From IMG/VR virus record IMGVR_UViG_3300028535_000001: 64,000 nt of DNA. One strand, 5' to 3'. The notes under the pieces are model-generated. The model saw nothing but the letters and a program-made list of their open reading frames with translations. It was not told the DNA's origin and ran no database searches. Below, piece by piece: positions 1 through 64,000 of the stretch. Within the stretch, counting starts at the first letter, position 1, and each line of letters begins with the position of its first letter. Source of the DNA: a virus. Made by a program: the position numbers and the translations under genes.

Positions 1-702
1 ATCGTCTTCTTCTTTAAATGGATTCACACTTGTTGTTTTCCATTTCATTTTTCTAACCATAAGTTTTGACATAGCACCACTTGAAACAAAAGGTATGTTA
101 TGTTTTTTTAAAATTTCTAAATTTTTATCATTAAATTTATCTAATATATTCATTAACTGTTTTGCTCTAGCAGCTGTAATCTTTCTACCTCTAAATGGTT
201 CGTATTCTTTTTTAAGAACCTTTAACATCATTGGTGTTATTGAATCAGCCACTTCATATAATATATCTTCTAATACTTCTTCTCCTAATATATCTCTAAC
301 AGTTTTAACTGAAAGTTTTAATCTCTTAGCAATCTTCTCAATACTATCACCTTCTTGATTTGCTGTGAATATATCTTTAATTCTACCTTCTTCTATATCT
401 GCTTGTTCATCAATAGCCTCCATAAATTTAATAACTTCTTCGTCTGATTCTTCTTTGAATACTATGTCTTTAAGTATGTTAACTTTAGCAGCTGCAATGG
501 CAACTTTAGTAGGCATATCCATTTTTTTAAGAATAGACTTAACTCCAGGAGTTACATCTTTCATAGTCTTCATAGCCCATGTGTTTTTTAAATTCGCTAT
601 CTGCTTATCAGATAAGACACCCATTAGAGTACTCTCTAATATGTTTGGTACCTCTCCGTAGGCCACAGCCATTGTTTTTCTATATGTACTAAAATCTTTC
701 AT
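1..702 (-). CDS. Hypothetical protein, C-terminally truncated by window edge (MKDFSTYRKTMAVAYGEVPNILES...)
   Basis: Not in the ORF track. ATG at 700-702 lies just after the stop of the 721 ORF. The frame was read open at both ends (...MVRKMKWKTTSVNPFKEEDD at position 1). Confidence 0.75.
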   Translation of the reverse strand, partial: MKDFSTYRKTMAVAYGEVPNILESTLMGVLSDKQIANLKNTWAMKTMKDVTPGVKSILKKMDMPTKVAIAAAKVNILKDIVFKEESDEEVIKFMEAIDEQADIEEGRIKDIFTANQEGDSIEKIAKRLKLSVKTVRDILGEEVLEDILYEVADSITPMMLKVLKKEYEPFRGRKITAARAKQLMNILDKFNDKNLEILKKHNIPFVSSGAMSKLMVRKMKWKTTSVNPFKEEDD

Positions 703-720
703 TTCTCTTTTTAATTGTGT

Positions 721-3039
721 TTATAAATCTTGTATCATCTTCGCTATCGTTTGATCCAACTTGATTTTCCACTCCTCCTTAAATCTCTGTTTATATTTAT
801 CTATTGTATCACTTGAACAAGCCCATTTATTTACATCTTTCTCTGATATTTTGGTATTTTCCAAGCCAGGTTGTGTAGGATAGCCTCTTTTCTTAGCGTC
901 CACAGGCGTTGCCTCTGGTGTTTCACCAGGAGTTACATCTTTTGTATGGTTGGCATAGTCAGCACCTATCTCAAAAGATTCTTTTTCTAATTTCTTAACA
1001 ATATCTTTCTTATATTCTTCAAATTTTTGTTTATATTTCTTTTCAGATACAGCCTCAAAACCATAGTCTACATTTAAATTATGTTCTCTAACTGCAACCT
1101 CTTTATCACTGGCGATTGGTATACAATCCCATATCCAGGCTTTGTGTAAATTGTTTTTATTATCTTCTAGTACAATATAGTTTGTACCTTTTCTCTTAAC
1201 TGTTCCTTGTATATCTTGTTTGGTATAGTCTACCTTTTCTCCGATATTGAATATCATGTCTCTTAAATATAGGTCTCTTATCTGTTGTTGACCAAATTCT
1301 TCCATGCTTAACATTGGTTTTTTGCCACCACCTAAATGAATATTAACTGAACTTTCTGGAATAGCACCTAGTCTCATACCTTTTCTAACATCTTTCATTA
1401 AATGGCTTGCGTCCACACCATTAGGTAACCCTCTTTTAAATCCTTCTAAATCTCCCTTAACAGCCGCCGCTCTCATTTTACTTGCACTCATACCTGAAGC
1501 TCCGTCTGCGTCTGGATCCCTTTCACCAGCTGACAACACATTAATGTTATCAAAGTTATAATAACCATGTCTTGATCTCACATCGTTATACTTGTTTAGT
1601 ATAGTTTCAAATTCTCTTACTCTATCACTACCTACTACCATAAAAATTTCTGTATAACCTTTGTTATGTAGATTAGTAGCAATATCTAATATCATATTTG
1701 TTTTATTAATTTCTATATTTCTTGCATGAGCAGGAAACATCTTTTTCATATATGATAATTTCTGACTAGCAGATAATGGATTCTTTTTACTGTCTTCACT
1801 TCTACTTAAATAAATTTTATGGTCGTTTGCTCTTACTGATTTAACTTTTCTAATAAGTTTTTCATGGCCAATAGTTGGTGGATTAAATCTACCAAAAGTA
1901 AATGCCATTGATTTTCTTCTTCTAACTGCCTCATGTACGGACTCTGGTAAGCCAGCGTCTCTAACTGCTTTACCAAATTCATTATAATCTATACCAGCAT
2001 GTTGAGCCGCCTTGTTCTTGGCGTCTTTCATACCTTGTCTTAAATATTTAAGATATAAATCTACACCTGCTTTCATTCTTGGTGCTTTGATTGTTCTTCT
2101 CATTAAATCATTCCAAGCACTAGCAACAGATTCTAAATTCATTTCATCTATTTGTTCTTTTGTTAAAGATTTTATTTCATCATCGGTAACTTTACCATCT
2201 TCTAAAACTTCTTTACACTTCTTATAAAATTTTAAGTAATGGTATTTTTCCAACATCTTATAGATAACTGCTTTAGGTAATCTATTTTTAATACCATATT
2301 TTCTTATTTGATCTGGTGTCATGTCACTATTAAATGCTGATCTTCTTTCTGCGTCAACACCATCACCTACTTTTACAATCTGTTCAATACTATCTTCTAT
2401 TTCTTCTAATTTCTCATTAATTTTTTCTTGTAGATTTAAAATATCATCTGGTTTTAATTCAATTAATTCATGGTAATCTATTATATCTCTCTTTAATTCA
2501 CCTTTAACTACATCTATTTCTTGTACTTTTCTTTCAAATTCTTTTACATATAAGTTTGTATCAAAAGAAAAATCTTCTGGTCTTTTAACAAACTCATCGT
2601 TTTCTATATCAAACACTGCGTCTGCTTTTTTATTTTGATCGTCATATGTTGTTTGATCTGTAATAAAATAATAATTGATTGGGTGTTTTGTGCCTGGTAT
2701 TAATTTACCTTGTATGTTATCAGGATTACTTGCTGACAAATACTTTTTAGATAGTGTTAATCTTTGTTCTTCTTGGTCTTTTTTTGGTACATCAAACAAT
2801 ATATTGATGTCTAGATCAGCGTCATTTCTATATCGCTTAGTTAGAATTGATCCTATTAATGCTATCTTAATCACAGGATATTCCTCAAATTTTTTAATCT
2901 GATCTTGTATTTGTTTCTTGACACTAGGTTTCATTTTAGGGTCTTTAGTATCGGCCTTATCAAATACACCTGGCGCATATGTTCTACGAGGTATATCTAT
3001 GATACTTTCTTGTATTGTAAATTCTTTAAAATTCTTCAT
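721..3039 (-). CDS. Multidomain protein: N-terminal Pol-beta-family nucleotidyltransferase fused to an HxGH cytidylyltransferase/NMNAT-like domain
   Basis: GSILT...DADLDINI is a GS..DxD motif. FTFGRFNPPTIGHEKL, VVGSDR and SASKMR fit the HxGH NTase superfamily. Start moved to MKNFKEF (3039) because it forms an ATGA overlap with the upstream stop. Confidence 0.75.
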   Translation of the reverse strand: MKNFKEFTIQESIIDIPRRTYAPGVFDKADTKDPKMKPSVKKQIQDQIKKFEEYPVIKIALIGSILTKRYRNDADLDINILFDVPKKDQEEQRLTLSKKYLSASNPDNIQGKLIPGTKHPINYYFITDQTTYDDQNKKADAVFDIENDEFVKRPEDFSFDTNLYVKEFERKVQEIDVVKGELKRDIIDYHELIELKPDDILNLQEKINEKLEEIEDSIEQIVKVGDGVDAERRSAFNSDMTPDQIRKYGIKNRLPKAVIYKMLEKYHYLKFYKKCKEVLEDGKVTDDEIKSLTKEQIDEMNLESVASAWNDLMRRTIKAPRMKAGVDLYLKYLRQGMKDAKNKAAQHAGIDYNEFGKAVRDAGLPESVHEAVRRRKSMAFTFGRFNPPTIGHEKLIRKVKSVRANDHKIYLSRSEDSKKNPLSASQKLSYMKKMFPAHARNIEINKTNMILDIATNLHNKGYTEIFMVVGSDRVREFETILNKYNDVRSRHGYYNFDNINVLSAGERDPDADGASGMSASKMRAAAVKGDLEGFKRGLPNGVDASHLMKDVRKGMRLGAIPESSVNIHLGGGKKPMLSMEEFGQQQIRDLYLRDMIFNIGEKVDYTKQDIQGTVKRKGTNYIVLEDNKNNLHKAWIWDCIPIASDKEVAVREHNLNVDYGFEAVSEKKYKQKFEEYKKDIVKKLEKESFEIGADYANHTKDVTPGETPEATPVDAKKRGYPTQPGLENTKISEKDVNKWACSSDTIDKYKQRFKEEWKIKLDQTIAKMIQDL

Positions 3040-3728
3040 ACTCTTTTCTTTGCTTGTAATTCTTTTGCTATCCACTGTTTGGCTAGATAGTTATTTGGTG
3101 TTTTATTAATATATCTTCTAATATATTTTGAAGCTGTTGCAATTGTATTGGTTACTAATTCTTTTTCAGACCTATTATTATCCACAATTAACAAGTTTTG
3201 TGGTCTGAATATACTTTGAAAAGAACCAATGTTAGATTGTACTTTTATCCAACTATTCTTTACAATGTATTCAGGTATTGATCTAGGTCTATTCTTGTTT
3301 CTTTCTACTGCAACCTCTAAACTTGTGTTTACAAAAATCATATAACAATCATAACCAAGTGCTGTTAACATTGAATGTTGTCTAGAGATTATAGATTTAT
3401 CACGACCAGTTGCGTCAATAACAAGACCTAATCTTCCTTTTACATAGGTATCTAATTGAGTATTCGCTGTAAGTTTTGCTCTGTCTCGTACTATATTTCT
3501 AAAGTATTCTTCCTGATCTGGCATTTTCAAAGATAGATTTGCCTTCAACAATCCTCTTTCAAAGATAGTATCCGAGTTTACTATTTTTAATCCTATGCCA
3601 GCAAAAGCGGCTTGTGTAACAAATGATTTACCTGAACCAGGTCCACCTGCTAAGAAGAAAGCTTTAAAAATGCCTCTGTCATAAACACCTTCATTTAAAA
3701 AGCTTTGTACTTCTTTTAAGTTTTTCAT
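3036..3728 (-). CDS. P-loop kinase (zeta-toxin/AAA_33-like)
   Basis: FLAGGPGSGKS Walker A, VNSD, LVIDATG, AVERNKNRPR lid motif. Confidence 0.7.
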   Translation of the reverse strand: MKNLKEVQSFLNEGVYDRGIFKAFFLAGGPGSGKSFVTQAAFAGIGLKIVNSDTIFERGLLKANLSLKMPDQEEYFRNIVRDRAKLTANTQLDTYVKGRLGLVIDATGRDKSIISRQHSMLTALGYDCYMIFVNTSLEVAVERNKNRPRSIPEYIVKNSWIKVQSNIGSFQSIFRPQNLLIVDNNRSEKELVTNTIATASKYIRRYINKTPNNYLAKQWIAKELQAKKRV

Positions 3729-4375
3729 TACTCTCCCGCTTTTGTATACTTCTTATATTTTTTTGTTGTTTTTTTATCCACCACTCCAGCTTGACTTTGC
3801 TCTACCATTATTTCGTTCATGTCTTTAGCATAGTCTCTTATAGCATTAACAACTGCGAAAAGACCGTCTCGTCTTTTTGGAGTTAATACATCTATGAAAC
3901 CTATTCCAGCAATTTGATTGTCGTCCACTTCCAAAATTTCTTTTGGTGGGTGTCCTGATAAAATTGATTGAAGTATATACATTGCTCCTCTTGCCTCGTG
4001 AGAATCAGCGTCTACTTCAAATTCCATGTTTTCACCTTTAAGCTGTGGTAATAACCATACTTGGCTTACACAACCATATATTCTATAACCGTTTATTCTT
4101 TTATCGTCATCAAGTTTAACTATGCCACGTCCTTGTTCTAGCATATAGTAAAACTTTTCTTTGTCATCCAATTGAGAAAAATTATGGCTCCATGTACCAA
4201 GCTTTTCCTGGATTGACATACCAGCCATTTGACTGTCGCCAAATACAGGCGTCTTCTCTGTTTCCATCATTTCTTTCTCCTCTTGTTCTGCAACTTTTAT
4301 TTCAGCATCCATATTTTTTTTAGCTGACTTTGCAATTGCTTTGGATAGTTTTTTCATACCACCTTTTATATACAT
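3728..4375 (-). CDS. sufE: SufE/CsdE-family Fe-S sulfur-acceptor protein with N-terminal extension
   Basis: IYGCVSQVWL (conserved Cys), DADS...RG, LTPKRRDGL, all typical of SufE. Confidence 0.85.
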   Translation of the reverse strand: MYIKGGMKKLSKAIAKSAKKNMDAEIKVAEQEEKEMMETEKTPVFGDSQMAGMSIQEKLGTWSHNFSQLDDKEKFYYMLEQGRGIVKLDDDKRINGYRIYGCVSQVWLLPQLKGENMEFEVDADSHEARGAMYILQSILSGHPPKEILEVDDNQIAGIGFIDVLTPKRRDGLFAVVNAIRDYAKDMNEIMVEQSQAGVVDKKTTKKYKKYTKAGE

Positions 4376-4384
4376 TATATCTCC

Positions 4385-4621
4385 TTAATTTGTTTCTTCT
4401 TGTCTAATGTCTGTATTAGTTTCATCAACTTCAGGTGCTTGTGGTCCAAATGCACCACTTCCAGCATTAAGTAATTGATTAATCATATCAATCGCTACAT
4501 CTTTATTATCATTAGCAATATTTTCTTTCACCGCCTCTAATACATCAACTGTTGTACTTAAACCATTAATTGTATTATCTTCTTCTGGTGTTGGAAATTT
4601 TATTCCATTTTTATCAACCAT
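4385..4621 (-). CDS. Hypothetical acidic protein
   Basis: ORF in operon context with an AGGAG SD. Confidence 0.7.
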   Translation of the reverse strand: MVDKNGIKFPTPEEDNTINGLSTTVDVLEAVKENIANDNKDVAIDMINQLLNAGSGAFGPQAPEVDETNTDIRQEETN

Positions 4622-4637
4622 TTTATTCTCCTTTTCA

Positions 4638-5222
4638 TTATTTGTTTTTAACCTTATTTATTATCTTCTTAGCTATACTCTCTGGCGTATCACCTTCTGC
4701 TTTAATAGATACGAAACCAGGTTTATCTCTGTAGTAGTCAACCACAGGACCTGTTTCTTTTTTATATAAAGCAATTCTGTCTTTAATAACATCAGGTTTA
4801 TCATCAACTCTACCTCTAGCAGTTAGTCTTTTGATAACTTCTTCCTGACTTACATCTAAAAATACCACATTATCTATATCAATACCTTTCTTTTCCATGT
4901 CTCTAACTTGTTGCATATATCTTGGAAAGCCATCAAATACAAAACCATCTGCTTTGTCAACGGCGTCAAATACAAGTTTTAAAACTATATCATTTGGAGC
5001 AAAGTGACCTTTACCTAAATTAGATAATCTTTTGGCCATTTCACCACCTTTTTCTTTCTCTTTTCTCAATAGTTCACCTGGGTATATGTGTGGTATATTA
5101 AATTCATTTGATATAAATTTTGCATATGTAGATTTACCACTGCCTGGACCACCAATTAAAATAATTTTTGGTTGTCTAGCTTCTTCTAAAAATTTGTTTA
5201 TGTACTCTATAAATGATTTCAT
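4638..5222 (-). CDS. adk: Adenylate kinase (short-lid type)
   Basis: GGPGSGKST, GELLR, FDGFPR, RGRVDD...RIALY motifs. Confidence 0.9.
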   Translation of the reverse strand: MKSFIEYINKFLEEARQPKIILIGGPGSGKSTYAKFISNEFNIPHIYPGELLRKEKEKGGEMAKRLSNLGKGHFAPNDIVLKLVFDAVDKADGFVFDGFPRYMQQVRDMEKKGIDIDNVVFLDVSQEEVIKRLTARGRVDDKPDVIKDRIALYKKETGPVVDYYRDKPGFVSIKAEGDTPESIAKKIINKVKNK

Positions 5223-5356
5223 TTTCTTTTTCTCATCATTCTCTTTTTTTTAAGAAGAAAATAAGCATATGCTTTATTACTTTTCTTTTTTCTTTTCTTT
5301 TCTTTTTCTATTGGTGCTGAATTAAATTCATACGTAGCACTGTAAATATTATTCAT
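5219..5356 (-). CDS. 45-aa very basic protein (MNNIYSATYEFNSAPIEKEKKRKKKSNKAYAYFLLKKKRMMRKRK)
   Basis: Translated by hand. TAATG overlap with the upstream gene and ATGA overlap with adk indicate translational coupling. Confidence 0.65.
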   Translation of the reverse strand: MNNIYSATYEFNSAPIEKEKKRKKKSNKAYAYFLLKKKRMMRKRK

Positions 5357-6576
5357 TATCCCTTTACCCAATCCTTACTAATCGTGAAGTTGGCTCTACT
5401 AAATTCTAGTCTATCTACAAGTTTAACTGCACCTGCTGATCTATCTACTGCAACATAACCCTCTGGATTGGTTACTCTAAAACCATTTGATGTTCTAATA
5501 AAATGACCTATACTTTGTATTTGTGATAACTTTGATATTAAAAAGTTCTTTGCATTACCTAAACTTACGTGAGAAGCTATAGCAAAATACAATGCTGATT
5601 CATTTCTATCAATCCATTTTAAATTAGTATCTAATATATCTCTATATTTTTGTTTACCTTTTTCGGTTTTTCTAGTTGCTATTTCTTCTTTTAAAATATT
5701 TCCATAATAGTCTCTGAACATTTTTTGGAGTTGTTTAATCTTACCCATATGTCCTTGTGTGTTTCTAATATAATGATTAAAGAAAGCCTTCAATCTAAAA
5801 CCTACTGATAACGAATCACTTGATCTTGACATTTCATTTAATATAGATGAAGCTTTACCTAAAGAACCTTCAGCCATTCTAATTAGTCCATCAAATCTAG
5901 ATAGTTCTCCTTTAGTAAACGTTGATGATCCAGATGTATCGGTATATCCAGCACTTGCTAACCACACTGCTGAAGAACCTGATCTACCTGTTATTGTTCC
6001 AAAACCAGCACTTAAACTTTTCATATCTTTACCATGATAAGTTGTATGAAATACAATTCCCATTCTTGCTCTTCTAATTTTTCTACCAATACTGCTACTT
6101 GCCTGTACTGCATATGTGATTGTATTTGGTGTGAAAGTTATCATGGGTTCGCCATCTATAACTTGTTGTTTTGTATCGTTTGTAAAGAGTAAATCTCCTT
6201 GGTAGATACCTCTTATTCTTAATTTTTTTAATTCTCTTAAGCAGACGTTTAATTTATCTGCAACAGGACCACTATGATTACTCATAATATCTCCCGATGT
6301 ATAATTGATTTTTGGCTTGACGTTGAATACTGATTTAGTACCAACAAAGAATTTACCGTTTTCTGGATTTATACCACATATAATAGCAGGAGCTCCGTCC
6401 CACTTGACAGACATATTTACTTTAGCTCCAGAAGACCCTACTAACATGTTTCTAACTGACTTTAGAAACCTTATAGCATTATCTCCACCTTTGGAACCTC
6501 TATTGATTATGTCATCTTCTAGATGTTCTAAATGTGTATTCTTTTCCTTTGTTATGAAACCTTTAAAATTAAACAT
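5356..6576 (-). CDS. Conserved marine T4-like phage protein (DUF6267-like) with ATP-dependent ligase-type motifs
   Basis: KNTHLEHLED start, VKWDGAP (KxDG), YQGDL, EGYV, VKLV, in the order of covalent nucleotidyltransferase motifs I/III/IV/V. Confidence 0.6.
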   Translation of the reverse strand: MFNFKGFITKEKNTHLEHLEDDIINRGSKGGDNAIRFLKSVRNMLVGSSGAKVNMSVKWDGAPAIICGINPENGKFFVGTKSVFNVKPKINYTSGDIMSNHSGPVADKLNVCLRELKKLRIRGIYQGDLLFTNDTKQQVIDGEPMITFTPNTITYAVQASSSIGRKIRRARMGIVFHTTYHGKDMKSLSAGFGTITGRSGSSAVWLASAGYTDTSGSSTFTKGELSRFDGLIRMAEGSLGKASSILNEMSRSSDSLSVGFRLKAFFNHYIRNTQGHMGKIKQLQKMFRDYYGNILKEEIATRKTEKGKQKYRDILDTNLKWIDRNESALYFAIASHVSLGNAKNFLISKLSQIQSIGHFIRTSNGFRVTNPEGYVAVDRSAGAVKLVDRLEFSRANFTISKDWVKG

Positions 6577-6635
6577 TTGTCCTTCATTCTTTCCATAAAT
6601 TAATTCACTTTCTCATATCTTAAATCATTTGCTTA

Positions 6636-6643
6636 TATTTATA
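6636..6643 (-). promoter_or_regulatory. T4-type late promoter TATAAATA
   Basis: Exact TATAAATA on the minus strand, intergenic, upstream of the 406-aa gene; gp55 is encoded in the window. Confidence 0.7.
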
Positions 6644-8065
6644 CTAGTACAACTTGCCAAATGGACCAAATTGTTGCCCTCGTTTCTCTGCCAAAAACAC
6701 CATGTCCGTCAGCATTTTATTTCTTTTTGCTGTAGGTATAGCGTATATAACATATAAGAAATCTAACTCCATTAATTTAGTATGAGATACACCGTTCCTT
6801 AAATCTGGAGAGTTATACGACTTCAACATATTACCAATAAATGCTGACGCTGGTATACCTGTATCTGTATGTCTATTGACTACATCAAATCTTGTCTTAT
6901 ATATATTTTTTACTTTGTCAAATTCTGCTAATGATTTAGGATATAGATTATGATTATTCACAAAGAATAATTTTTTATTATTTCCTATACCATACTCTGC
7001 CATTAATTTTGCTAATAAATCTACTGGTACTTTACCTATACGAGCTGCACCAGCACCTTTAAATTTACCATCAAATTTTAAATTCTGATTAAATCCTTTT
7101 CCGTTTTGTCTAATTTGAAACTCGCAAACATCGTTAGATGATTTAATATCTATTCTCATATCAGCTGATGATAATGTTTTGTCTGACTTGTTTGTCATTT
7201 TCATAGCTGATCTAGTTAACCTCATCACAAACTTACTGTCTTTCATTAATGCGTTTTTAGTATTTACTTCTTCAAATCTTGCCTCTTTACTGGTAACTTT
7301 CTTTAATGATATACCTGCTACTTTATGTTTTGAATATAATATCTTCATCACGTCATTTAGTTTAGAAATAGATACTGACTTTCCTTCCATAGCTTTGTTT
7401 ATAGTTCGTTTAACAGTACTCTCATTGTTTATTAACCAAATATCGGCAGGATTCCAACTATCTTTTTTTGAAATCTTAAACTTATCTCTTATTAAGTTAG
7501 AGATATAATCCATAAAACCACCGTCTCTATTATATTCTGTGAAGTTTTTACCTCTAAAAATTTCTAACATCTTTTTTTGTTGTGCATAAAAACTATCTAA
7601 CCAACCATCTTCCATAACATCTGGATATATCGCCACTAGTTCTTTATATTTCTTGTCTTTAGATATATCTTCAGCACTTGTATATCTAATCTTATCTTTT
7701 AATGATCTTTTAATAATCCAAAGTGAGGCTCTTTCTTGTTTCTGTACAACTTGTGCGTCTAATTGTTTTACAGATTTTTTACCTGTCTCAATAAATCTTA
7801 TCTTATAATCTTGTACGATAAAGTCAGCAGATAGTTTGGCACCTGATTTAACAGTAGCTGTATATTTTTTCTTTAATGTAGGTAGTACTTTTTTTAGATT
7901 GTCTGGAGATACTTTAACTGTATATACTCTAGACTTTGTGACAGGAGAATCATCGCCATAGTAGGCGCCCTCTACCATTAACTTTAATAAAGATATAAAC
8001 TCACCTTTAATATTTGATGGTACGTGTTGTTCTAATGTTGAAACCGTTGCTAAATTGTACGCCAT
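6644..8065 (-). CDS. Hypothetical protein, putative PD-(D/E)xK-like nuclease
   Basis: QE...WNPADIW...GISLKK pattern resembles the restriction-endonuclease-like fold; the protein is basic. Confidence 0.45.
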   Translation of the reverse strand: MAYNLATVSTLEQHVPSNIKGEFISLLKLMVEGAYYGDDSPVTKSRVYTVKVSPDNLKKVLPTLKKKYTATVKSGAKLSADFIVQDYKIRFIETGKKSVKQLDAQVVQKQERASLWIIKRSLKDKIRYTSAEDISKDKKYKELVAIYPDVMEDGWLDSFYAQQKKMLEIFRGKNFTEYNRDGGFMDYISNLIRDKFKISKKDSWNPADIWLINNESTVKRTINKAMEGKSVSISKLNDVMKILYSKHKVAGISLKKVTSKEARFEEVNTKNALMKDSKFVMRLTRSAMKMTNKSDKTLSSADMRIDIKSSNDVCEFQIRQNGKGFNQNLKFDGKFKGAGAARIGKVPVDLLAKLMAEYGIGNNKKLFFVNNHNLYPKSLAEFDKVKNIYKTRFDVVNRHTDTGIPASAFIGNMLKSYNSPDLRNGVSHTKLMELDFLYVIYAIPTAKRNKMLTDMVFLAEKRGQQFGPFGKLY

Positions 8066-8068
8066 AAT

Positions 8069-8097
8069 TCTTTCTTATACCATATTTATAAGAAAGA
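8069..8097 (-). promoter_or_regulatory. Late promoter (8083-8090) embedded in an 11-bp hairpin covering the translation-initiation region
   Basis: TCTTTCTTATA-7nt-TATAAGAAAGA perfect inverted repeat ending 3 nt before the ATG at 8065. Confidence 0.7.
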
Positions 8098-8105
8098 GGC
8101 AAGAG

Positions 8106-8366
8106 TTAATGCTCGTTAATCCAGAACATTTTAGGGATACCGCCGTTCTTTTCCCATACTTTATTTTTGTTTTGAAACTTAACTAATTTATCTGCGTCTT
8201 CCTCAAAAAAGTAAGTTGCAACTATACTATTGGTAGGTTTTTCTTTAACTTGCCATAGTATTTTCCGACCTTTTTTAATCATACCTTTAGTATATGATAA
8301 TTTAGGATAATCTTTTCTTGGTCGTCTATCGCTTTTACTAAATCTTACTTTTTGTATTTTTGGCAT
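8106..8366 (-). CDS. Hypothetical basic protein
   Basis: ORF track; operon context. Confidence 0.7.
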   Translation of the reverse strand: MPKIQKVRFSKSDRRPRKDYPKLSYTKGMIKKGRKILWQVKEKPTNSIVATYFFEEDADKLVKFQNKNKVWEKNGGIPKMFWINEH

Positions 8367-8368
8367 AA

Positions 8369-8491
8369 TTATTTAATAAAGAAATGATAAATTAATAATC
8401 CTATTATTAGACCTTCAATCCAGGCACCTAGGCAAAACCATACTGGATACTTTCGTATTAGATTTATTTTCCAATTCCAATATTTTTTCAT
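8369..8491 (-). CDS. 40-aa membrane micro-protein (MKKYWNWKINLIRKYPVWFCLGAWIEGLIIGLLIYHFFIK)
   Basis: Hand-translated; AGGAG SD; fills the intergenic gap; one hydrophobic helix. Confidence 0.65.
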   Translation of the reverse strand: MKKYWNWKINLIRKYPVWFCLGAWIEGLIIGLLIYHFFIK

Positions 8492-8505
8492 TTATATATC
8501 TCCTT

Positions 8506-8688
8506 TTATTGTGACCATTTAAATGTTTGTGTAATAGTAAAATTCTCTGAATTATAATCACCATTCACACTATCACCATCTTGACCAGTATTACCATATT
8601 TTAATGTAGTAGTATCTGGTTTAAATGTTTGATTTGAACATCCAGCCAATCCAATTATTAATAATAAACTAAATATAATTGTTCGCAT
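8506..8688 (-). CDS. Small lipoprotein
   Basis: Signal peptide with lipobox LAG|C. Confidence 0.7.
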   Translation of the reverse strand: MRTIIFSLLLIIGLAGCSNQTFKPDTTTLKYGNTGQDGDSVNGDYNSENFTITQTFKWSQ

Positions 8689-9175
8689 ATTTCATTCCTT
8701 TCTTTACTGTTAAAACTATTAGTGATGTATATACTATAGTGCTTAGTAGTGTATTATGAAAGAACGGTATCGCCATTGTATAACACATTATTAAACCTTC
8801 AATTGTTTTGGGATAATAATCCCACATAGTCCATACTGCAAAGTTTGTTATTATAAAAAATAATATAGAAGATAAAATTGCCATTATACCTAACTGCATA
8901 TATTCTTTATCAAAACGCATTGACAAATTACTAATTAGTGTTGATAATCCTATTGCTCCATACACCCATAACATATATGGATGAAACCCTATCCATAAAT
9001 CTGCAATAAACATTGCTAATAATGGAAGTGACATTGCAACCCATTTATCTTTGATTAGATATGGAGCATAGATTGCTGTTGCTAAAATTGGTGTAAAATT
9101 CGGTGGGTGTGGAATAATTCTTCCCAAGGCAAGAATAAATGAAATGAATAGAAATGTTATAATAGTTTTTATCAT
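8669..9175 (-). CDS. Integral membrane protein, DUF6580-like (putative ECF S-component-like transporter)
   Basis: RIIPHPPNFTP motif, about 5-6 hydrophobic segments, ITNFAVW, CYTMAIPFF. Confidence 0.65.
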   Translation of the reverse strand: MIKTIITFLFISFILALGRIIPHPPNFTPILATAIYAPYLIKDKWVAMSLPLLAMFIADLWIGFHPYMLWVYGAIGLSTLISNLSMRFDKEYMQLGIMAILSSILFFIITNFAVWTMWDYYPKTIEGLIMCYTMAIPFFHNTLLSTIVYTSLIVLTVKKGMKYANNYI

Positions 9176-10542
9176 ACTTTAAAATCTGAAAACTTATCAT
9201 AAGGATTTTTTCCTGATGGTTTACTTTCAGTTCCTTTATCTACTATATTTTGTGCTGTGTTTTGTACATCATATAATTTCATTTTTGATCTATCTACACC
9301 TACAATAAATGATCTATTAATTGCTGGGTCGTTATACCTATTCTTTAATTGTTTTACTTTCATTTGACCTAGTTGTTCTAATTCTTCGTTTGATTGTAAA
9401 GCAAACATAAAGTCAGCCGTTGCTGGTAAACCAAAAGACTCTGCTGTATCTTCTAAACCAATATCTGTACTTGTATAACCAGTTCTAGTTGTTTGTGTAG
9501 CACTGAAAATAGGTAGATCAAACTCTACTGCTAGACCTCTTAATTCTTCAGCAATAGCCTTAATATAAAAGTATGATGATATATTACCACCTTTAAATCT
9601 ACTTGAAGCACATATGTTTAAATAATCTATAAACAATACTTGTGGTTTAAAAGATTTCTTTAAAGCAAGTTCATTTAATAATGCTCTAAAATGTCCACTA
9701 TGAGCAGACGCTGTTGGATATTCTTTAATGATGAATTGACCTTTAGTTTTATCTTGTAACCTTTTAAGTTTATCTTCGTATAAAGATTTAGGCATATCAT
9801 GGAGATCGTCCATAGATACATCTAATAAGTTAGCGTCTATTCTTTCTGCAATTCTTTCCTCTGCCATTTCTAAAGTGATATACAATACATTTAAACCTTG
9901 TGCTAAAAAACTACTAGCACAATGACACATAAACAAAGACTTACCTACACCTGTACCTGCCAATGCAATATTCAAAGTCTTACTTGGTACACCACCTTTT
10001 GTAATTCTATTAAAATAACTTAAATCAAATTGGAATTTTTTCTCTTTAGTATGATACCAATTGAATCTTTCCTCACTATCATTTAAATAGTCGTGACCAA
10101 TATGATTGTCAAATGAAACTGCTAAGGCGTCAGCCAAGATACTTGGTATTGCCTCTGGTGATCTCTTACTATCTTTCTTATCTAATATCTTAATACCCTC
10201 TAATACTGCATTATGGACTGCTCTGTCTTTACAAAACTTTTCTGTTGTATCAATCAGCCAATTCTGGTCAACATCTTCAGGATTTAATACTTCTAATAAA
10301 TCTTTTACTGTTCTTACATCGTCATCATTTAAATCTTTTCTATAACCCATTTCAACCATAATGGTTTCTTTGGTAGGAAGATTATTATACTTTGATATGA
10401 AAGCATATATTTCTGTAAACAAAATATTTTCTTCTCGTTTTGCAAAGTATATTTCTTTTAAGAAAGGTATAGCCTTTCTCATGTACGCTTCATTGTACAT
10501 CAAGTTTCTTAATATACTTATTTCAATTCGTTCATTATTCAT
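9172..10542 (-). CDS. 41: Replicative DNA helicase, T4 gp41-like
   Basis: LAGTGVGKS, ITLEMAEERI, IDYLNIC, SATQTTR, KQLKNRY. Confidence 0.95.
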   Translation of the reverse strand: MNNERIEISILRNLMYNEAYMRKAIPFLKEIYFAKREENILFTEIYAFISKYNNLPTKETIMVEMGYRKDLNDDDVRTVKDLLEVLNPEDVDQNWLIDTTEKFCKDRAVHNAVLEGIKILDKKDSKRSPEAIPSILADALAVSFDNHIGHDYLNDSEERFNWYHTKEKKFQFDLSYFNRITKGGVPSKTLNIALAGTGVGKSLFMCHCASSFLAQGLNVLYITLEMAEERIAERIDANLLDVSMDDLHDMPKSLYEDKLKRLQDKTKGQFIIKEYPTASAHSGHFRALLNELALKKSFKPQVLFIDYLNICASSRFKGGNISSYFYIKAIAEELRGLAVEFDLPIFSATQTTRTGYTSTDIGLEDTAESFGLPATADFMFALQSNEELEQLGQMKVKQLKNRYNDPAINRSFIVGVDRSKMKLYDVQNTAQNIVDKGTESKPSGKNPYDKFSDFKV

Positions 10543-10864
10543 TTGTAAATTCTACCTTGCCGGAGTTTAGTTGTTGTTCCATTACTTCAATTAATATGTC
10601 ACCGATATAATCTATAAACTCTTGTGTATCAATCTCTTTTGATTCTGGATTGGATAGTATATCATAATCAAACTTCATTGGCAAGTGACCTTTGCTATCT
10701 TCTTCTTTTGCAAACGCAACTTTACCATACTTGTAGATTACATTTCTGTACTTGTCTTCAAGTAATTTTACCGCTGTGTAATCTGCACCAGTCTTTTGTG
10801 CAAATACAAAACGTTTTTTATTCTTCGTCTGATCCGTATCGGAATTTTTTGTTGGCATATTCAT
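10535..10864 (-). CDS. Conserved hypothetical protein between uvsX and 41 (T4 gp40 position)
   Basis: Synteny only. Confidence 0.6.
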
Positions 10865-11840
10865 CTATTTGTTTTAATACTTCTTTTGTAAAATACTTTT
10901 CTGGATCGTCATTGATAGATTTACCGAACACCTTACCTTGTGGTGTTTCAAACCTTGTTGATACTTTCTTAAAGATACCAGCTGCTTCAGCCATATCTAA
11001 AAGTCCATAATGTTTATCAAGTCCGTGTTTGTAGGTTAATTTAACGTCTATCTTTGCGTTTTCTTTTGTTAATCTAGATTTATAATTTTTACAATGTATA
11101 ATATTACCAATTACTTCAGCACCGTCTTTCTCTTTACGTCTGCTTAAATAGATGATTGATGAGGCAGCGTATTTTAATCCTGAGCCACCTCCCATTTCTT
11201 TTTGTGGGAACATAGAACCAATAACATCGTAGGTGTGATTGGTCATTATCATAGGTACATTTGCTTTACCTAATTTTAAAGTTAATACTCTAAAAGTTGA
11301 TTTGACTATTTGTGATCTAGTCATATCTCTTGTTTCTTTACCAGCGGCTGTATCTTCCATTTCTTTTGTAGTAGATAACATACCTAAACTGTCTAGAACA
11401 AACATTAAAGGTTGTCTTTTATCCTCTGGTTGTTCTAAATATTTGTCTATAATTTTTATTGATTGTGCTCTAAATTCTTGTACTGTAGAAACTGGTATAA
11501 CTACCGTTCTACTACCATCAACACCACGACCTTCAATCATGTCTTTTGATATAGCACTTTCTGATTCAAAATAAATAACACCTGCGTTTTTATTTTTGTC
11601 TAAAAAATTCTTTACAATGCCTAATGCGAAAAAGGTTTTACCTGTAGCCGCTTCTCCTGCAATTGCTGTGATTTTATTTGATGGTAATCCACCGTGAATA
11701 CTGCCTGATAATAAAGCATTAAAAGAATAAGAGCCTGTATCTATAAAACTGGTAACGTCAGCGCTATCTATTCCATCACTGACTAAACCTGCATATTCAT
11801 TTCCACTCTCTTTAATTATTTCTTTTAAAAAATCACTCAT
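10818..11840 (-). CDS. uvsX: RecA-like recombinase UvsX
   Basis: [29 protein letters not shown]. Confidence 0.95.
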
Positions 11841-11849
11841 ATTATCTCC

Positions 11850-11878
11850 TTTATAACATATCCACTTAATATTGTCAA
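11850..11878 (-). promoter_or_regulatory. sigma70-type promoter upstream of uvsX
   Basis: TTGACA-17-TATAAA with TG extension. Confidence 0.65.
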
Positions 11879-11886
11879 GCTTGATA

Positions 11887-12990
11887 TTATCTTATTATAT
11901 CTATTTTTGCCTCTGGTGTCCATATTTCTAATTCAGTTCTTAATCTATTTTGTTCTTTCAGTTTATTGTACCGAGATTCAGCTTTCTTTTTCCACCAATC
12001 TATTATATTATTTAGGTGGAATTTATCCCAATTATCGCCTTTAACTATTTTCTTTGTGTTGTCTTTTACTATATCTAGATAGTTCTTAATACCATAATCA
12101 CTAACATAGTATCTTTTTCTTTCAGTTAGCTTCTTTGCATTACTTATAGTTGTATTAAATCTTTCTAAATCACTTTTGTTTAAACTTCTCTTTATTAAAC
12201 CAATAATGGCATTTGTTAGTTTTAACTTTCTACTAGAGGCGTCATCTTTAACAAGTTTACCTACAGCACTATCAACAAACGTTGCAAGATCATGGAAAGG
12301 TTTACCATGTATCAAAGGTATAAAATCACTATCAGTTAATCCTTTGTATCTTAAATATGGTTTCATACCATCATATTGACTTGATGATTTACTATTACCA
12401 TATAGACTTGTAGTTTCAAACAATGATAAGTTCATACCATATTTGTTATTTAATTTTTCTCTTATTGTATGACTACAACATATGGCAGCCAATAGTTTAC
12501 CACCTAGATAATTAAAACCAAAAGGTTGGGTTGGTACTATTACAAATCCCATTATAGATGTTTTATTAAAACTTACTAATTCTGGTACGTGAGTTAATAA
12601 TTCATTTCTTGGTTTCATATTTATAACTGGAGAACCACATCTTATAAAACCTACCCACTGATTAGTATTCTTTTCTTTTATTGCGATCTTTAAATTTTTA
12701 CCAGGCACACTTGACATATTAGTATGAGAAGAAGTCATATTTAATAATGTATCATATGTTTCATTATCAGGTTCCAATATTTCAAATTCCATATCTTTAG
12801 GCGACATATCAAATTTAGAAAACATATCACTATCTAAAGTCATTCCAGGTAATGCAGCCGGTATATTTCCTATTTGAGATAATTTTTGATCTCTCATATA
12901 TTCATCTATACGACTAAACTTTTCAAAGTAATTATTGAATATACCAGCACAATGCAATGCTTGGTCATCTGTTAAATTTTTAGTTTTCAT
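11887..12990 (-). CDS. DUF4338 (DruA-like) family protein, paralogue 1
   Basis: [35 protein letters not shown]. Confidence 0.6.
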
Positions 12991-13005
12991 CTGTTTATTC
13001 TATCA

Positions 13006-13560
13006 TTAAATTGTAAATTTGTCAACCTGGTTTCCCCATACGTCCCAACCAGGCATAGAAGTTCTAGCAAATAATTCTATACGTGGTAAATCTCCACATA
13101 GTTTAATTATATCGTCTCTAATTCTATCTGGTTTTCTACTATGTTCTCTACGTTCACTCACAACCAATCTATCTACGTTGGCACCAACTCGTTTTGGTTT
13201 ACCTTTTGTTGCAAGTATACAAGTCTCTGTATTGGCTCTTGTCCAATAACCTGGACCTTTAAAAAAATAATTCTTGATTCGATTCTTGTTCGTCTTCACC
13301 CACGTAAAGCCTACGGTCTTGTAATCAAAACCCCACTTCTCAACTATAGGTATTTGTTTGTGTAATAATGGATCAGTACACCACATAAACAATACACAAT
13401 CCTTATCTGCAATATCTCCAACTGGTAGATTTTCTATATCTTTCATTGTCATTGTCTTATAATGATTCTCTGGATTCGTTTGGGCATTTTCATTATTCCA
13501 GTTCTGGAAGTGCCACGGAGGATCGGCGTATATTATATTATATGTTTTTTTAATATCCAT
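13006..13560 (-). CDS. MT-A70-family N6-adenine methyltransferase
   Basis: IYADPPW, LFMW, FTWVK, EHSRKP, RIELFAR, GWDVWGNQ. Confidence 0.9.
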   Translation of the reverse strand: MDIKKTYNIIYADPPWHFQNWNNENAQTNPENHYKTMTMKDIENLPVGDIADKDCVLFMWCTDPLLHKQIPIVEKWGFDYKTVGFTWVKTNKNRIKNYFFKGPGYWTRANTETCILATKGKPKRVGANVDRLVVSERREHSRKPDRIRDDIIKLCGDLPRIELFARTSMPGWDVWGNQVDKFTI

Positions 13561-13708
13561 AACTCAAAGCTAAATACCTGAAAATAAAAATTGTCATTAT
13601 AAATCTTGGTATAGACCAAGATGTTTTCATTGCTATTAATTGACCTAAAGAAAATGACCAATGTAAGGTAATTAATAGTATTAATGTTAAATCAAATGTT
13701 TTTATCAT
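13550..13708 (-). CDS. 52-aa hydrophobic protein
   Basis: Hand-translated ([22 protein letters not shown]...); overlaps both neighbours. Confidence 0.55.
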   Translation of the reverse strand: MIKTFDLTLILLITLHWSFSLGQLIAMKTSWSIPRFIMTIFIFRYLALSYGY

Positions 13709-13892
13709 TGTAGTCTGCTTTCAACTTGTCAACTTCTTCCTGTAGTTTTTTCTTTTCTCTCTGGTAATTATCATTAATCTCCAGAGCAATAGATAGTGAA
13801 TTTTCTAATTCTTTAATTCTATGATTTAATTTTTTATTTTCATCGGTCATATCCTCGTAAGGACGACCACTCTCATCATATTTAAGTGTCAT
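13692..13892 (-). CDS. Hypothetical coiled-coil protein
   Basis: ATGA overlap with nadA; heptad pattern. Confidence 0.65.
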
Positions 13893-14839
13893 TCATTTAC
13901 CATCCTCTCTATAGGTCGCCTTGCTTTTTTCATTATAGCATTTGGTATTTTCACCTCATATGTATTCATCATTAACGATTGTAATATTCCTGGTAAAGTA
14001 ATTCGTTTCATATGTGGACATAAATTACAAGGTCTAACAAACTCTACATTTGGATTCTCTACTGAAACATTATCACTCATTGAACACTCCGTAATCATTA
14101 ATACTTTACGTGGTTGTTTTTCTTTAACATAATTACTCATTTTAGATGTTGAACCTGTAAAGTCCACTTCAGCAATTACTTCAGGTGGACACTCTGGATG
14201 AGCTAAAATAATTATGCCTGGATTATCTTTTCTGTATTCTATAATTTCTTCAGCAGTAAATTTTTCGTGTACTATACAAGTACCGTGCCAAGATATAATT
14301 TTAACCTTTGTTTCTTTAGCAACATTTTTAGCAAGGTATTCATCTGGAAGAAATATAACTCTATCTACTCCCAACGATTCTATTATCTCAACTGCATTGG
14401 AAGATGTACAGCAAATATCTGTTTCTGCTTTAACATCAGCAGACGTATTCACATAAGTTACCACAGGTACACCTGGGTATTTTTCTTTTAATAATCTTAC
14501 ATCTTTACCTGTAATAGATTCTGATAATGAACAACCTGCTTTAGGGTCTGGAATTAAAACTGTTTTATCTGGACTTATCAACTTTGCTGTTTCTGCCATA
14601 AAATAAACACCACACATCAAAATAATATCTGCTGATGTTTTCGCTGCTTCTTTTGCTAGTAATAAAGAATCACCAACTATGTCAGCAACACAATGATATA
14701 TTTCTGGTGTCATATAATTGTGTGCTAGTATTACAGCATTCTTTTCTTTTTTTAATTTATTAATACTTTCAATATAAGGAGCGTGAAACTTCCACTCAAT
14801 CTCTGGTATAACTTTTTCTACTTTTTTATATAAACTCAT
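13889..14839 (-). CDS. nadA: Quinolinate synthase ([4Fe-4S])
   Basis: [51 protein letters not shown]; the three Fe-S Cys are present. Confidence 0.95.
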
Positions 14840-17325
14840 CCGAAAAATGCCTCCAGATTTGCTTTCTTTTCCTGTGACCAGCCTATAGATTGTAATATAA
14901 ATCTCATAGGATCAAGGAATGTTTTTTCAAATTGTGTTTCGTAATCTATATATTTCTTTAAATTAAATTCATATGGTAACGTTGTAATATAACTAATCAC
15001 ATCAAATCTAAATGGATTTGCCTGTATTAATTTAAGAAACTTTATCTTATCTCCTTCTTTTATGTAAGGATATTTCTTATGTAATTTCATTTCTTTTAAT
15101 TTATGATTATATATTAAAGAACCTTTTACATGTATTGGTGTTCCTTTACTAAAGATAGTTGCTGGGTTTCTATACTTACTAATATTATTACATGATCTAG
15201 GAAAGGATATTTGTTCTGGTACCATTTCTAAAAATTCTTTTTTAAAGTCTGCAATAAATTTTTGTAAAGTAAGTTCATCTTTATTCATAATAATTTGAAT
15301 TGCCTCTTTAATTTTACCTCTACAAACTTGTGGTGTTGATGATTTAACTGCCTCAATACCCATAATCTTTAATTTAGGATCAGCTAATCTTACTCCTTCA
15401 TCATCTAATACGTTTAACATATATCTTTTCTTTGCAACCCATATTCCTTTGTTGGCAATTATTTCTCGTTTCATTACCATACAATTTTTAAATGCATTTG
15501 AATATTCAGATAGTTCATTAAAACATTTTTTAATATATGGTTCTATTCTACTATCAACAACCTTATCAATAAAATTACATATTTGTTCATTTGTTTTACC
15601 TGGACAAGTCTTTTCAACTAACTTATCCATCGTCACATAAATTGAATCTGTATCAGACGCAACAATATAATCAAACTCTGTTTTTAAAATCTTATTCATA
15701 TAATCATTTACTTTTTCCTCAATATATCTAATAATGAATTGACCTGTTGTAGTAATAGCACTTGCTTGTCTTACATCATAAAATCTAAAGTATTGGTTAC
15801 CAACTGCACCATAAGCTGAGTTTAAGGCAATCTTTCTTGCCCATTGTATATTGTGACATCTAGAAATTTCTTTTAATAATTCGGGATCCTTATTCTTTTG
15901 ATATAATTTTTTAGCAGTTAACATACGTTTCTTATAAACAACACGTTCATTGTACATGGTCTCCATCATTTCTGGTAAGAAACCTTGACTATCATTTTTA
16001 AACTTCGCACCGTTAGGTGTTACACAGGCATTTTCATTTTTTAAATAAGATAAATCTATTTTCCGTTTTAACATTTTATTTACAGAAATACCTGAAGGAT
16101 CCTGTCCTATTATTTTCTCTGGCGAAATATTATATTGTATAATGATATGTGGATATAGTGAATTAATATCAAAAGAAACTACCCACTTATGCTGACCGAC
16201 TTTAGGGTCTTTTACATAAGCGCCTTCATATTTTGTATCTTTAATATGTTCTTCTCTTGGTGGTATACATATATTTTTTGCCAATAAATGATTTGCAATT
16301 AAAGTATCCCATACTCTTACTTGTGAAAATATATCATCATAGTTTACTTTAGATTCATATGCAACAGTTAATGCTAGTTCAATTAAACCAAGTTTATCTT
16401 CCATGGCGTCAACAATTTCAACGTCTTGTATGTTATAATCAATAAACTTTTGGAAATCTTTTTCATAAAAATCTTTAAATGTTTCAAAAGGATTTACATG
16501 TTTCTTTTTACCTAGTTCTAACTCACCAATAAAATCTAGTTTATAACTTTCTTGTCTTGTTGGAATAAACCATCTATACAGATCAAGGTAATCTAACATC
16601 ACAATACCTTTTAAAGTATATGTTGTTTGAGGTCTACCTCTTACTATGATTTCATTTTTTTCTATTAAATTCCATGGCGACATTCTAGTTGCAACCTTTT
16701 CGCCTGCAATTAATTTAATTCTATTCATTAAATATGGTAAATCAAAAAACTTGGTATTCCATCCTGTAATAACATCTGGATGATTCTTTAACCAAAATTT
16801 CATAAACTCCATTATTAAATGCTGTTCAGTTTTACATTGTACATAGGTAACATCTAGTCTATCTGTTTTATATGCACCAGTTCCCCATGTTATAATCTGT
16901 TTGTTAGTTTGATTTTTAACAGTGATACAAATAATTTCTTCGGTAGGGTTTTCTACATCTGGAAAACCATCTGTTACTGTAGTCTCAATATCCATTGTGA
17001 ATATCTTAATAAACTTTTTCTCCCATTTTATATTTTTAGGAAATTGGTCATTAATATATTGATAATGAAAACGTTCTAAACCGTAAATAGGAGAATTATC
17101 GGTTGCTACGTCTCGTCTAAATCTTCTTGCGTCATTAATGTTTTTGAATTTAATAGGATTAAGATTGCGATTATCTAAAGTTTTAAATTTTGTATCTTTT
17201 TGTGTGATAGAATATAGAGTAGGACCAAAGTCTATCTTTTCTTTATAGTCTTTGCCATCATGTATACCTCTAACTAGAAGTTTACCTTTGTGTTCTATAA
17301 CTGATTTATAAAAGTTGGTCATCAA
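14836..17325 (-). CDS. 43: Family B DNA polymerase gp43
   Basis: DIET (ExoI), [27 protein letters not shown]. Confidence 0.97.
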
Positions 17326-17638
17326 GTAAATGTAAAGTTATGCCATCAAGTTCTTTTGTCAATGAAATTTGACAACTCAATCTGCTAATACCTTTTTTAT
17401 ATCCTTCTTCATATTCTAATATCTCTTGTTCACTGCTATTATAATCTATGGGATTTAATTTGGCAATCCAGGCATTGTTTACATGTACGTGACAAGTAGC
17501 ACAAGCACAAGAACCACCACAACTAGCAGGAATTTCCGGTAAACTTGCCTCTTTAGCTGCCTCCATTATAGTCCAACCAGCAGGCACCTTTACTTGGACT
17601 TTCTCATTGTTTGTCCTAATAAAGTTTACTGTTATCAC
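17306..17638 (-). CDS. fdx: 2Fe-2S ferredoxin (ISC/adrenodoxin type)
   Basis: CGGSCACATCHV...SRLSCQ. Confidence 0.92.
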   Translation of the reverse strand: MITVNFIRTNNEKVQVKVPAGWTIMEAAKEASLPEIPASCGGSCACATCHVHVNNAWIAKLNPIDYNSSEQEILEYEEGYKKGISRLSCQISLTKELDGITLHLLDDQLL

Positions 17639-17940
17639 GTAGCTTCGGTTATTAACTTTTGATTCTTTGTTATAATTGAGCTTGTGTTTTGTTCGTAAGA
17701 TTTTCTTATCTCATCTTTAGGTTCTGTCATAAAAACTATTTTCTCTTTTGTTATAGTGACAGTATCCTTTTTACCAAAGGCATTGTACAATGACATCATT
17801 AATTGTAATGGTTGTCCTGGACCTCTTTGTTGAGGTATAATCACGAATGGATTTTTTAGACTTACACCTTGGTCGTTCTCACCTACCTTGGCAATTACAT
17901 CTTCGCCTGTAGATAGTCTTAATATTTTCACTTCTTGCAT
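17635..17940 (-). CDS. Conserved T4-like hypothetical protein (possible Sm-like beta-barrel)
   Basis: VKILRLSTGEDVIA start, similar to that of 35192..35647. Confidence 0.55.
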   Translation of the reverse strand: MQEVKILRLSTGEDVIAKVGENDQGVSLKNPFVIIPQQRGPGQPLQLMMSLYNAFGKKDTVTITKEKIVFMTEPKDEIRKSYEQNTSSIITKNQKLITEAT

Positions 17941-17995
17941 AATAACTCCTATTGTATTATTTAATATAACACATTACCTATAAAAAGGCAATGTT

Positions 17996-19462
17996 TTACT
18001 TCTGTTCTTTGTCAACCGGTTTTAGTCTTTTACTTAATACAAACGTTCTATTAGGGTTAACACTAACATTCATTTGTCTCATTAAATCTCTATTAATTAA
18101 TAAGTCTGATCCTGATCTTGGTCTACTATCTAATCCTACCTCTACATCTTTATAGGTAAAACCATTAAAGGTTAAATCTAATAATATTGTAGGTCTAATT
18201 TCAGAAGGTTCGTTTGTAGCATTTGCTCTAAAAATTTTACTTTGACCAAATTTAGGTTTCTCATAAGTTTTACCGTTATATTTCCATTTAACAGTTTTCT
18301 TATCTGACATAATTTTATCGGCATGTAAAGCACAAGCTTTTGATCCGTTACCACTATCAAACTTAGCTCTAACTTTAGCTACATCGGCAACGTCAACAGT
18401 TTCTAACCAACCACATTCTATAAGTGATTGTCTATCCCAATGACTTCTATCTTGAACATAATCAACAAGATATTCCATCATTTTTTCACCGTCTATTCTA
18501 CCAGATGGTTCTGGATCAGAATAATAATCCTTGTATTGGTAACCTTGATAGTCAGCACCTGATCCTGGACTACCATTGATTTCTAAAATGTATGGTTTTT
18601 TATTGTGTATTATATGGTCAACTCCTACCATATATGCCTTTGAAGCTCTTGAAGCTTTTAAAATTAGTTCATGTTCTTCATCATTTAAAACATAAGGGTG
18701 TGCCTCGGCACCTCTATGAGTATTTGATCTAAAGTCATATGAGCTATGTACTCTTTTTGTACTTGCAATAACTTTGTTATCTAAACAGAAAGTTCTTACA
18801 TCAAACTTGACAGGCATAAATTCTTGTATTAAAAGTTCAGATTCTAATTTCCACATTGCTTGTACAGTTGCAACAAGACCCTCATAACTTTCAATTTTAA
18901 TTACTCCGATACCTTGTGTACCTGTTAATGTCTTTAAGATAAGTGGAAACTTACCACCAATCATATCTATTCCAGTTCTTATATTATTCTCGTTAGATAT
19001 AAATGCTGTTCTTGGTGTAGCTATACCAAACTTTTCAAATAGTAAAGCTGACGTTAATTTGTTATCACAAGTCATCATAGCTGCTCTTGTGTTTAACATA
19101 AATGATTGTGAGTTTTGAAAGGCAGAGATTAAAGACAGTCCAGCTTCGTTCTCCACTGCACCACCTCGTGTTACAACAACGGTATCTTTACCTGTAAAGG
19201 TATGTTCACCATTCTTACCATCGTAATTATAGACAGTAAGGGTGTTCTTATCTTCGTCTTTTGCTGTGATTATAGTAGATGTAGTATTAACAATAACGCA
19301 TTTAGTCTTTTGTTTTTTACACGCCTTTTCTATAAGTTCAACAGTTGAATCCTTTTGAGGATCCTCTGAATCATTTATAGTAAGTATAGCAACCGTAATC
19401 GGTTTATCTTTACGACCTTGGTTTTGCTCTGTTATATAATCTCTAAACTTTGGTATCTGCAT
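17996..19462 (-). CDS. rimK: RimK-family ATP-grasp ligase fused to a C-terminal RimB-like (retropepsin-fold) protease
   Basis: CDNKL, PLILKTLTGTQGIGV, IQEF, DVR, FRSNTHRG, GVD, LEINGSPG; C-terminal GWLE...AKFDSG...RP...LLINRD. Confidence 0.8.
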   Translation of the reverse strand: MQIPKFRDYITEQNQGRKDKPITVAILTINDSEDPQKDSTVELIEKACKKQKTKCVIVNTTSTIITAKDEDKNTLTVYNYDGKNGEHTFTGKDTVVVTRGGAVENEAGLSLISAFQNSQSFMLNTRAAMMTCDNKLTSALLFEKFGIATPRTAFISNENNIRTGIDMIGGKFPLILKTLTGTQGIGVIKIESYEGLVATVQAMWKLESELLIQEFMPVKFDVRTFCLDNKVIASTKRVHSSYDFRSNTHRGAEAHPYVLNDEEHELILKASRASKAYMVGVDHIIHNKKPYILEINGSPGSGADYQGYQYKDYYSDPEPSGRIDGEKMMEYLVDYVQDRSHWDRQSLIECGWLETVDVADVAKVRAKFDSGNGSKACALHADKIMSDKKTVKWKYNGKTYEKPKFGQSKIFRANATNEPSEIRPTILLDLTFNGFTYKDVEVGLDSRPRSGSDLLINRDLMRQMNVSVNPNRTFVLSKRLKPVDKEQK

Positions 19463-19913
19463 TATCAGGTTTTTCTTCCTTCGGAAGAGGCTTGTCTTCC
19501 TTAATTATTTTCTTACCTATGTTATATTTAGCGGATAATATCCACTCTTTTTTCTCTTTAAATGGTAATACTTTAATTTGTGATAATGGTGCTTTGTTTT
19601 CTTTTGCTGTATCTTTGTTTAATATATTGATTAATTTCCAGTCTTCTAGTAATACTGCTATTGTATTTCTACGTTGTATATCATTATTAATTAGAGTTGC
19701 CTTCTTTCCATCTAAAGCAAAAAGTTCTTTAAAATGTACTATGTAATACTTTCCTTGTTTGTGTAATATGTGACAAGATTGAAAAAGGGTTTTATCTTTT
19801 CTACTTGCAACACCTATTCTGGTAAGTGTTTCTCTAACCTTTAAGAAATCGTCTGGTTGATTTAGAGTTACCTCTAACATCTGATCTTGTGACCACGTTA
19901 TTTCATCATTCAT
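19443..19913 (-). CDS. regA: Translational repressor RegA
   Basis: DDFLKVRETLTRIG, QSCHILHKQGKYYIVHFKELF. Confidence 0.95.
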   Translation of the reverse strand: MNDEITWSQDQMLEVTLNQPDDFLKVRETLTRIGVASRKDKTLFQSCHILHKQGKYYIVHFKELFALDGKKATLINNDIQRRNTIAVLLEDWKLINILNKDTAKENKAPLSQIKVLPFKEKKEWILSAKYNIGKKIIKEDKPLPKEEKPDNADTKV

Positions 19914-20302
19914 TTTCTTCTCCCGCCTTTGTATAAGGCTTGTTTAATTTTATCTATATGTTCTTTTGAGAGTATTTGTAGTGCTTGTCTTGCTTTATCA
20001 TTGCTGTATCCATAATACTCTTTTACATATTCCAAGTCAATCAACTTAATTTGTTTGATCCACTTCCCTCCAAATCGTTTCTTTGGTCTGATACTATTTA
20101 GTAAAAACTGAAATTGTATGTCTTTGTCCAAGAAGTGATAACCATTCATTTCATTGGCATGTGGAAGTGTATCCCAAAACATGGATAAACACTTATTAAT
20201 GATGTAGGGAGGGTACTTTTTAATCCAGGCAATATCGCTGGTCTTCAAAAGGTTAACTTTTGTTTCGTTTATAGCTTTTAAATAATCTTTTAATTCGTAC
20301 AT
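19910..20302 (-). CDS. 62: Clamp loader small subunit gp62
   Basis: YPPYIINKCLS, ANEMN, VKEYYGYS; synteny. Confidence 0.9.
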   Translation of the reverse strand: MYELKDYLKAINETKVNLLKTSDIAWIKKYPPYIINKCLSMFWDTLPHANEMNGYHFLDKDIQFQFLLNSIRPKKRFGGKWIKQIKLIDLEYVKEYYGYSNDKARQALQILSKEHIDKIKQALYKGGRRK

Positions 20303-20329
20303 AATATAAACTAGTGCCTTGAATCAATT

Positions 20330-20692
20330 TTATTTAAGTTCTGCTGTTCCGCCAGCGTCTTCTAACTTCTTCTTTAATTCTTCAGCATGTGCTATTTCAA
20401 GGTTTTCTTCAACCGTTTTAGGTAAATCTTCAACAAAAGTCTTTGCTTCCATTAAACCTAATCCTAATACTTCTTTAACAACTTTTAATACACCCATTTT
20501 CTTTTCACCAAAACTTTTTAATATAACTGTAGCTGTACTCTTTTCTTCTGAAACTGCAACAGGTGTTGGAGCAACTGCTTGTAAATTACTTGCTTGTATT
20601 CCCCACTGATCTTCCATCATTTTGGCCATATCAGCAGCTTCTTGCATAGTTAATTTACCTATTTCATTTACTAATTTGTTAATGTCTGTCAT
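20330..20692 (-). CDS. rplL: 50S ribosomal protein bL12 (L7/L12), full length
   Basis: NTD LTMQEAADMAK...WGI, Ala/Pro hinge, CTD KMGVLKVVKEVLGLGLMEAK.FVE..P...KKKLEDAGGTAELK. Confidence 0.92.
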   Translation of the reverse strand: MTDINKLVNEIGKLTMQEAADMAKMMEDQWGIQASNLQAVAPTPVAVSEEKSTATVILKSFGEKKMGVLKVVKEVLGLGLMEAKTFVEDLPKTVEENLEIAHAEELKKKLEDAGGTAELK

Positions 20693-20825
20693 TTCTCTTT
20701 GGGTGCCTACCCATATAATGCTCGGATGGTTCGTAGTTCCATCTATGTCCGTGGTGTCCTCTTACGTCAGCATACCACATTCTAAACTTAACTATCATAA
20801 CTCTCCATAATGTTCTCTTTGCCAT
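20679..20825 (-). CDS. 48-aa His/Arg-rich protein (MAKRTLWRVMIVKFRMWYADVRGHHGHRWNYEPSEHYMGRHPKRNDRH)
   Basis: Hand-translated; fills the gap between gp44 and rplL. Confidence 0.55.
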   Translation of the reverse strand: MAKRTLWRVMIVKFRMWYADVRGHHGHRWNYEPSEHYMGRHPKRNDRH

Positions 20826-20901
20826 TTCTTTTCTTTATCTCTTTCATTGATTTAAAAGGCATTTGCCTTTCTAAACATATTTAGTAAAATGTTTCCTTTC
20901 A

Positions 20902-21846
20902 TCACTTGAATTTACAATTGGCCATAATCTCTGTTAGGCAGGCGATTACATTAATTTCGTGGTCAGCCACAAAAGCTGCCTTGTACTGGTAGCCAGCAAT
21001 TATTAATATCGCTTGAGGTACGGATTTAGGTTCTAAACTTTCATATAGAACATCATAGACACCTCTGAATAGATCAGTAGCGTCCATATCTAAATGTTGG
21101 ATTACCCACTTCCTCATATTATCAAACTCTTTTTTCTTCAGGTAACCCATAAGATTCTTATAGTCTGTTTCTTTTAAATTGAATAGAATACCACTGTCAA
21201 TCTTACCACGTACAGAATATCTTTGAAGTTCGTTGATAGTTCTTCTAAAATCTGGATAATGTTTTTCAATTAACTGAGCTAATATTTTTTTATCATACTC
21301 AATTTCTTGTTCTTTTAAGATACTTTCCAAACGTTTCATAAAAGCAACAGCAGTTTTCCCTCTTTGACCATTAGAAACTTTGAAGTCAATAACAGTACAA
21401 CGACTATGTAAAGCTGGTATGATTTTGTTCTTATAGTTACAAGTAAATATAAATCTACAGTTATTATAAAAACTTTCTATGAAGTTTCTTAAAGCAGGCT
21501 GTACCGATTCGGCATTCATATAATCTGCCTCGTCAATTATGACTACTTTATGTTTTGATTCTGTATTGAAAGATACAGTTGTTGCAAAGTTTTTAATCTT
21601 ATGTCTTAACGTATCTATTTGACGGCCTTCATCTGATCCATTGACTATAATATAATCAAGGTTTAATTCTTCACATAAAGCACGAGCAACAGTTGTCTTA
21701 CCAGTACCGGCAGTACCAGTTAATAACATGTTTGGTAGTTCTTTTTTAGATAGAAATTCTAAAAAGGTATTCTTTGTATCTTCTGATAAGATACATTCAT
21801 CTATTGTTTTGGGTCGGTATTGTTCTACCCACAAAAAATCTGTCAT
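20902..21846 (-). CDS. 44: Clamp loader large subunit gp44
   Basis: WVEQYRP, GTAGTGKTT, IIDEAD, HSRC, PDFRR. Confidence 0.95.
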   Translation of the reverse strand: MTDFLWVEQYRPKTIDECILSEDTKNTFLEFLSKKELPNMLLTGTAGTGKTTVARALCEELNLDYIIVNGSDEGRQIDTLRHKIKNFATTVSFNTESKHKVVIIDEADYMNAESVQPALRNFIESFYNNCRFIFTCNYKNKIIPALHSRCTVIDFKVSNGQRGKTAVAFMKRLESILKEQEIEYDKKILAQLIEKHYPDFRRTINELQRYSVRGKIDSGILFNLKETDYKNLMGYLKKKEFDNMRKWVIQHLDMDATDLFRGVYDVLYESLEPKSVPQAILIIAGYQYKAAFVADHEINVIACLTEIMANCKFK

Positions 21847-21857
21847 TGACCAACTCC

Positions 21858-22523
21858 TTAAAATTCAGAGTCAGGTTCTAATGCAATCCAATATTGGACG
21901 TTTTTTGCTCTACTAATGAAACTAGATATTTTTGCTTTTGATATTGCTACATCATAATCATCTGGTATCATCTTAAAGTTTTCTGATTTAAAGTAAGCAG
22001 TAAACTTAACATCTGATTTTCCGATTACAGAAGACACTACGTTAGAAGTCTTGTTTTTCTTATCAGTAGCCACTAATTTAATATTTTTACCATCGCCTAT
22101 TACAGCAACATCTGGTAAATTTAAAGTTGTAACGCCTTTATGTAGTTCAGCTAAGTCATCATTTTTTAATTGAAATGAAACATATTTATCTGGCATGTTA
22201 ATCTTATTAGGTGTAAACACCGTAGATTTATCAGAGAAGAAATACTTAACTGATTTTCTTCCCTCTTTAGCTTCACTGATAGTCATTGAAGCACCACCAT
22301 TAAACGTTAGTTCAGGACTTTTAAATAAATCCAATGATCTTAAAAATTGTGGTAGATCATAGATAGCAAATTCACTATCAAATTTTTCTTTTATTTCAGC
22401 CTCTGCTAAAATATTTCTCATATTGGAAATAGTTTGTATCTTATTTCCTGGCTTAATTAAAATGTTCTGATTTATATCAGAGAAATTTTTTAACAAAGCT
22501 ATTGTGTTTGTGGACAAGTTCAT
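21858..22523 (-). CDS. 45: Sliding clamp gp45
   Basis: LKNFSDINQNI, FAIYDLPQFL, YWIALE; start at MNLS after the AGGAG SD. Confidence 0.92.
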   Translation of the reverse strand: MNLSTNTIALLKNFSDINQNILIKPGNKIQTISNMRNILAEAEIKEKFDSEFAIYDLPQFLRSLDLFKSPELTFNGGASMTISEAKEGRKSVKYFFSDKSTVFTPNKINMPDKYVSFQLKNDDLAELHKGVTTLNLPDVAVIGDGKNIKLVATDKKNKTSNVVSSVIGKSDVKFTAYFKSENFKMIPDDYDVAISKAKISSFISRAKNVQYWIALEPDSEF

Positions 22524-22561
22524 TTTATAATCACTCCTATTCATAATTTAACTTTTCTTTT

Positions 22562-22635
22562 TGGAGCGGATACTTGGTACTGCCCCAAGTTCTACAGGTT
22601 GGAAACCTATCATAATACTTTTATACGACATCCGC
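22562..22635 (-). tRNA. tRNA-Gly(TCC), CCA encoded, non-canonical D and T loops
   Basis: Cloverleaf GCGGATG/TATCCGC, ATAGG-TTTCCAA-CCTGT, CTTGG-GGCAGTA-CCAAG, U73-CCA; 74 nt. Confidence 0.88.
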
Positions 22636-22642
22636 ATTTTCT

Positions 22643-22671
22643 ATACTATATCAATTTGTTCAAAATGTCAA
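22643..22671 (-). promoter_or_regulatory. sigma70-type promoter for tRNA-Gly/gp45
   Basis: TTGACA-17-TAGTAT ending 7 nt before the tRNA 5' end. Confidence 0.7.
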
Positions 22672-23192
22672 GCCTCCAAATATTTCAAGACATTTTCTGG
22701 TGAAGATACTCCATAAGGATCCGATGGATCATTAAATTCTTTACCAGGTTCAACGAACATTTTTATTATATCACCATTGTGTACAATAGCTGCATATCTC
22801 CATGAACGGTAACCAAAACCAATGGCCTCTATGTTAACTAACATATCTAAACTCTTTGTTAGTTCGCCATTGCCATCTGGTATCATTTTAATGTTCTTGA
22901 TTTGTTCGTTGGTTTTCCATGCATTCATAACAAAAGAATCATTTACTGATATACAATAAACCTCATCTATGCCATGTTCTTTGAATTTCGTATACAGGTT
23001 GTCATAACCTGGAAGTTGTTGTGATGTACAAGTTGGTGTAAAAGCTCCTGGTAAACTGAATATAATTACTTTCTTATCTTTAAAGTAATAGTCAGTAGTT
23101 CTATCAACCCATTTACCATTGGAAAAATTACAAGCACCTGATTCGGATATATCACCTTCACGTGTTTTAAATTTTATATTCTTTATTTCCAT
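22668..23192 (-). CDS. Peroxiredoxin (Prx5/redoxin type)
   Basis: FSLPGAFTPTCT, SVNDSFVMNAW, DGNG, RSWRY. Confidence 0.92.
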   Translation of the reverse strand: MEIKNIKFKTREGDISESGACNFSNGKWVDRTTDYYFKDKKVIIFSLPGAFTPTCTSQQLPGYDNLYTKFKEHGIDEVYCISVNDSFVMNAWKTNEQIKNIKMIPDGNGELTKSLDMLVNIEAIGFGYRSWRYAAIVHNGDIIKMFVEPGKEFNDPSDPYGVSSPENVLKYLEA

Positions 23193-23195
23193 AAT

Positions 23196-23247
23196 ATTAT
23201 CTCACTTTAACATAAAATCAGGAGGAAGTCAATGCTCCCTCCCAATC
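23196..23247 (-). repeat. 52-bp promoter/stem-loop repeat, copy 1
   Basis: 50/52 identical to 24292-24343; contains a GC-rich hairpin overlapping TTGACT-17-TAAAGT. Confidence 0.9.
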
Positions 23248-23253
23248 CATTAT

Positions 23254-24222
23254 TTATTTAACTTGTACTAATTTTGACCAATTGTCTTTACCAACTACTT
23301 GTGGAAAGAAACCAGCCGCTTTCATCCAATTGGTTTTACAACCTAATTGTTTTAATCTATTAATTCCTTCATTCCAATCCTCTAAAGTTCTTTTTCTTTT
23401 TTCACTTATTGGAGATTTAGGTGTAGGTCTTGATACATGAAATATAACTTGACAAGGGTTACCGGTCTCAAGGTACTTGGTTATCATTCTATGGTAAGTT
23501 CTATAAGCACCACCTTGTTTACAAATAAATGTATGTACACCATTGGTTTCCTTACCATCATAATTATATTTAATAGACGAATCATCTTTAGACCATCTTT
23601 TTGCTTTTGATGGATTCCATTCATAGACAGCATTGTGTATACTAGCTCTTTCTTCTACTTGTCTAATAATATTTTCTATAGATTGAGTGTGTCTATTAGG
23701 ACAAAGTTTATATAAATGGTCTCTAATCTTATCACTATCTTTAGGAAAACCATGTCTATCTATTTTTACCATTATAGTTTTAACAATGTCTATTTCTTTA
23801 TTGTTAACTTTTGGTAGACCTTCATTTTCCATGGTTCTTATATCTAATAATTCACTATCTGTACAATCAACTATATCAAACCACATTTCAAAATTATCAC
23901 CATATAATTCTTCTAAAGCTATACATCTATTATAACCATATGCTAAAATATATGAATAGTCACTAGACTTATCTGGATTTTTATAAACACATGGTAGATA
24001 TTCACTTGTATTCCAACCACTAGATAAAGAGTTTTTTAAATTCTCAATATCTTTTTCGCTAGTACCATGCATACGAGCGGTGTTGCCTAATTTATCATCA
24101 ATATGAATTTTTGATAATTTTAATTTGGTTGGATTTTTTTCTATGTAAACTCCGACATTTGAAAAGTCGGGAATTGGACGCTCAAATTCTTTTTGAGCAA
24201 TTTTTTTTGTTTCTATTAACAT
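23254..24222 (-). CDS. Hypothetical protein, possible ParB/Srx-like N-terminal domain
   Basis: LKNSL..GW...LPCV...YILAYGYNRCIAL weakly recalls the ParB GxxR motif. Confidence 0.5.
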   Translation of the reverse strand: MLIETKKIAQKEFERPIPDFSNVGVYIEKNPTKLKLSKIHIDDKLGNTARMHGTSEKDIENLKNSLSSGWNTSEYLPCVYKNPDKSSDYSYILAYGYNRCIALEELYGDNFEMWFDIVDCTDSELLDIRTMENEGLPKVNNKEIDIVKTIMVKIDRHGFPKDSDKIRDHLYKLCPNRHTQSIENIIRQVEERASIHNAVYEWNPSKAKRWSKDDSSIKYNYDGKETNGVHTFICKQGGAYRTYHRMITKYLETGNPCQVIFHVSRPTPKSPISEKRKRTLEDWNEGINRLKQLGCKTNWMKAAGFFPQVVGKDNWSKLVQVK

Positions 24223-24291
24223 TTTTTTCTCCTATTGGATTATGAGTTTTCAATCCCATAAGGATTAAACAACTCTTGTTTTTATTTATAC

Positions 24292-24343
24292 ATTATCTTA
24301 CTTTAACATAAAATCGGGAGGAAGTCAATGCTCCCTCCCAATC
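24292..24343 (-). repeat. 52-bp promoter/stem-loop repeat, copy 2
   Basis: Direct repeat of 23196-23247. Confidence 0.9.
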
Positions 24344-24350
24344 TCTCAAT

Positions 24351-24797
24351 TTACTTGATTTTTATAGTTCTAGGCTTCTTTGAGTCTGGAACAATCTTCT
24401 CTAAAGATACCTTTAAAAGACCATCTTTTAGTTCAGCACCCTTTACTTCGCAGTCTTCTGCTACAGTAAATGACTTACTAAAATATCTTTTAGCTATACC
24501 TTTGTGAAGTATACCATCATTGTCCTCAACCTCTTTAGTCTGCTCGTCTTTATTAGACTTGATTGTTAGAACATTGTCAGCATAGTCAACAGTTACATCA
24601 TTTTTAGAGTATCCTGCTAATGCTAATTCAATATCATAGGTAAACGAACCTGTTTTAACGATATTGTATGGTGGATAGTTTCCCATTCTCGTAAAATCTG
24701 TATCTAACATATGTTCAAAGTTGTCAAACATACTGTCAAACCCTACGGTTATTGGTCTTAAACTATTAAAGAATTGAATTGCTTTTGAATTGGTCAT
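24351..24797 (-). CDS. hsp20: Small heat-shock protein Hsp20 (IbpA-like)
   Basis: YPPYNI, IELALAG, LHKGIAKR.F..SF, AELKDGLLKV. Confidence 0.95.
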   Translation of the reverse strand: MTNSKAIQFFNSLRPITVGFDSMFDNFEHMLDTDFTRMGNYPPYNIVKTGSFTYDIELALAGYSKNDVTVDYADNVLTIKSNKDEQTKEVEDNDGILHKGIAKRYFSKSFTVAEDCEVKGAELKDGLLKVSLEKIVPDSKKPRTIKIK

Positions 24798-24799
24798 AT

Positions 24800-24860
24800 T
24801 AACCTCCTATTGTTAAGCAAAGTTATTGTTATAGACAACCCTTAATGGCATTGTCATAGT
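24800..24860 (-). promoter_or_regulatory. ROSE-like RNA thermometer in the hsp20 5' UTR
   Basis: AACUUUGCU-loop-AGGAGGUU pairs over the SD with a bulged G (UUGCU/AGGA); preceded by a second hairpin. Confidence 0.6.
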
Positions 24861-24910
24861 TATTTATATAAGTATTAATCTTCAAATGTCAACCATCTAT
24901 ATAAAATAAA

Positions 24911-25075
24911 ATGGTAGTTTTTATATAAGGGCGAAACTACCAAAACGCTCCGCAGCTTTAGTTTGTTTTTTTAAGGTGGTGCGAAACTAAGCGCAAATGC
25001 TAAAACAATCCACCATATCCGAAGCTATAATAGCTTCTTTAACGCTGTCATAGGACTTACGAGCAGCCTTGACCA
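24911..25075 (-). ncRNA. Putative structured ncRNA with tandem pseudoknots (manA-motif-like architecture)
   Basis: Locally GC-richer intergenic segment; loop-to-downstream pairings TTAGTTT/AAACTAA and TGGTAGTTT/AAACTACCA, plus hairpin GAAGCTA/TAGCTTC. Confidence 0.6.
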
Positions 25076-25118
25076 TAATATATATATCACTTTTATAGCG
25101 TTAAATTCCATAAATTTC

Positions 25119-25319
25119 TTATAAAAATCTCTCTTGTAAACGTTTCTTCCTCTTTGCATTAGCAATTCCTTCTTTCTTTTTTCGTCTCTTTTTTTCAGAA
25201 GGTTTCTCAAAATACATTCTTTCCTTATAATTTTTAAGGAAATTATCTTTTAAATTTTTTCTTTTTAAGACTCTTAAAGCCTGTTCTACATTACCATTTC
25301 TTACATCTACTTTTATCAT
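25119..25319 (-). CDS. rpsU: 30S ribosomal protein bS21
   Basis: V.VRNGNVEQALRVLKRK...YFEKPSEKKRRKK. Confidence 0.93.
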   Translation of the reverse strand: MIKVDVRNGNVEQALRVLKRKNLKDNFLKNYKERMYFEKPSEKKRRKKKEGIANAKRKKRLQERFL

Positions 25320-25388
25320 AATTCTTTCTCTTGTTTAATCCTTAAACGGTGGCGACCACTACATCGCCACCAAGGATTACACTATAGC

Positions 25389-26615
25389 TTAAACATTATC
25401 CGAATCATCTGTCCCAGCATCGCTGTCAGAATCATCGTCTTCGTTCTCGCTAAGATCCGATTGTTCGGTTAAATCTTTTTGTCTATTCTGTTCCATAATG
25501 TCTTCAACACTAGCACCAGAATCTACTTTAGTATATAACTCTACAAACGAATTTTTTGTATCATCATCAAATCTATTAGTACACATTGTAATAGCTTTTA
25601 CTTTATTATTAAATATCGCATAAGCTTGAGTAATGTGGACCAATCTTCTTGTTGAGATAATCTCGTCAACGCCACCATCAAAATAAGTTTTTCTGATAAC
25701 ATCAGCCCATGTAGTAAGCTTTTCTATGAAAGCTTTGTCTGATTTACCAGCTTGTTTTAATGTGTTAGTTAATATTTTTTTCTCAATAGCAACACTTGGA
25801 TATTTCTGTTCAAAAGTAACAGGAAATCTTTCCAAAAATGCCTCATTAAGAATGTTGGTTCCGATAAACTTACCGTCTTCACTACCTTGACCTTTAGTAT
25901 TGGCAGTAGCAATAACATTAAACCCTAATTTAGGTTTAACAAACTTGTTTATCTTTTTAACATAAACTCCTGAACCTTCAAGTATTGGTTGTAGACACAT
26001 AATCTTATTACTAGCAAGGTCAACCTCGTCTAATAATAACATAGCGCCTCTTTCCATCGCCTCAATAACAGGTCCGTTTTGCCATACAGTTTGACCATCT
26101 TTAAGTCTATAACCGCCTAACAAATCGTCCTCATCGGTTTCAATTGTTATGTTTACTCTAATCATTTCTTTCTTAGCCTCGGCACAAGATTGAATGACAC
26201 CCATTGTTTTACCATTACCAGATAAACCAGTAATAAAAATAGGATAAAACCTATTAGATTTTACAATAGATTTTACATCTGTATAATTACCAAATGGAAC
26301 AAATATTGGATCTTTTTTAGGGACAATGTCGCCTACTAAAGATGATACAATATAAGCGGCTTCAGATTTTGATTCAACCTCATTAGCCGTATCTTTTTTG
26401 ATAACTGGTTCTGGAACAGAAACGTCCTCACCGTCTACAGGTAATCTAAATAAAGATTTACCTAATTTGTAATCTTTATTTTTAATCAACCATTGTGGAG
26501 CATATTTACAGCCAAATTTTGCATTGGCTTTCTTTAACTGATCTACAGTTAACTCCTTTTTATTAAACATTGAATAAGCATGTTCAATAAATTGTGTTTG
26601 TTTAGTGTTTAGCAT
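25389..26615 (-). CDS. CobS/MoxR-like AAA+ ATPase
   Basis: TGLSGNGKT, ETDEDDLLGG, LLDEVD, ATANTKG, EAFLERF, ISTRRL. Confidence 0.88.
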   Translation of the reverse strand: MLNTKQTQFIEHAYSMFNKKELTVDQLKKANAKFGCKYAPQWLIKNKDYKLGKSLFRLPVDGEDVSVPEPVIKKDTANEVESKSEAAYIVSSLVGDIVPKKDPIFVPFGNYTDVKSIVKSNRFYPIFITGLSGNGKTMGVIQSCAEAKKEMIRVNITIETDEDDLLGGYRLKDGQTVWQNGPVIEAMERGAMLLLDEVDLASNKIMCLQPILEGSGVYVKKINKFVKPKLGFNVIATANTKGQGSEDGKFIGTNILNEAFLERFPVTFEQKYPSVAIEKKILTNTLKQAGKSDKAFIEKLTTWADVIRKTYFDGGVDEIISTRRLVHITQAYAIFNNKVKAITMCTNRFDDDTKNSFVELYTKVDSGASVEDIMEQNRQKDLTEQSDLSENEDDDSDSDAGTDDSDNV

Positions 26616-26701
26616 AGTGCTTTCCTTTCGTTTTATTAATATATCCTATCATAGTTCTATTCATAAAGCAAGCCTAAAAATTGTGTTATCCACATTGATT
26701 T

Positions 26702-29026
26702 TTACGCAACCTCCTCAATGAATTTATTTAATAGTGTTCTGGAAGTGATTCTTCCTTTCATACTTTTACTAAATAAATTTTTAATCTGACCTGGTTTTAA
26801 GCCTTCTTGTATTGTAGTAAGGTCAGTATTTTGTACGGCCATTGTTTTACCATTTAATAAAAAATACTTGTTATATCCTTTATGATATACAATAGCGCAT
26901 TTTTCTTTAACAAATTTCTTTCTAATATCGGCAATAACTTTTTCTCTTAACATATATGATTTAAGTTGTCTAGTAAATCTGCCAACATCCCACCACTTAA
27001 TAGTTTTTAAAACATAGAAACCAATTGTTTTTATATTATGTTCTTTTTGTATAAGAGTTAATAACAAAGCAGTCATATCTGATCTACTATCCTCATTAAC
27101 ATATTGTTTTTTACCAATCTTAATAACTGTTTTAATTGGAATATATTTGTCTCTACCATTTTTATCAGTGACTCTTAATTCATCTTTATGTGCTCTAATA
27201 AGTTTACCATCTTTGTCTTCTACAACTTTTGCGTCACCAGAATAGTTAGCACCACCATCAGTTAATGTAATGAAAGTCATTTTTTCAATATTATATTTTT
27301 TTCTGAATAATGGAACCAATTTTAAACAAGCAACTAAAGCTTCGTTAAGTGGTGTAGTACCTAAATTATATTGAGACGGCATATGAAATCTACTTCCTTC
27401 ATATCTTTCCTCATTCCATAAACCTCTTCTTGAATAATGGCCATAACATAAACCCATATTGTAAATATACATTAAAGACTCTTCTAATTCTTTTTTCTTT
27501 AAATTATGATTTGCTAATTCAATTAAATTAAAGTTTTCTAAAAACATATTACCACTTTTAAATTTAAAACTTGCTTTTTGAGGATCCCTATCTCTATGGA
27601 CTAACCCTTGTTTTTCACAATACTCGGTAGTAAATGCATATACTTTAAAAGGTATGTTAACTTTTCTACAAAAGTAAACTAAATTAATTAATTGATCTAT
27701 AGTTTTTTTAAGATCAGCACACATACTACCAGACCAATCTAACAACATCATCATACCATGGTTTTTTTCTGTAGGTAAGATAGTTAATCTTTTAAAAATG
27801 TCTTCACTAAATTTGTAATCTTTTAATTTAAGTGGATCAATTGTACCTGTTTTATCAGTAGTTGCTCTCTTATAAGCAGTAGCAGATTTTTTCATTTCAA
27901 ATTCTTTAACTAGATAGTTAACAGTTTTCATATTATCACTACAATACTTTTTAAAATCATTTTTTAACCAATTTAAATATTGAGTTGTACTAGATGATAT
28001 TTTATATTCACCTCTAATATATTCTCTCATTTCTTTTAAGAAAGTTTTAGTTGGAACAATAACTTTATTTAAATCAGGTTCAGGTAAAGTCACATAATTA
28101 TATTCAACATCACTGTCAGTAATTTTTTGAGTACTTTCTTGGTATTTTTTATCAGTAATTGCTATAAATTTTCTTGAATCTAATCCTTTACTTTCTTGAT
28201 CTTCTGTTTTACCATCACCACCCTCAATTGATTTTTGATTTTCAGCATTGTCAACTTGTACATCTTCTTTACTAGCTTCACCATTGCCTTCTTTTTTTTC
28301 TTGAGGTTTTTCTTCTTTTTTATTATTACCATCTTCATCATCATTGTTAGGTGTTTCTGCTTTAGTTTCTTCAGGACCTTTATGATCGTCTTTTATTACA
28401 TACAGTTTATCTAAATTACTACCTGAAAAATTTGGATCCTTTTTATTTTTTTCAGTTTGTTTTTTCTGCCAATTTAACATTTCTTTAGCTAACTTAACAA
28501 CATCTGAAAAAGTTTTTATTGCATTAACTTTTTTAATCCAAATGTTTTCAAGAGTTGTAAAATGTATTGGTAATCTTTTTGAAGACTTATAGAACATATT
28601 AATTTTATCAATTAAATGTAAGTCTTTATTTAAATCTTTATCTCTAACTCCAAAGAAGTTAGCATTATTAAGAATATCAAAACCATTAAGGTAGTTTTTA
28701 GTAACACCAGGATATTTCTTTTGAATTTTTAAGTCTATTCTACAATCTTCTAGAACATTTACATAAGCACGTAACTCATCATCTGTAATTTTTGCCCATG
28801 ATTTATAAGGAGTAAATAGAGCATGACTGCACTCATGGGCGATTAACATGTCATACACATCGGGAGATTTTGTTTTAAAAATTGGTAATGTAAGTACTCT
28901 ATTCTTTACATCAAAAGAAGCTGTTCTAACATTGTTATGTTGAATGCTTATATTTTCGGTTGCTAATAATTTTGCTAGTTGTGATTTTTGATCTAGTGAA
29001 ACTTTTGTAGTGGTTTTCTTTTTCAT
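26702..29026 (-). CDS. CobT-like partner: HExxH metallopeptidase-like domain plus VWA domain
   Basis: AHECSHAL, NVLEDCRI, acidic linker, LLDWSGSM (MIDAS), TPLNE, LTDG. Confidence 0.8.
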   Translation of the reverse strand: MKKKTTTKVSLDQKSQLAKLLATENISIQHNNVRTASFDVKNRVLTLPIFKTKSPDVYDMLIAHECSHALFTPYKSWAKITDDELRAYVNVLEDCRIDLKIQKKYPGVTKNYLNGFDILNNANFFGVRDKDLNKDLHLIDKINMFYKSSKRLPIHFTTLENIWIKKVNAIKTFSDVVKLAKEMLNWQKKQTEKNKKDPNFSGSNLDKLYVIKDDHKGPEETKAETPNNDDEDGNNKKEEKPQEKKEGNGEASKEDVQVDNAENQKSIEGGDGKTEDQESKGLDSRKFIAITDKKYQESTQKITDSDVEYNYVTLPEPDLNKVIVPTKTFLKEMREYIRGEYKISSSTTQYLNWLKNDFKKYCSDNMKTVNYLVKEFEMKKSATAYKRATTDKTGTIDPLKLKDYKFSEDIFKRLTILPTEKNHGMMMLLDWSGSMCADLKKTIDQLINLVYFCRKVNIPFKVYAFTTEYCEKQGLVHRDRDPQKASFKFKSGNMFLENFNLIELANHNLKKKELEESLMYIYNMGLCYGHYSRRGLWNEERYEGSRFHMPSQYNLGTTPLNEALVACLKLVPLFRKKYNIEKMTFITLTDGGANYSGDAKVVEDKDGKLIRAHKDELRVTDKNGRDKYIPIKTVIKIGKKQYVNEDSRSDMTALLLTLIQKEHNIKTIGFYVLKTIKWWDVGRFTRQLKSYMLREKVIADIRKKFVKEKCAIVYHKGYNKYFLLNGKTMAVQNTDLTTIQEGLKPGQIKNLFSKSMKGRITSRTLLNKFIEEVA

Positions 29027-29149
29027 AATATACTCTTATCCTAAAGGAAAATGAAACGAAAAGCAACCATTATTTTTGACGGTTTTACTTGCTTTTTGAA
29101 ATTAATTTAAAGAACATTACCAGAACAGTGGATAACTCTTGCTGATTCT

Positions 29150-30481
29150 CTATCTTCCTACTTGATTTAAGTACTTTCCTTTACACTCTTCCCAATTTAA
29201 GTATATCAAATCATCATAAAAATGTGATTCTTTAGAATATCTATTTGTTTTTTCTAGACTCTTTATTCTTTTAGAGGCATGTTTTTCTTTCCACACCTTA
29301 ACTAATGCTTCGGTAGACGAATCGAATCGTTTCTTTAAACCATCATCTTTTACTTCGCCTCTTAAATACTCATATGTATTCTCATATAATCTTGCAAAGT
29401 ATATACCTCTAGCATGATCTGTTTTTATATACTCTTTAGGTATACCAAGTCTTGAATAAGTAAACATATATGACCTATTTTTATGATCTCTTTTTAATGG
29501 TTGGCCATTGGCTCTTGTTGCCACATACCATTCAAAGAATTTTCTAGTATGATTTTTCTTTAACCATTGTTTAATTAAATTTTTAGTTTCTAATTGTGGT
29601 TCATATGAAACGGAACCCATAGTGAAACCCATACGTTTCCAATATTTTAAACCATCATATTGACTTAAAGTATTCGCTTTTGCCTTACCATATAAAGATG
29701 TTGTGGTAACACCAACTAACTTATCGCCATACTTTTCTTGCCATATTCTTTGTACATCATCTGATAAACATAGATATGCTAATAATTTACCACCAGTAAA
29801 ACTATAACCTAAAGGTTGTGTTGGTACAATAGAGGAACCAATAGCAGTATGATTAATCATACCACCAAATGTTTTACTATGTCTATCCCAACCAATAGCA
29901 CTGTCTCTTGGAGTTAAATCCATAAAGTCACCAGATATACAAATGACACCTAGATGTTTACCTGATCTGTTATCATTTACATTAAAGAATAGTTGTCTAC
30001 CAATATTACTATTGTTTTTCATAGTAGACAAAAACGTTCTTAATGTATTCCAGTTTTCTGATAGTTGTTGAGTTCTTACTGCTTTACCGTTAAATCTTTT
30101 TGTAGTATCGTCTGTATATTCTAATACAGGTTCTAATTTATCATAGTCTTCAGGTGATTCTGGAATCCAGATATTATTTCTAACTGTATCTATTTGAGTT
30201 CTTTGTTCAGGTGATGTTAATATTTTTTCAGTACCATACAATGTAGTTGATTCGGTTGTAGGATATTTCTTATGTACTTCTTGCCACTTTTGGAATAATG
30301 TATACTCTTGTACGGTCATTTTAGACACGTATCCAAGGTCTTTTTCTATTTCTTCTTTAAGATGTTTTAGATCAACATCTTCTACTTTAGATATATCGTT
30401 TTCTTCTTGGAATTTCTTCCACTTTTTTTCAACGCCTTCTAAATCTTGTTTTTCATGTATATCAAAGTCTTCTTTATTCAT
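29150..30481 (-). CDS. DUF4338 (DruA-like) family protein, paralogue 2
   Basis: IVPTQPLGYSFTGGKLLAYLCLS, TTTSLYG, SQYDG. Confidence 0.6.
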   Translation of the reverse strand: MNKEDFDIHEKQDLEGVEKKWKKFQEENDISKVEDVDLKHLKEEIEKDLGYVSKMTVQEYTLFQKWQEVHKKYPTTESTTLYGTEKILTSPEQRTQIDTVRNNIWIPESPEDYDKLEPVLEYTDDTTKRFNGKAVRTQQLSENWNTLRTFLSTMKNNSNIGRQLFFNVNDNRSGKHLGVICISGDFMDLTPRDSAIGWDRHSKTFGGMINHTAIGSSIVPTQPLGYSFTGGKLLAYLCLSDDVQRIWQEKYGDKLVGVTTTSLYGKAKANTLSQYDGLKYWKRMGFTMGSVSYEPQLETKNLIKQWLKKNHTRKFFEWYVATRANGQPLKRDHKNRSYMFTYSRLGIPKEYIKTDHARGIYFARLYENTYEYLRGEVKDDGLKKRFDSSTEALVKVWKEKHASKRIKSLEKTNRYSKESHFYDDLIYLNWEECKGKYLNQVGR

Positions 30482-30487
30482 AATATA

Positions 30488-30516
30488 ATCCTATCAGAAA
30501 TTAATCTGATTGTCAA
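30488..30516 (-). promoter_or_regulatory. sigma70-type promoter, probably giving a leaderless mRNA
   Basis: TTGACA-17-TAGGAT-tatatt-ATG. Confidence 0.7.
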
Positions 30517-30518
30517 GC

Positions 30519-31232
30519 TTACAGATTCTTACGTTTTTCGTAGAGTTTCATCTGTTTAGCAGCCTTCTTATAAGCCATATCCAGTTTCATTTTAGATACA
30601 CCATCTATAAAATTCTTACCTAATATATGATCGTATTCATGTTGGAATACTCTACTAATCATACCATCAAGGTGGCCTTCTCTTAATTGTCCATCTTCGT
30701 CTTCGTATTTAACAACTACTTTTCTAGGCCTTACTATTGATAAGAATACAAAAGGAAAGGTTAAACAACCTTCTTTCATCATTACTGTTTCCTCACTTTT
30801 TGAAATTATAAATGGATTAAAACATGCCATCTTTAACCCTTTTTCTATAGATGGATGATCGCCTAATGTAAACATATTGAAAGGCAATCCAACCTGATTA
30901 CAGGTTAAACCTAATCCACCATATTTTCTCATAGTTTTGAACATAGCGTCTGCTAATTCTTTTCTATCTTTAAAACCCTCATCTTTTAACATATCATCGC
31001 TAAAAGGTGCTATGGCTGAATTTACTCTCGGGTCTCTTGGTGGGACCAATTTTAAACCTTTTTTATCGTCCACTTCAGTGGTTCCCTTCTCCTTTATTTT
31101 GTCAGTATTTACTTGGTTTTTTGGCTTTGCCTTCATAAACGTTTGAGCATTATTAATATAATTATCCTGTTTAGGTATCTTCTCCCTTTTTGTTTGTGGT
31201 GGTCTCATTACATTTTTTTGTGTACTACCCAT
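30519..31232 (-). CDS. def: Peptide deformylase with basic N-terminal extension
   Basis: GLGLTCNQVG, EGCLT, QHEYDH. Confidence 0.92.
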   Translation of the reverse strand: MGSTQKNVMRPPQTKREKIPKQDNYINNAQTFMKAKPKNQVNTDKIKEKGTTEVDDKKGLKLVPPRDPRVNSAIAPFSDDMLKDEGFKDRKELADAMFKTMRKYGGLGLTCNQVGLPFNMFTLGDHPSIEKGLKMACFNPFIISKSEETVMMKEGCLTFPFVFLSIVRPRKVVVKYEDEDGQLREGHLDGMISRVFQHEYDHILGKNFIDGVSKMKLDMAYKKAAKQMKLYEKRKNL

Positions 31233-31240
31233 ATTTTCTC

Positions 31241-32956
31241 CTATGTTGGTTGTAATCTTGTGAAATTTTTATACTTCTCAAACTTTATTATATTAGTAAA
31301 TTTATCAAACATTATATCTCCCTTATGGGATATAATAAAGATGTTTTCTTTTGAAAGTTGTGTTATAATCTTAAAAAAATCATCTGTACCTTGACCGTCT
31401 AAACTGCCGTCAAATATTTCATCTAATATTAATAGATTGGTATTTGTACTATTTTTCATCTTTGCAATATGTCTCCAAGTAAATAACAATGCAAGGTCTA
31501 TTCTCATTTTTTCACCCTCACTAAAGTTATTATAATTAAATGTATCTCTAAATCTACTCTTTACTGTTTCATTAAACTCCTCATCTAAATGAAACGATAC
31601 AAAGAAATCCATGGCCTGTAAATGTTGATTAATTAAGCTGTTCATTATAGGAACATACTTACGTATAATCTGAGCCTTGGCACCTTTGTCATTTAATATC
31701 TCTCTTAATATATCTACGTAATCCTTTTGTTCAATTATTCTATCTCTTTCTACTTTACTATCATCTAGTTGTTGTTTTAAATCTTCTAGTTGTATTTTAA
31801 TCTCTTTACCATCAACTTGTTTGTTTTCTAGTAGTCTCATTTCTTCATGTATTCTATTGCTAAACTTATTTATCTCGTCTAAAGATGTTTCAAATTTAGA
31901 TATGTCAATATTAAGTTCATATATCTTTTCAGATACTTTATTCATTTCTGTTAATTTTAATTCTGTTTTGGCTATCTCACTTAATATATCTCTCATACCA
32001 TCTGATAGAGTTTTTACTTTTGTTTTAGTAGTATTTATCTTTTGAGTTTTAAAATTTTGATCTATAGGTTGTGTACATGTAGGACAACTATCATTATTCT
32101 CAAAAAACTCTAATGTCTTTTGATGTGTCTTTAAATTGGTCTCAATCTTAGCTTCTAGTTTTGTTAATTTACTTACCTTGGTAACTACTTTATTTTTATT
32201 TTCTATTTCTTTTTTATGAGAACCTATTTGTTTGTTTAGTGATTCAATCTTTCTACCATACTCTTTATTATCTTCTTCGTTTTTGTTAATCAGCTGTTTT
32301 TTACCATCTAGGTCGTTCATATTCAAGTTGGAAATAGCATTGAAGTGATTTAACTCTGTCTCATACTTGGTTTGTATAAGGTCAGCTCGGTGTTTCATTT
32401 CAATAACTTTCTTAGCTAAATCTGATTGTTGACTTCTTAATATCAAGTCCATAAGACCAAACACTCTAATGTCTAAAATTTCCTCAACCACTTCTCGTCT
32501 GTATCTAGGTTTCATTTTCATAAACGGCTCGTATGATGATGATCCTAATAATACAACTTGTAAGAAAGACCTATAGTTAAGTCTCATTATATTTTGTTCT
32601 AGATATTTTTGATAGTCTATACTGTTGGCGTCTTGATTCATAAGAACACCATCTTGATATATTTCAAATAGATTTGGTTTAATACCTCTTACTATTTTAT
32701 ATTCTTTCATACCTACATTAAATTCTATTTCTACAATAGTTTCTGTATTGTTTATTGAGTTTACTATTTGTTCTTTCTTTATAATTCTAAATGGTTTATT
32801 AAATAAAACAAAACAAAGGGCGTCCAATAAAGTAGACTTACCTGATCCATTTGGTCCTATTACTAATGTTGTATGTGATTTATTTAAGTCTATTACTATA
32901 GGCGTATTACCTGTAGATAGGAAATTCTTATATGATATTTTTTTAAAGACTATCAT
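31241..32956 (-). CDS. 46: Recombination endonuclease subunit gp46 (Rad50/SbcC-like)
   Basis: GPNGSGKST, CPTC hook, FSEGEK, LILDEIFD, ISH. Confidence 0.95.
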   Translation of the reverse strand: MIVFKKISYKNFLSTGNTPIVIDLNKSHTTLVIGPNGSGKSTLLDALCFVLFNKPFRIIKKEQIVNSINNTETIVEIEFNVGMKEYKIVRGIKPNLFEIYQDGVLMNQDANSIDYQKYLEQNIMRLNYRSFLQVVLLGSSSYEPFMKMKPRYRREVVEEILDIRVFGLMDLILRSQQSDLAKKVIEMKHRADLIQTKYETELNHFNAISNLNMNDLDGKKQLINKNEEDNKEYGRKIESLNKQIGSHKKEIENKNKVVTKVSKLTKLEAKIETNLKTHQKTLEFFENNDSCPTCTQPIDQNFKTQKINTTKTKVKTLSDGMRDILSEIAKTELKLTEMNKVSEKIYELNIDISKFETSLDEINKFSNRIHEEMRLLENKQVDGKEIKIQLEDLKQQLDDSKVERDRIIEQKDYVDILREILNDKGAKAQIIRKYVPIMNSLINQHLQAMDFFVSFHLDEEFNETVKSRFRDTFNYNNFSEGEKMRIDLALLFTWRHIAKMKNSTNTNLLILDEIFDGSLDGQGTDDFFKIITQLSKENIFIISHKGDIMFDKFTNIIKFEKYKNFTRLQPT

Positions 32957-33173
32957 CTTTTCCTAAAACCGGATTAATAGGCCTAATTCTAAAGAAGTAT
33001 CTCCAACATGCTGATCTTACCATTGATACAACAGTAAATATTAACGCAATTCCTATACTATCTAAAATAGTTGGATATAATCCAAAGAATGGAAAGATAT
33101 ATAATTGAATAAGAATAGCTAAAATTAATCCACTACCTACATCTATAATACTTTCTATTATAGCTTTATTCAT
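32943..33173 (-). CDS. Small two-TM membrane protein
   Basis: ESIIDVGSG...FPFFG...SMVRSACWR hydrophobic pattern. Confidence 0.65.
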   Translation of the reverse strand: MNKAIIESIIDVGSGLILAILIQLYIFPFFGLYPTILDSIGIALIFTVVSMVRSACWRYFFRIRPINPVLGKDDSL

Positions 33174-33453
33174 CTGTTATTGGACATAAATCTGGTATTG
33201 GTTCCAACTCCTCTTGCATTTTTTCTGATGGTGTTTTTAATCTTTTTTCTGCCTCTTTAATAATAGCGTGTGTATCAGACACACTTTCTTCCTTCATTTT
33301 ACCTTCTGCTCTAATTTTATCCATTTCTTTTCTAACATACTCTTGATGTCTGGAAGATTTCATAGATGACTCTAATTCTTCTTTTTGTGATTCTAATGTT
33401 TCAACTTTTGGAATTTTATTATTCACTGGCCTCCGTGTATAATTCTTTTGCAA
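33166..33453 (-). CDS. Hypothetical charged protein
   Basis: ORF track; overlaps its neighbours. Confidence 0.6.
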   Translation of the reverse strand: MQKNYTRRPVNNKIPKVETLESQKEELESSMKSSRHQEYVRKEMDKIRAEGKMKEESVSDTHAIIKEAEKRLKTPSEKMQEELEPIPDLCPITDE

Positions 33454-34462
33454 ACTCTTTTAGTTTTGTCTTATCTAAATCAGTATCTACCTGTTCAATA
33501 TAGTTACCTAAAAATGTTAATGTATCTTCGCCTTGATCTATAGTATCTACCTTAACTGTTTGTGTAATATCAGTTGTATCTTCATTAATAATCAATTCAT
33601 GTACATTGGTATTGTTGTAAAATCTTTCTACTAGATTGCTATACATTTCTTTATTTTTACACCTGTTTACAAATAGTTTTACAAAACAATTATCGTAAGA
33701 GGATAAATCTAAATTGTCATAGTTTTCTTTTGTATCATCATATATTAATTTTTTAAATATAGGTAAAGGGTTCTCTATTCGTTCTAATTCTCTTGTGTCT
33801 GTATCAAATATATGAAAACCTTTTGGACAATTATAATCTGACCACATAATTTGATATTGTGTACCTAGATAAAAGATATGGCCATCATCTGATTTCTTAT
33901 GAAAATGACCAGATAATACTTTTTCAAATCTTCTAAATTGTTCTCTATCAAGTCCTTGTTCATTTACAATTCCTCTATGCATTTCAAAGCCTTTTATTTC
34001 TAAATGACCCATAACAATTTGAGCTGTTGTATTATCTATTTTATATAAAGTATCTTCTATATTGGCTTCACATATCCATGGTATAAACAATATATCTAAT
34101 CCACCAAGATTTATATCTGTTGCTCTTGTATATGTTGTAATTTTTCCTAGATTTAAATTTTGTATAGCATTTACTTCGTTAGTATTTTTATAATAGGTAT
34201 CGTGATTACCCAATATAACGTGAGTATCTATATTCAATTCTTCTAATTTATCCCAAAAATTTAGTCTAAAATTGTGGGCTGTGTTGTGATTAATAAACTT
34301 ACGTCTATCAACAACGTCACCTAAATGTACTAAACATTTTATATCGTTATCAATAATATAAGGAAAAAATTGTTCCTCGTAAAACTTATTTTGATAGTTT
34401 ATAAAGTGTGGAGAATCATTACGGCAACCAAAGTGTGTATCATTTAATAGGGCTATTTTCAT
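33419..34462 (-). CDS. 47: Recombination endonuclease subunit gp47 (Mre11/SbcD-like)
   Basis: DTHFG, HLGD, GNHD, GHLE, SGHFH. Confidence 0.95.
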   Translation of the reverse strand: MKIALLNDTHFGCRNDSPHFINYQNKFYEEQFFPYIIDNDIKCLVHLGDVVDRRKFINHNTAHNFRLNFWDKLEELNIDTHVILGNHDTYYKNTNEVNAIQNLNLGKITTYTRATDINLGGLDILFIPWICEANIEDTLYKIDNTTAQIVMGHLEIKGFEMHRGIVNEQGLDREQFRRFEKVLSGHFHKKSDDGHIFYLGTQYQIMWSDYNCPKGFHIFDTDTRELERIENPLPIFKKLIYDDTKENYDNLDLSSYDNCFVKLFVNRCKNKEMYSNLVERFYNNTNVHELIINEDTTDITQTVKVDTIDQGEDTLTFLGNYIEQVDTDLDKTKLKEFAKELYTEASE

Positions 34463-35030
34463 CTTTTTTAAAAAAATAATCTAAACTATTCTTACTCGTC
34501 CTTTTTTTACGTTTTATTTTACTTTTTGCTACTTCTTCAGCTATTTTCTCTTGTGAATCCATAGGTAAGTTCTTTTGTAAATACTCTGTCATTTGATTTT
34601 TAAACTCTCTATCGTCACCTGGTTGGAGAGCAAAGTCATCTAAATTTGATTTACTAATAAGTTTGTGTTTAATCGTCACTTGTTTTTTCTCTTTTTGTAT
34701 TCTACGTATAAAAGCATAGTAGATTATTTGAGTAAAATAAGCGAAAGGATTGTTAGATTTTTTGCCATCAAAGTTGTCAAGGTATTGTAGACAGTTTTCT
34801 ATACCATCTGAAATCATGTCATCTTTGAATGTGTAATTTATGAAATTTGGTCTATATGAAAGGTGATTGGCAATCTTCAAAAAACAGGATCCAAGGTAGT
34901 TTCCTACTGCTGGTTTATCTTGTTTTTCTCTTATTGCTTTTCGTACAGCTTTTTTGTACTTGTTCATCGCTTCCAGAAACTCTTTATTATTAACGTAGTG
35001 TTCTTTCTTCGTTTTTGATTTTGCAGTCAT
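34440..35030 (-). CDS. 55: Late-transcription sigma factor gp55
   Basis: HYVNNKEF, RPNFINY, DMISDGIENC, NPFAYFTQI. Confidence 0.95.
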   Translation of the reverse strand: MTAKSKTKKEHYVNNKEFLEAMNKYKKAVRKAIREKQDKPAVGNYLGSCFLKIANHLSYRPNFINYTFKDDMISDGIENCLQYLDNFDGKKSNNPFAYFTQIIYYAFIRRIQKEKKQVTIKHKLISKSNLDDFALQPGDDREFKNQMTEYLQKNLPMDSQEKIAEEVAKSKIKRKKRTSKNSLDYFFKKDENSPIK

Positions 35031-35036
35031 AATATA

Positions 35037-35065
35037 ACTATATACCTTTTCGTTCAGTTTGTCAA
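35037..35065 (-). promoter_or_regulatory. sigma70-type promoter of gene 55, probably leaderless
   Basis: TTGACA-17-TATAGT-tatatt-ATG. Confidence 0.7.
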
Positions 35066-35118
35066 TGTTTTAAGGTTATAACACACCAAAAAAATTTCGG
35101 TTTTAGGCTAAATCAGCA

Positions 35119-35146
35119 TTGACTTTTTCTGGAAAATATGTATAAT
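35119..35146 (+). promoter_or_regulatory. Plus-strand sigma70-like promoter with no downstream sense ORF
   Basis: TTGACT-16-TATAAT. Confidence 0.55.
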
Positions 35147-35191
35147 GAACGGTGTAGCCGGTTGATAGAGAACCTCCAGCTAGGGGGATTA

Positions 35192-35647
35192 TTAATGTAA
35201 AGTTCCTGGCTCATCATCTTCATCATAAAATCTGTCATCAAATATCTCATTTAACTTTCTATTTTCTTTAGTAGAAAACTTCATCATCATTGGCTGTCTT
35301 TTTCCATCTGCATTGGCCAATGGAATATCACCATACGTATCAACGACACCAAGATAACTCTTACTCATAGCCTCGTTGGCATTTGTAATAGTCATTATCT
35401 TATCTTTTGGAATTGTAATATGATTATCGTTAGTATAGGCCGTCCAACGTATCAATGCGATATAGTCTTTGAAACCATGCATTGTTATTTGTGGTACGTA
35501 TTTTATCTGTAAAGGTTTATCAATACAAATTGTTTGATGTGTGGTATCCATTTGACTCTTTGAATTTTCCACAACGGCAACAATATCGTCCCCATTAATC
35601 AACTTAATGATTTTTATTTTTTCGGTTGTTGTTTTACTTTGTTCCAT
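35192..35647 (-). CDS. Conserved T4-like hypothetical protein upstream of gene 55
   Basis: IKIIKLINGDDIVA start; synteny uvsW-x-55. Confidence 0.65.
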   Translation of the reverse strand: MEQSKTTTEKIKIIKLINGDDIVAVVENSKSQMDTTHQTICIDKPLQIKYVPQITMHGFKDYIALIRWTAYTNDNHITIPKDKIMTITNANEAMSKSYLGVVDTYGDIPLANADGKRQPMMMKFSTKENRKLNEIFDDRFYDEDDEPGTLH

Positions 35648-35785
35648 TTATTGTACTATTTCATCTCCTGTTTTTACTTTAGGTCTTGGTTTATCACAAA
35701 TTGAACAATCACATTTCTTACACTTGCAATTCATACAAGTTTCGGGACAATGTGCCTCGCATTTACAGTTCTTACATTTTTCCAT
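35648..35785 (-). CDS. 45-aa Cys-rich metallothionein-like protein
   Basis: MEKCKNCKCEAHCPETCMNCKCKKCDCSICDK: 10 Cys + 1 His in 30 residues. Confidence 0.6.
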   Translation of the reverse strand: MEKCKNCKCEAHCPETCMNCKCKKCDCSICDKPRPKVKTGDEIVQ

Positions 35786-35828
35786 GTATATATTTATCCG
35801 TTCCCTAAAGTGTGCCAGTGTAATTTTT

Positions 35829-36596
35829 TCATCGTACATACCAATCTTCAATGGGGTCAGAAAATTTTCTTTTATAACCATTATTAATTAACAGATTATA
35901 TATTTTTTTTCTATCAGGCATGCTATTATGTTCACAGGTAATTATTTTAATATCATATGAGTTGAAGTCAAATGCATTTAAAATTTCAAACTCACTTCCT
36001 TCGGTATCTATTGACAAATAATCAATTTGTTTTGGAGCATTATACTTAAGCAATAGGTCTATTAGAGAAATTGTTTTAACTTTATATTTTTTACCAAATG
36101 TGTTACGAAGTTTACTTCCTTTTCTGCCAACATTTGCATAAATATCAAGTGTTGAATATTCACTTTTGCCTGTATGTTTAGGAACTTCGTTAAAGACTAA
36201 TTCATCACCAGATGTTTTCCATATACAATTTGTTTCAATAGCAGTCGCATTTTTGGTAAAATCTTGTCTATTTTGTTTTAAATCTTTGTGCCAACATTTT
36301 GCCGGTTCTGCTAAAATACCTTTCCAATTAAATTTTTTCTCTAATAGATAAGTATTACTTGAGTCAAATCCATCAGCTGCGCCAAATTCAATAAAATAAC
36401 CATCACCCTTAAATTTAAATTCTTTAAGTACAAACATATCTTGTCTTTGTTGTGATCTAGATTCAGGCAAACAGTAAGCTTTGTAAAAATTTGATGTATT
36501 AATTTGATTAATAGGTCCAAACATATTCTGCCTTCTAACATTAAGAATAGTTTTAATTTTCATCATTTCCCTTTTACAGTACTTACATTTTTCCAT
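35829..36596 (-). CDS. FkbM-family SAM methyltransferase
   Basis: SQQRQD, FIEFGAADG..SNT, WKGILAEP, IDYLSIDTEGSE, ITCEH. Confidence 0.85.
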   Translation of the reverse strand: MEKCKYCKREMMKIKTILNVRRQNMFGPINQINTSNFYKAYCLPESRSQQRQDMFVLKEFKFKGDGYFIEFGAADGFDSSNTYLLEKKFNWKGILAEPAKCWHKDLKQNRQDFTKNATAIETNCIWKTSGDELVFNEVPKHTGKSEYSTLDIYANVGRKGSKLRNTFGKKYKVKTISLIDLLLKYNAPKQIDYLSIDTEGSEFEILNAFDFNSYDIKIITCEHNSMPDRKKIYNLLINNGYKRKFSDPIEDWYVR

Positions 36597-38082
36597 TTTT
36601 CCTCGGTGTATTTAAATCTATATTGTGTATTTCATAATTAAAGTCTTCATCATTGTATATGTTTATTCGTTCTCTAAAGTGTGCCAGTGTATAATTTTCT
36701 TTTTCTTTATAACTAATATCATCTGCTATATCGTATAAAGTCGCAGCTGAATTATTATCTTTTAATCTTAATCCTCTTCCAATAGATTGTAAGTTCCTTA
36801 TCCGTGACTTGCTAGGACTAGCAAAAATAATGTTATGCAAGTTCCGTATATTAATGCCTGTACTGAAAGTCCCATAACTTGCAACGATAATAGCTCCGTC
36901 AGACTTTTCGGTAATTTCTCGTATTTTTTCCCTATCGCCTGTATCCACTCCACCGTGGACATAAAATACTTGTTTGTCAACAGCTTTTGTTTTAATTGAT
37001 TCATATAACTCCTTTCCATGTTTTTCTACATATTGAAACAAACATAAAGTATTGCCTTGTAAACTAGAGGCTAAGTTTCTTATATACTTATTTCTTTTTT
37101 CACTTCGTACCAAATAATCCATTTCTTCTTGGTACGTTTTGTCTTTTAACATATGTCTAACATCTTTGTCATGTTGTAATACTAAACATATAATTTTTAA
37201 ATCGGCTAACTGTTTATTCTCTTGTAATTCTGTTGTTGAAGTTACCTTATTTACAGCACCAAACAATCCTTCTAATACCAACTTATGTGTTTTTGTACCA
37301 TCTAAAGTACCTGTAAGACCTATTCTATATTTACACTTCTCTAATTTAGTCATTATTTTTGTAAGTGAAACTGCTTTAAACAAGTGTGCTTCATCACCCA
37401 TTACCATACCAAATTGTTGAAACCATTTTTTAGGTTGATTGTATATTGATTGCCATGTAGATATTACTACATTTCTATCTGTATCTTTTTCATATCCTTG
37501 ATATATTTTATGTACATTTTTCTCTGGTGTCCAACCATATTCTTTAAAATCTTTATGTAATTGTTCAACCAATGATGTTGTTGGCACTATAATAAGTATC
37601 TTTTTGTTTTGTTCTTTTAGTCTTATCATATTATAACGCACTAACATATAAACTATAAGTGATTTACCAGAGGCTGTTGGAGATAATAATAAACATCTAT
37701 TCTTTTGTGTTGCATGGATAAAGGCCTCCTTTTGATAATCTCTTATTTCCATAGGTACTTTAAGTGCTTTTGTAAACTTATCTACCAATTCTAAATCAAC
37801 TTTAGTATCAACTATTTTAGCACCATCTACTACTTGTATCTTATTATCATCACACCATTTAAGTATATAAGGATATAAACCGGCGTAAATTTGACCAGTT
37901 GCATAAGAAAATAATCTTATCTTTCCATCCCATACTCTGTTTCTATAGGCAGGAACAAACTTATAACCTGGCACTTCAAAGCAAAAATATTCTGATAACT
38001 CTCTACGTATAGAGGCGTCAGCTTCTATCTTTAAATAAACTTCGTTTACCTTGTCTACTATGATGTATCTTATATCTGGCAT
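36583..38082 (-). CDS. uvsW: SF2 helicase UvsW
   Basis: SPTASGKS, DEAH, GLTGT, QSIGRGLR; start at MPDIRY (TAATG overlap). Confidence 0.95.
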   Translation of the reverse strand: MPDIRYIIVDKVNEVYLKIEADASIRRELSEYFCFEVPGYKFVPAYRNRVWDGKIRLFSYATGQIYAGLYPYILKWCDDNKIQVVDGAKIVDTKVDLELVDKFTKALKVPMEIRDYQKEAFIHATQKNRCLLLSPTASGKSLIVYMLVRYNMIRLKEQNKKILIIVPTTSLVEQLHKDFKEYGWTPEKNVHKIYQGYEKDTDRNVVISTWQSIYNQPKKWFQQFGMVMGDEAHLFKAVSLTKIMTKLEKCKYRIGLTGTLDGTKTHKLVLEGLFGAVNKVTSTTELQENKQLADLKIICLVLQHDKDVRHMLKDKTYQEEMDYLVRSEKRNKYIRNLASSLQGNTLCLFQYVEKHGKELYESIKTKAVDKQVFYVHGGVDTGDREKIREITEKSDGAIIVASYGTFSTGINIRNLHNIIFASPSKSRIRNLQSIGRGLRLKDNNSAATLYDIADDISYKEKENYTLAHFRERINIYNDEDFNYEIHNIDLNTPRKNGKM

Positions 38083-38642
38083 TACACAAAAGGTGGACCT
38101 ACAATCCAACCTACCAAAACTTTTCTTATTCCTTTGGTCACCGGATGTACTTTATGCCACATAAATGATGGAAAGGTTACAATTGTACCAGTTGTAAATC
38201 TAGTTTTAAAATGTATATTCTTATTGATTCCTTTAGGATTTAAATTAGCTATTTCTAATTCACCACCCTCGTAATCTTCATTTAAACATAAAGTAAAACT
38301 TATCTTTCTAATAAAACCATTAGGGTAAGGCTTAATATGTGAATCTATATGCCAATCATAATGGTCTCCTTCTTCGTATACTGTATACTGAAAGGGTTCA
38401 AATTCTTTTATATTAAAATTCCAATCTGCTTTTACATTATGATTAAAGATAACATCTTCCATATCTTTATATAATTGATTATTTTCCTTAATCCATGCAA
38501 CCTTGGAACTTCTATTCTTATTATTGCCGTCTTGTATAGCGGCTTTTTTTAATCTTAATTTATCTGAATTTTCTATTATAGTACTACAATAGTTTTGATT
38601 GAATTTTGAAATTGAAACGCAATTGTTATTAGTTAAATACAT
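38082..38642 (-). CDS. 2OG-Fe(II) oxygenase
   Basis: YDWHID, RKIS, YEGGEL, FPSF.WHKV.PVTKG.R.VLVGW. Confidence 0.88.
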   Translation of the reverse strand: MYLTNNNCVSISKFNQNYCSTIIENSDKLRLKKAAIQDGNNKNRSSKVAWIKENNQLYKDMEDVIFNHNVKADWNFNIKEFEPFQYTVYEEGDHYDWHIDSHIKPYPNGFIRKISFTLCLNEDYEGGELEIANLNPKGINKNIHFKTRFTTGTIVTFPSFMWHKVHPVTKGIRKVLVGWIVGPPFV

Positions 38643-39070
38643 TATACAGCTCCACTAGTAAACCTTTTCCAGTCTATTGCGTTCTTGATAGTAAATGTTC
38701 TATTGGAGATTTGTCTTAATGATCTATCTAAAAAATCTACAACTGCTTCTAGATACTTAACTTTTTGATTTGCTTTTTGCCACTCTGGATCAGCTTCAAT
38801 ATATTGTCCTACATCTGCTTTAAGTATTTTTAAATGAAAAGGTTTAAGTATATAAACTTGTGGGTCTGATTTACCTGTGTAATATTCCCACTTATCCCTT
38901 TTAATTGTTCTAAACTCATCTTCAGCACGTACTAATAATAACTTAAATTTAGTTAAAAATTTTAAAAACTTATTGTGTATTTGAGGTGTTTGTAAAGACG
39001 CTATATCTAATTCAATATCATTAATCTTTAAATCTTTTTCAGCAATTTCTTGTAATTCTTCCAATGTCAT
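38642..39070 (-). CDS. uvsY: Recombination mediator UvsY
   Basis: KWEYYTGK, YIEAD, R.FTIKNAIDW..F.SG. Confidence 0.9.
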   Translation of the reverse strand: MTLEELQEIAEKDLKINDIELDIASLQTPQIHNKFLKFLTKFKLLLVRAEDEFRTIKRDKWEYYTGKSDPQVYILKPFHLKILKADVGQYIEADPEWQKANQKVKYLEAVVDFLDRSLRQISNRTFTIKNAIDWKRFTSGAV

Positions 39071-39124
39071 AATTTATCCTTTTCACATTATTATATCACA
39101 AAAACCTTTAAAAGTAAAGTCTGA

Positions 39125-39745
39125 TTAAGATGTTGTAATAGTTGTTTTTGATGATCCTGTTACAGCAAAATCATATATTTTATAGTCAAACGTAACAGAC
39201 GCCGTTAAATAATCAACATCTGTTGCTTGTTGATTGTAAGGAAGACCAGTTAATGAAATAGGAAATACATCACTAAATCTAACTTCTACAACTGAATTGT
39301 TTTTATTTGATAGTACAGATAACGTAGCATCCGAAAAAAGACCACCTGTTTTTGGTGGTGCATATTTTGATCGGCCAGCGTCACCTAATATGTTTGATGT
39401 ACTACCAGGAAATCTAGTATTACCACTTTTTAAAAGATTTGCATGTTCTTTATGGTCACCTGGAAATCCTAAGCCTCTTAACCAACCATGTATCTCTCTA
39501 TAATTTTCTAAATTTTCATCAACTAAAAATGAAATAGAAAGTCTCTCGTAATTTAACTTGTCACCAGGTAAAGGTATATCTTTAAGTGGTGTTGGTTGTG
39601 TTTGAGTATCAGCCAATGCAATGCCAGGTATATTAGCTGAAGTACAAAAATATTCTACTTTAGGTAACTTCATTATGCTAAATTTAAATTGTGTTGGACT
39701 AGCGTAATCTAACTTCGTTGGTTGTCTATCCATTGCTGTTGTCAT
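39125..39745 (-). CDS. 3: Tail completion/tube terminator gp3-like
   Basis: FKFSI.KLPKVEYFC..ANIPG, FLVDENLENY.EIH.W, FPISL; synteny. Confidence 0.85.
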   Translation of the reverse strand: MTTAMDRQPTKLDYASPTQFKFSIMKLPKVEYFCTSANIPGIALADTQTQPTPLKDIPLPGDKLNYERLSISFLVDENLENYREIHGWLRGLGFPGDHKEHANLLKSGNTRFPGSTSNILGDAGRSKYAPPKTGGLFSDATLSVLSNKNNSVVEVRFSDVFPISLTGLPYNQQATDVDYLTASVTFDYKIYDFAVTGSSKTTITTS

Positions 39746-39858
39746 AGTATTAAAATTCCTATTATTAAACCTATTATTATTCCTTCACACCAAAATGCCC
39801 ACCTATGTGAACCTCTGGCTGTGTGTTTGTTTATAAACTCTTTTGTCCAATCATTCAT
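39742..39858 (-). CDS. 38-aa membrane micro-protein (MNDWTKEFINKHTARGSHRWAFWCEGIIIGLIIGILIL)
   Basis: Hand-translated; ATGA overlap with gene 3. Confidence 0.6.
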   Translation of the reverse strand: MNDWTKEFINKHTARGSHRWAFWCEGIIIGLIIGILIL

Positions 39859-39862
39859 ATTA

Positions 39863-40036
39863 CTATTTATCTGTCTCCTTTTCAACCTTTTCAATTATTA
39901 CTGAGCTATCTGTAGGTTTATTGAATAAATTGTTGTCAATAAATCCAACATAACACAAGATAACTAGTAGCATTATAACTTTAATACAAACTATTACAAG
40001 TAGTATTCCTAATATTGTTCTCAATAAACTTTTCAT
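39863..40036 (-). CDS. 57-aa membrane protein
   Basis: Hand-translated MKSLLRTILGILLVIVCIKVIMLLVILCYVG... Confidence 0.55.
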   Translation of the reverse strand: MKSLLRTILGILLVIVCIKVIMLLVILCYVGFIDNNLFNKPTDSSVIIEKVEKETDK

Positions 40037-40048
40037 AAACATATTTAT

Positions 40049-40474
40049 TTATTTTCTTTCCCATACTTTTAGCTTACCATCTTTATCAGCAAACACCATT
40101 TCTTGTTTATCTTCTTCTGGTTTATTAGTACGACAAGTATCCCAGCAAGCTTTAGGACCTCTATTTTGTTTTAGTTGGTCATAAAATTGTTTCCAAACAT
40201 TCGATTCAATTATATCATCTATACTTTTATAATCTTTTAGTTGGCTTGCGTCTATCATTTTTTTAAATTCTGGATCGGTCATATTTTCATTTGTATCACA
40301 TCTACAACATGGTATTAATTGACCTCTATTTGTAATAGCAAGATTCATATTACCCTTAATACACATAGGTTCTATTTTAGTATCTTCCTGGTTAGGAAAT
40401 TTATTTTCTTCACTTATTTTTCCATATTTATTATATTCTGTTACATGTGGAAAATTTAATTTAATCTCTGTCAT
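40049..40474 (-). CDS. Stand-alone SPASM/twitch-like Fe-S domain protein
   Basis: C...ITNRGQLIPCC...SIDDIIES..W...CWDTC. Confidence 0.7.
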   Translation of the reverse strand: MTEIKLNFPHVTEYNKYGKISEENKFPNQEDTKIEPMCIKGNMNLAITNRGQLIPCCRCDTNENMTDPEFKKMIDASQLKDYKSIDDIIESNVWKQFYDQLKQNRGPKACWDTCRTNKPEEDKQEMVFADKDGKLKVWERK

Positions 40475-41372
40475 TTTTTCTTTTCTTTAAGTCGTCTCTT
40501 TTTATATGTTCGGGTAAACCTAAATAATTAGAGCCATCTTTTAATGTAGGGTGTTGATACCTTGAACCATCTGGATTCGCATTCATAATAACATCTGGTG
40601 CCGCCCCAACTAGATTATTGTCTTTAGGATCCCATGTTTCAGCATAGTCACCTCTTGACTCTGTTTTATTTTCAGGCATTAACCAATCATCTGGACCTAA
40701 CCATCTACCACTATTTATTAAATTAAAAACTATTCCATTATCTTCAGCCAGTTTAACACATTCTTTTATTGAATTTTGATTATATCTAAAAACTATCATT
40801 TGCCATATTGGTGTTTTTTTTAAATATTTTTTAGACATGATCGCTCTTTTAAAATGCAATTCACCATCTTGATGTACTCTATATTTGTGACTATCTTTAG
40901 GAAGACCATCTATACCAAACCACCATTGAGCTTCAGGATTTGTTTCCCATGCTTTGATAAAAAAACTATCTGGTTTATGTGTAGAGGCATTATGTACTTG
41001 ACTTATTTTCTTTCTATCATGTATCATTTTTAAGAAATCAATAAAGTGTGGGTGATGTATAGGATCAGAGTATTGACCACAAAATTGTATTCTGTCAAAG
41101 TAATCAAGAATCTTTTCAAATTCTTCTATTGTTATATCTCTACCTGGTACTCTTTTACCTTTATTTCTCCAATGCATTTGTCTTGAACATCTAGGACATT
41201 CTAATGGACATCTATGAGATAAATCTAAATTTACTTTACTTGCTGGAAATAGTTTAGATTCATAGCGATTGCTGAACCTCGGTCCCATACCTTTGATAAT
41301 ACTTGGTGCATATGATTTAAAACTGCCTTCTTTGGCAGGTTTATATTTCATATATTCTTTTTCATCAATCAT
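40461..41372 (-). CDS. Radical SAM protein
   Basis: CPLECPRC (CxxxCxxC), FCGQYSDP, FGIDG, YR, VFRYNQ. Confidence 0.85.
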   Translation of the reverse strand: MIDEKEYMKYKPAKEGSFKSYAPSIIKGMGPRFSNRYESKLFPASKVNLDLSHRCPLECPRCSRQMHWRNKGKRVPGRDITIEEFEKILDYFDRIQFCGQYSDPIHHPHFIDFLKMIHDRKKISQVHNASTHKPDSFFIKAWETNPEAQWWFGIDGLPKDSHKYRVHQDGELHFKRAIMSKKYLKKTPIWQMIVFRYNQNSIKECVKLAEDNGIVFNLINSGRWLGPDDWLMPENKTESRGDYAETWDPKDNNLVGAAPDVIMNANPDGSRYQHPTLKDGSNYLGLPEHIKRDDLKKRKNDRD

Positions 41373-41492
41373 AACAATATTTATACGTGTTTAAAAAGCT
41401 AGGTTTCCGTGTATATAACCTAGACCAAGCGCTATTACTATCATTAATATCCAAAAATATATAAAGAGTTTAAGCATATGATTATTTAGGCC

Positions 41493-41522
41493 AAAAAAAA
41501 AGGGGACCGAAGCCCCCTTTTT
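41493..41522 (-). terminator. Rho-independent terminator after gene 23
   Basis: GGGGGC-TTCG-GTCCCC followed by a T-run. Confidence 0.9.
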
Positions 41523-41545
41523 AATTTGTTTTCAATTAAACAATA

Positions 41546-42880
41546 TTACATTATGTTTGATACTTTAACTTTTTGGTAATATCTGTTTGAGTTAGGTGTA
41601 CCAGAATCAGTGATTCCAGTTACAGCACCCGAAGCAGCACCAGTTTCCGCAAAAGGATTAGCAACTAGACCGTATCTAGTTTTAAATCCAATTTTTGGTT
41701 GGAAAGTATCTTGACCAACAGCACGAACCATTTGTAATGGAACATACGGACAATAGAACATACCAGCGTCATAAGGTGAAGTACCTTTGTAACCGACAAC
41801 GTAATATTGACTAGCGCTTGAGTTAGCACTATATGGATCAATGTACACTTTAAATCTACCGTTTAATACACCAGCGAATGTGCTACCAGTGTCGTCAACG
41901 TTTAGATTGTTGTTTAATGCAGGCGTGTAATCTAAAACACCAGCCATTTGAAGAGCACTAGCAACATCAGCAGAGCAGATAATCATATTACCTTTTCCAC
42001 GTCTTGTTCTTTGTGCGATTCTGTTTGCGTCTCTTTCCAATTGGAACATAAGACCTTTGAATCTTTCAACTGACCATCTACCGTTTGAGTCTGTATCTAA
42101 ATCAAATACACCAGCAGTAGTTGTGTTTGTAGCAGCGCCTTTTTCTGAATTGATATAAACAGCTCTTACAACTTCTCTGTTGATTTCCGCAAGGATTTCA
42201 GCAGATAGAATGTTTGCAAGTTCTGTTTCAGCGTCTAAGCCATGGATTGCTTTTAAATCTTGAGCAAGTTCCATAGTATATTCTGCTTTAAGAGCTCTAC
42301 TTCTCGCCGTCACTGTAGTTTTCTCAATTGAGAAAGCCATTTCAGCAAATGCGTTTGCAGTAGCGTCGCCTAATGCCTCAGCCGCAGCTGTAGTCATACC
42401 TTGACCTCTAGTATACTCGCCAGCCGGTGCGTCATTAAGAACAGAAGGATTAGTTCCTCTATGCTCAGTAACACCATCGTGAGTAACTGAATCGCCAGCA
42501 GCATTTCTAGATGAGTAATCAGTGTCAGCTTCGTCAAATAGTGCTTCACCACCAGTTGCAGAAGTATATCTTGATCTCATTGCGAAAATAAGTCCTGTTG
42601 GACCAGTCATTGGTTGAACACCAGCAATATCGTATGCGATAAGGTTTGGCATTGCTCTTCGTACTAATGAAATTAAAATTGGATCCCAATTTGAAGTTCC
42701 AGCAGTATTATTCGTAGGAGCAGCTTCACTTAAAAATGCGCTGTCCTCCTTCATAGCTCTTTCTTGGTTTTCCAAGATAGTAGCCGTAACGGCACGTTTG
42801 TAAGAGTCTCCGATTTTTGGTAAATCAGGGTGCTCTAACACAGGCTGCCATTTTTTTTCGTATTGTTCTGATAAATACAT
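41546..42880 (-). CDS. 23: Major capsid protein gp23
   Basis: LVRRAMPNLIAYD..GVQPMTGPTG, SRALKAEYT.ELAQDLKAIHGLDAE, FQPKIGFKTRYG. Confidence 0.98.
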   Translation of the reverse strand: MYLSEQYEKKWQPVLEHPDLPKIGDSYKRAVTATILENQERAMKEDSAFLSEAAPTNNTAGTSNWDPILISLVRRAMPNLIAYDIAGVQPMTGPTGLIFAMRSRYTSATGGEALFDEADTDYSSRNAAGDSVTHDGVTEHRGTNPSVLNDAPAGEYTRGQGMTTAAAEALGDATANAFAEMAFSIEKTTVTARSRALKAEYTMELAQDLKAIHGLDAETELANILSAEILAEINREVVRAVYINSEKGAATNTTTAGVFDLDTDSNGRWSVERFKGLMFQLERDANRIAQRTRRGKGNMIICSADVASALQMAGVLDYTPALNNNLNVDDTGSTFAGVLNGRFKVYIDPYSANSSASQYYVVGYKGTSPYDAGMFYCPYVPLQMVRAVGQDTFQPKIGFKTRYGLVANPFAETGAASGAVTGITDSGTPNSNRYYQKVKVSNIM

Positions 42881-42903
42881 GTTATTTTATCTCCCTTTTT
42901 ATT

Positions 42904-44079
42904 TTACTTTGTTGATAATTTAATATCTTTTGTCTGACTTATAGCGGCACTATAAGCAGCCATTGCATTGCTAAGGTCTTCGTTTTGACCGTCGCCTGCC
43001 GCTACATCATCGTGTCCGTCACCAGCTGCGTCTTTAGTTTTAAAATAACTTTCTTTTATGATTGCTATCTTAGCTCTAAAATCTGCCTCTGTTGAATAAT
43101 CCACTTCTTCAGCAAGCTTGTTGAACTTTTCTTTAGCTGTGTCAGTTAAATCTTTAGATGTTTCATCTAAAATTTCAGCTGCTTTATACTTGTTAGCTGA
43201 CTTACTTAATTCAACATTCTTTTCAATTGATTCGTTAAGTTTCTTTTCTAACGTTTCAATCTTTGAAGCTTGATCTTCAAGTACATTATATTTTTCATCT
43301 GGAACATTTATGTAATGGTCTTCAAATAATTTTTTAAGACCACTGATAAAGTCCTCAGCGATTTCGCCTTTGATCCCTCTTTCTAAAGCAAGTTCATTTT
43401 CTTTCATCCACTCCTCTACCACGTATGATAGATAAGAGTCGACTTTTTCAACTAACTCAGCTTTAGTACTAGAAGTTTCGCTCTCGAATTTTTTATTATA
43501 ATCTGCTTCCATTTCTTCTGCAATTTCTTTAACTTTAGATTTAATTGCTGTTTCAAAAATCGTTGCAGCTTTTGTTTTGAACTCTTCCGATAAATCAGTA
43601 TTTCCAGCTACTAAAGCGTCAACATGTTCTTTTACGTCTATGTCTTTCTCTTTAGTTTCTTCTTTCTTCTCGTCATCTTTTTTCGCTTCAACTTCTTCAG
43701 TTTTAGCTTCCTTGTCATCTTTTTTGTCAAGGTGTTTTTTCAGACCAGCAGGAAGTTCGCCTTCTTTTACTGTAGATTTATCTTCGGTGTCCGTTGCTGT
43801 TTCTTTTTTCTCCTCTTTTTTTAATGTAGGCATACCGTCAGGTTTACCTTCATGTTTTTGAGCAGGTTGTCCAGAAACAGTTTTAACTGTTTTTGAAGCA
43901 TCCGGATTGCTGTCAGTAGGTTTAACTACAGGAGCACCTAAATCCTCGGCATCGTTTTTCAGATGAGTTGGTTCAGCTGCAACAGCATTTTTTTTCGGAA
44001 GATCAGCATTCGGGTTAGCATTCTCAGCTACCGCTTTTTGATCTTTTGTTGCCTCAATTTTTTTGTCTATTTCGGCCAT
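42904..44079 (-). CDS. 22: Prohead core scaffold gp22
   Basis: LSEEFK.KA.TIFE.A, VDSYL.YVVEEW..EN; synteny. Confidence 0.92.
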   Translation of the reverse strand: MAEIDKKIEATKDQKAVAENANPNADLPKKNAVAAEPTHLKNDAEDLGAPVVKPTDSNPDASKTVKTVSGQPAQKHEGKPDGMPTLKKEEKKETATDTEDKSTVKEGELPAGLKKHLDKKDDKEAKTEEVEAKKDDEKKEETKEKDIDVKEHVDALVAGNTDLSEEFKTKAATIFETAIKSKVKEIAEEMEADYNKKFESETSSTKAELVEKVDSYLSYVVEEWMKENELALERGIKGEIAEDFISGLKKLFEDHYINVPDEKYNVLEDQASKIETLEKKLNESIEKNVELSKSANKYKAAEILDETSKDLTDTAKEKFNKLAEEVDYSTEADFRAKIAIIKESYFKTKDAAGDGHDDVAAGDGQNEDLSNAMAAYSAAISQTKDIKLSTK

Positions 44080-44155
44080 TGAGAAATCTCCTTTTTATGT
44101 TTAAACATTTATAATTTAACTAGTTATAAATTAATTCGTGGGACTATTTATAAAA

Positions 44156-44800
44156 CTAGAGTTTTTTAAGAAAGCTTTTAAAGACATCCGCCTTCGCTTC
44201 CGCTAAAGCATGACTTTTTGCAGCCTCTATGTCTCGTTTCCAAGCGCTTAAGTCTTTTTCAACGAGCACACCATTGTCCCAAACCCACTCTTTACTCTCC
44301 ATTATGCCTTCTACGAAAGCGTCTGGAGCGCTAGGGTCTGCAACAATATCAGCGGCTGTAGCTAAATAAAAATCTCTACCTACATAATTTACACCACCTC
44401 TTGTTTGTAACGAACCCATACCTCGTGATGATACACCTAATTGAGCGCCTTCATCTATAAGACCTTTCACGATCTTACCGTATGGGGTATTCATTATCTT
44501 AGCTTCACCAATAAAATTAGTTCCATCTGGATGAAGTTTAGTTATCATATGACTAACTCTTTCCAAATTAACAGTTGGAGAATCAGGATGTCCTAACTCG
44601 CCAAAAGCCCTTCTTTTATTAATAAATTCTCTATTATATCTGTTTACTTCTTTTTCAAGTATGCTTTTTTCATAAACACGTCCATTTTTATTTCTAATTT
44701 CTGATTGTAAAAAGATACCTCTAATTTTGTAGTCCTTTTTTCCATTGTTATCTTCTACAATGTACTCTGCATTTTGGACTTCTTCGGATATTAATCTCAT
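44156..44800 (-). CDS. 21: Prohead protease gp21
   Basis: GELGHP, VSH, GVSSRGMGS, DIVADPSAPDA. Confidence 0.96.
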   Translation of the reverse strand: MRLISEEVQNAEYIVEDNNGKKDYKIRGIFLQSEIRNKNGRVYEKSILEKEVNRYNREFINKRRAFGELGHPDSPTVNLERVSHMITKLHPDGTNFIGEAKIMNTPYGKIVKGLIDEGAQLGVSSRGMGSLQTRGGVNYVGRDFYLATAADIVADPSAPDAFVEGIMESKEWVWDNGVLVEKDLSAWKRDIEAAKSHALAEAKADVFKSFLKKL

Positions 44801-44842
44801 TTTCTCCCTCTTGTAGGTTCTAATGTATATTTATAAGAATTT

Positions 44843-45235
44843 CTATCTAAACTCAACAATAATTGTGTAATTATCGCCTATAGCAAAATCTTTTGTACTT
44901 AACAATACATCACCTGTTGGTGTGGTAGCATTGTTTATAATCTCATTTCCAGGTGTTCTTAAATCCCAATGACCATTTCCTGATAGTAAACATATAGTTG
45001 AATTGGTTACTCCGTCCCATAATAACTCAACGGCTGACTTATTATTTGACGTATTTACAGAATACCATATCTTACTTAATTTTCTCTTACCATCTTCTGT
45101 CATAAAAGTTAATGCGCTAGCGTCAACCTTTGTAACCATAGACTCACCTGTTCCATCTGAAACATTGGTTATTTTTACTACGTACTTGATACCAGATGTA
45201 TCAGCAATTGTTTGTGTTGTTACCGTATCAGCCAT
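44843..45235 (-). CDS. Putative virion structural protein
   Basis: Beta-rich ORF inside the head cluster. Confidence 0.6.
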   Translation of the reverse strand: MADTVTTQTIADTSGIKYVVKITNVSDGTGESMVTKVDASALTFMTEDGKRKLSKIWYSVNTSNNKSAVELLWDGVTNSTICLLSGNGHWDLRTPGNEIINNATTPTGDVLLSTKDFAIGDNYTIIVEFR

Positions 45236-45238
45236 CTA

Positions 45239-45496
45239 TTATTCCTCTCCTAATTTCTCTATTATTTCTTCATCAAAATATTGTTCTATTTGTTCTTTTT
45301 CTAAACTGTTTAGAGTAGCAACATCATCTAAAGCACTTTCAAATTTTACTACTATATTATCAGCAGTAATATTTTTGTCTTTTTCTATAATTTCAAAAAT
45401 TTCTCTAACAGCAGACTGCATAACCGGAGGTAATCCTTTATATGCATTGCTATCAAATAGTTTATTATTTTCCACAATGTCACTAACTCTCAACAT
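45239..45496 (-). CDS. Putative prohead core protein (gp68/67 position)
   Basis: Acidic; start at MLRVSD just after the upstream stop. Confidence 0.55.
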   Translation of the reverse strand: MLRVSDIVENNKLFDSNAYKGLPPVMQSAVREIFEIIEKDKNITADNIVVKFESALDDVATLNSLEKEQIEQYFDEEIIEKLGEE

Positions 45497-45500
45497 AATT

Positions 45501-45911
45501 TTATGTTTCTGTTGGTGCTTCTGCTGGAGCTTCAACTGCTGGAGTATCAACTGCTGGAGTATCAACTGCTGGAGTATCAACTGCTGGAGTTTCTGGTGCA
45601 GCTTGTACCGGTTCAGCAAATGGTTCTGCTATTTCAGGTTTAGTTTCTGCTGATAATTCTTCAGCTGATTTACCTGCTGTACCGTCAACATTTGTAATTG
45701 TTCCGTCTCTGTTGAATTGTCCTGGAGTTGCTACTTCAGGTTTTTTATCACTATGAGGTTCAACAAACATTTTACCAGCTATATCTTGTCTTCTCTGATC
45801 TAATGCGTCTCCTACTTTTCCTCTTAATGCGTCTTTGAAAGCGTCACCGGCTCCGGCATTATCGCCTGTACCTAATTTATCTATAAAGTTTTTTATTTCT
45901 TGATTTGGCAT
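45501..45911 (-). CDS. Putative prohead core protein (gp67-like) with PAVDT repeats
   Basis: Immediately downstream of the portal gene; acidic. Confidence 0.6.
   Translation of the reverse strand: MPNQEIKNFIDKLGTGDNAGAGDAFKDALRGKVGDALDQRRQDIAGKMFVEPHSDKKPEVATPGQFNRDGTITNVDGTAGKSAEELSAETKPEIAEPFAEPVQAAPETPAVDTPAVDTPAVDTPAVEAPAEAPTET
45532..45590. repeat. 15-bp tandem repeat x4 (TCAACTGCTGGAGTA)
   Basis: Seen directly; encodes TPAVD repeats. Confidence 0.9.
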
Positions 45912-45931
45912 GTTTCATTCCTTTCCATTTA

Positions 45932-47449
45932 TTAATAAGTATTTTCACTATCAACAACCTGATTTCCAGGTGATGATATGATTCCTTTATCAACTTCTGT
46001 TTTAATTTGTTTATCTATTTTTTCTATGTCTTGAGCTGATTGTTTTAATATATTTTTTCTAACATATTCAACTGAAAAATATTTTCCAACATAGTCTCTT
46101 ACATCATTTGCTAATGCTACTCTTTCTTTTAACATTTCAGACTGCTTTAATTCTGCAAAGTGACCGTCTTGTAAAAAGTCATAGAATATATTATCTCTAA
46201 TCATTGGCCATTCTTCTTCAGCAATGATTCCTTTTAATACTAATTGTGTTCTTAAAATATCATTAAACAGTTCAATAAATTTCTTTCTTAATCTTTGAAC
46301 AAATTTAGTAAATTTTAATTCGTCTCTTGTTATTTCTGTTGATCTTCCTAAATTAAATCCTGTTGAAGCTTCTAATCTACTTGATGGTACATTCAATGAT
46401 CTATAAAGTTTTGCTCTAAAGTATTCTATGTCTGTAATTTCTCCTAGATTTTGGCCTCCTGGTAATGTAGTAATATCTGTACCTCTACCACCTTCTCTAC
46501 TTGGTAACCAAAAGTCCTCTAACATTGACATATAGTTTCTATCGTCTCTAATTTCACCAGTAGCTGCGTCATATACAAGTTTGTTTCTATATCTTGCCAT
46601 AACGTCTCTTAAATATTGTTCAGCTTTCATTTTAGGCAAATTACCAACATCAATTTTAAATATTCTTCTTTCAGGTGCTCTTGCTATTCTGTAAATAACA
46701 GCAGCGTCTTCAATCATTCTTAATTGATTAACTGGTTTAATTGCTTTATGTAAATATGATAAAACTATATTTTTATTTTGATCTATTAATCCTGACGGAC
46801 AAAATGCGATTGTATCTATTGCTATTTTAATACCTTGTAAACTAGCACCACCTACACCTCTTTCATTATACAAAAAATACTCCATAGTTTCGTCTACTAA
46901 ATTCGTAGCCGATGGAGCAACTCCGTCTGGTCTTCTCTTTCTTACTTCTCTAATCTTTTTAATTTTTCGTGGGTCTATATATTTAAGTTCAGTAATACCC
47001 ATTTTGCCTGTTTCAGTATCTATTATTTTTTGGAAATAAATTCTACCATCAACATACCAACGTCTAAAAAGGTCGTGACCTCTAGTGTTGAATTGCATTA
47101 ATCTTAATATTTCTGAAAATTCTTCCTCTACTCGTCTCTTTACATCACGTCCATAAGGTACACCATCTGTTACTAATCTAACAGCTTGTCTATTTTCATT
47201 TGAAACTATAGCTTCATTGACAATATCCTCAATTGCCATATCACATTCTGGATGTATTGAAATTTCTCTGTATCTTCTTATGAGGTCTGCTTCAGTCTTT
47301 GCGTTACCTTCCATGTCAAGGTGAGACGCAAAATATCCTCCAGCGGCGACAACCTGTGTGCCGTCCTCTGCTTGAGGTGTACTAAAGTTTTGTTTTGGAT
47401 CGGATTTAGGTTTATCTCTGGTAATCTTAAATCCAAAAAATTCTGCCAT
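45932..47449 (-). CDS. 20: Portal protein gp20
   Basis: WYVDGR, YLHKAIKPVNQLRMIED, RAPERR, EDFWLP.REGGRGT. Confidence 0.97.
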   Translation of the reverse strand: MAEFFGFKITRDKPKSDPKQNFSTPQAEDGTQVVAAGGYFASHLDMEGNAKTEADLIRRYREISIHPECDMAIEDIVNEAIVSNENRQAVRLVTDGVPYGRDVKRRVEEEFSEILRLMQFNTRGHDLFRRWYVDGRIYFQKIIDTETGKMGITELKYIDPRKIKKIREVRKRRPDGVAPSATNLVDETMEYFLYNERGVGGASLQGIKIAIDTIAFCPSGLIDQNKNIVLSYLHKAIKPVNQLRMIEDAAVIYRIARAPERRIFKIDVGNLPKMKAEQYLRDVMARYRNKLVYDAATGEIRDDRNYMSMLEDFWLPSREGGRGTDITTLPGGQNLGEITDIEYFRAKLYRSLNVPSSRLEASTGFNLGRSTEITRDELKFTKFVQRLRKKFIELFNDILRTQLVLKGIIAEEEWPMIRDNIFYDFLQDGHFAELKQSEMLKERVALANDVRDYVGKYFSVEYVRKNILKQSAQDIEKIDKQIKTEVDKGIISSPGNQVVDSENTY

Positions 47450-47494
47450 AATTTAACTCCTAGTTGTTTATACGATACTACTTATAATGGTTTT

Positions 47495-47520
47495 AAAAGG
47501 GCGATCCGAAGACCGCCCCC
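47495..47520 (-). terminator. Rho-independent terminator after gene 19
   Basis: GGGCGGTC-TTCG-GATCGCCC-TTTT. Confidence 0.85.
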
Positions 47521-47530
47521 TAATTTTTTA

Positions 47531-48058
47531 TTACGTTGTAGTATTTGTTTCAAAGTATTGATATTCAAACGTAACACCAAAAGTTTCTATTTCTGTTGTT
47601 TCGCCCATACTTAAATCAATACCTGTTATCTCTGTCGGGTATAAACCTCTCAAAGTATATGATTTAACGTTATTACCGTTTCTGTCAAGATGATCTACAA
47701 ATGCGTCAACTTGGTAATCAACTGGATTAGTTAATCCCTCGTTGTCAGTCATATTATTAATACCATTCTGCCATCTTTCAAAAGCATTTCTGATTTTGAA
47801 ATTTGTATCGTTTAGTACCGTAATTGACCATGCCGGAATTGTTCTATCACCTGCTATTTTTATAGCTCTACCTCTAAAAGGAACATTGACGTTTGCAACT
47901 GTCATGCTCGGTATAGATGTAGCTGTACATAAAAACGCTAAGTCTTCTATTTCGCCACCAACTTGTGCGTAACCAGGAAAAGGCATTGTAACCTTAAACT
48001 GATTGGCTCTTGCGCCACCGCCTGCAAGTTTAGCTTTGAAGTCATTAATGTTTGCCAT
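47531..48058 (-). CDS. 19: Tail tube protein gp19
   Basis: GGARANQF, FRGR..KIAGDRT, W.ITVLND, F.VTF.Y. Confidence 0.95.
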   Translation of the reverse strand: MANINDFKAKLAGGGARANQFKVTMPFPGYAQVGGEIEDLAFLCTATSIPSMTVANVNVPFRGRAIKIAGDRTIPAWSITVLNDTNFKIRNAFERWQNGINNMTDNEGLTNPVDYQVDAFVDHLDRNGNNVKSYTLRGLYPTEITGIDLSMGETTEIETFGVTFEYQYFETNTTT

Positions 48059-48081
48059 TTTTTATTTCTCCTTCTCTACTA

Positions 48082-50007
48082 TTAACCGCCTGCGACTTCT
48101 TCAAAAGAAACGCCAGTCCGTGTTGCGATGAATTGTAATGTAATAAAGTTGATACTTCTTGCTGGTTTAATAAATATCTCAGCAATAAATTCATTTCTAT
48201 CAATTACTTCACCTGTGTTATTTGTTTCGTCACATACTACCATAAAGTCTGTGAGACCTCGTCTACCTTGTACTTCTCTTAAAAAAGGTTCTACAATGTT
48301 TCTAAAGTTAGCTCTTGTAAATTCATCATTGAACTCAAAGAGTTGATATTTAGAAGCAGTTGCTATTGCCTTCTCTAAAATAATAAACAATCTTCTAACA
48401 TTGATTCTGTCAAAAGCACTTGGAGCACTTAATCCAGTTTTGTCACCAAAAAGAACTGTGCCTTGTCCTGGGAAAGTTACCACAGGATTAACACGAGCTT
48501 TATATAACTCGTCTCTTTGTGCTTTATTTGGATTGTATGCTAGTTTAACTGCGCCTCTGATAATACCTCTGTTAAGACCTGCCGGTGACCACCAACTATC
48601 TGCGATTATATCGGTTCTAGCCGCTAGACCTGCAATATCTCCATTTAATGGTACATATCTATATACGTCATTATATCTGTCGTACATATACTTGTAACCA
48701 CTATCTAACACAACGTAAGATGAAGAACGGATACCGCTCATAAATGCTAGTACGTTTTGTGTTTGCGTGATTGAAGAAGCAACGTTAGCCACATCTGATC
48801 TCTCTGGAGATACGAATGCGATAGCGTCTTTTCTTTTCTCTGCTATAGAGATTAAGTCGTCAACTTTAGTAGCGTCACATTTACCGCCCATGATTAAACC
48901 AACGTCCACAGTTTCAGAATCTTCAAACATTTCGTATGCTGTTTTGATTTGACCTGTAGAAGCGGCTGAACCGTCAGCGCCTGCTTGTAGACTGTCAGAT
49001 TTTGGTGTATCAATAGCTGCGAAAGTAATTCCACTAGCTGCTGTTCCAAAATTTGATCCAGAAGCATGGTGATCCATCCAATAGATATAACTTGATCTAT
49101 TGAAAACTACGTTTGAGTAATAATTTGAATCTCCTTGTGGTGTTTTTGCGTCTGAAGCTTTTGATACTTTATCATAAACTTCTAACACTTCACCACGTGT
49201 TCCTGTTATGTCGCCATCTTCGTCTACCACGACCACGTGCATTTCATCGTTAGTAGCTGCTTTTGAAGTTGCAAATGGAGATGTTCCAGGAGCACTTGAC
49301 ACCATGTCATAGTATTCCCAAAGTCTCTTTACGTTTGCACCATTAGCTGGAACTATATGTAATCCACCTTGACCTGTGTCTGCTCTTGTAAATGTAATAT
49401 CGTTTGTTGCGATACTTGTTATTTTATATTTGTAACCATCATAATCTGAACCTGCAGCTGTTTTAGAAAACTCAACTATGTCTCCTACGTTAAAGCCTGT
49501 TCCAGATGTTAATGTTACTGTCGTATGACCAACAGCCATAGCTGCGTCAGCGAGTGTTGTTTTAGCGTTTTCTTGGAAACCTGTTGCGCTGTGACATACA
49601 GAAACTTTTAAGGTATTACCCCAAGCTCCTGCTGTTCTAGACGCCCATTCTCCAACTGTAGCCGCTCCACCAGAATAGTTATCCTGATAGTCTTGTGTGT
49701 TCTTTACTACAAACAAACTACCTGAAACGGTAGCGTTTGCTAAACCAGTATTTTGTGCTCGTACAACTCTTAATGCGTTAGAGTAAGATAAAAAGTTTGC
49801 AGCTGTAAAAAAAGATTCAAAATTATTTGAATCCGGTTTGCCGAAAACTGTTACTAACTCTTGCTCACTAGAGATTGATGTAACCTCATCTAAAGGACCT
49901 TTTCTGAACTCGCCAGCAAAGGCACCAATTGATGTTGATACAGCGGGAATGATTCTTGTTAAATCTTTCTCCTGAACGAGAACGCCTGGTGATACTTGAA
50001 ATGCCAT
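48082..50007 (-). CDS. 18: Tail sheath protein gp18
   Basis: SPGV...EKDLT, WSPAG.NRG, FDRINVRRLF, FEFND, IKPARSINFI. Confidence 0.97.
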   Translation of the reverse strand: MAFQVSPGVLVQEKDLTRIIPAVSTSIGAFAGEFRKGPLDEVTSISSEQELVTVFGKPDSNNFESFFTAANFLSYSNALRVVRAQNTGLANATVSGSLFVVKNTQDYQDNYSGGAATVGEWASRTAGAWGNTLKVSVCHSATGFQENAKTTLADAAMAVGHTTVTLTSGTGFNVGDIVEFSKTAAGSDYDGYKYKITSIATNDITFTRADTGQGGLHIVPANGANVKRLWEYYDMVSSAPGTSPFATSKAATNDEMHVVVVDEDGDITGTRGEVLEVYDKVSKASDAKTPQGDSNYYSNVVFNRSSYIYWMDHHASGSNFGTAASGITFAAIDTPKSDSLQAGADGSAASTGQIKTAYEMFEDSETVDVGLIMGGKCDATKVDDLISIAEKRKDAIAFVSPERSDVANVASSITQTQNVLAFMSGIRSSSYVVLDSGYKYMYDRYNDVYRYVPLNGDIAGLAARTDIIADSWWSPAGLNRGIIRGAVKLAYNPNKAQRDELYKARVNPVVTFPGQGTVLFGDKTGLSAPSAFDRINVRRLFIILEKAIATASKYQLFEFNDEFTRANFRNIVEPFLREVQGRRGLTDFMVVCDETNNTGEVIDRNEFIAEIFIKPARSINFITLQFIATRTGVSFEEVAGG

Positions 50008-50126
50008 AGGTTATTCTCCTCTTAATTAGCTAATTATTAATTGTATATTTCACAAATCGTAAGTTTTCTTACGCCCATATTTAAACGTATCAGTTAAAGG
50101 TATTTATAAATGTTGGATATTGTAGA

Positions 50127-51761
50127 CTATTGACCTTTTCTTGTTGCCGGAAACCACCTGGTACCATATTCATCAACAGCTTCCTCATCTTCCTCTGGAT
50201 CGTGAACACCATCGTCTACAAAACCAAACGGTGCCATGTCTTGCTCTATCAAATTCTTTTGTTCCTCGTACATTTTTAAACGAGCATTAGTATTAGACAA
50301 TTCTTTAAAGAAAGGTTGATTAGATAACCAACCAAATATGACTAAACACATCATTAAATCATCATTTGATCCATCTTCAGCCTGCCAACTTTGGCCTCTT
50401 TTAGTAAAGGTTGACATCTCCTGTATAATATGCCAATCATTTATTATAAGTTTATCTCCTTCAACTATAGTTTTTAAATTAGAACAACCAACTCTTTTTA
50501 TCATTTTTGTCATACGAACACCCATAGATGAACCACGACCACTAAACATTGCACCTAATATTTGACCAGCACGACCTTTTTGAGTAGTCATTAATATATT
50601 AGGATATTCAATCTCAAACTGTAAAGCCTCTGCTACTTGCTGACCTATATCATTAACCTCTGTTAATATATGTGCATGATTATATGCTAAACATACTCTG
50701 TTAATTATATTAGGAAATACAAAGGGTTTAATTTCGTTACTTCTATATTTGGCCACAACTTTGTAAGGCATTTTAGACACATCAAATACCAGAAAGGCAG
50801 AATAATCTTTATCAACACCTCTTGAAACGTCCACTGTACAGACATAAGTATGTCCTTCTATTTTATCTTCGTATATATCAACACCTTGAGCCGATTTTAT
50901 AGGATTTATAATAGGTATTTGTTTAATTTTTGTAGCTGATATTAAAGTATTTACAGAACCTAAAAACTCACACTCAAACTCTTGTTGAAATTGTTCCTCA
51001 CTTGTATTACGTATAGTTTGTTCTTTCCATTTTTCATCACGTCCTGGTACTTCACTCCAATGTACTTCAATAGGTATATAATCATTTTTTTTGGTTTGAG
51101 AATCCATCCAAAGTTTATAAAACATATTCATACCATAAGGTGTAGATACTATAACCATTTTAGTTTTTGTACCAGCAGATATTGTAGGATAAACTGAACT
51201 AAAAAACAATTCAGCAATATTAGTAGGTACGAAAGCAAACTCGTCAAGAAATATTATATTATATGAACCACCTCTTATAGCACTTGAAGATGTAGCAGCT
51301 GCCACAATAACTGATTTATTTTCTAATTCTATATTACCTTTGTTCCAATTAATTACACCTTGTTGTAACCACTTTGGTAAATTTTCATATGCTAATTGTA
51401 CTCTACTTAAAATATCTCTAGCAGTAGAGGACTTATTGGCAAGTATGGCAATATTACTGTTTGGATTAAATAATGCAAAGTGTAAAAGATATGATACTGT
51501 TGTTGTGGATTTTCCTGATTGTCTTGGTAGTTTACAGATTGTAAATCTATTATCATGTATCGTATTTACTATTGTCTTTTGAAAATCATACATCTTAAAA
51601 GGTATTAAACCCTCGTCAAGTGATACAATCTGGATATAATTTTCCATAAAGTAAATAGGGTTCTCAGCACACTTTTGATATTCTAATATTTGTTCTTTAC
51701 TAAAATGTTGTGGTGTATTAATCTTTTTTAAATTCGGGTTTCCTAAATATGCTTCACTCAT
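50127..51761 (-). CDS. 17: Terminase large subunit gp17
   Basis: PRQSGKST, IFLDEFAF, STPYG, DVSRG..DYS, DDL.M. Confidence 0.97.
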   Translation of the reverse strand: MSEAYLGNPNLKKINTPQHFSKEQILEYQKCAENPIYFMENYIQIVSLDEGLIPFKMYDFQKTIVNTIHDNRFTICKLPRQSGKSTTTVSYLLHFALFNPNSNIAILANKSSTARDILSRVQLAYENLPKWLQQGVINWNKGNIELENKSVIVAAATSSSAIRGGSYNIIFLDEFAFVPTNIAELFFSSVYPTISAGTKTKMVIVSTPYGMNMFYKLWMDSQTKKNDYIPIEVHWSEVPGRDEKWKEQTIRNTSEEQFQQEFECEFLGSVNTLISATKIKQIPIINPIKSAQGVDIYEDKIEGHTYVCTVDVSRGVDKDYSAFLVFDVSKMPYKVVAKYRSNEIKPFVFPNIINRVCLAYNHAHILTEVNDIGQQVAEALQFEIEYPNILMTTQKGRAGQILGAMFSGRGSSMGVRMTKMIKRVGCSNLKTIVEGDKLIINDWHIIQEMSTFTKRGQSWQAEDGSNDDLMMCLVIFGWLSNQPFFKELSNTNARLKMYEEQKNLIEQDMAPFGFVDDGVHDPEEDEEAVDEYGTRWFPATRKGQ

Positions 51762-52044
51762 TTATTACTATTGCCTCTATGTGTGTGTAACCTAATTTTA
51801 AGGCAGCTTTTAATCTTTGGTTGCCTTTATGTACACTCCACTTTTTCTCCATATATATTTTTCCATTAACTCCATATCTAATATTCTCACTTATTTTATG
51901 TGTGTAAACCTCTATCGGTTTAATCAATTCTTGTCCATCTAATAATTCTTTTAACGGTACGCCGTAGGTTTTAAGATAAGTTATATCACTTATCGGTATT
52001 ATCCTTTTGTTCGGGTGTAACGTTTTTGCTTTCAATATTCTCAT
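51754..52044 (-). CDS. Small ParB-like hypothetical protein between the terminase genes
   Basis: PIEV...KGNQRLKAALKLG. Confidence 0.5.
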   Translation of the reverse strand: MRILKAKTLHPNKRIIPISDITYLKTYGVPLKELLDGQELIKPIEVYTHKISENIRYGVNGKIYMEKKWSVHKGNQRLKAALKLGYTHIEAIVINE

Positions 52045-52465
52045 CTTCTTGTTTTCTATTTAACATCTTTTGTAACTCAGCAGTTGATCCAATAAAAAGA
52101 GCATTCTTAACATTTGTACTTGCAATCTTTGGTACTTCTTTTAATTCTTTTAATTTCTTTTGTAAGTCTTGTAATTTATCAACTGTAGTTGCAACTTGTC
52201 CTAATAATTGTCCTGCAACTTCATATGCTCTAGGGTGTTGACCTTCCTTTGCAATTTCTAATATACCATCAATAGCTTCATTACCTTTATCAATTAAATG
52301 GAAATAGTTATCTCTACTATATTTGTAATCGTTATCTACGTCTGTCTTATCTTTATCTTCAACTCTAGGAACTAGAGGTTTAAATTCTTTTTTTTCTACC
52401 ACAGCGTTTTCAGTTGCAGTCTCAATACCTAAAATTTCATTTACTTTGTCTTCTATATTGTTCAT
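51986..52465 (-). CDS. 16: Terminase small subunit gp16
   Basis: DY.YSR, HPRAYEVAGQL, NALFIGST.ELQK. Confidence 0.92.
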   Translation of the reverse strand: MNNIEDKVNEILGIETATENAVVEKKEFKPLVPRVEDKDKTDVDNDYKYSRDNYFHLIDKGNEAIDGILEIAKEGQHPRAYEVAGQLLGQVATTVDKLQDLQKKLKELKEVPKIASTNVKNALFIGSTAELQKMLNRKQEDENIESKNVTPEQKDNTDK

Positions 52466-52632
52466 TATAATACTTTACCTTTATTAGGTCCTACTTTAAT
52501 TCTATATTTTTGTGTACCTGTTGCACCAATATTAACTTCTTTTCTCATACTTTTAGTTAATTCTAAAGTTTTTTTTTCTCTATTATTTTTAGCAGTATGT
52601 TCATTCAGTTGTCTATGTCTATCTCTTTCCAT
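52465..52632 (-). CDS. 55-aa basic protein
   Basis: Hand-translated MERDRHRQLNEH...GPNKGKVL; TAATG overlaps on both sides. Confidence 0.65.
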   Translation of the reverse strand: MERDRHRQLNEHTAKNNREKKTLELTKSMRKEVNIGATGTQKYRIKVGPNKGKVL

Positions 52633-53582
52633 TACTCATCTTGTCCAGTTTTTGGGTTATATTTTTTACCATCGGTATAATTACTTATAGTTGTTGTAAA
52701 TCCAAAATCATCATCAGCGTCAGCTGTTATTGGATCAGGCACAACTATTATTCTTTCTTCACGTGAAGCAGTATCCCAATTTGAAGATGTATATAATTCT
52801 GATTGTACTTTTTTGATAACACCTTGATTAGAAGTAGGACCAAATAAGTATGTCTTCGCTGTAAAATTCATTGTATATATTACTGCTCTTCTATTTGTAA
52901 AAGCACCATCATAACTATCTTCATAATTAATAGTGTTAAGAATAATTGGTACGTCTCTTTTTATATTCATTTCAGGTAAAACATTTACTGTAACCGTATA
53001 ATCTGGTTGAAAGAAAGGTAAAATTTGTTCTACAATTTGTAAACCATTTTCAGCAGTTGCTGTAAAGGCATAAACATTTAAACTTATGTTATATGGTACA
53101 GGTGTATAGTTAAAACTATTTTTTGCTCCTGAAGAAGTTAAACCACTAGAATCTGTTTCATGTAATATATATTCTGCATGACCTGTAGTAGCATTTGCTT
53201 TTTCATTTATAATAAGACCACTCTCATCTTCCATTTGTACTCTATCTAATAAAGCGGCTGATTGTGATCTAGATAAATCTACTTTTGTTTTTCTAAATTT
53301 ATGAACTCTTGTTAACTTTCTACTAGGATCATATTGTAATCCTGATATTTCAAATCCTATTCTTGGTAAAGTTATTGCAAATGATCTATCAGTTAAATCT
53401 GGTTGTTGTTCTAAACGAACTAAAAACTTTTCTTTAGGTGCATATGCTAAAGGAACTTTTATTCTTTTTGTAACAGCGCCTGTTGTTCTATTGACATTTT
53501 CTATAACAATGTTATTGAATAATTGTCCAAATGCAATTATAATCTTTCTTAATCCTTCATTGTAAAATGGTGTTCCAAACAT
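52632..53582 (-). CDS. 15: Tail sheath stabiliser gp15
   Basis: FGQLFN.I, VPLAYAPKEKF, TLPR..FE, QIVEQILPFFQP. Confidence 0.93.
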   Translation of the reverse strand: MFGTPFYNEGLRKIIIAFGQLFNNIVIENVNRTTGAVTKRIKVPLAYAPKEKFLVRLEQQPDLTDRSFAITLPRIGFEISGLQYDPSRKLTRVHKFRKTKVDLSRSQSAALLDRVQMEDESGLIINEKANATTGHAEYILHETDSSGLTSSGAKNSFNYTPVPYNISLNVYAFTATAENGLQIVEQILPFFQPDYTVTVNVLPEMNIKRDVPIILNTINYEDSYDGAFTNRRAVIYTMNFTAKTYLFGPTSNQGVIKKVQSELYTSSNWDTASREERIIVVPDPITADADDDFGFTTTISNYTDGKKYNPKTGQDE

Positions 53583-54388
53583 TATTGATCTACCTCTCCA
53601 AATGGATTTCTTTCAGTGAAATCTAATACATCATCTGTTACGGATTCTGTATCAAAACCGGCTGCCGTATCTAAATCTAAATTTTGTGCATAATCAGATT
53701 GAGTTTGTACAGTTGTTTTTGTTGCGTCATAACTTTCATTAATTAAGAAATTAGCATTACCAGATTTAGTGTCATCTTGTTCTAATTGTACTGTACCTTT
53801 TTCATCTTCTAAAGTAAATCTATCTACTAATAAGTTTACAGAATATTTAGCTTCTTTAGCGTCAATACCTGCAACGCCAGTAGCAATTGTTTCGTTTGCA
53901 TATTCCCAACGTGTAACTCTTAATTTATAAACAGGTAAATTACCTAATTGAAAGAAAGGTTCCTGATCTTCTACAAATTGAATTTCAAAGAAACTATTCA
54001 TCAAAGGAAAGAATAAAATATCTCCTTCGTTAGGTCTACCTGGTACTTCTAAATTTGTTTTTACGTTTACTTTATTATGGAATCTTCTTTTAGAAACCAT
54101 TAGAGTTGTATCTTCTCTAATTTCTAATCCAAATTTACTAATTAATTCTTGTTGACCTGCAAATCCTTCAGTACTTTCAAAATACATTTCAATAGGAAAA
54201 GCATTTTTAAATTTACTATTAACATCTTCACCTAAAACCAAAGATTGATTTACAATACTTCTTGGCATATAGTAAATTAAATTACCATATATTTTTAATC
54301 CTTCTATGATTAAATCTTCGTAAAGATATTTTTCGGATGCATTCCCAATACCATCGCCTGACTGAAAATATGGATTCATTACTACCAT
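53582..54388 (-). CDS. 14: Neck protein gp14
   Basis: YYMPR, SKFGLEIR, RPNEGD..FFP, PFFQLG, FTERNPFG. Confidence 0.93.
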   Translation of the reverse strand: MVVMNPYFQSGDGIGNASEKYLYEDLIIEGLKIYGNLIYYMPRSIVNQSLVLGEDVNSKFKNAFPIEMYFESTEGFAGQQELISKFGLEIREDTTLMVSKRRFHNKVNVKTNLEVPGRPNEGDILFFPLMNSFFEIQFVEDQEPFFQLGNLPVYKLRVTRWEYANETIATGVAGIDAKEAKYSVNLLVDRFTLEDEKGTVQLEQDDTKSGNANFLINESYDATKTTVQTQSDYAQNLDLDTAAGFDTESVTDDVLDFTERNPFGEVDQ

Positions 54389-54394
54389 AGTTGT

Positions 54395-55207
54395 TTACCC
54401 TATCAGAAAGTTATGAGGCTCTTCAAATGTTGTTCTAATTTCTGTTTCTAATTTTTCTATATCTGTTAGTGATTCGGAGTATAATTGACCTCCGTTAAGT
54501 GATACTCCACCTATCATAGCAACGCCATTAAATTTAGATAAGTTTGCTCCCCATTGTTTTTTAAACAAAGCAGTTACATATCTTTTTAACCATTGATCGT
54601 TATATATATCGGTATTAGTTGCTGGATCTAATTTTCTAAAACAATCTATAACTAAATGTTCACCGACTCTTAAATCTTCTTTCCAATCCATATCAACAAA
54701 TAATTTGTTATCATTTTGATTAAATCTTAAAGGTTTTTCACCTACTAAAATATGATCTAAAAAATCTAAATGTCTTAATACAACATCATAGTTAACTACC
54801 GATGTTGAAGAAAAATCATACAAATCATTTAATCTCATTTGGTATCTTACATCAAATAAATTTAAACTTCCTTTACTTGAAAATGGAAAAATATTTGTAA
54901 CCGAAATAACTGTTTCAGGAACAATTATATAATTTTGATTTTCTTTCCAAGTATTTGTAATACCAGTTTTAGTTATTGATTCTGAAACATCTCCATTTGT
55001 TACAATTCTATCGTAATCTGTTTGTGTGTATTCGTATTTTAGATAACATCTTCTTATTGCATTCATATGAAATTGAGAATAGTATTGCATAGCTTCATCT
55101 ATTCTATCCTGCAATTGATCTTCATCAACGTTAATCTCTATAACTGGTTGACCTAATGATCTTAAAGCGTAATCTTTTAATTGTTCTCTTGTTGCTGGTG
55201 TTGCCAT
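54395..55207 (-). CDS. 13: Neck protein gp13
   Basis: LR.LG.PVIEINV, WLKRY.TAL.K.QWG.NL.KF, GGV.LNG. Confidence 0.93.
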   Translation of the reverse strand: MATPATREQLKDYALRSLGQPVIEINVDEDQLQDRIDEAMQYYSQFHMNAIRRCYLKYEYTQTDYDRIVTNGDVSESITKTGITNTWKENQNYIIVPETVISVTNIFPFSSKGSLNLFDVRYQMRLNDLYDFSSTSVVNYDVVLRHLDFLDHILVGEKPLRFNQNDNKLFVDMDWKEDLRVGEHLVIDCFRKLDPATNTDIYNDQWLKRYVTALFKKQWGANLSKFNGVAMIGGVSLNGGQLYSESLTDIEKLETEIRTTFEEPHNFLIG

Positions 55208-55225
55208 GTTTATATTTATCCTTAA

Positions 55226-55615
55226 TTAACTTGTTGTACCATACATAGTTTTTAATACATTACCACTTGAATCTTTAATCTGAATACTTGTTGAATTGGT
55301 AACTCCACTACTTAATGTTAGAGAACCTGTTATTGAAACATTACCACTTGATATTATTTTTAAATCTGTACCATCGCCATAGATATGTTCACCAGCGTCA
55401 CCAAATATTACTTTAATATTATTGTTTAATGTATTATCTGAAGCTGCTTCCAAGGTTCCTTTTGAACCTGAATAACCTATAAATCCTTGCGATCCTGTAA
55501 AACCACCTGTTAGTGGTTGTAAAGCCCACGCCTCACCATTCCATTTCCAAGTACGAGTACCTAGATTGTATGTATCATTGAGCGACGGACCACTCGGAAA
55601 ATTTATGCTTGGCAT
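55226..55615 (-). CDS. Short fibre-like protein, paralogue of 56749..57600
   Basis: Shared INFP..PSLND.Y.LGTR.WKWNG..WALQPLT.GFTGS N-terminus and IK.SSG...KT..G C-terminus. Confidence 0.7.
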   Translation of the reverse strand: MPSINFPSGPSLNDTYNLGTRTWKWNGEAWALQPLTGGFTGSQGFIGYSGSKGTLEAASDNTLNNNIKVIFGDAGEHIYGDGTDLKIISSGNVSITGSLTLSSGVTNSTSIQIKDSSGNVLKTMYGTTS

Positions 55616-55687
55616 TTTCTATCCTTTAATTGTTCTCTCACCATATTTATAATATTTATACAATGCTTAAGTAAGCTATTTTCCAAT

Positions 55688-55719
55688 AAAAAACCCCCGG
55701 AACCGAAGTGCCGGGGGTT
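55688..55719 (-). terminator. Rho-independent terminator
   Basis: CCCCCGGCAC-TTCG-GTTCCGGGGG followed by a T-run. Confidence 0.85.
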
Positions 55720-55752
55720 AATTTCGTTTAGTTAATTACTAGCGTATTTAGA

Positions 55753-56685
55753 TTATGCTTTTACAATCTTTAATACGTGAGTTGCCGCTGTGGATGTTGA
55801 TCCTCCAGGGAACTCCTGAGCTCTGTAATCATCGCCTCCAACTTGATTAGTTGCGTAAGTAGCACCATCTAGTATAGTATTAGCCATACCTGATCCTCTT
55901 GTCGTTCCTGATCCGTTGAAATTATATCTAATAGTATATCCGTCTCCTGAACTAGCAGCTGTATACTTAATCCAAGCTTGACAAAGTGTGTCAAAACTTG
56001 CACCAGTTTCCTGTAGATCATTTGATCCGTCTATATTTAAAAGACTTGCGTATGAAGACGTAGCACCATTTACTCTTTGTAAATAGTAACTAGTAATCGT
56101 TGTAGGGTTATCAAGTGCGTGTGATCCAATCGTACCAGCAGCATAAGAGCCTGTGTTGGCTCTTGTGTCTACAAATATCGGCGTGGATGCTCCACTAACT
56201 TCAGTGGCACCAGCAACAGAAGCAGCAGTTGATACAAAATATGTACCCCCTTGTTGCGTTGTTGTAGTACTTGCTGTAAGTAGATCAATAGCAGGATGTA
56301 AGAACGTATCCTTAATATCTGCTAAAGGCATTGCTTGAACTTCTCCACCACTTGTGTAGTAAATTGGCCAAGTTTTGCCTGAGTCAGCTGTCGGCGAACC
56401 GGGAGTGACTGTTTCTTCTACTTTGTCATAGTTAACTGTAACTGTTTGTGGGTCTTGTGTTGTTCCTTGACTAGGAAAAGAGGACGCATGAGTCGAATGC
56501 GTTCCTGCTTGTAGTCTAGTATCACTTATTGCTCCTAAACTACCACCACTACCTTGAACAGACAGAACAACTGACGGACTTTGAGAATATTGATAAACAA
56601 TATTATCAACGACAGCGTCAATCTGAGCTGAAGTCATTTCAATTAAATTTCCCCCACTGTATATTAATGGGTTTCGTGTAGCCAT
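55753..56685 (-). CDS. Putative virion structural protein (Gly/Ser/Thr-rich)
   Basis: Composition and location in the fibre cluster. Confidence 0.6.
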   Translation of the reverse strand: MATRNPLIYSGGNLIEMTSAQIDAVVDNIVYQYSQSPSVVLSVQGSGGSLGAISDTRLQAGTHSTHASSFPSQGTTQDPQTVTVNYDKVEETVTPGSPTADSGKTWPIYYTSGGEVQAMPLADIKDTFLHPAIDLLTASTTTTQQGGTYFVSTAASVAGATEVSGASTPIFVDTRANTGSYAAGTIGSHALDNPTTITSYYLQRVNGATSSYASLLNIDGSNDLQETGASFDTLCQAWIKYTAASSGDGYTIRYNFNGSGTTRGSGMANTILDGATYATNQVGGDDYRAQEFPGGSTSTAATHVLKIVKA

Positions 56686-56748
56686 ATTCTATTTTCTCCT
56701 TCTTTTTTCTGTTAAAGATAATTATTATTACGTAACTATCTGCTACTA

Positions 56749-57600
56749 TTACGTAGCGTTTCCTATGATTGTTTTTTGTGTAACACCACTAGAGTTTTTG
56801 ATTAACAACGTCACAGCTGAGCTGAAATTAGATGAATCAATAGTAGCTACTTGAGCACCTTTTGATCCAGTAAATCCAACAATACCTTGGTTTGATAATT
56901 CAACCCATTGAGTTGAGTTACCATCATTGTAGTAGAAATATTGTACGCCAGTAGCGTTATCTACCCAAATGTCTCCCTCTCCAACACCTGAAGTAGGTGG
57001 AGTAGCGGCAGTTGTAATATCAAGGTTTCCTTCTGATCCTGTAAATCCTATATCACCTTTTGATCCTGTAAATCCTATATCACCTTTTGATCCTGTAAAT
57101 CCTATATCACCTTTTGATCCTGTAAATCCTATAACTCCTTGAGCACCTGTAGCTCCTAGAGAACCTGTGAAACCAATGTCTCCTTTAGAACCTGTAAAAC
57201 CAATATCACCTTTAGAACCTGTGAAACCAATTGTACCAGAAAGATCAGATACATATGAGTATACTGTTCCGTTCCATAAATACAATCTAGAATTTTCGGC
57301 GTCTGTTAGTGATCCATTTTCAATTATAGCAAATTCACCAGTGACTATGCCACTTGGTGATGTGTCTGCTGATAGAGCTGCAACACTTGTATAAGTCTTC
57401 GCAATGTTGAATCCTAAACCAGTAGCACCTAAAGAGCCTGTAAAACCAATATCACCTTTAGAACCGGTGTAACCGATTGATCCAGTGAAACCTGCTGTTA
57501 ACGGCTGTAGCGCCCACCCATTTCCGTTCCATTTCCACTGACGTGTGCCGAGTGTGTATAGATCGTTTAACGAGGGACTATTTGGAAAGTTTATTGCCAT
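56749..57600 (-). CDS. Collagen-like (GFTGSKGDI) fibre protein
   Basis: Gly-X-Y repeats; perfect 27-bp tandem DNA repeat at 57034-57133. Confidence 0.8.
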   Translation of the reverse strand: MAINFPNSPSLNDLYTLGTRQWKWNGNGWALQPLTAGFTGSIGYTGSKGDIGFTGSLGATGLGFNIAKTYTSVAALSADTSPSGIVTGEFAIIENGSLTDAENSRLYLWNGTVYSYVSDLSGTIGFTGSKGDIGFTGSKGDIGFTGSLGATGAQGVIGFTGSKGDIGFTGSKGDIGFTGSKGDIGFTGSEGNLDITTAATPPTSGVGEGDIWVDNATGVQYFYYNDGNSTQWVELSNQGIVGFTGSKGAQVATIDSSNFSSAVTLLIKNSSGVTQKTIIGNAT

Positions 57601-57779
57601 TTTGTTTGTCTCCTAATTTATTGTTATGTTTTGTCTTTTTTAATTAAAAAATTCAATACTATACATCTTATATCAATTATTTTATATTGTAAGAAAGGTT
57701 TCGTTCTTTCTACATTCTATTTATAATACATAAACACTGCACAAGACATATAATACAGTATTTGTCAAATTTATTTTAA

Positions 57780-59390
57780 CTACGTACCAATTGTACCACC
57801 ATTTAGGCACCAACCGGTACCATCCCATACGCAGGAGAAGGTATTGGCATAAACGCCACCTGTAGTATCTAATCTCCATATATGTGAAGCTTTTAATTCT
57901 GTTGCACCTGTAACAATACTAACAACTTTTGCGTTAGAAACTGTAATATCGCTATATGTTGATGTTGTTATACCTGATTTATAGAAAATTAACTCTTGTC
58001 CTATATAAGTGCCGTCTGCAAGTGTATAATTTATACTTGATGTAATAAAGTGATTACGTTTTGTTATATCTAAAGTGCCTGGAGCTTCATTCGCTATGTA
58101 TTCACTTGTTGTTATATGAGAACCTGCTATTGTTAATTTATCACTTGTAAGTCCAATGCTTACTTCATTTTCTCCCATTTTTAAACTGTTATCGCTTAAG
58201 AATAAGTGTCTAACTTTTCTATCAGCACTACCTATGTCATATGTTGAATTTGCTACAGGTAATAAATGTCCACTATTTGTAATATCCCAACGGTCAGTAC
58301 CTTCAGTTTTTATAGTAACTTCGCCATCTGTACCAGTATCAACTACTGTCACAGCACTATTGCCAACTGTTATAGAACTTCCTCCTGTTCCTGCCGAACC
58401 TGTAAATCCAGTTGAGCCTGTAAATCCTACTATACCAGCATTTGCTAATTCTACCCATTGATTACTGTTGCCGTCATTCATGTAGAAGTATTGAATACCT
58501 GTTGCGTCATCTATCCAAACATCTCCAAGTCCTGCTGAAGCAGGTGGAACTGAATTTAATGTAACATCTAAATTTCCTTCTGATCCTGAATAACCAATTA
58601 CACCTTGATCGCCTTTTGATCCTGAATACCCAATTGATCCTGTATAACCAATTGATCCAAGATCACCTTTTGATCCTGTAAATCCTATTATACCTTGAAT
58701 ACCTTGATCGCCTTTTGATCCTGTATATCCTAAATTTCCTTTTGATCCAGTAAAACCAACGGCGCCAGCTGTACCTGCTGTACCTTTTGATCCTGTGAAA
58801 CCTACACTACCAATATCTCCTTTTGATCCTGTAAATCCTGTTGCACCTGTTCCACCATCAGCACCTTTTGATCCTGTAAAACCTACAGTACCAATATCTC
58901 CTTTTGATCCTGTAAAACCTACAGCGCCAGTATCTCCTTTTGATCCTGTATAACCTAAATTTCCTTTTGAGCCAGTGAAACCAACGGCGCCGGCTGTACC
59001 AGTATCTCCTTTTGATCCTGTAAAACCAATTGCACCTGCTGATCCTGTATAACCTACTCCACCACTTGTACTGAATAATGACCAGTTACCGTCCGCATTT
59101 GGAACAGCACCTGTTATGGTACTACGAACTTCTGAACCTAAAAGTTTATAAGTGTAATACTTGTCGCCTGTGTAAGTTGTGGAACCGGAAGTATATGTGT
59201 TCTTAACATAAACTAACATACCTTCCTGGATTCTTGCTCCAGCAATATCTGTTAATCTATCACTAACGTTACCTGTTATGGAATGGAGTGTACCTCTAAC
59301 TTCTGTATCTAATACAATTGGAGCATTAGTGCCGGTACTCCATGTACCTGGCCAGACGTTTCGGGTTAATCCATCGTAATTACTTGCCAT
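57780..59390 (-). CDS. Collagen-like tail-fibre protein
   Basis: Long G(F/Y)TGSKG Gly-X-Y tract; GHLLP..NSTYDIGS fibre motif. Confidence 0.8.
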   Translation of the reverse strand: MASNYDGLTRNVWPGTWSTGTNAPIVLDTEVRGTLHSITGNVSDRLTDIAGARIQEGMLVYVKNTYTSGSTTYTGDKYYTYKLLGSEVRSTITGAVPNADGNWSLFSTSGGVGYTGSAGAIGFTGSKGDTGTAGAVGFTGSKGNLGYTGSKGDTGAVGFTGSKGDIGTVGFTGSKGADGGTGATGFTGSKGDIGSVGFTGSKGTAGTAGAVGFTGSKGNLGYTGSKGDQGIQGIIGFTGSKGDLGSIGYTGSIGYSGSKGDQGVIGYSGSEGNLDVTLNSVPPASAGLGDVWIDDATGIQYFYMNDGNSNQWVELANAGIVGFTGSTGFTGSAGTGGSSITVGNSAVTVVDTGTDGEVTIKTEGTDRWDITNSGHLLPVANSTYDIGSADRKVRHLFLSDNSLKMGENEVSIGLTSDKLTIAGSHITTSEYIANEAPGTLDITKRNHFITSSINYTLADGTYIGQELIFYKSGITTSTYSDITVSNAKVVSIVTGATELKASHIWRLDTTGGVYANTFSCVWDGTGWCLNGGTIGT

Positions 59391-61426
59391 TAGCTAATCT
59401 CCACATATGTTGTTCCTGGTTGTAAAGTAAATCCGTATAAGTGATAATCTTCAGCAACGAATCCTGATGGCGCTGCTGTTTGTATTAAGCCAATTGTTCC
59501 ACCATCTGTAGTAGATACATCACTTAATAATCCAGCACTAGCACCAGTTTTAAATGTTGTTGGTTGTGTAACCGAATTCCTGACAGCAAACCAAAAAGCA
59601 CGAGGATTAGAATCACTATTGTTCACTGCTTGGACGGAAAAATCATGAGTCTGATTGGCTAGTTGATTTGCTGCTGAGTCGAAACCGGTTGACGTACTAT
59701 CATCTATTATATCTGTAAGTGTGGGAGGGGATCCTACACTTGTACTCCAAATCCAAAAACTTGGATATGAAAATGTAGCAGATACGTTTGAAGTTGTTGA
59801 TGATTGCGTGTCGGTGTACGATGAACCGGTTACGTTTACAGGTCTAGTGAAAGTCGTTGTGTTTGAAATTGTACGTGTTGTTCCAGTATTATTCTTATGT
59901 ATTGGATCAGTAAACGTAAAAGTTCCACTAACGTATCCACTTCCTGATGTGTTGTTCAAAGAACCTCCTGCTGATGTTAACAAATGTGAAGTATTACTAT
60001 TAGTTAAAATATTACTTACATTAGTAGAGTAAGAGGTACTTGAATATGTTTTTAAAAATGTTTCGCCTGAAACATTGCTTTTAGATAAACTATGAGAAGC
60101 TGTTCCCCAATTGAGTGAGAAACTAGTATCTGAAACTGTATATTCTGATTCAGAACCATCGTTATGATTAAATTTAATTGTAGCTCCTGCTGAACCACCA
60201 GTACGAGTAGTTGATGTTGATCTAATAAATGAACTTGAATTGTTTGTAGTGAAAGATTGATTCCAATCTACACCACCAGCTGGCGTTGATGAATAACTAC
60301 CTGCTGAATAATTACTTAAAGTACCGTTAACACTTCCACTTGTTTGAGTGATAGAGTAAACTGAACTTATAAAATCCGATGTAACGTCACTAGGGTTATC
60401 TACTGATACAGAAAATCCTGTAACTGGTTGATCCCATTTTGGAGAAGTTGGAGAACTACTTGCTGAAAAAGTTGGAGTAAATGTTGCTAAAGTTAATCTT
60501 AAAAGATCACTTGAAAATTCTGCTGTTCTAATTGTATTTGTTGTACTACCTTCTTTATAACCTGTAAGTGTTCTATAATCTCCTGAAGTTGTAAATACAA
60601 ATGGAGAACCTGTACCTGTACCTGCTGAACCAGTAAAACCAATTACACCTACTGATCCTGTAAATCCTGCTCCTACTGAACCAGTGAAACCAACAGCGCC
60701 GGCTGTTCCTGCGTCACCTTTTGATCCTGAATAACCTAAATCACCTTTTGAACCTGAAAATCCAACTGCACCTGTAGCTCCTGAATCTCCTTTTGATCCT
60801 GAATAACCTAAAGTTCCTTTTGAACCTGTAAAACCAACTGCACCAGCAGCTCCTGAATCTCCTTTTGATCCAGTATAACCACCACCTGGTCCTTGAGCAC
60901 CAACTGATCCTGTGAAACCTGCACCTGTTGATCCAGTAAAACCTAAACCTCCAGTATCTCCTTTTGAACCTGAAAATCCAACTACACCAGCAGCTCCTGT
61001 ATCTCCTTTTGAACCTGAAAATCCAATTGCACCTGTAGCTCCAATATCACCTTTTGAACCAGTGAAACCTGCACCTGTTGATCCTGTAAAACCAACGGCG
61101 CCATCCGAACCATCTGTACCATCAACACCTTTTGATCCTGTGTATCCTGCACCTACTGATCCAGTGAAACCTACTGTACCTAGATCGCCTTTTGATCCAG
61201 TATAACCAACAGCACCTGCTGATCCAGTGTAACCTGCACCTGCTGATCCTGTATAACCTAAACCTCCGACTGATCCTGAATATCCTTGTGAACCGGAATA
61301 ACCACCGGGTGAGCCTGCAACTCCAGCAGCTCCAGATGAACCTGTGAAACCTGCTGTACCCGCCGATCCAGTATAACCTATACGCCCTAGGCCTACTCTT
61401 ACTCCTGCGCCTTTAATTACTGGCAT
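59390..61426 (-). CDS. Collagen-like fibre protein with Ser/Thr-rich C-terminal domain
   Basis: Roughly 260 aa of G(F/Y)(T/S)GS repeats followed by a beta-rich domain. Confidence 0.8.
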   Translation of the reverse strand: MPVIKGAGVRVGLGRIGYTGSAGTAGFTGSSGAAGVAGSPGGYSGSQGYSGSVGGLGYTGSAGAGYTGSAGAVGYTGSKGDLGTVGFTGSVGAGYTGSKGVDGTDGSDGAVGFTGSTGAGFTGSKGDIGATGAIGFSGSKGDTGAAGVVGFSGSKGDTGGLGFTGSTGAGFTGSVGAQGPGGGYTGSKGDSGAAGAVGFTGSKGTLGYSGSKGDSGATGAVGFSGSKGDLGYSGSKGDAGTAGAVGFTGSVGAGFTGSVGVIGFTGSAGTGTGSPFVFTTSGDYRTLTGYKEGSTTNTIRTAEFSSDLLRLTLATFTPTFSASSSPTSPKWDQPVTGFSVSVDNPSDVTSDFISSVYSITQTSGSVNGTLSNYSAGSYSSTPAGGVDWNQSFTTNNSSSFIRSTSTTRTGGSAGATIKFNHNDGSESEYTVSDTSFSLNWGTASHSLSKSNVSGETFLKTYSSTSYSTNVSNILTNSNTSHLLTSAGGSLNNTSGSGYVSGTFTFTDPIHKNNTGTTRTISNTTTFTRPVNVTGSSYTDTQSSTTSNVSATFSYPSFWIWSTSVGSPPTLTDIIDDSTSTGFDSAANQLANQTHDFSVQAVNNSDSNPRAFWFAVRNSVTQPTTFKTGASAGLLSDVSTTDGGTIGLIQTAAPSGFVAEDYHLYGFTLQPGTTYVEIS

Positions 61427-61463
61427 GTCTTAATTCTTATCCCCCTCATGTTAAGTCCAAGCA

Positions 61464-61505
61464 TTGACTTTTTTTTGTAACTCTGTTATAGTATATTTAT
61501 AAATA
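61464..61505. promoter_or_regulatory. Divergent control region: plus-strand sigma70 promoter and palindromic double late promoter
   Basis: TTGACT-17-TATAGT (61464-61492, +); TATTTATAAATA (61494-61505) gives TATAAATA on both strands. Confidence 0.7.
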
Positions 61506-61543
61506 ATCTGTAGTGAATTGATACTCAAAATGAAAAATTATAA

Positions 61544-63604
61544 ATGATTTCTATCGCATTTTTAGATATAATTGGTCTTCCCTATGATGGAGACACTTTA
61601 AAGAAACGTGGCCTTGGAGGTTCCGAGTCTGCGACTATCTTAATGGCTAGAGAACTAGCCAAATTCGGTTTCAAAGTTACTATATTTAATAACTGTTTAA
61701 GTGATCCTAATCTTGCAAAAGAAGGTATTTATGATGGTGTACAATATTTAGATAATTCAATTTTTGATTATAAAAGTGATTTTAGTTTTGATGTTGTTAT
61801 ATCTTTAAGAACAATCGTTCCATTTTTACCAAGTACTTTATACAACCAATTCAAACAATTCAATCCTAGAAGGTATTCTGCAATAGTTCAAAATGCAAAA
61901 TGGAAAGTAATGTGGATGCATGATACATTTGCAACCGGAGATCACTTATTAGAAAGCTTACTTGTAAATGAACATATAAATGAAATATTTACTTTGTCTG
62001 ATTTCCATTCAACTTATGTTTTAAATTGTGACCATGGTAAAAGAAGAAACATGGAAGTATTAAAACATAAATTTTTTCAAACTAGAAATGGAATAGTAAC
62101 CTATAGAAATGATATTGATATAAGAAAAAAGGATCCTCACTTATATGTTTTCAATGCAGCTTACACAAAAGGTATGAAACCTTTAGTTGTGGATATATGG
62201 CCAAAAATAAAAGCAAAAATACCTGAAGCTAAATTAATATGTATTGGTGGTTTTTATACATTTAAGGGTGGACAAATGGATGCTCAAGGAAAAGAATGGA
62301 CTATATTGAAAAACAATCCTCTTTATAAAAAATTAAGTGTAACATTTACAGGCGTTATTAGACAAGATGAAATAGCAAATATATTGGCCATGGCAAGTTA
62401 TAAATTATTTCCAGGTGCCTTTCCTGAAACATTTGGTATATCATCTTTAGAAGCAATAGCATATAATACACCTATCATTGGTACACGTTTTGGTGCTTTA
62501 GAAGAAACAGCAGTTAGTGAAGCTTGTTATTTAATAGATTATGCAATAGAACCTAATAGTTTATTTCCATCTATTCCTAAAGTAAACCAAATAAATAGAT
62601 TTGTCACCACTGTAATAAAGGCTCATCACAATAGATATTTACACCAACAAAAACAATATGCTTGTAATCAAATTAAAGGTTGTGTTGGTTGGGATACGGT
62701 TGCCTTACAATGGAAACAACATTTATTTAAAAAATTAGGCCATTACTTATCAAAAGAAGATTATAGAAAAGTAAGTCACATTAATTCTAGAGTCAGAAAA
62801 GTATTTGGTAGAAGAATTACAAATTTAGAAGAAAACTATTTACCAAGAAAACCAGAACAAAAGATAGTTATAATAACGCCTACTTATAACTCTGATAAAT
62901 ATATTGATAGATGTATTAAGTCAGTTATTTCACAAGACTATGATAATTATGAAATGATTATAATTGATGACGCTTCTACGGATAATACACATTACATTGC
63001 CCAAAAATATGAAAGTGATAAGATAAAAATTATTAGAAATGAAGTTAATAAAGGAGCTGTTTGTAACCAAATAGAAACTATAAGAATATATCGCCAGTTT
63101 GAAAAGAAGTACAAAGGTAGAAATGCCAAAGATGATATAGTAATGTTTTTAGATGGTGATGACTCTTTTATAAATGATAATCAAATATTACAATATTATA
63201 ATAACCTTTATGACGGCACTACAGAATTTTCATATGGATCATGTTGGTCAGAGGTAGACAAAATACCTTTAGTAGCACAAAACTATCCAGAGGAAGTTAA
63301 ACAAAAAAGAGAATATAGAAAATATAAATTTAATTGGAATATGCCATACACCCATTTAAGAACATTTAAAGCAGGTCTTTTAGATGACGTAGATGATAGT
63401 AATTTCCAAGATGAAAATAAAAAATGGTACAGAGCCGGCGGTGATGGTTCTATATTTTATACTCTAATTGAGAAAGCTGATCCCGCTAAAATTAAAGTTG
63501 TAACAGATATAGTATATTCTTATAATGATATTAATCCTTTAAATGATTATAAAATTAACAGTGACGAACAAACAAAAAATGCAAATAGGATACTTACCCA
63601 ATGA
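61544..63604 (+). CDS. Bifunctional glycosyltransferase (GT-B/GT4-like plus GT-A/GT2-like)
   Basis: GLGGSE, WMHD, ETFGISSLEA (EX7E); then ITPTYN, IIDDASTD, FLDGDD. Confidence 0.9.
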   Translation: MISIAFLDIIGLPYDGDTLKKRGLGGSESATILMARELAKFGFKVTIFNNCLSDPNLAKEGIYDGVQYLDNSIFDYKSDFSFDVVISLRTIVPFLPSTLYNQFKQFNPRRYSAIVQNAKWKVMWMHDTFATGDHLLESLLVNEHINEIFTLSDFHSTYVLNCDHGKRRNMEVLKHKFFQTRNGIVTYRNDIDIRKKDPHLYVFNAAYTKGMKPLVVDIWPKIKAKIPEAKLICIGGFYTFKGGQMDAQGKEWTILKNNPLYKKLSVTFTGVIRQDEIANILAMASYKLFPGAFPETFGISSLEAIAYNTPIIGTRFGALEETAVSEACYLIDYAIEPNSLFPSIPKVNQINRFVTTVIKAHHNRYLHQQKQYACNQIKGCVGWDTVALQWKQHLFKKLGHYLSKEDYRKVSHINSRVRKVFGRRITNLEENYLPRKPEQKIVIITPTYNSDKYIDRCIKSVISQDYDNYEMIIIDDASTDNTHYIAQKYESDKIKIIRNEVNKGAVCNQIETIRIYRQFEKKYKGRNAKDDIVMFLDGDDSFINDNQILQYYNNLYDGTTEFSYGSCWSEVDKIPLVAQNYPEEVKQKREYRKYKFNWNMPYTHLRTFKAGLLDDVDDSNFQDENKKWYRAGGDGSIFYTLIEKADPAKIKVVTDIVYSYNDINPLNDYKINSDEQTKNANRILTQ

Positions 63605-64000
63605 AAATAAAAAAAATATTAATAGCCATACCAACAAACAAGTACATAGAACCAACAACATACAAATCAATATATGATCTTATTATTCCACAAGGATATA
63701 AAGTTGAATTTCAATTTTTCTTTGGATATCAAATAGATCAAATAAGAAATTTAATAGCACATTGGGCAACCCACTACGATTATTTATTTTCTGTAGACAG
63801 TGATATATCTTTTGAAAAAGATACGTTAGTTAAACTGTTATCACATGATAAAGATATTGTTTCAGGTCTTTATATTCAAAGAATACCAGGAACTCACTCT
63901 TTAGAAATTTATGAGGCTAAAGAAAATGGTGGTTCTAAACGTATTCCTTGGGAAAGAATTAAAAATCTTCCTTTGGTAGAGATAGTGGCCTGTGGTATGG
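63601..64000 (+). CDS. GT-A fold glycosyltransferase, truncated by window edge
   Basis: MKIKKILIAIPT...IDQIRN...YDYLFSVDSD...DIVSGLY; ATGA overlap with the upstream GT. Confidence 0.8.
   Translation, partial: MKIKKILIAIPTNKYIEPTTYKSIYDLIIPQGYKVEFQFFFGYQIDQIRNLIAHWATHYDYLFSVDSDISFEKDTLVKLLSHDKDIVSGLYIQRIPGTHSLEIYEAKENGGSKRIPWERIKNLPLVEIVACGM

Follow-up and report, generated by a model that had tools for sequence, protein, structure and literature searches.

A T4-like SAR11 phage probably ships ready-made enzymes into its host together with its DNA

Why would enzymes of unrelated folds, encoded side by side in a phage genome, begin with the same kind of short sequence as the internal proteins of the T4 head? 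The question is raised by one operon in a 64,000-nt stretch of viral DNA (IMG/VR record IMGVR_UViG_3300028535_000001; hereafter the window), which has a GC content of about 31% and comes from a T4-like pelagimyophage whose hosts are SAR11-type bacteria of the ocean. The operon runs on the minus strand from 6576 to 721 and comprises seven genes, tightly packed with overlaps or gaps of at most 18 nt, four of which encode proteins with T4 capsid-targeting-like leaders. A preliminary description had pointed out the similar N-termini of four enzymes in this block, together with the start of a RimK fusion, and all five read as it quoted them. The operon, its surroundings and the RimK gene are organized as follows:

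721 to 3039, minus strand: NTase fusion, 772 aa, with a Pol-beta-type nucleotidyltransferase and a HIGH-motif cytidylyltransferase/NMNAT-like domain; leader residues 1-11 (3007-3039)
3036 to 3728, minus strand: P-loop kinase of the zeta-toxin / AAA_33 / PNK-PSTK type, 230 aa; leader residues 1-13 (3690-3728)
3728 to 4375, minus strand: SufE-like protein, 215 aa (PF02657, 91.2 bits, residues 65-181), with no capsid-targeting-like leader; gene present in only two related loci
4385 to 4621, minus strand: ORF of 78 aa, without a leader and without a family match
4638 to 5222, minus strand: adenylate kinase (Adk), 194 aa; leader of about 14-17 residues (5181-5222)
5356 to 6576, minus strand: DUF6267 protein, ligase/adenylyltransferase-like, 406 aa; leader residues 1-11 (6544-6576)
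6636 to 6643, minus strand: T4-type late promoter TATAAATA, exact match, at the head of the operon
6644 to 8065, minus strand: phrog_1462 protein, 473 aa, upstream neighbour of the operon, without a leader; own TATAAATA at 8083-8090
17996 to 19462, minus strand: RimK-family ATP-grasp ligase fusion, 488 aa; offset leader residues 1-12 (19427-19462)

The ORF at 1-702, which starts M-K-D-F-S-T-Y, was considered as a sixth leader and dropped, because its relatives begin at a conserved S/T-R-Y-R-K-T-M without such an extension.

The capsid targeting sequence of T4 IPI, IPII and IPIII goes back to Mullaney and Black in 1996 (reviewed in PMC9026906 and PMC3012670), and the IPI and IPII/III leaders cited in the preliminary description agree with NC_000866. 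In T4, mutagenesis has traced targeting to positions 4 and 7 of the leader, the determinants in IPIII, and processing to positions 8 and 10, and the route has served to package enzymes up to the size of beta-galactosidase (PMC9026906). The leaders described here are short N-terminal additions of 10-14 residues ahead of catalytic domains, typically of the form M-K-x-(F/Y/L)-x-x-(F/Y/V) and ending in (L/I)-x-E, and they are carried by unrelated folds. Positions 4 and 7 are hydrophobic or aromatic in the NTase fusion (F4/F7), Adk (F4/Y7), DUF6267 (F4/F7) and the kinase (L4/V7), and the RimK fusion keeps the same spacing shifted by about two or three residues. The leaders end in IQE (NTase fusion), LNE (kinase), LEE (Adk) and ITE (RimK), whereas that of DUF6267 ends in T-K-E, without a canonical (L/I)-x-E site.

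When the 77 ORFs of the window were ranked with a leader profile built from T4, S-CREM2 and S-SM1, the top three were the kinase, the NTase fusion and DUF6267, and the probability that all three would fall within the seven genes of the block by chance is about 5e-4. By this profile alone the Adk and RimK leaders of the window are weak (ranks 10 and 9 of 77), even though their families carry clear ones. A strict 10-residue T4-type pattern matched none of the window ORFs, because the leaders here are longer (11-14 residues) and nearer to the long IPI type; we therefore relied on family conservation and on profiles.

Conservation among homologues and absence from replication proteins, on which the preliminary description had staked its proposal, were both found in same-locus families from uncultured relatives that included replication-side controls. 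In the kinase family, (L/I)-x-E stands immediately ahead of a conserved G-[LVI]-Y-D in 48 of 48 distinct homologues (LxE in 36, IxE in 12), mostly after leaders of 10-14 residues. The NTase fusion has E directly ahead of a conserved [SA]-I-I-D-I-P-R in 31/31 homologues, with I/L/V/F/M at P3 in 26 of the 31. Adk homologues carry the leader in 25/25 cases, five of them from GTG starts, and Adk is the only same-locus family with strict-pattern matches (11 of 26 members); the replication-side families of the same loci gave 0/68, 0/49, 0/49 and 0/27. All 80 RimK relatives start M-x-x-P-K-F-[KR]-x-[FY], nearly always followed by I-T-E, and F4 and F7 are invariant in the homologues of DUF6267. What is kept is the pattern, while sequence and length vary among homologues. 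Five related loci encode, directly after DUF6267, small proteins of 92-95 aa with near-T4 leaders. As for named phages, the nearest isolate, HTVC008M, has weaker leaders on the same genes; Melnitz genes 15-18, which follow a TATAAATA, have leaders, that of the cytidyltransferase gene 18 being one residue shorter; the cytidylyltransferases of S-SM1 and S-CRM01 start with strict leaders; and the cytidyltransferase of Cr30 has none.

Proteins destined for the head have to be made when proheads are assembled. The preliminary description placed the block behind an exact late promoter, and this is borne out by the TATAAATA at 6636-6643 (minus strand), which overlaps the stop of the upstream gene and lies 59 nt ahead of the DUF6267 ATG. 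Of 71 related loci, 61 keep it in the 120 nt ahead of the DUF6267 gene, whereas the same promoter count gave 0-1 matches for replication-side families; the promoter of the phrog_1462 gene is kept in 5/5 loci. The motif is no more frequent in the window than in shuffled sequence (14 vs 17); of its 14 copies, 13 are on the coding strand, and structural genes follow most of the copies. Sigma-70-type promoters, too, are matched at shuffle level in 1-9300 (46 vs 47.7), so this count gives no sign of early promoters within the block. The RimK fusion, whose gene sits among replication genes, has no TATAAATA within 150 nt upstream (0/80 loci). The four-enzyme block has the promoter that production at prohead assembly would call for, and the RimK fusion does not.

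The head-assembly and late-transcription genes that bear on such a route are also encoded in the window:

44156 to 44800, minus strand: gp21 prohead protease (Peptidase_S77, 117 bits), 62% identical to the S-CREM2 prohead protease
42904 to 44079, minus strand: gp22 scaffolding core protein (PF25623 T4_CASP, 236 bits)
41546 to 42880, minus strand: gp23 major capsid protein (PF07068, 494 bits, match from residue 63)
34440 to 35030, minus strand: gp55-like late sigma factor, 47% identical (E 1e-41) to S-CREM2 ORF153

S-CREM2 ORF153 is annotated as an RNA polymerase sigma factor for late transcription. With gp21 and gp22 both encoded, the protease and the core that capsid-targeted cargo would depend on are present. 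The predicted maturation site of gp23, L-S-E|A at residues 50-52, resembles the end of the leaders, and the stretch ahead of it is the best match to the leader profile in the window.

Does the leader mark proteins that reach the virion? The test phage was S-CREM2 (48% GC; 175 kb), whose published virion proteome comprises 52 of 221 ORFs; the S-CREM1 proteome (14 proteins) was left out as too shallow. Scanning S-CREM2 in six frames with the T4-type pattern returned exactly four ORFs, 4/4 of them detected in virions; this first pattern was composed with some S-CREM2 leaders already seen, and only the profile test is truly out of sample. In that test, the whole genome was scanned with a profile whose training set contained no S-CREM2 data; the top four of 4,841 candidate starts were ORF136, ORF14, ORF154 and ORF6, with ORF13 as the fifth annotated start; the five best annotated starts are all in the virion proteome (p about 6e-4). 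These virion-detected leader proteins include the cytidylyltransferase homologue ORF154, to which the NTase fusion of the window is 34% identical, and TATAAATA precedes three gene units of S-CREM2, namely ORF6, the ORF15-12 operon and ORF154. The cytidylyltransferase of S-SM1 has been detected in virions as well (PMC3037559). The DUF6267 homologue of S-CREM2, ORF87, has no leader and is not among the virion-detected proteins. The N-terminal region of the NTase fusion was also compared with the virion-detected ORF156, and no homology is claimed, since the BLASTP match is not significant (E 0.099).

From these results we consider it likely that the block represents a late operon from a pelagimyophage, and that the leaders of its enzymes are a natural form of the T4 capsid targeting sequence. 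Packaging of the leader enzymes into the head is well supported, if indirectly: the proposal that late-expressed enzymes are loaded into the prohead, made in the preliminary description, gains from the conservation of the leader, from the late promoter, from the presence of gp21, gp22 and gp55, and from S-CREM2, where the leader picks out virion proteins. By analogy with T4 IPI-III, the leader would attach each newly made enzyme to the gp22 scaffolding core while the prohead grows; gp21 would then cut after the leader Glu, leaving the mature enzyme free inside the head, and the enzyme would exit with the DNA at the next infection. This cleavage and injection are inferred, and so are the early functions put forward in the preliminary description, namely RNA end repair, restoring of ATP/NAD pools and handling of nucleotide signals to counter defence. 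The likely cargo would be the Pol-beta NTase and cytidylyltransferase fusion, the zeta/PNK-like kinase and adenylate kinase, with DUF6267 and the RimK fusion as probable cargo with atypical leaders.

Other origins and destinations of these leaders have to be weighed. It is highly improbable that their likeness is an accident of composition, with Lys/Phe/Glu/Ile-rich N-termini arising by chance in an AT-rich genome. The low GC content (about 31%), the commonness of M-K starts and the modest profile scores of several leaders would suit such an accident, but the strict pattern finds no match in about 190 replication-side family members from the same AT-rich loci, the three best of the 77 ORFs cluster in one operon, and in S-CREM2, at 48% GC, the same pattern coincides with virion detection; these controls effectively refute it. 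Another, still unlikely, explanation is that the leader is a shared tag unrelated to the capsid, either serving the translation or stability of late genes or acting as a docking helix in a cytoplasmic enzyme complex, and that the cyanophage virion detections reflect co-purification. The S-CREM2 authors themselves raised contamination, warning that virion preparations may carry along abundant late proteins (PMC10665884); all the virion detections are shotgun identifications without N-terminal evidence, and RimK has the motif without a late promoter. However, the motif matches a T4 sequence whose function has been mapped residue by residue, and the invariant Glu with L/I at P3, placed at the junction of leader and domain, is the prediction of a gp21 site, which a translation element would not need. 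Moreover, the pattern holds at the protein level at both 31% and 48% GC, and the end of the leaders is similar to the maturation site predicted for gp23.

Of the core proteins of T4, some are broken down or left behind in the head. The enzymes could similarly be packaged and processed, and yet do their work within the head or be left with the empty capsid, with a part in head maturation or DNA condensation. We regard this fate as rather improbable, since in T4 the proteins that use the leader (IPI-III as well as engineered fusions) reach the host cell (PMC9026906), and neither Adk nor a polynucleotide-type kinase has an obvious substrate in a DNA-filled head.

If the enzymes are indeed injected, what might they do? 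The identity of Adk is clear (PF00406, 120.4 bits vs a gathering score of 26.8, residues 22-167, with the P-loop G-G-P-G-S-G-K), and its leader is an extension because the NCBIfam Adk models begin at residues 18-20. The kinase exceeds the Pfam gathering scores of AAA_33 (46.1 vs 27 bits) and Zeta_toxin (35 vs 22.3), its PSTK and polynucleotide-kinase matches being weak and far below family cut-offs. The NTase fusion matches CTP_transf_like (PF01467, 29.8 bits vs a gathering score of 21) and the phrog_395 cytidyltransferase (7.5e-64), and has the H-x-G-H-type motif T-I-G-H within F-G-R-F-N-P-P-T-I-G-H; Pol-beta NTase families score below their cut-offs, and its assignment as an NMNAT is unsupported (TIGR01526, 23.9 vs a cut-off of 341). 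Comparison of the NTase fusion and kinase sequences with the PDB found nothing. RimK matches TIGR00768 (148.1 bits vs a cut-off of 143.4, residues 36-300). DUF6267 (PF19782, 395.6 bits) has no sequence match to ligase families or the PDB; its K-x-D-G (K58, D60, G61; ligase motif I) is invariant in 25 homologues, and residues 1-15 are modelled as disordered. The best matches of its core-domain model are adenylyltransferase domains of RNA/DNA ligases, among them Trl1, T4 Rnl1/Rnl2 and the Pnkp/Hen1 ligase, all weak at Z <=6.0 (1xdn_A: Z 6.0, rmsd 2.8, 96 aligned). This ligase signal comes from the isolated core alone, as VIA-align on the full model is dominated by the helical C-terminal half and Foldseek with the full-length model gave only noise.

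The presumed cargo combines ligase-like, polynucleotide-kinase-like and two-nucleotidyltransferase domains, some of which are fused together in other phages, and this set may point to nucleic-acid end healing and sealing, or to nucleotide (NAD/ATP) charging, before phage gene expression. More tentatively, as a possibility and not as our expectation, the leader might be a general address label in marine T4-like phages (pelagimyophages and cyanomyophages), marking a lineage-specific enzyme kit that is injected, acts before phage gene expression and, against abortive-infection defences, repairs cleaved RNA/DNA ends or refills ATP/NAD. The kit would consist here of the ligase-like protein, the polynucleotide-type kinase, two nucleotidyltransferases, Adk and the RimK ligase; in S-CREM2 it would include a protein kinase as well as a SAM hydrolase.

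From 2010 onwards, purified cyanophage particles have time and again yielded "non-structural" enzymes (kinases, a SAM hydrolase and cytidylyltransferase/NMNAT-like proteins), with no mechanism proposed and contamination not excluded by the authors. Shipping of leader-borne enzymes would explain them, and a conserved T4-type targeting and cleavage leader would supply both a mechanism and a sequence rule predicting cargo from the genome alone. Searches on capsid targeting plus cyanophage and on the T4 leader string, with most subscription journals not covered, found no paper linking T4-type leaders to virion enzymes of cyanophages or pelagiphages. If true, adk and other such genes of pelagimyophages would shift from "auxiliary metabolic genes" expressed during infection to pre-made injected effectors, which suggests that diverse enzymes for counter-defence or take-over in the first minute of infection travel with the ocean's most abundant phages.

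Several known systems can be set beside this operon. RNA repair sets (T4 Pnkp plus Rnl1, fungal Trl1 ligase-kinase-CPD, bacterial Pnkp/Hen1) likewise bring together an adenylyltransferase of the ligase fold and a P-loop kinase of the polynucleotide type; the similarities are weak (Z <=6; kinase below family cut-offs), and no phosphatase or CPD module is seen here. T4 Alt, an ADP-ribosyltransferase, is a head-carried enzyme cut by gp21 and delivered with the DNA to act ahead of phage transcription, but it has propeptides at both termini instead of an IP-type leader, and its chemistry is unrelated. With T4 IPI-III the operon shares an N-terminal leader (10-19 residues, K2, aromatic or hydrophobic positions 4 and 7, an (L/I)-x-E end), late expression and the encoded gp21, gp22 and gp23, and the NTase fusion has seven of its first eight residues in common with IPI. 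The T4 cargo are small basic proteins, IPI being a restriction inhibitor, whereas here they would be enzymes of 194-772 aa and unrelated folds, with leaders known from sequence that measure 10-14 residues, lack L/I at P3 in DUF6267 and are offset in RimK. A further parallel is offered by the virion enzymes of S-SM1, S-CREM2, S-SCSM1 and S-CRM01 (PMC3037559, PMC10665884, PMC9602691), which have a homologous cytidylyltransferase domain (34-40% identity); cyanophage virion cytidylyltransferases and kinases bear the same type of leader, and S-CREM2 also has a late promoter. These studies go no further than detection, giving no targeting mechanism and leaving contamination open, and in the window this domain forms a fusion with a Pol-beta-type NTase and stands alongside Adk, a PNK-like kinase and DUF6267.

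The window (about 31% GC) belongs to a T4-like marine myovirus with nearly every gene on the minus strand, whose closest isolates, Pelagibacter phage HTVC008M and Methylophilales phage Melnitz (both Kyanoviridae), match it over short stretches, with nucleotide identity near 70%. Five of its enzymes begin with a short peptide resembling the capsid-targeting leader of the T4 internal proteins, four of them in one operon behind a late promoter. Re-reading the window confirmed all five N-termini quoted in the preliminary description, and the T4 leaders read from NC_000866 were likewise as it gave them.

Features of the operon, and the RimK fusion encoded elsewhere in the window
6636-6643, minus strand: late promoter TATAAATA, at the head of the operon
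5356-6576, minus strand: DUF6267 protein, N-terminus MFNFKGFITKE
5219-5371, minus strand: very basic ORF of 45-50 aa, without leader
4638-5222, minus strand: adenylate kinase (Adk), N-terminus MKSFIEYINKFLEE
4385-4621, minus strand: 78-aa ORF, without leader
3728-4375, minus strand: SufE-like protein, without leader
3036-3728, minus strand: zeta/AAA_33 P-loop kinase, N-terminus MKNLKEVQSFLNE
721-3039, minus strand: Pol-beta NTase and cytidylyltransferase fusion, N-terminus MKNFKEFTIQE
17996-19462, minus strand: RimK fusion, N-terminus MQIPKFRDYITE

Since the operon genes overlap or are separated by gaps of at most 18 nt, the simplest view is that they form one late transcription unit. Its promoter is supported by evolution, judging from related genomes: among 71 related loci, 61 have TATAAATA no more than 120 nt ahead of the DUF6267 gene, as against 0 or 1 of these loci for the replication-side families. 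Within the window, the coding strand carries 13 of its 14 copies, and structural genes lie downstream of most. As for gene starts, the frame of the NTase fusion continues upstream (3040-3075, with a GTG start in the window, overlapping the end of the kinase gene), and in 10 of 31 relatives this extension has an ATG giving M-D-G-x-R-K-K; because it is absent in the other 21, the gene more likely starts at the ATG at 3039, whose ATGA overlaps the kinase stop codon. The SufE-like protein, found in only two of 80 related loci, has a Lys/Glu-rich N-terminal extension of about 60 residues, with a start that is not leader-like and, immediately ahead of the SufE domain, I-Q-E at residues 55-57.

With a leader profile trained on T4 and the cyanophages S-CREM2 and S-SM1 only, the kinase, the NTase fusion and DUF6267 occupy the top three places among the 77 window ORFs, RimK ranking 9th and Adk 10th. 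The strict 10-residue T4-type pattern matches none of the window ORFs, the leaders here being 11-14 residues long. All five leader proteins have F or L at position 4 and F, Y or V at position 7, and four of the five have the (L/I)-x-E site. The leaders are extensions ahead of the domains: the domain models begin at residue 18-20 (NCBIfam Adk), 25 (AAA_33) and 13 (DUF6267), and residues 1-15 of DUF6267 are disordered in the structure model.

Conservation across 160 related IMG/VR loci is stronger evidence than these ranks. In all 48 distinct kinase homologues, the leader, mostly of 10-14 residues, ends in LxE (36) or IxE (12) and directly abuts the conserved domain start G-[LVI]-Y-D. The NTase fusion has a Glu immediately ahead of the conserved [SA]-I-I-D-I-P-R in 31 of 31, with I, L, V, F or M at P3 in 26. 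Adk carries the leader in 25 of 25 relatives, five with a GTG start, and the strict T4-type pattern fits 11 of 26; all 80 RimK relatives start M-x-x-P-K-F-[KR]-x-[FY], followed nearly always by I-T-E. The same strict pattern is absent from the replication-side control families of these loci (0/68, 0/49, 0/49 and 0/27). The preliminary description had called for a comparison of motif frequency in both kinds of family, and the leader proves to be conserved among the enzyme homologues and not in the replication-side families.

Five related loci encode, directly downstream of DUF6267, a protein of 92-95 aa whose first eleven residues almost match the IPII/III leader of T4 together with the Ala after it. 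By their sequence, these are likely classical internal proteins; at this position, the window has only the very basic ORF at 5219-5371.

Small proteins of 92-95 aa in related loci (locus:coordinates)
L068:2913-3200
L078:9223-9510
L081:5958-6245
L082:3167-3445
L007:7496-7783

The published virion proteome of S-CREM2 lists 52 virion proteins among 221 ORFs (its Table 3), and the genome was put together from the public record (174,876 bp, 48% GC). Across six frames and all start codons, a T4-type pattern matches exactly four ORFs, namely ORF6 (SAM hydrolase), ORF13, ORF14 (APH-like kinase) and ORF154 (cytidylyltransferase, with a leader ending in L-T-E), each of them virion-detected. As this pattern had been composed after some S-CREM2 leaders were seen, the test was repeated out of sample, scoring 4,841 candidate starts with a profile whose training set was T4 and the IMG/VR relatives of the window alone. 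The top four were ORF136, ORF14, ORF154 and ORF6, with ORF13 the next annotated start, so that the five best annotated starts all belong to the virion proteome (hypergeometric p ~6e-4). Moreover, TATAAATA stands immediately upstream of ORF6, the ORF15-14-13-12 operon and ORF154, and the last, with 34% identity over 282 residues, is a true homologue of the window cytidylyltransferase domain. Leader conservation and this coincidence with the S-CREM2 virion support the earlier proposal of head packaging; the proposed cleavage, injection and function of the cargo are still inference.

Several other S-CREM2 proteins deserve mention. ORF136 (L086:27301-28014), a hypothetical protein whose gene is flanked by the small terminase and ORF137, gives the highest leader score in the whole genome and has eight peptides in the virion proteome, which makes it an unrecognised candidate cargo protein. 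ORF12 (L084:7704-10313) and g128 of cyanophage S-CRM01 (L170:1878-2429) have a leader-like hydrophobic-x-x-S-F-[IM]-x-E-A-A 15-25 residues past the annotated start; either the true starts lie further downstream than annotated, or a preamble may be tolerated, as in the window RimK. The start regions of S-SM1 gene 197 (L088:10313-10861) and S-CREM2 ORF160 (L083:9343-10236) have in common a Gly/Ala-rich segment with G-Y-D-P after it. Each protein is virion-detected, and only a few genes separate it from the cytidylyltransferase upstream, suggesting that virion proteins form a conserved neighbourhood here.

The cyanophage-core cytidylyltransferase has been detected in S-SM1 virions (Sullivan et al. 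2010, PMC3037559). Virions of several cyanophages were later reported to contain kinases and cytidylyltransferase/NMNAT-like proteins, with contamination considered possible and no mechanism given (PMC10665884, PMC9602691). Strict leaders stand at the start of the S-SM1 and S-CRM01 cytidylyltransferases. Melnitz genes 15-18, downstream of a TATAAATA, also have leaders, that of the cytidyltransferase (gene 18) being one residue shorter, as does the DUF6267 homologue in DLP_6, a T4-like phage of Stenotrophomonas. HTVC008M has weaker versions, and inspection of the Cr30 cytidyltransferase start found no leader.

The window encodes the head genes gp20 (portal), gp21 (prohead protease, Peptidase_S77, 44156-44800), gp22 (scaffolding core, T4_CASP) and gp23, and a gp55-type late sigma with 47% identity to the annotated S-CREM2 one; the prohead proteases of the two phages are 62% identical. 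The gp23 maturation site is predicted at L-S-E↓A (residues 50-52), and the best leader-profile match in the whole window is the gp23 stretch M-K-E-D-S-A-F-L-S-E↓A (residues 43-52, 42727-42754), just before it. The leader end and the gp23 site thus look like the same protease signal, in keeping with a single protease that recognises both. In T4, IPIII needs no more than its first 10 residues to enter the head; targeting depends on residues 4 and 7 and processing on residues 8 and 10, and Asp at position 10 blocks cleavage and keeps targeting. Foreign enzymes that carry the leader as a fusion are packaged as well and reach the host (PMC9026906). We therefore consider it quite likely that the leader loads Adk, the kinase and the NTase fusion into the prohead and is then trimmed off by gp21. 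The enzymes would finally be ejected into the host, by analogy with T4 only. DUF6267 and RimK are probable but atypical cargo: the former has the targeting positions and a leader ending in T-K-E, and its S-CREM2 homologue lacks the leader and is not among the detected virion proteins; in the latter the leader is offset, and a late promoter is missing upstream.

Regarding function, DUF6267 has an invariant K-x-D-G, in which the Lys is K58, and the best matches of its isolated core-domain model (pLDDT 73) are ligase adenylyltransferase domains, headed by RNA editing ligase 1 (Z 6.0, rmsd 2.8, 96 aligned); about 20 of the top 36 structural matches are RNA or DNA ligases. The model is suggestive, not conclusive, of a ligase-like fold. 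The kinase is of the zeta/AAA_33 P-loop type, with weak similarity to PSTK and polynucleotide kinase. In other phages these modules occur joined, as PHROG families show: phrog_455 combines DUF6267 and cytidyltransferase, and phrog_12810, a 788-residue profile, contains the kinase. Such joins suggest a shared pathway. A reasonable if tentative reading of these families is a kit for nucleic-acid end-healing and sealing, or for nucleotide charging. The NMNAT assignment of the cyanophage papers is unsupported for the window protein (TIGR01526 23.9, against a cut-off of 341). The C-terminal region of the RimK ligase (17996-19462) weakly matches the retropepsin-like peptidase RloA2 (residues 397-477, E 0.003), echoing bacterial RimK-retropepsin gene pairs.

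A survey of pelagimyophages classes adk as an auxiliary metabolic gene (PMC7029224). Our literature search, which covered few subscription journals, turned up no paper linking the leader to virion enzymes of cyanophages or pelagimyophages; an earlier mention is possible. The mechanism in the window is the known one of the T4 capsid-targeting system; the differences lie in the natural cargo and in the tie to the cyanophage virion enzymes, which had lacked an explanation. Compared with T4, this natural cargo consists of large enzymes of several folds, in both pelagimyophages and cyanomyophages, behind a leader of variable length.

What the first reader, a model, noticed from the sequence alone, without database searches (positions are those of the whole stretch)
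13889..14839. Phage-encoded quinolinate synthase with its own Fe-S support (SufE, Fdx): a possible de novo NAD route
Seen: intact nadA translationally coupled to the DNA polymerase gene, an ISC-type ferredoxin on the other side of gene 43, SufE at 3728-4375, and an NMNAT-like HxGH domain in 721-3039. Established: NadA needs an oxygen-labile [4Fe-4S] cluster, and plant quinolinate synthase (SufE3) is a natural SufE-NadA fusion. Described phage NAD reconstitution pathways (NARP1/NARP2) are salvage routes. Inference: this phage boosts the de novo step, either to support replication or to offset NAD-depleting defences. nadB, nadC and nadE are not in this window, so host enzymes would be needed.
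Basis: partly seen in the sequence, partly recalled or inferred. Interest (0 to 1): 0.75.

Follow-up and report, generated by a model that had tools for sequence, protein, structure and literature searches.

The report
Quinolinate synthase cassette in SAR11 phage
A T4-like virus of SAR11, the ocean's most abundant bacterium, carries an intact copy of NadA (the iron-sulfur enzyme that builds the NAD ring) as a swappable cassette just after its DNA polymerase gene, which suggests phages can boost new NAD synthesis and not only recycle NAD; the nearby iron-sulfur helper genes are ordinary backbone genes, not a kit dedicated to NadA.

Summary
The gene at 13889-14839 (-) is a full-length quinolinate synthase. 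It passes the NCBIfam equivalog cut-offs, keeps all three [4Fe-4S] cysteines, and shares ATGA stop/start overlaps with gp43 upstream and a 66-aa ORF downstream.

- **Mobility:** nadA is a 1.1-kb flexible cassette. A 97-98% identical sibling phage carries GTP cyclohydrolase I in the same slot.
- **Spread and selection:** closely related nadA copies (75-98% aa) sit in at least five different marine phage backbones, with dN/dS of 0.04-0.21. They form one clade sister to SAR11 NadA (97/98 support).
- **Other NAD genes:** none is in the window. nadC is in 0 of 21 nadA-bearing viral contigs and nadE in 2 of 21.
- **SAR11 hosts:** they have nadA-nadC, NadE and SufS but no SufE, and many lack NadB.
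- **Fe-S support:** this is not a dedicated module. SufE and the ferredoxin are backbone genes present in nadA-less siblings (NadA in 0 of 20 SufE contigs; SufE in 1 of 21 nadA contigs).
- **"HxGH" domain:** it actually reads TIGH. It folds like PPAT and NadD equally well and is common in phages without nadA.
- **Anti-NADase role:** unlikely, since SIR2_2 and TIR_2 were each found in 0 of 101 SAR11 genomes.

I found no paper describing phage nadA. This scan has already noted phage nadA on other DNA.

The parts
13889..14839 (-). nadA, quinolinate synthase, 316 aa. Cluster ligands are C103, C188 and C274.
   Evidence: Purifying selection is shown.
13725..14835 (.). The 1,111-bp flexible cassette (nadA plus most of the 66-aa ORF). 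A 97-98% identical sibling phage (G011) lacks it and has 1,034 bp there encoding GTP cyclohydrolase I and a 157-aa ORF.
   Evidence: blastn breakpoints; ORFs and Pfam.
13692..13892 (-). 66-aa coiled-coil ORF whose ATG overlaps the nadA stop (ATGA). It travels with nadA in this backbone.
14836..17325 (-). gp43 family-B DNA polymerase. Its stop overlaps the nadA start.
   Evidence: It is 77% nt identical to Pelagibacter phage Mosig gp43.
17306..17638 (-). Adrenodoxin/putidaredoxin-type [2Fe-2S] ferredoxin with the Cx5Cx2C...C motif. It is a backbone gene, also found next to gp43 in Mosig, which has no nadA.
3728..4375 (-). Phage SufE: a SufE domain at residues 65-181 with invariant C102, plus a conserved N-terminal extension. 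It is a backbone gene of this phage group, and SAR11 hosts have no SufE.
721..3075 (-). 784-aa fusion protein: an N-terminal Pol-beta-type nucleotidyltransferase plus a central (T/H)xGH adenylyltransferase-fold domain (TIGH ... SASKMR). Substrate is unknown. It is a backbone gene, and the central domain is common in cyanomyophages.

Best explanation
nadA is a working quinolinate synthase carried as an auxiliary metabolic gene. It is a small flexible cassette in the slot just downstream of the DNA polymerase gene of a T4-like pelagimyophage, and it is transcribed and translated together with the replication genes. In the infected SAR11 cell it would add fresh NadA to the host's de novo NAD branch (iminoaspartate + DHAP -> quinolinate). 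Host NadC, NadD and NadE would complete the path to NAD. The likely benefit is to keep NAD(P) supply up during replication by replacing or raising the most fragile enzyme of the pathway, one with an oxygen-labile [4Fe-4S] cluster. SufE and the ferredoxin are general backbone genes of this phage group. They probably support Fe-S protein supply in a host that has SufS but no SufE. They may help NadA as one client among others but are not a NadA-specific module.

Shown here: the gene's identity and integrity, its cassette nature, selection, phylogeny and distribution, and the host gene content. Inferred: enzyme activity, the flux benefit, and any SufE-to-NadA help.
For: - **Identity:** NadA passes equivalog cut-offs, and the three Cys ligands and the AHNY, GDS, YVNT, TS(S/G)N, HPEC and GST blocks are invariant in 12 phage copies.
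- **Expression context:** ATGA overlaps at both ends and no promoter signal above chance.
- **Selection:** dN/dS is 0.04-0.21 across phage copies.
- **Spread:** the same clade of nadA sits in at least five backbones. A copy that is 98% aa identical (dS 0.057) lies next to a polymerase only 73% identical, which indicates lateral spread between phages.
- **Origin:** in the rooted careful tree, phage + SAR11 form a clade at 97/98, phages are monophyletic at 97/92 and SAR11 at 100/99 (a 71-row quick tree agrees).
- **Host pathway:** SAR11 genomes have adjacent nadA-nadC plus NadE, and NadA is in 86 of 101 family genomes.
- **Link to NAD:** NAD synthetase co-occurs with nadA in 2 of 21 viral contigs, including a complete 306-kb phage that also has a NAMPT-family gene.
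- **Abundance:** more than 120 protein clusters at >=90% identity in metagenomes, and the exact protein on 17 contigs.
- **SufE as a general helper:** the host has SufS but no SufE, and viral sufE without sufS was reported before in OMZ viromes (PMC8940887).
Against: - There is no biochemical evidence.
- Only one pathway step is encoded. nadC is in 0 of 21 contigs, so any gain depends on NadA being rate-limiting, which is assumed and not shown.
- About two thirds of the sampled SAR11 genomes lack a NadB equivalog (36 of 101 have one), and all five tested lack NadX. The source of NadA's substrate in many hosts is therefore unassigned.
- nadA is dispensable: a 97-98% identical sibling and eight further syntenic relatives lack it.
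- The rest of this phage's genome could not be searched.
- The host assignment rests on similarity to Mosig and on the NadA tree, not on an isolate.
Confidence: 0.6

Rival explanations
1. Counter-defence. Phage NadA refills NAD after NADase-type immunity (Thoeris, SIR2, DSR and similar), acting as a de novo analogue of NARP1, 2 and 3.
For: NAD-restoring pathways are an established phage counter-defence. A complete jumbo phage combines nadA with NAMPT-family and NadE genes.
Against: SIR2_2 and TIR_2 domains were each found in 0 of 101 sampled SAR11-family genomes. SAR11 is reported to carry very few defence or R-M systems (PMC7029224). A single de novo step needs four more host reactions and cannot reuse ADPR or nicotinamide, so it is a slow answer to acute depletion. 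Other NADase families were not searched.
Confidence: 0.12
2. Dedicated module. SufE and the ferredoxin exist in this phage to build and reduce NadA's cluster, as a split version of plant SUFE3.
For: All three genes lie within 14 kb on one strand. The SufE persulfide cysteine is intact. In another lineage SufB overlaps the nadA start. One further nadA contig has a SufE 10 kb away. The host lacks SufE.
Against: SufE sits in 26 syntenic viral loci, and NadA is in 0 of the 20 contigs behind them that were searched, including a 48.7-kb near-identical sibling. SufE is in 1 of 21 and SufBD in 1 of 21 nadA contigs, and neither is in the complete 306-kb genome. The ferredoxin sits at the same place in Mosig, which has no nadA.
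Confidence: 0.1
3. Another use. NadA is kept for quinolinate as a product in its own right (for example metal binding or a precursor of something other than NAD), or as an Fe-S or iron carrier.
For: nadC never accompanies nadA in phages. Many hosts lack NadB or NadX. nadA is repeatedly next to PCMT, SufB or a flavodoxin-like reductase rather than NAD genes.
Against: All catalytic and ligand positions of a canonical NadA are invariant. Hosts carry nadC directly after nadA. nadE co-occurs with nadA in two lineages. I know of no non-NAD role for NadA in bacteria (own knowledge).
Confidence: 0.08
4. Neutral passenger. nadA was picked up recently from a host and has no function for the phage.
For: It is a dispensable island gene.
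Against: The phage clade is old and distinct, only about 70% identical to any cell's NadA. It is spread over several backbones, under purifying selection, and intact in every full-length copy examined.
Confidence: 0.04

Closest known systems
NARP2 (NAMPT + NMNAT; Vibrio phage KVP40 NadV/NatV), NARP1 (Adps + Namat) and NARP3 (NadR + PnuC)
   Same: All are phage-encoded enzymes that raise the NAD level of the infected cell.
   Different: Those pathways rebuild NAD from nicotinamide, ADP-ribose or nicotinamide riboside, and each encodes a complete short route. Here there is a single enzyme of the aspartate de novo branch, with no pathway partner in the window and none but NadE in related contigs. 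No defence context was found.
Cellular quinolinate synthase NadA of Alphaproteobacteria, especially SAR11
   Same: Same family, length, ligands and motifs. The phage clade is sister to SAR11 NadA.
   Different: It is about 70% identical to the nearest cellular copies. In cells nadA is followed by nadC (and nadB in some). In the phage it follows gp43, and in other phages it sits next to PCMT, SufB or a flavodoxin-like gene.
Plant SUFE3 (SufE-NadA fusion)
   Same: A SufE domain with its active cysteine and a NadA are encoded by one genome.
   Different: They are not fused, lie 9.5 kb apart, and do not co-vary across phage genomes.
Viral sufE AMG of oxygen-minimum-zone viromes (PMC8940887)
   Same: A marine viral sufE without sufS, proposed to relieve a host limitation in Fe-S assembly. 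Here the inferred host has SufS and no SufE.
   Different: That work did not link sufE to a phage lineage, to SAR11 or to nadA.
Classical cyanophage AMGs that replace a fast-turnover host protein (such as psbA)
   Same: The logic of supplying a fresh copy of a labile bottleneck protein during infection (own knowledge; an analogy only).
   Different: A different pathway, and no evidence yet that host NadA decays or limits flux during infection.

Membership tests
Quinolinate synthase NadA (PF02445 / TIGR00550 / NF006878) | Full-length match above the curated equivalog cut-offs | tested here: met
   Pfam gives 374.7 bits over profile positions 2-294 of 295. NF006878 gives 362.3 bits against 294, and TIGR00550 gives 316.9 against 262.9.
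Quinolinate synthase NadA (PF02445 / TIGR00550 / NF006878) | Three cysteine ligands of the [4Fe-4S] cluster, one per domain | tested here: met
   C103, C188 and C274 align with the cluster cysteines of solved NadA chains and are invariant in 12 phage copies.
Quinolinate synthase NadA (PF02445 / TIGR00550 / NF006878) | Conserved substrate-site blocks (AHNY, GDS, YVN, TSxN, HPEC, GST) | tested here: met
   Shown by the alignment and the invariant columns.
Quinolinate synthase NadA (PF02445 / TIGR00550 / NF006878) | Forms quinolinate from iminoaspartate and DHAP | not testable with these tools
   This needs an enzyme assay or complementation.
Phage NAD reconstitution pathways NARP1/2/3 | Presence of the defining salvage enzymes (Adps + Namat; NAMPT + NMNAT; NadR + PnuC) | tested here: not met
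   No such family appears among about 70 window ORFs scanned with Pfam. NAPRTase/NAMPT is in 1 of 21 nadA contigs, and only in the unrelated jumbo phage. The genome outside the window was not searchable.
NMN/NaMN adenylyltransferase (for the 784-aa protein) | Match to NMNAT/NadD/NadR models, HxGH and ISSTxxR motifs, and a fold nearest to NMNAT | tested here: inconclusive
   NadR-NMNAT gives 23.9 bits against 341. The motifs are TIGH and SASKMR. Foldseek ranks PPAT/CoaD and NadD alike, at E about 1e-6 and TM 0.6-0.7. A family profile finds nothing in PDB sequences.
SufE sulfur acceptor (PF02657) | SufE domain above cut-off with the persulfide-accepting cysteine | tested here: met
   Pfam gives 91.2 bits against 27. 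GCVSQVW aligns to E. coli GCQSQVW. C102 is invariant in 8 phage SufE proteins. The protein falls below the NCBIfam equivalog cut-off (60 against 160), so it is a diverged member.
ISC-system ferredoxin Fdx (TIGR02007) | Equivalog-level match | tested here: not met
   It gives 40.6 bits against a cut-off of 132.1. It belongs to the wider adrenodoxin/putidaredoxin class.
SUFE3-like SufE/NadA functional pair | Fusion or consistent co-occurrence of SufE with NadA | tested here: not met
   NadA is in 0 of 20 SufE contigs, and SufE is in 1 of 21 nadA contigs.

The most novel reading that the evidence does not exclude
Marine phages of streamlined heterotrophs carry a mobile "fragile-cofactor-enzyme" cassette system. 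nadA hops between unrelated phage backbones, often together with PCMT, SufB or CDGSH partners. It occupies the same post-polymerase slot as other cofactor genes (folE). It works together with a phage SufE that gives a SufE-less host's SufS a new sulfur acceptor. On this reading the phage re-engineers both Fe-S supply and de novo NAD synthesis in SAR11, in hosts where even the NadB step is unassigned.
Probability: 0.25. Interest if true: 0.75.

Novelty: new variant of a known kind. Interest (0 to 1): 0.55.

Why it matters
- **A different route to NAD.** Phage manipulation of NAD is currently understood as salvage aimed at NADase immunity. A selected, laterally spreading de novo enzyme in abundant viruses of SAR11 points to a second, metabolic reason for phages to invest in NAD.
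- **A candidate bottleneck.** It marks NadA, an oxygen-labile Fe-S enzyme, as a likely bottleneck in the most abundant marine heterotroph.
- **A natural experiment.** Near-identical sibling phages differ only in nadA versus folE at one slot, which allows the fitness effect of an AMG to be measured.
- **Two host-side gaps.** Many SAR11 genomes have no NadB or NadX, and none of those tested has SufE although their phages carry it.

Tried and rejected
- **Whole-genome search failed.** The window's own genome is not held, and the 100-kb contig carrying the identical gene could not be searched. NAD genes elsewhere in this phage therefore remain unknown.
- **Complex prediction was closed.** No NadA-SufE or SufE-SufS interface test was run.
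- **The first trees could not be rooted.** The midpoint-rooted three-group tree cannot show sisterhood. A tree with the long-branch jumbo-phage NadA and no outgroup grouped the phage clade with other Alphaproteobacteria at 96/85. I set that result aside after adding 20-29 sampled Pseudomonadota NadA as outgroups, which gave phage + SAR11 at 97/98.
- **Profile search against PDB found nothing.** The profile of the nucleotidyltransferase domain had no match in PDB sequences.
- **Promoter and terminator scan was uninformative.** It found 36 sites against 30 +/- 5 expected, so no claim is made about a nadA promoter.
- **Literature searches found no paper on phage nadA.** I tried quinolinate synthase or nadA with phage, AMG, pelagiphage, virome and HTVC008M. 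The pelagimyophage genomics paper mentions neither NAD nor SufE.
- **Short contigs with 93% identical NadA (L020-L022)** were first suspected to be host DNA. No cellular genome exceeds about 71% identity, so they are treated as viral.

Full report
**What the window is.** All large ORFs from 700 to 61,400 lie on the minus strand and form a T4-like replication and structural genome.
- The genes include gp43, gp44/62/45, RegA, UvsX, UvsY, UvsW, gp41, gp46/47, gp23, gp20, gp18, gp19 and terminase.
- The nearest public phage is Pelagibacter phage Mosig EXVC030M (Kyanoviridae), at 77% nt identity over gp43.
- The window carries a ribosomal protein L7/L12 gene, a trait reported for pelagimyophage group PMP-A (PMC7029224).
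- The window's own record is not held.

**The observation.**
- The ORF at 13889-14839 (-) is a full-length NadA. Pfam gives 374.7 bits, two NCBIfam equivalog cut-offs are passed, and solved NadA chains match at E about 1e-67.
- C103, C188 and C274 align with the cluster ligands. These and the AHNY, GDS, YVNT, TS(S/G)N, HPEC and GST blocks are invariant in 12 phage copies.
- The gp43 stop and the nadA start share ATGA, with GGAGG 10 nt upstream. The nadA stop and the start of a 66-aa ORF also share ATGA.
- The exact protein in the same gene order occurs on 17 contigs from several samples, three of them from 500 m on Line P. It is not an assembly chimera.
- The ferredoxin (17306-17638) and SufE (3728-4375, active cysteine present) are real.
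The motif in the 784-aa protein is TIGH, not HxGH. The ferredoxin reaches only 40.6 of the 132 bits required for the ISC-Fdx equivalog and is best described as adrenodoxin/putidaredoxin type.
- No nadB, nadC or nadE is in the window (and the Pfam scans).

**nadA is a flexible cassette.**
- In Mosig, the MT-A70 methyltransferase follows gp43 directly.
- A 48.7-kb IMG/VR contig (G011) is 97.7% nt identical to the window up to the last base of the gp43 stop (window 14836), and 97.3% identical again from window 13724 onward.
- The 1,111 bp in between (nadA plus the 66-aa ORF) are replaced there by 1,034 bp encoding GTP cyclohydrolase I (246 bits) and a 157-aa ORF.
- Eight further syntenic contigs hold only a 157-180-aa ORF in this slot.
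- A second pelagimyophage lineage has nadA in the same slot. Its polymerase is only 73% identical, yet its nadA is 93-98% identical (dS 0.057 to the window), and it is followed by a glycosyltransferase-like gene and an epimerase. That pattern indicates lateral exchange of nadA between phages.

**Distribution and selection.**
- IMG/VR holds about 21 contigs with this nadA clade at 75-98% aa identity, in at least five unrelated gene contexts. Metagenomes hold more than 120 clusters at >=90% identity.
- Pairwise dN/dS is 0.04-0.21.
- The best cellular matches are about 70% identical: SAR11 single-cell genomes and Parvularculaceae.
- A three-group tree cannot be rooted, and a long-branch jumbo-phage sequence distorted an outgroup-free tree. 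After adding sampled Pseudomonadota NadA, a careful IQ-TREE analysis gives phage + SAR11 at 97/98, phage monophyly at 97/92 and SAR11 at 100/99. A 71-row quick tree agrees at 99.
- The phage clade is therefore an old offshoot of the SAR11 NadA lineage that has since moved among phages.
- The 56%-identical NadA of a complete 306-kb phage (G046) branches apart and looks like a separate acquisition.

**Is there a NAD pathway?**
- Among the 21 nadA contigs, nadC is in 0, NAD synthetase in 2 (a 69-kb contig and G046), and a NAMPT-family gene in 1 (G046).
- SAR11 genomes have nadA immediately followed by nadC, and they have NadE. NadA is in 86 of 101 sampled family genomes.
- A NadB equivalog is in only 36 of 101. 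It is absent from two complete chromosomes, which have only an SdhA-like paralogue.
- NadX is in 0 of 5.
- The two 101-genome tallies include one unpublished genome, G195. Without it they are 85 of 100 and 35 of 100.
- Phage NadA must therefore rely on host NadC, NadD and NadE, and in many hosts on an unassigned source of iminoaspartate.

**Fe-S support.**
- The phage SufE family (conserved N-terminus, invariant cysteine) was found in 26 viral loci. All share the window's backbone order: gp43 ... MT-A70, DruA-like, UvsX, gp41 ... Adk, SufE, kinase, 784-aa protein.
- None of the 20 underlying contigs that were searched has NadA.
- Conversely, SufE is in 1 of 21 nadA contigs and SufBD in 1 of 21.
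- The ferredoxin is next to gp43 in Mosig as well.
- Two facts keep a looser link alive. In one lineage a 479-aa SufB ends where nadA begins. And SAR11 hosts have SufS but no SufE (0 of 5, two of them complete genomes), so the phage SufE supplies something the cell lacks. A viral sufE without sufS was reported before in OMZ viromes (PMC8940887).

**The "NMNAT-like" domain.**
- The central 270 residues belong to a very large, apparently viral family: 4,232 representatives and 560 phage records, including HTVC008M, Melnitz and many cyanomyophages, none with nadA.
- The AlphaFold model (pLDDT 85.5) matches PPAT/CoaD and NadD equally well.
- An NMNAT role is possible but not shown, and the gene does not track nadA.

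**Counter-defence?**
- SIR2_2 and TIR_2 domains were each found in 0 of 101 sampled SAR11-family genomes.
- SAR11 is reported to have almost no R-M systems, and pelagimyophages lack the NAD-using Alt/Mod enzymes (PMC7029224).
- NARP1, 2 and 3 are all salvage routes, and the papers read do not mention NadA.

**Verdict.** The gene is real, functional-looking, mobile among marine phages and under selection. The best reading is an auxiliary metabolic gene that props up the host's de novo NAD branch at its fragile Fe-S step. The dedicated SufE/Fdx/NMNAT kit is not supported. I found no publication on phage nadA. This scan has noted phage nadA on several other genomes, so it is a recurring and apparently undescribed theme rather than a one-off.

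Noticed in passing
window 13725-14835 versus L163:4289-5322 (G011): The slot right after the gp43 stop is an AMG-swap site. It holds nadA + a 66-aa ORF here, GTP cyclohydrolase I + a 157-aa ORF in a 97-98% identical sibling, only a 157-180-aa ORF in eight relatives (one GNAT-like), nothing in Mosig, and nadA + a GT28-like gene + an unknown gene + an NAD-dependent epimerase in a second lineage.
   Followed up: yes
L007:9812-10504, L008:4073-4681, L010:7561-8205, L011:10944-11618, L016, L020:1184-1792: In 6 of 21 nadA contigs a protein-L-isoaspartate O-methyltransferase (PCMT, 175-194 bits) lies directly beside nadA, usually overlapping its stop. In L007 the PCMT carries a C-terminal CDGSH iron-sulfur domain. 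The reason for the nadA-PCMT pairing is unknown.
   Followed up: partly
L010:5293-18917 (IMG/VR contig 3300009103_001286): The gene order PCMT, 84-aa ORF, SufB, nadA lies next to uroporphyrinogen decarboxylase, coproporphyrinogen oxidase, a DAO-type FAD oxidoreductase and an Hsp70. This is a viral contig rich in cofactor and Fe-S genes, with a CheckV completeness of about 11%.
   Followed up: partly
SAR11 genomes G006-G010 and the 101 family genomes: Most sampled Pelagibacteraceae have nadA-nadC but no NadB equivalog (36 of 101 have one; the tally includes unpublished G195) and no NadX (0 of 5). The first step of their de novo NAD route is unassigned. The gene upstream of host nadA is a weak YgfZ/GCV_T-like protein (25.5 bits).
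   Followed up: partly
window 3728-4375; G006-G010: SAR11 genomes have a SufS equivalog but no SufE (0 of 5), while a whole group of their myophages carries a SufE with a conserved N-terminal extension (MYIKGGMKKLSKAIAK...).
   Followed up: partly
L160 / G046 (complete 305,833-bp phage with terminal repeats): A jumbo phage carries a distantly related NadA (56% identical) together with a NAD synthetase domain (in a 632-aa frame) and a NAMPT-family gene about 5 kb apart. It has no nadC, SufE, SufBD or PCMT.
   Followed up: partly
window 721-3075: A 784-aa fusion of a Pol-beta-type nucleotidyltransferase with the widespread phage "cytidylyltransferase" domain (TIGH/SASKMR). In the 1.8-billion-protein library the domain sits at the N-terminus of proteins from 250 to about 1,000 aa with varied C-terminal parts. 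A zeta/AAA_33 kinase (3036-3728) and Adk (4638-5222) are neighbours.
   Followed up: partly
window 20330-20692: A phage-encoded ribosomal protein L7/L12 (both Pfam domains) sits between the clamp-loader genes. This is known for pelagimyophage group PMP-A (PMC7029224).
   Followed up: no
window 11887-12990 and 29150-30481: Two DruA-like (Druantia) proteins lie in the replication module, scoring 29 and 59 bits. The first is conserved next to MT-A70 in all relatives.
   Followed up: no
window 17996-19462, 22668-23192, 24351-24797, 30519-31232: Further host-like genes: a RimK-family ATP-grasp ligase (488 aa, annotated as glutathione synthetase in Mosig), a peroxiredoxin, Hsp20 and peptide deformylase. 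The stress and redox flavour is consistent with protection of labile proteins.
   Followed up: no
window 56749-61426: Three consecutive large proteins carry collagen triple-helix repeats, probably fibres.
   Followed up: no
L141, L143, L144 (JGI 3300000259, 3300000173, 3300000264): The exact nadA allele was assembled from 500-m samples of Line P in the NE Pacific (record names LP_..._500). Mosig came from an oxygen minimum zone. A link between low oxygen and nadA carriage was not tested.
   Followed up: no

Follow-up and report, generated by a model that had tools for sequence, protein, structure and literature searches.

Translation-related genes in the replication region of a probable T4-like pelagimyophage

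Described systems and layout of the locus

A rimK gene with a C-terminal DUF785 (PF05618) domain was described in marine T4-like phages by Monier, Claverie and Ogata (2008, Genome Biol 9:R106, PMC2530865), who found it adjacent to regA and PolB and took S6 as its target by analogy; because pelagimyophages were unknown in 2008, their contigs were placed in cyanophage-like branches. The window analysed here (the whole stretch of 64,000 nt from IMG/VR record IMGVR_UViG_3300028535_000001) agrees with that description in the order ATP-grasp then PF05618, in the neighbours regA, clamp loader and B-family polymerase and in marine metagenomic abundance, and we see no essential difference. With the RimK/RimB system of Pseudomonas (Little et al. 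2016, 2020, 2025; PDB 5zct, 7qys, 9g58, 9g59) the phage protein shares the RimK fold and a RimB-like domain that has the catalytic motif D-T/S-G. RimB acts by trimming polyglutamate and also stimulates RimK, and glutamylation of RpsF by a bacterial RimBK hybrid was not observed (PMC11957791). The phage system differs in that RimA is absent, the RimB-like domain is C-terminal (N-terminal in bacterial RimBK), the bS6 of the host has no acidic tail, and the fusion stays below the cut-off of the S6-ligase equivalog model (106.8 bits against 331).

Ribosomal proteins are likewise known from phages. Mizuno et al. 2019 reported that bS21 and bL12 of viral origin become part of E. coli ribosomes; incorporation was shown for bS21 of HTVC008M, while affinity purification of ribosomes with tagged viral bL12 was not achieved (PMC6375957). 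In the same study viral pN/pS was 0.10 for bS21 and 0.35 for bL12, and 8 contigs carried two ribosomal proteins, with >99% carrying one ribosomal protein gene. The window has the same two exchangeable proteins, likewise under purifying selection; however, the bL12 of Mizuno's cultured phages is a C-terminal domain only or is embedded in larger proteins of podoviruses <80 kb, whereas here it is full-length and stand-alone in a T4-like genome. Zaragoza-Solas et al. 2020 counted bS21 and deformylase among the core genes of pelagimyophages, noted that L12 is encoded by some PMP-A genomes, gave HTVC008M 0 tRNAs, and mentioned neither RimK nor the tRNA-like gene (PMC7029224).

The nearest cultured phages to the window are Mosig EXVC030M and HTVC008M, with a gene order common to all. 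The same order and the core bS21 and deformylase genes are found throughout the PMP-A group (these two phages and metagenome-assembled genomes), although its two cultured members lack bL12. We regard it as likely that the window holds the module of replication and early genes from an uncultured, T4-like pelagimyophage of PMP-A type, with several independently acquired translation-related auxiliary genes and no single coordinated cassette. From the relatives only, we infer SAR11 as the host.

Profile and Rfam searches confirmed every gene call of the first-pass annotation (bL12, bS21, RegA, deformylase and tRNA), and the protein genes of the set all lie on the minus strand where they had first been placed (Table 1). 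That annotation had described them as interleaved with core replication genes. The genes are real, but they are spread over ~13 kb and separated by unrelated genes, namely peroxiredoxin, Hsp20, a 322-aa unknown, CobS, CobT and a DruA-like gene. RegA, a standard T4-like gene, is 80.6% identical to Mosig RegA, and its first 4 nt are shared with the end of gp62; together with deformylase it would count among the ordinary core genes of the phage group. Their co-occurrence, for which the first-pass annotation had proposed a survey, is already published. Most of the set is in print: phage rimK-DUF785 adjacent to regA, core bS21 and deformylase, and L12 in some PMP-A. The additions made here are the phage-specific bL12 clade, a survey of bS6, RimB and RimK in SAR11, and a conserved, covarying tRNA-like gene.

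Table 1. Positions of the features discussed, in coordinates of the window
Feature	Position	Strand	Basis
RimK-type alpha-L-glutamate ligase with C-terminal RimB-like retropepsin domain, 488 aa	17996..19462	-	PF08443 E=1.2e-36
Protease domain of the fusion, residues 331-488	17999-18472	-	D369-S-G-N motif
Ligase part of the fusion, about residues 1-330	18473-19462	-	ATP-grasp
RegA translational repressor, 156 aa	19443..19913	-	PF01818 E=1.4e-45, profile 1-122 of 122 covered
gp62 clamp-loader small subunit	19910..20302	-	PF16790; syntenic with Mosig and HTVC008M
Ribosomal protein bL12, full-length, 120 aa	20330..20692	-	PF16320 32.5 bits, PF00542 86.5 bits
orf48, very basic protein, 48 aa	20679..20825	-	no family in Pfam or PHROGs
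gp44 clamp-loader large subunit	20902..21846	-	PF00004 and PF21328
gp45 sliding clamp	21858..22544	-	PF09116
tRNA-Gly(UCC)-like gene, encoded CCA end	22565..22635	-	RF00005 35.8 bits, gathering score 29 (focused scan)
Ribosomal protein bS21, 66 aa	25119..25319	-	TIGR00030 50.4 bits against 28.95
Peptide deformylase, 237 aa	30519..31232	-	PF01327 E=1e-34

The RimK-RimB fusion and its possible substrate

The fusion of a RimK to a protease was borne out for both halves. The ligase part matches PF08443, and the protein reaches 148.1 bits with TIGR00768 (cut-off 143.4). The direct match of the C-terminal 158 aa to PF05618 is weak (E=1.3e-3), yet 32 of 45 full-length homologues match this family (best 1.8e-19) and a profile of the domain retrieves PDB 9g59, 9g58 and 2pma (E 4e-14 to 8e-12), so that the assignment is firm despite the weak direct score. 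An AF2 model of the fusion (pLDDT 87, pTM 0.82) found RimK structures as best Foldseek matches (5zct, 7qys and 5zk6, TM-score 0.78-0.86 over the target). The protein would accordingly be expected to combine an ATP-dependent alpha-glutamate ligase with a polyglutamate-trimming retropepsin. The first 20 nt of the gene are shared with the end of regA, a terminator-like hairpin (17994-17971) follows its stop codon, and dN/dS against relatives is 0.14-0.25. RimK stands after RegA in all 46 related contigs, 31 with the window type and 15 with the Mosig type, the latter 27-32% identical to the former; HTVC008M has no RimK at the corresponding position.

Control of initiation through the tail of bS6, as the first-pass annotation had suggested, is contradicted for SAR11. 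The C-terminal residue of bS6 is not Glu in 29 of 32 Pelagibacteraceae proteins, a single terminal Glu occurs in the other three, and a Glu-Glu ending in none of the 32. In our sample of 41 incomplete SAR11 genomes, rimK_fam scored above the cut-off in one and the PF05618 (RimB) search gave no hit. Since the sampled SAR11 thus have no Glu tail on bS6, no detected RimB and RimK in a single genome, the phage RimK probably does not act on bS6. Free poly-alpha-glutamate, or a different protein of the host or the phage, appears the more likely substrate.

Alternatively the fusion might be packed in the head by means of a T4-type N-terminal capsid-targeting leader, be injected with the DNA and hit a host target within the first seconds. 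Many N-termini of the family follow the pattern M-x(2-5)-aromatic-x-x-hydrophobic-hydrophobic-x-E (e.g. MQIPKFRDYITE, MEVPKFKEFITE, MKVPSFNEFLSE), which we take to resemble the T4 internal-protein leader and gp21 cut site, and a regular expression for it, chosen post hoc, fits 4 of 59 N-termini in the window versus 1.3% of internal Met positions. The homologue of Yersinia phage YerA41 is moreover annotated as 'structural protein', but the same record gives ribonucleotide reductase the label 'present in phage particle', which shows that these proteomics are not clean. As the gene also ends an early/middle replication operon and overlaps regA, and the late promoter TATAAATA was not found near it, we consider packaging unlikely.

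A full-length bL12 in the gp44-gp62 slot

The bL12 gene was confirmed between the clamp-loader genes for gp62 and gp44, with the L10-binding N-terminal domain attributed to it on first reading. The protein comprises an N-terminal dimerisation and uL10-binding domain, a hinge and a C-terminal factor-binding domain, scores 105.6 with the equivalog model TIGR00855, above the cut-off of 84.4, and aligns end to end with bL12 chains in the PDB. We surveyed the slot in the 80 IMG/VR contigs that a gp44 search placed nearest, of which 77 entered the count. Slot length ranges from 2 to 1262 bp, and bL12 is present in only eight, whose gp44 is in each case at least 99% identical to that of the window; Mosig and HTVC008M carry a 2OG-Fe(II) oxygenase instead. 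The stop codon of orf48 overlaps the start of bL12. This small gene was found in 44 of the 77 slots and is also common where bL12 is absent; in locus L013 a homologue lies directly upstream of bL12.

In the bL12 tree 39 phage-type sequences are split from 72 cellular ones by a branch with 100% SH-aLRT support, whereby the 'viral' label of most metagenomic members is by similarity and genome context was checked for nine. Among the contexts checked are a site flanked by nrdA and nrdB, the neighbourhood of gp59 and a contig that also encodes a family A DNA polymerase. Among the matches listed in the genome scan the best cellular bL12 is 50% identical to the phage protein, and Pelagibacter/SAR11 bL12 is 42-44% identical. 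No match was found in 50,697 GenBank phage records and no family in PHROGs. Judged by its sequence, the window bL12 appears to be a member of a phage-specific clade. It is probably a recent, lineage-restricted insert into a hypervariable slot, drawn from an old clade of full-length genes that would travel from one hot spot to another in the genomes of marine phages.

The first-pass annotation had proposed dN/dS near 1 as a sign of decay. Such values were seen for bL12 only, and there only among its nearest relatives, in which 5-10 nonsynonymous changes are set against 0-4 synonymous ones (Fisher test against the counts of neighbouring genes, p=0.017); RimK and deformylase (dN/dS 0.05-0.19) do not show them. 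Over longer distances bL12 is under purifying selection (dN/dS 0.10-0.37, with the C-terminal domain most constrained at ~0.15), in agreement with the viral bL12 pN/pS of PMC6375957. Overall it is under less constraint than the core genes. A common variant in eight contigs, G77E, changes the near-invariant GLGL motif. Because of this variant and the nonsynonymous excess, bL12 in the lineage of the window may be drifting or serve another purpose than stalk component.

Taken further, these data would make bL12 a neutral or decaying passenger, or give it the role of a free decoy titrating translation GTPases, rather than of a working stalk protein. Besides G77E, the nonsynonymous:synonymous counts within the micro-clade (5:2, 9:2 and 9:0), the fast turnover of the slot and the lack of a PHROG family or cultured-phage match fit such a role. 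The frame is nevertheless intact in the nine contigs where the gene is complete (a tenth copy is cut by the contig edge), both domains are conserved, as are the factor-binding residues (K65, K70, L80, E82 and K84, each invariant or close to it), the long-range constraint is tightest in the C-terminal domain, and the start shows translational coupling to orf48. Passenger or decoy thus seems to us a rather improbable role. We favour a bL12 that is probably transcribed together with the clamp-loader genes and whose intact N-terminal domain most likely lets it exchange into the uL10 stalk.

bS21, deformylase and a tRNA-Gly-like gene

The bS21 gene was found in 18 of 20 related contigs and is near-core in pelagimyophages. 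With up to 52-57% identity to Pelagibacteraceae bS21 the protein is host-like, and it would most likely replace or top up host bS21 on the 30S subunit during infection. The deformylase carries a basic N-terminal extension of ~85 aa; its catalytic motifs GLGL..NQ, EGCL and HEYDH are intact in translation, and it scores 98.4 bits with TIGR00079, below the cut-off of 103.95.

Selection of bS21, bL12, a RimK directed at the tail of bS6 and deformylase together, giving phage-specialised ribosomes, would agree with the four genes being intact in the window and in 9-10 near-identical contigs, with their location on one strand within ~13 kb and with purifying selection on each of bS21, RimK and deformylase. 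Against it, bL12 occupies few slots while RimK and bS21 are near-universal, unrelated genes and promoter-like sites separate the members, the acceptor tail is absent from SAR11 bS6, and the differing identity of bL12 and bS21 to their SAR11 counterparts points to different origins. We hold such joint selection to be very unlikely, and the concerted ribosome remodelling put forward in the first-pass annotation finds no support. As conservation differs so strongly between RimK (46/46), bS21 (18/20) and bL12 (8/77), the genes are better regarded as independent.

The tRNA-like gene has a promoter-like site, TTGACA-17-TAGTAT, just upstream (22671-22643). ARAGORN and the whole-window Rfam scan reported no tRNA in the window; the gene has a non-canonical T-loop (GGCAGUA) and D-loop. 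It is conserved across this phage group and also occurs in cultured phages, where it is unannotated. Across related loci we counted 55 copies, three loci having two, with the anticodon NCC throughout and compensatory changes in 11 of 19 predicted pairs, consistent with a conserved tRNA-Gly with a non-canonical elbow.

Genomic setting and gene calls

At the DNA level Pelagibacter phage Mosig EXVC030M comes nearest to the region (72% identity, 55% of the query covered), followed by HTVC008M and then T4-like cyanophages. The window, Mosig and HTVC008M have in common a backbone order of DNA polymerase, ferredoxin, DUF6561, (RimK), RegA, gp62, (variable slot), gp44 and gp45 and, further along, a second order of Hsp20, bS21, CobS, CobT, a DUF4338/DruA-like gene, (deformylase) and SbcC; neither RimK nor deformylase was found at the corresponding positions in HTVC008M. 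Between gp45 and Hsp20 the window has additional genes compared with Mosig and HTVC008M (a peroxiredoxin and a 322-aa ORF). Shared gene order and DNA similarity argue that the window comes from an uncultured T4-like pelagimyophage, whose replication module it represents. Within 14.8-33 kb all long ORFs lie on the minus strand. A scan for sigma-70-like promoters gave 40 sites in the window against 37.8 expected from shuffles, which is not above expectation, so that operon boundaries are inferred only.

All protein calls of the first-pass annotation (RimK, RegA, bL12, bS21 and deformylase) were recovered by profile matches (see table), and bL12 indeed lies between gp62 and gp44. bS21 matches its family over the whole domain. 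The deformylase belongs to the peptide deformylases by PF01327, scores slightly below the TIGR00079 cut-off and contains GLGLTCNQ, EGCLT and HEYDH in its translation (tested pattern G.G..A.Q, EGC.S/T, HE..H). Most of this gene content is already in print and is not news in itself; the new points are modest, and three of them would sharpen experiments, namely the substrate of RimK-RimB, a phage-specific bL12 clade and a tRNA-Gly-like gene.

Several minor features were noted in the same region. DruA/DUF4338-like genes lie within the phage replication module, at the same position in Mosig and HTVC008M. The 322-aa ORF shows more nonsynonymous than synonymous changes against near-identical relatives (22.5:3.5 and 19.5:2.5), is missing from some otherwise identical contigs (related loci L003 and L005) and has TTGACT-17-TAAAGT promoter-like sites at both flanks. 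Matches to the T4 late-promoter motif TATAAATA are on the coding strand in 13 of 14 cases, their total in the window being not above chance; two of them directly precede the 322-aa ORF and Hsp20.

Coordinates of the features discussed (cut-offs in parentheses)
Feature	Record	Position	Strand	Remarks
Protein with leader-like N-terminus	window	4638-5222
Protein with leader-like N-terminus	window	5356-6576
UvsX/RecA-like protein	window	10818-11840	-	C-terminus ...GSDEE; leader-like N-terminus
DruA/DUF4338-like protein	window	11887-12990
RimK-RimB fusion	window	17996-19462	-	PF08443 1.2e-36; TIGR00768 above cut-off
RegA	window	19443-19913	-	PF01818 1.4e-45
bL12	window	20330-20692	-	TIGR00855 equivalog, 105.6 bits (84.4); PF16320 32.5 (25); PF00542 86.5 (25.9)
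orf48	window	20679-20825	-	48 aa, very basic; motif RMWYAD.RGHHG.RW.YEPS
tRNA-Gly-like gene	window	22565-22635	-	RF00005
322-aa ORF	window	23254-24222	-	no Pfam, PHROG or NCBIfam match
TATAAATA site	window	24283-24290	-	directly upstream of 322-aa ORF
TATAAATA site	window	24861-24868	-	directly upstream of Hsp20
bS21	window	25119-25319	-	TIGR00030 50.4 bits (28.95); PF01165 48.8 (27); phrog_21469
DruA/DUF4338-like protein	window	29150-30481	-	PF14236 E=5.9e-16
Deformylase	window	30519-31232	-	PF01327 1e-34, 119.8 bits (22.8); TIGR00079 98.4 (103.95); catalytic motifs intact
126-aa protein	window	45239-45619		Glu-Glu C-terminus
orf48 homologue	unrelated phage contig (L013)	3985-4140		directly upstream of bL12
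tRNA-Gly-like gene, Mosig	MT647606 (L001)	7780-7856		beneath 'hypothetical protein' CDS
tRNA-Gly-like gene, HTVC008M	NC_020484 (L002 13578-13652)	about 91138-91212		adjoins its bS21 gene
RimK-RimB homologue, Yersinia phage YerA41	MW570730 (L218)	29211-30632		473 aa; aligns with residues 89-471 of the fusion

Distribution of the genes and the full-length bL12

The window proteins were mapped onto the 80 nearest IMG/VR contigs by gp44 anchor, among which the gp44-gp62 slot ranges from 2 to 1262 bp. bL12 occupies this slot in 8 of 77 contigs, each with a gp44 at least 99% identical to that of the window. RimK follows RegA in all 46 contigs with a visible flank, as two deeply divergent types (31 window-like and 15 Mosig-like, 27-32% identity), and 18 of 20 contigs have bS21. 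The genes therefore do not form one module: bS21, RimK-RimB, deformylase and RegA are a near-core layer and bL12 is a recent accessory, in agreement with the distribution given by Zaragoza-Solas et al. 2020 (PMC7029224). The genes proposed earlier as a ribosome-remodelling set are all there, while their reading as a concerted set is only partly supported, bL12 being so much rarer than RimK.

By profile the bL12 is full-length, with the N-terminal dimerisation/uL10-binding domain already noted at first reading and a C-terminal factor-binding domain, and residues 4-120 align with bL12 chains in the PDB. It is not found in an rplJ-rplL-rpoB context, its neighbors in the window being phage clamp-loader genes, and we regard the protein as a bL12 homologue with a putative ribosomal role. 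A predicted complex of the Pelagibacter uL10 C-terminus with two phage bL12 N-terminal domains scored 0.07, which counts neither for nor against such a role.

Full-length relatives occur in marine metagenomes in a gradation from 94% to about 50% identity, and those whose surroundings were checked sit in phage-like contexts: one gene is flanked by nrdA and nrdB, another adjoins gp59 and a late-transcription co-activator, and a third shares its contig with a family A polymerase and a lysozyme. Among the matches listed (one genome per prokaryote species) there was no cellular bL12 above 50% identity, two Pelagibacter matches being 42-44% identical. A tree separates 39 phage-type from 72 cellular sequences with 100% SH-aLRT support; the phage clade has the signature GLGLMEAK.FVE.LPK, where the cellular equivalent is GLGLKEAKDLVE.AP, and retains the conserved factor-binding positions. 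No match to this clade was found in GenBank phage records, nor a PHROG family. Full-length bL12 of this kind makes up a phage-specific clade whose members move from one hot spot to another in the genomes of marine phages; this clade and the relaxed constraint on bL12 in the window's lineage are modest new points.

Over long range the dN/dS of bL12 is 0.10-0.37, with the C-terminal domain most constrained, close to the pN/pS of 0.35 reported by Mizuno for viral bL12 (PMC6375957). Among the nearest relatives nonsynonymous to synonymous changes number 5:2, 9:2 and 9:0, compared with 0.04-0.15 for the neighboring gp44, gp62 and RegA (Fisher test of the bL12 counts against the pooled neighbors, p=0.017); a common variant is G77E inside the GLGL motif. 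Taken together, the long-range values and the near-relative counts point to an old and functional family that is weakly constrained in the lineage of the window.

The small orf48 is present in 44 of the 77 slots. Its interpretation as a uL10 remnant or a known ribosomal protein was rejected, no Pfam or PHROGs family being found, and it is not a partner of bL12 either, because it occurs in most slots that have no bL12. An unrelated phage contig has a homologue immediately 5' of its bL12 gene.

The tRNA-Gly-like gene

The tRNA of the first-pass annotation was missed in the window by ARAGORN and by a whole-window Rfam gathering scan. This 'no tRNA' reading was overturned by a focused Rfam scan (RF00005, 35.8 bits against a gathering threshold of 29) and a comparative alignment of 29 sequences, in which compensatory changes at 11 of the 19 predicted pairs support the cloverleaf, so that the call holds. 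The gene has neither the canonical T-loop (T54-Psi55-C56...A58) nor G18-G19 in the D-loop; the loops read GGCAGUA and AAAAGUA, respectively, and both are conserved in related copies. ARAGORN rejects all but one of the copies listed.

With nhmmer 55 copies were found across related pelagimyophage loci, all with an NCC anticodon (UCC, ACC, GCC or CCC). In some contigs there are two of them (UCC and GCC), one of the pair lying inside the gp44-gp62 slot, which in some relatives holds a second, GCC-type gene. A conserved tRNA-Gly-like gene has gone unannotated in this phage group, HTVC008M and Mosig as cultured models included, which we consider a new though modest point; published tables list zero tRNAs for HTVC008M (PMC7029224).

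The RimK-RimB fusion and its substrate

The ligase part of the 488-aa fusion is a member of the RimK family (TIGR00768, 148.1 bits against 143.4), with E. coli and Pseudomonas RimK as top Foldseek matches. An AlphaFold model of the fusion is confident (pLDDT 87, pTM 0.82), and the ligase part of the model most resembles crystal structures of RimK, the complex with RpsF among them. The C-terminal 158 residues gave a weak direct match to PF05618 (19.1 bits, cut-off 27). Searched exhaustively, this domain returned 231 representative proteins, mostly of 450-500 aa with the domain at the C-terminus; PF05618 is matched by 32 of 45 full-length aligned homologues (best 1.8e-19), and a profile of the domain matches the solved PF05618 structures 9g59, 9g58 and 2pma (E 4e-14 to 8e-12), which resolves the sub-threshold scan. 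The alignment of the 45 homologues shows no variation at D369 and G371 and almost none at T/S370 and N372, which is the D-T/S-G signature of retropepsins. Judged by these matches the domain is a RimB-like retropepsin (PF05618), and the first reading as a RimK-protease fusion was right.

Such a fusion is already published. Monier, Claverie and Ogata 2008 described more than 100 GOS contigs with phage rimK beside regA, PolB and clamp-loader genes, several with DUF785/PF05618 on the C-terminal side (PMC2530865). Little et al. reported that RimB trims polyglutamate tails and stimulates RimK, and that bacterial RimBK hybrids exist, of which the one tested did not glutamylate RpsF (PMC11957791); the domain order of these hybrids is opposite to that of the fusion in the window.

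Phage RimK-RimB has long been presumed to act on S6, and control through the bS6 tail was also part of the earlier interpretation. For the host this step is unsupported. We sampled 41 genomes from the family of the two Pelagibacter genomes first found by the bL12 scan. Among 32 Pelagibacteraceae bS6 proteins, the last residue is K, N, S, Q, I or R in 29 and a single Glu preceded by Lys in three, and none ends in Glu-Glu; the rimK_fam model is above cut-off in 1 of the 41 genomes and PF05618 in none, and the window RimK itself fails the S6--L-glutamate ligase equivalog NF007764 (106.8 bits, cut-off 331). bS6 is therefore an unlikely target, and it is more likely that the enzyme acts on another protein or yields free poly-alpha-glutamate as product. 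With SAR11 having no obvious S6 acceptor, the substrate becomes a testable question.

The acceptor tail of E. coli bS6 is ...GDSEE, which the C-terminus of UvsX resembles. Glu-Glu C-termini are found in the window only in UvsX and a 126-aa protein, UvsX being the sole annotated one, and we regard both as leads only for RimK acceptors.

A different role would follow if RimK-RimB carried a T4-type capsid-targeting leader and were packed in the phage head. Many family members start with a motif like MQIPKFRDYITE, reminiscent of the T4 capsid-targeting sequence and prohead-protease site, and the homologue of Yersinia phage YerA41 is annotated 'structural protein', in a record that is not clean; however, the RimK gene ends the early operon, overlaps regA and has no late promoter nearby, and we consider packaging unlikely. 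Quite improbable is the wider scenario in which a head-packaged, injected RimK-RimB would write and trim polyglutamate tails on a non-bS6 target in a host without Rim system or bS6 acceptor tail; alongside the bS21 of the phage, a tRNA-Gly whose elbow is rewired and, in genomes that have it, the phage-clade bL12, it would provide pelagimyophages with a translation apparatus partly of their own.

Leader-like N-termini (aromatic-x-x-hydrophobic-hydrophobic-x-E within the first 12-15 residues) were seen in RimK and three further window proteins, i.e. in 4 of 59 N-termini against 1.3%, an enrichment that is suggestive only, as the pattern was picked after viewing the sequences. The record of the YerA41 homologue also bears a eukaryotic glutathione-synthetase note, and its alignment with the fusion takes in the C-terminal domain.

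Follow-up and report, generated by a model that had tools for sequence, protein, structure and literature searches.

A conserved structured RNA behind the ribosomal protein S21 gene of pelagimyophages and its possible role as a 3' trailer

The most abundant bacteria of the ocean, those of SAR11, are the hosts of pelagimyophages. No ribosomal protein is found in phages more often than S21; to our knowledge, nobody knows how phage S21 is used. The present study concerns a folded RNA directly behind such an S21 gene and asks how far this RNA extends, how it is built and what it might do. The window (the whole stretch of DNA analysed, 64,000 nt of IMG/VR record IMGVR_UViG_3300028535_000001) belongs to a T4-like pelagimyophage; among named phages, its closest relatives are the Pelagibacter phages Mosig EXVC030M and HTVC008M. 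On its minus strand the genes cobT, cobS and rpsU are followed by the structured RNA, a promoter and hsp20 (24797-24351). The open reading frame of rpsU (25119-25319, minus strand) encodes ribosomal protein bS21 with 66 aa, in keeping with the S21 annotation in Mosig and HTVC008M, and its product is about 50% identical to S21 of Pelagibacteraceae. Between cobS and rpsU a G+C-rich hairpin was noticed (25330-25385, minus strand), which may be a terminator or a processing site ahead of S21; the cobS-rpsU spacer of HTVC008M holds a tRNA gene.

The initial annotation had placed a folded RNA of three consecutive pseudoknots at 24911-25075. Sequence and coordinates were as described there, but the RNA was found to be larger and its fold partly different: it comprises 194 nt (25105-24912, minus strand), its first nucleotide lies 13 nt past the rpsU stop codon, and it is composed of a three-way junction, one hairpin and two pseudoknots. 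Its 3' limit precedes the hsp20 promoter, the RNA ending at this next promoter, which was read from the sequence at 24861-24892 (minus strand) with a -35 element TTGACA (24892-24887) and a -10 element overlapping a late-type TATAAATA (24868-24861). Of such TATAAATA sites the window holds 14, and 13 of them lie on the gene strand.

For comparison, 50 unique homologous regions were assembled from an S21-anchored IMG/VR search, an exact 15-mer search and nhmmer, and more than 150 further loci were added by two later pattern scans. Since indels in the RNA region shift every frame between relatives, the region is regarded as non-coding; a small ORF starting in the segment described below as the AU box was likewise dismissed, as its frames vary between relatives. 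The folding energy of the single window sequence is ordinary (z = -1.0), and therefore all support for the fold is comparative. The collection of homologues that had been proposed as a check for covariation yielded compensatory changes in the helices of P1, P3, unit 1 and unit 2, and their large number in the pseudoknot helices and in P1 and P3 indicates that the RNA fold is the object of selection. The folded RNA behind S21 is real and has been kept by evolution in hundreds of related viruses, whereas any function ascribed to it below is inferred.

One revision concerns the 5' part. Whereas compensatory changes in relatives upheld units 1 and 2 of the three proposed pseudoknots, unit 0 did not stand: its stem is paired in 58% of cells, which is the shuffle level, and the partner for its loop pairing is confined to the lineage of the window and one neighbouring lineage. 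It is replaced by a three-way junction, the 5' strand of which (25105-25097) lies outside the coordinates originally considered. In this junction, helix P1 is formed by a 5' strand at 25097-25105 and a 3' strand at 25038-25046 (minus strand; RNAalifold and pair counts), with changes on both sides at six of eight pairs. It encloses the AU box (25074-25096, minus strand), a segment of A and U only, near-invariant in the junction alignment and possibly forming a weak 3-bp hairpin, and the hairpin P3 (25047-25073, minus strand), which has a 7-bp stem (25073-25067/25054-25047, A25051 bulged) with both-sided changes at five of six pairs. The P3 loop consists of 12 nt (25066-25055; C25066 pairs with G25056) and carries a YUCRUAAG motif kept in about 100 unique relatives. 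Given 26 diverse junctions, RNAalifold unaided predicts both P1 and P3, with both-sided changes at 12 of the 17 predicted pairs. Together the two helices are paired in 93.5% of cells, 11 of 14 pairs are compensatory and none of 500 shuffles reached the observed values; in slid controls pairing falls to 30-57%. The position of the AU box is taken in the Mosig-like lineage by an ATAAATA box, which resembles a late promoter and lies 7 nt before P3. For the window's lineage a late promoter at this site was dismissed, given that the AU-box motif is not enriched in the window and is unlike the TATAAATA type; in the Mosig-like lineage the site may be such a promoter.

The junction is followed by hairpin B (25021-25037, minus strand; 7 bp and a 3-nt loop in the MFE fold), the position of which is taken in other lineages by a different hairpin or by a full pseudoknot. 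Unit 1 (24950-25014, minus strand), delimited by pair counts and outer-stem variants, was confirmed as a pseudoknot, as both its outer stem and its loop-to-tail helix covary, but the inner stem UGCG/CGCA assigned to it initially was abandoned, its 3' partner being present in 16 of 30 variants. The outer stem (25014-25010/24979-24975), of which at least eight complementary versions exist, encloses a U-rich loop 1 (25009-25002), a mini-hairpin (25001-24999/24992-24990) and the 5' strand of P2, the loop-to-tail helix (24989-24984/24964-24959); an A-rich loop 3 (24974-24965) and an invariant tail reaching 24950 complete the unit. The 3-bp mini-hairpin is paired in 100% of 30 variants, with two covarying pairs, and one pair of P2 occurs as UA, CG and GC. 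Among 33 unique variants the core of unit 1 is almost unchanged; the unit is restricted to some lineages, and many others keep the rest of the RNA without it.

Unit 2 (24912-24951, minus strand) was borne out by covariation of both helices: in 17 relatives of the same type 91% of cells are paired, seven of 14 pairs show both-sided changes and the score was reached by none of 500 shuffles. Its stem S1 (24951-24946/24933-24929, A24949 bulged) is represented, in the subfamily following unit 1, by nine or more distinct complementary sequences, loop L1 is UUU, and in S2 (24942-24934/24920-24912), which is joined by an A-rich L3 (24928-24921), three positions change in step. With covariation support for both helices in the unit-2 type as well as in unit 1, the two are H-type pseudoknots. 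A covariance model of unit 2, R1, finds unit 2 as its sole significant match in the 64 kb (44.9 bits, E = 1.7e-8) and unit 1 as a weak echo (12.6 bits); the 9-mer common to both units, in which internal evidence for structure had been seen, is present in the window but unconserved in relatives. Behind the last pseudoknot a U-rich tract resembling a terminator tail can be read from the sequence (24893-24911, minus strand). Such a tract occurs in some lineages only, for which reason termination at this point is uncertain; most relatives have the next promoter immediately after the pseudoknot. A terminator scan found no intrinsic terminator at the RNA, and the combination of S2 and U-rich tail in the window is without counterpart in most relatives.

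The suspected tie to bS21 proved to be strict. A pattern search of IMG/VR gave 120 matches, of which 116 are true copies and the other four are chance matches inside coding sequence; 113 of the 116 have S21 upstream on the same strand, and three are cut by contig ends. Thus all true copies with enough upstream sequence stand 3' of S21 on the same strand, followed by hsp20, a 322-aa ORF or other genes, and at one locus a small inserted ORF repeats the 3' end of S21. When loci were anchored on cobS instead, S21 was found in 73 of 74 with enough sequence. Of 95 unique copies, 91 have the start of P1 0-16 nt past the stop codon of the gene upstream (the remaining four distances are negative and represent parse slips), and therefore a terminating ribosome must open P1, although the short distance could perhaps reflect simple genome compaction. 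In cyanophage Syn33 cobS adjoins gp45 directly, without S21 and without a gap, so that S21 and RNA look like one inserted cassette. R1 found one match in the complete Mosig genome and no pseudoknot of the unit-2 type in 20 host rpsU loci, and the RNA is therefore specific to the S21 locus; with one significant match each in the window and in Mosig, a genome-wide terminator or a T4-type promoter/stem-loop cassette repeat was dismissed. The arrangement in HTVC008M diverges: S21 and the RNA are set apart by a 111-aa ORF, the RNA has lost P1, and P3 is preceded, at a distance of 7 nt, by a late-promoter-like box.

A link to hsp20, the other neighbour, had to be given up, as other genes follow the RNA in Mosig and elsewhere and hsp20 has a promoter and leader of its own. 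This leader (24798-24860, minus strand) shows a UUGCU motif ahead of the Shine-Dalgarno sequence, and the hsp20 leaders of four relatives (L074:741-803, L048:1131-1194, L079:459-521, L062:469-530) match the ROSE_3 thermometer at about 30 bits (threshold 43); it could be hsp20's own RNA thermometer. One pelagimyophage contig carries a glutamine riboswitch (glnA RNA, 67 bits; L064:1510-1560) downstream of hsp20.

Small RNA genes also occur around S21. In the SAR11 host Pelagibacter sp. HIMB1493 the initiator tRNA-fMet begins 13 nt after rpsU (L199:1708-1784), at the position of the phage RNA, which places two components of initiation next to each other. A derivation of the junction from this host tRNA was dismissed, the synteny being suggestive but the sequence similarity weak (median z 0.78). 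Near the S21 locus of relatives, tRNA genes with unusual T loops (L002:3141-3211, L100:1495-1565, L009:4101-4171, L055:1961-2031) were found by the Rfam tRNA model and missed by ARAGORN.

The RNA behind S21 matches no Rfam family and is uncatalogued. A scan of the whole window at Rfam 15 gathering scores gave no match, and E-value scans of the RNA and 30 homologous loci gave sub-threshold matches only. As to tmRNA, neither ARAGORN (tRNA and tmRNA) nor the Rfam tmRNA models found a match in the window RNA, and R1 gave no score against tmRNA pseudoknots. A tmRNA identity was dismissed, since a tRNA-like domain (G3-U70 acceptor stem, T arm, CCA) and a conserved tag frame are absent: P1 has no conserved G-U pair, the sequence after P1 is A-rich and not CCA, a local beta_tmRNA match of 18.7 bits (threshold 84) is confined to one lineage, and a GUCGCAA motif resembles the resume-codon region while the frames fail to hold across relatives. 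Mimicry of a CCA end or tRNA-like acceptor by S2 was dismissed as well, for the CCA is paired and some lineages end in GGCA.

The junction and at least one pseudoknot occur in all lineages, between which hairpins and pseudoknots have been gained, lost and exchanged. Mosig-like lineages possess a version of 330-400 nt with an additional pseudoknot, a further hairpin and an element here called X domain, which is absent from the window. The X domain is also found by itself, downstream of an SSB-like ORF and ahead of a promoter, and it extends at the 3' end a genuine permuted two-piece tmRNA (L546:4202-4560, region of IMG/VR contig 3300017719_000303; tag ANDNFASVDYAIAA), which scores 99.6 bits with RF04321 and 94 bits with RF01849 and is missed by ARAGORN. 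There it follows the terminal pseudoknot of the tmRNA, the order being that of the long S21 trailers; its occurrence in both settings links the RNA family to pseudoknot modules of the tmRNA type.

What, then, might this RNA do? In the reading that is favoured here, with a probability of about 0.4, it is a cis-acting 3' trailer that would cap and stabilise the S21 transcript and carry a specific recognition site. The RNA would be transcribed together with S21; it begins inside the footprint of a ribosome terminating at the S21 stop codon and folds into the three-way junction, with H-type pseudoknots stacked behind it. Every pseudoknot combines a U-rich loop 1 with an A-rich loop 3, which is the design of triple-helix pseudoknots. 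Their stack may act as a compact 3' cap that defines the 3' end or protects it against 3'-to-5' exonucleases, and this cap would also insulate S21 against the transcription unit that follows. A protein or the ribosome may recognise the single-stranded motifs that are invariant, namely the loop of P3, the AU box and the unit-1 core, and binding there would set the lifetime or the output of the S21 mRNA. The trailer is preferred because of the strict position, the single copy, the exchangeable pseudoknots and the sister modules at other 3' ends, and an exchange of modules in which the junction and at least one pseudoknot are retained fits generic structural modules. A block to exonucleases alone leaves the near-invariant loops and the very conserved core of unit 1 unexplained. 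The RNA may also be, as conjectured initially, a nuclease-resistant element or a protein sponge. Fold, conservation, strict position behind S21 and modularity are established, and from them we infer co-transcription, protection and a partner. An RNA that always accompanies S21, lies outside Rfam and is under strong selection offers a concrete handle on the use of phage S21.

Several other readings have to be weighed against the trailer. Nearly as likely is that one or more stable small RNAs, made from an own promoter or processed from the S21 transcript, act in trans on the translation apparatus or a host factor, comparable to the stable RNAs of the T4 tRNA cluster or to the body of tmRNA. It stays so close because of the invariant loops, which are conserved as if read by a partner, and because of HTVC008M, which keeps P3 and a pseudoknot behind the late-promoter-like box without P1 and without adjacent S21, an arrangement that hints at an independent transcript. 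The ATAAATA box before P3 in the Mosig-like lineage, the tRNA genes near relatives' loci and the behaviour of the modules as independent cassettes, with the X domain free-standing in other phage contigs and joined to a true tmRNA in one, point the same way. However, the 5' strand of P1 is situated upstream of any such promoter and P1 is strongly maintained by compensatory change, the unenriched AU box of the window's lineage is not a typical late promoter, and an RNA acting in trans has no known partner and gives no tRNA or tmRNA model match in the window. It is unlikely, if conceivable, that the trailer is instead a tmRNA-related, translation-coupled RNA partner of phage S21, in which the junction, melted whenever a ribosome terminates on S21, and the pseudoknots would attach to the ribosome or to S21 and assist in reprogramming host ribosomes toward phage messages. 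Rather improbable, too, is an operator to which surplus phage S21 would bind, at the junction or unit 1 of its own mRNA, and so lower stability or translation, as ribosomal proteins do by binding RNA that mimics their sites on rRNA. That S21 is small, basic and RNA-binding would suit it, as would the strict linkage, a P1 start within reach of the terminating ribosome and the conserved single-stranded motifs; known operators of ribosomal proteins, however, are located in 5' leaders and not in 3' trailers, any resemblance of the RNA to 16S rRNA would be conjectural, and the host rpsU is without such an RNA and has the tRNA-fMet gene next to it instead.

That unit 1 could be a small-molecule sensor of the SAM-II/SAM-V type, switching the downstream pseudoknot or terminator, must be considered very unlikely. 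Stem, U-rich loop 1, A-rich loop 3 and a 3' tail paired into the loop give the same topology, the core sequence is very highly conserved, the host uses SAM-V riboswitches, and the Rfam check that had been suggested for these families yielded local matches of low score, 15.8-18.4 bits with SAM-II and 11-11.5 bits with SAM_alpha. These scores are far below the gathering thresholds of 44 and 36 bits, respectively, and the matches skip the ligand-binding loop as a local end; with the SAM-V model nothing was found at E <= 10, and the SAM-V sequences of the host are unlike unit 1. Moreover, unit 1 is missing from many lineages that retain the rest of the RNA, and no gene to be regulated lies between the RNA and the next promoter. 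A functionless RNA, either a decaying relic, for instance of a tRNA or tmRNA once captured, or a cassette border at the DNA level as in T4-type phages, is already disfavoured and hardly credible. The host order of rpsU and, 13 nt on, tRNA-fMet, the shuffling of modules between lineages and the adjoining early promoter could be expected of it, but four helices have been maintained through dozens of compensatory changes in lineages whose S21 proteins are only about 55% identical, the similarity between junction and tRNA-fMet is weak (p <= 0.05 in 23% of instances), and the RNA is present as a single copy, not as a repeated border.

Among known structured RNAs, the cyanophage manA motif had been named as a possible relative. 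manA and wcaG (RF01745, RF01761; PMC2864571) are, like the S21 trailer, structured RNAs of marine T4-like phages with a likewise obscure function, and manA was reported upstream of ibpA (hsp20) genes, among others (PMC2864571). Membership was not borne out: RF01745 gave no match at E = 10 on 24700-25400 (threshold 55.2 bits), nor did it at E <= 1 on 10 homologous loci. As a positive control the same model recovered a true manA RNA with 64 bits in Mosig (MT647606.1 108164-108371; L472 1501-1708, minus strand), in the 5' leader of a rubrerythrin gene; in HTVC008M its match is weak (25.9 bits, 5037-5223). The S21 RNA differs from manA and wcaG in sequence and in fold, and it is a 3' trailer and not a 5' leader; the placement of manA in 5'-UTRs has no parallel here, as the hsp20 promoter lies between RNA and hsp20 and Mosig has another gene after the RNA. 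SAM-II and SAM-V riboswitches (RF00521, RF01726, RF01826) share with unit 1 the H-type pseudoknot with U-rich loop 1 and A-rich loop 3, and the 3' tail motif of unit 1 is similar to the SAM-II consensus. Unlike these riboswitches, and with host SAM-V sequences that differ, the S21 trailer does not stand in a 5' leader.

At the 3' ends of messages, the 3' UTRs of tobamoviruses and tymoviruses carry consecutive H-type pseudoknots and a tRNA-like end, with a role in stability and translation. The S21 trailer would likewise close a message with successive H-type pseudoknots; the tobamovirus and tymovirus RNAs belong, however, to eukaryotic RNA viruses and possess an aminoacylatable CCA, whereas the CCA-like end of S2 in the S21 trailer is paired and not universal. 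The pseudoknot string of tmRNA, above all the terminal pseudoknot of the two-piece (permuted) tmRNA of alphaproteobacteria, is also similar in that tandem H-type pseudoknots are swapped for hairpins or multiplied across lineages, and the terminal pseudoknot of the permuted tmRNA described above is of the same build as those of the S21 trailer, although the window RNA, unlike tmRNA, has neither a tRNA-like domain (G-U pair, CCA end) nor a tag reading frame. As the X domain is common to a phage-encoded two-piece tmRNA and to S21 trailers, marine phages may draw on a pool of RNA modules that can be moved between 3' ends.
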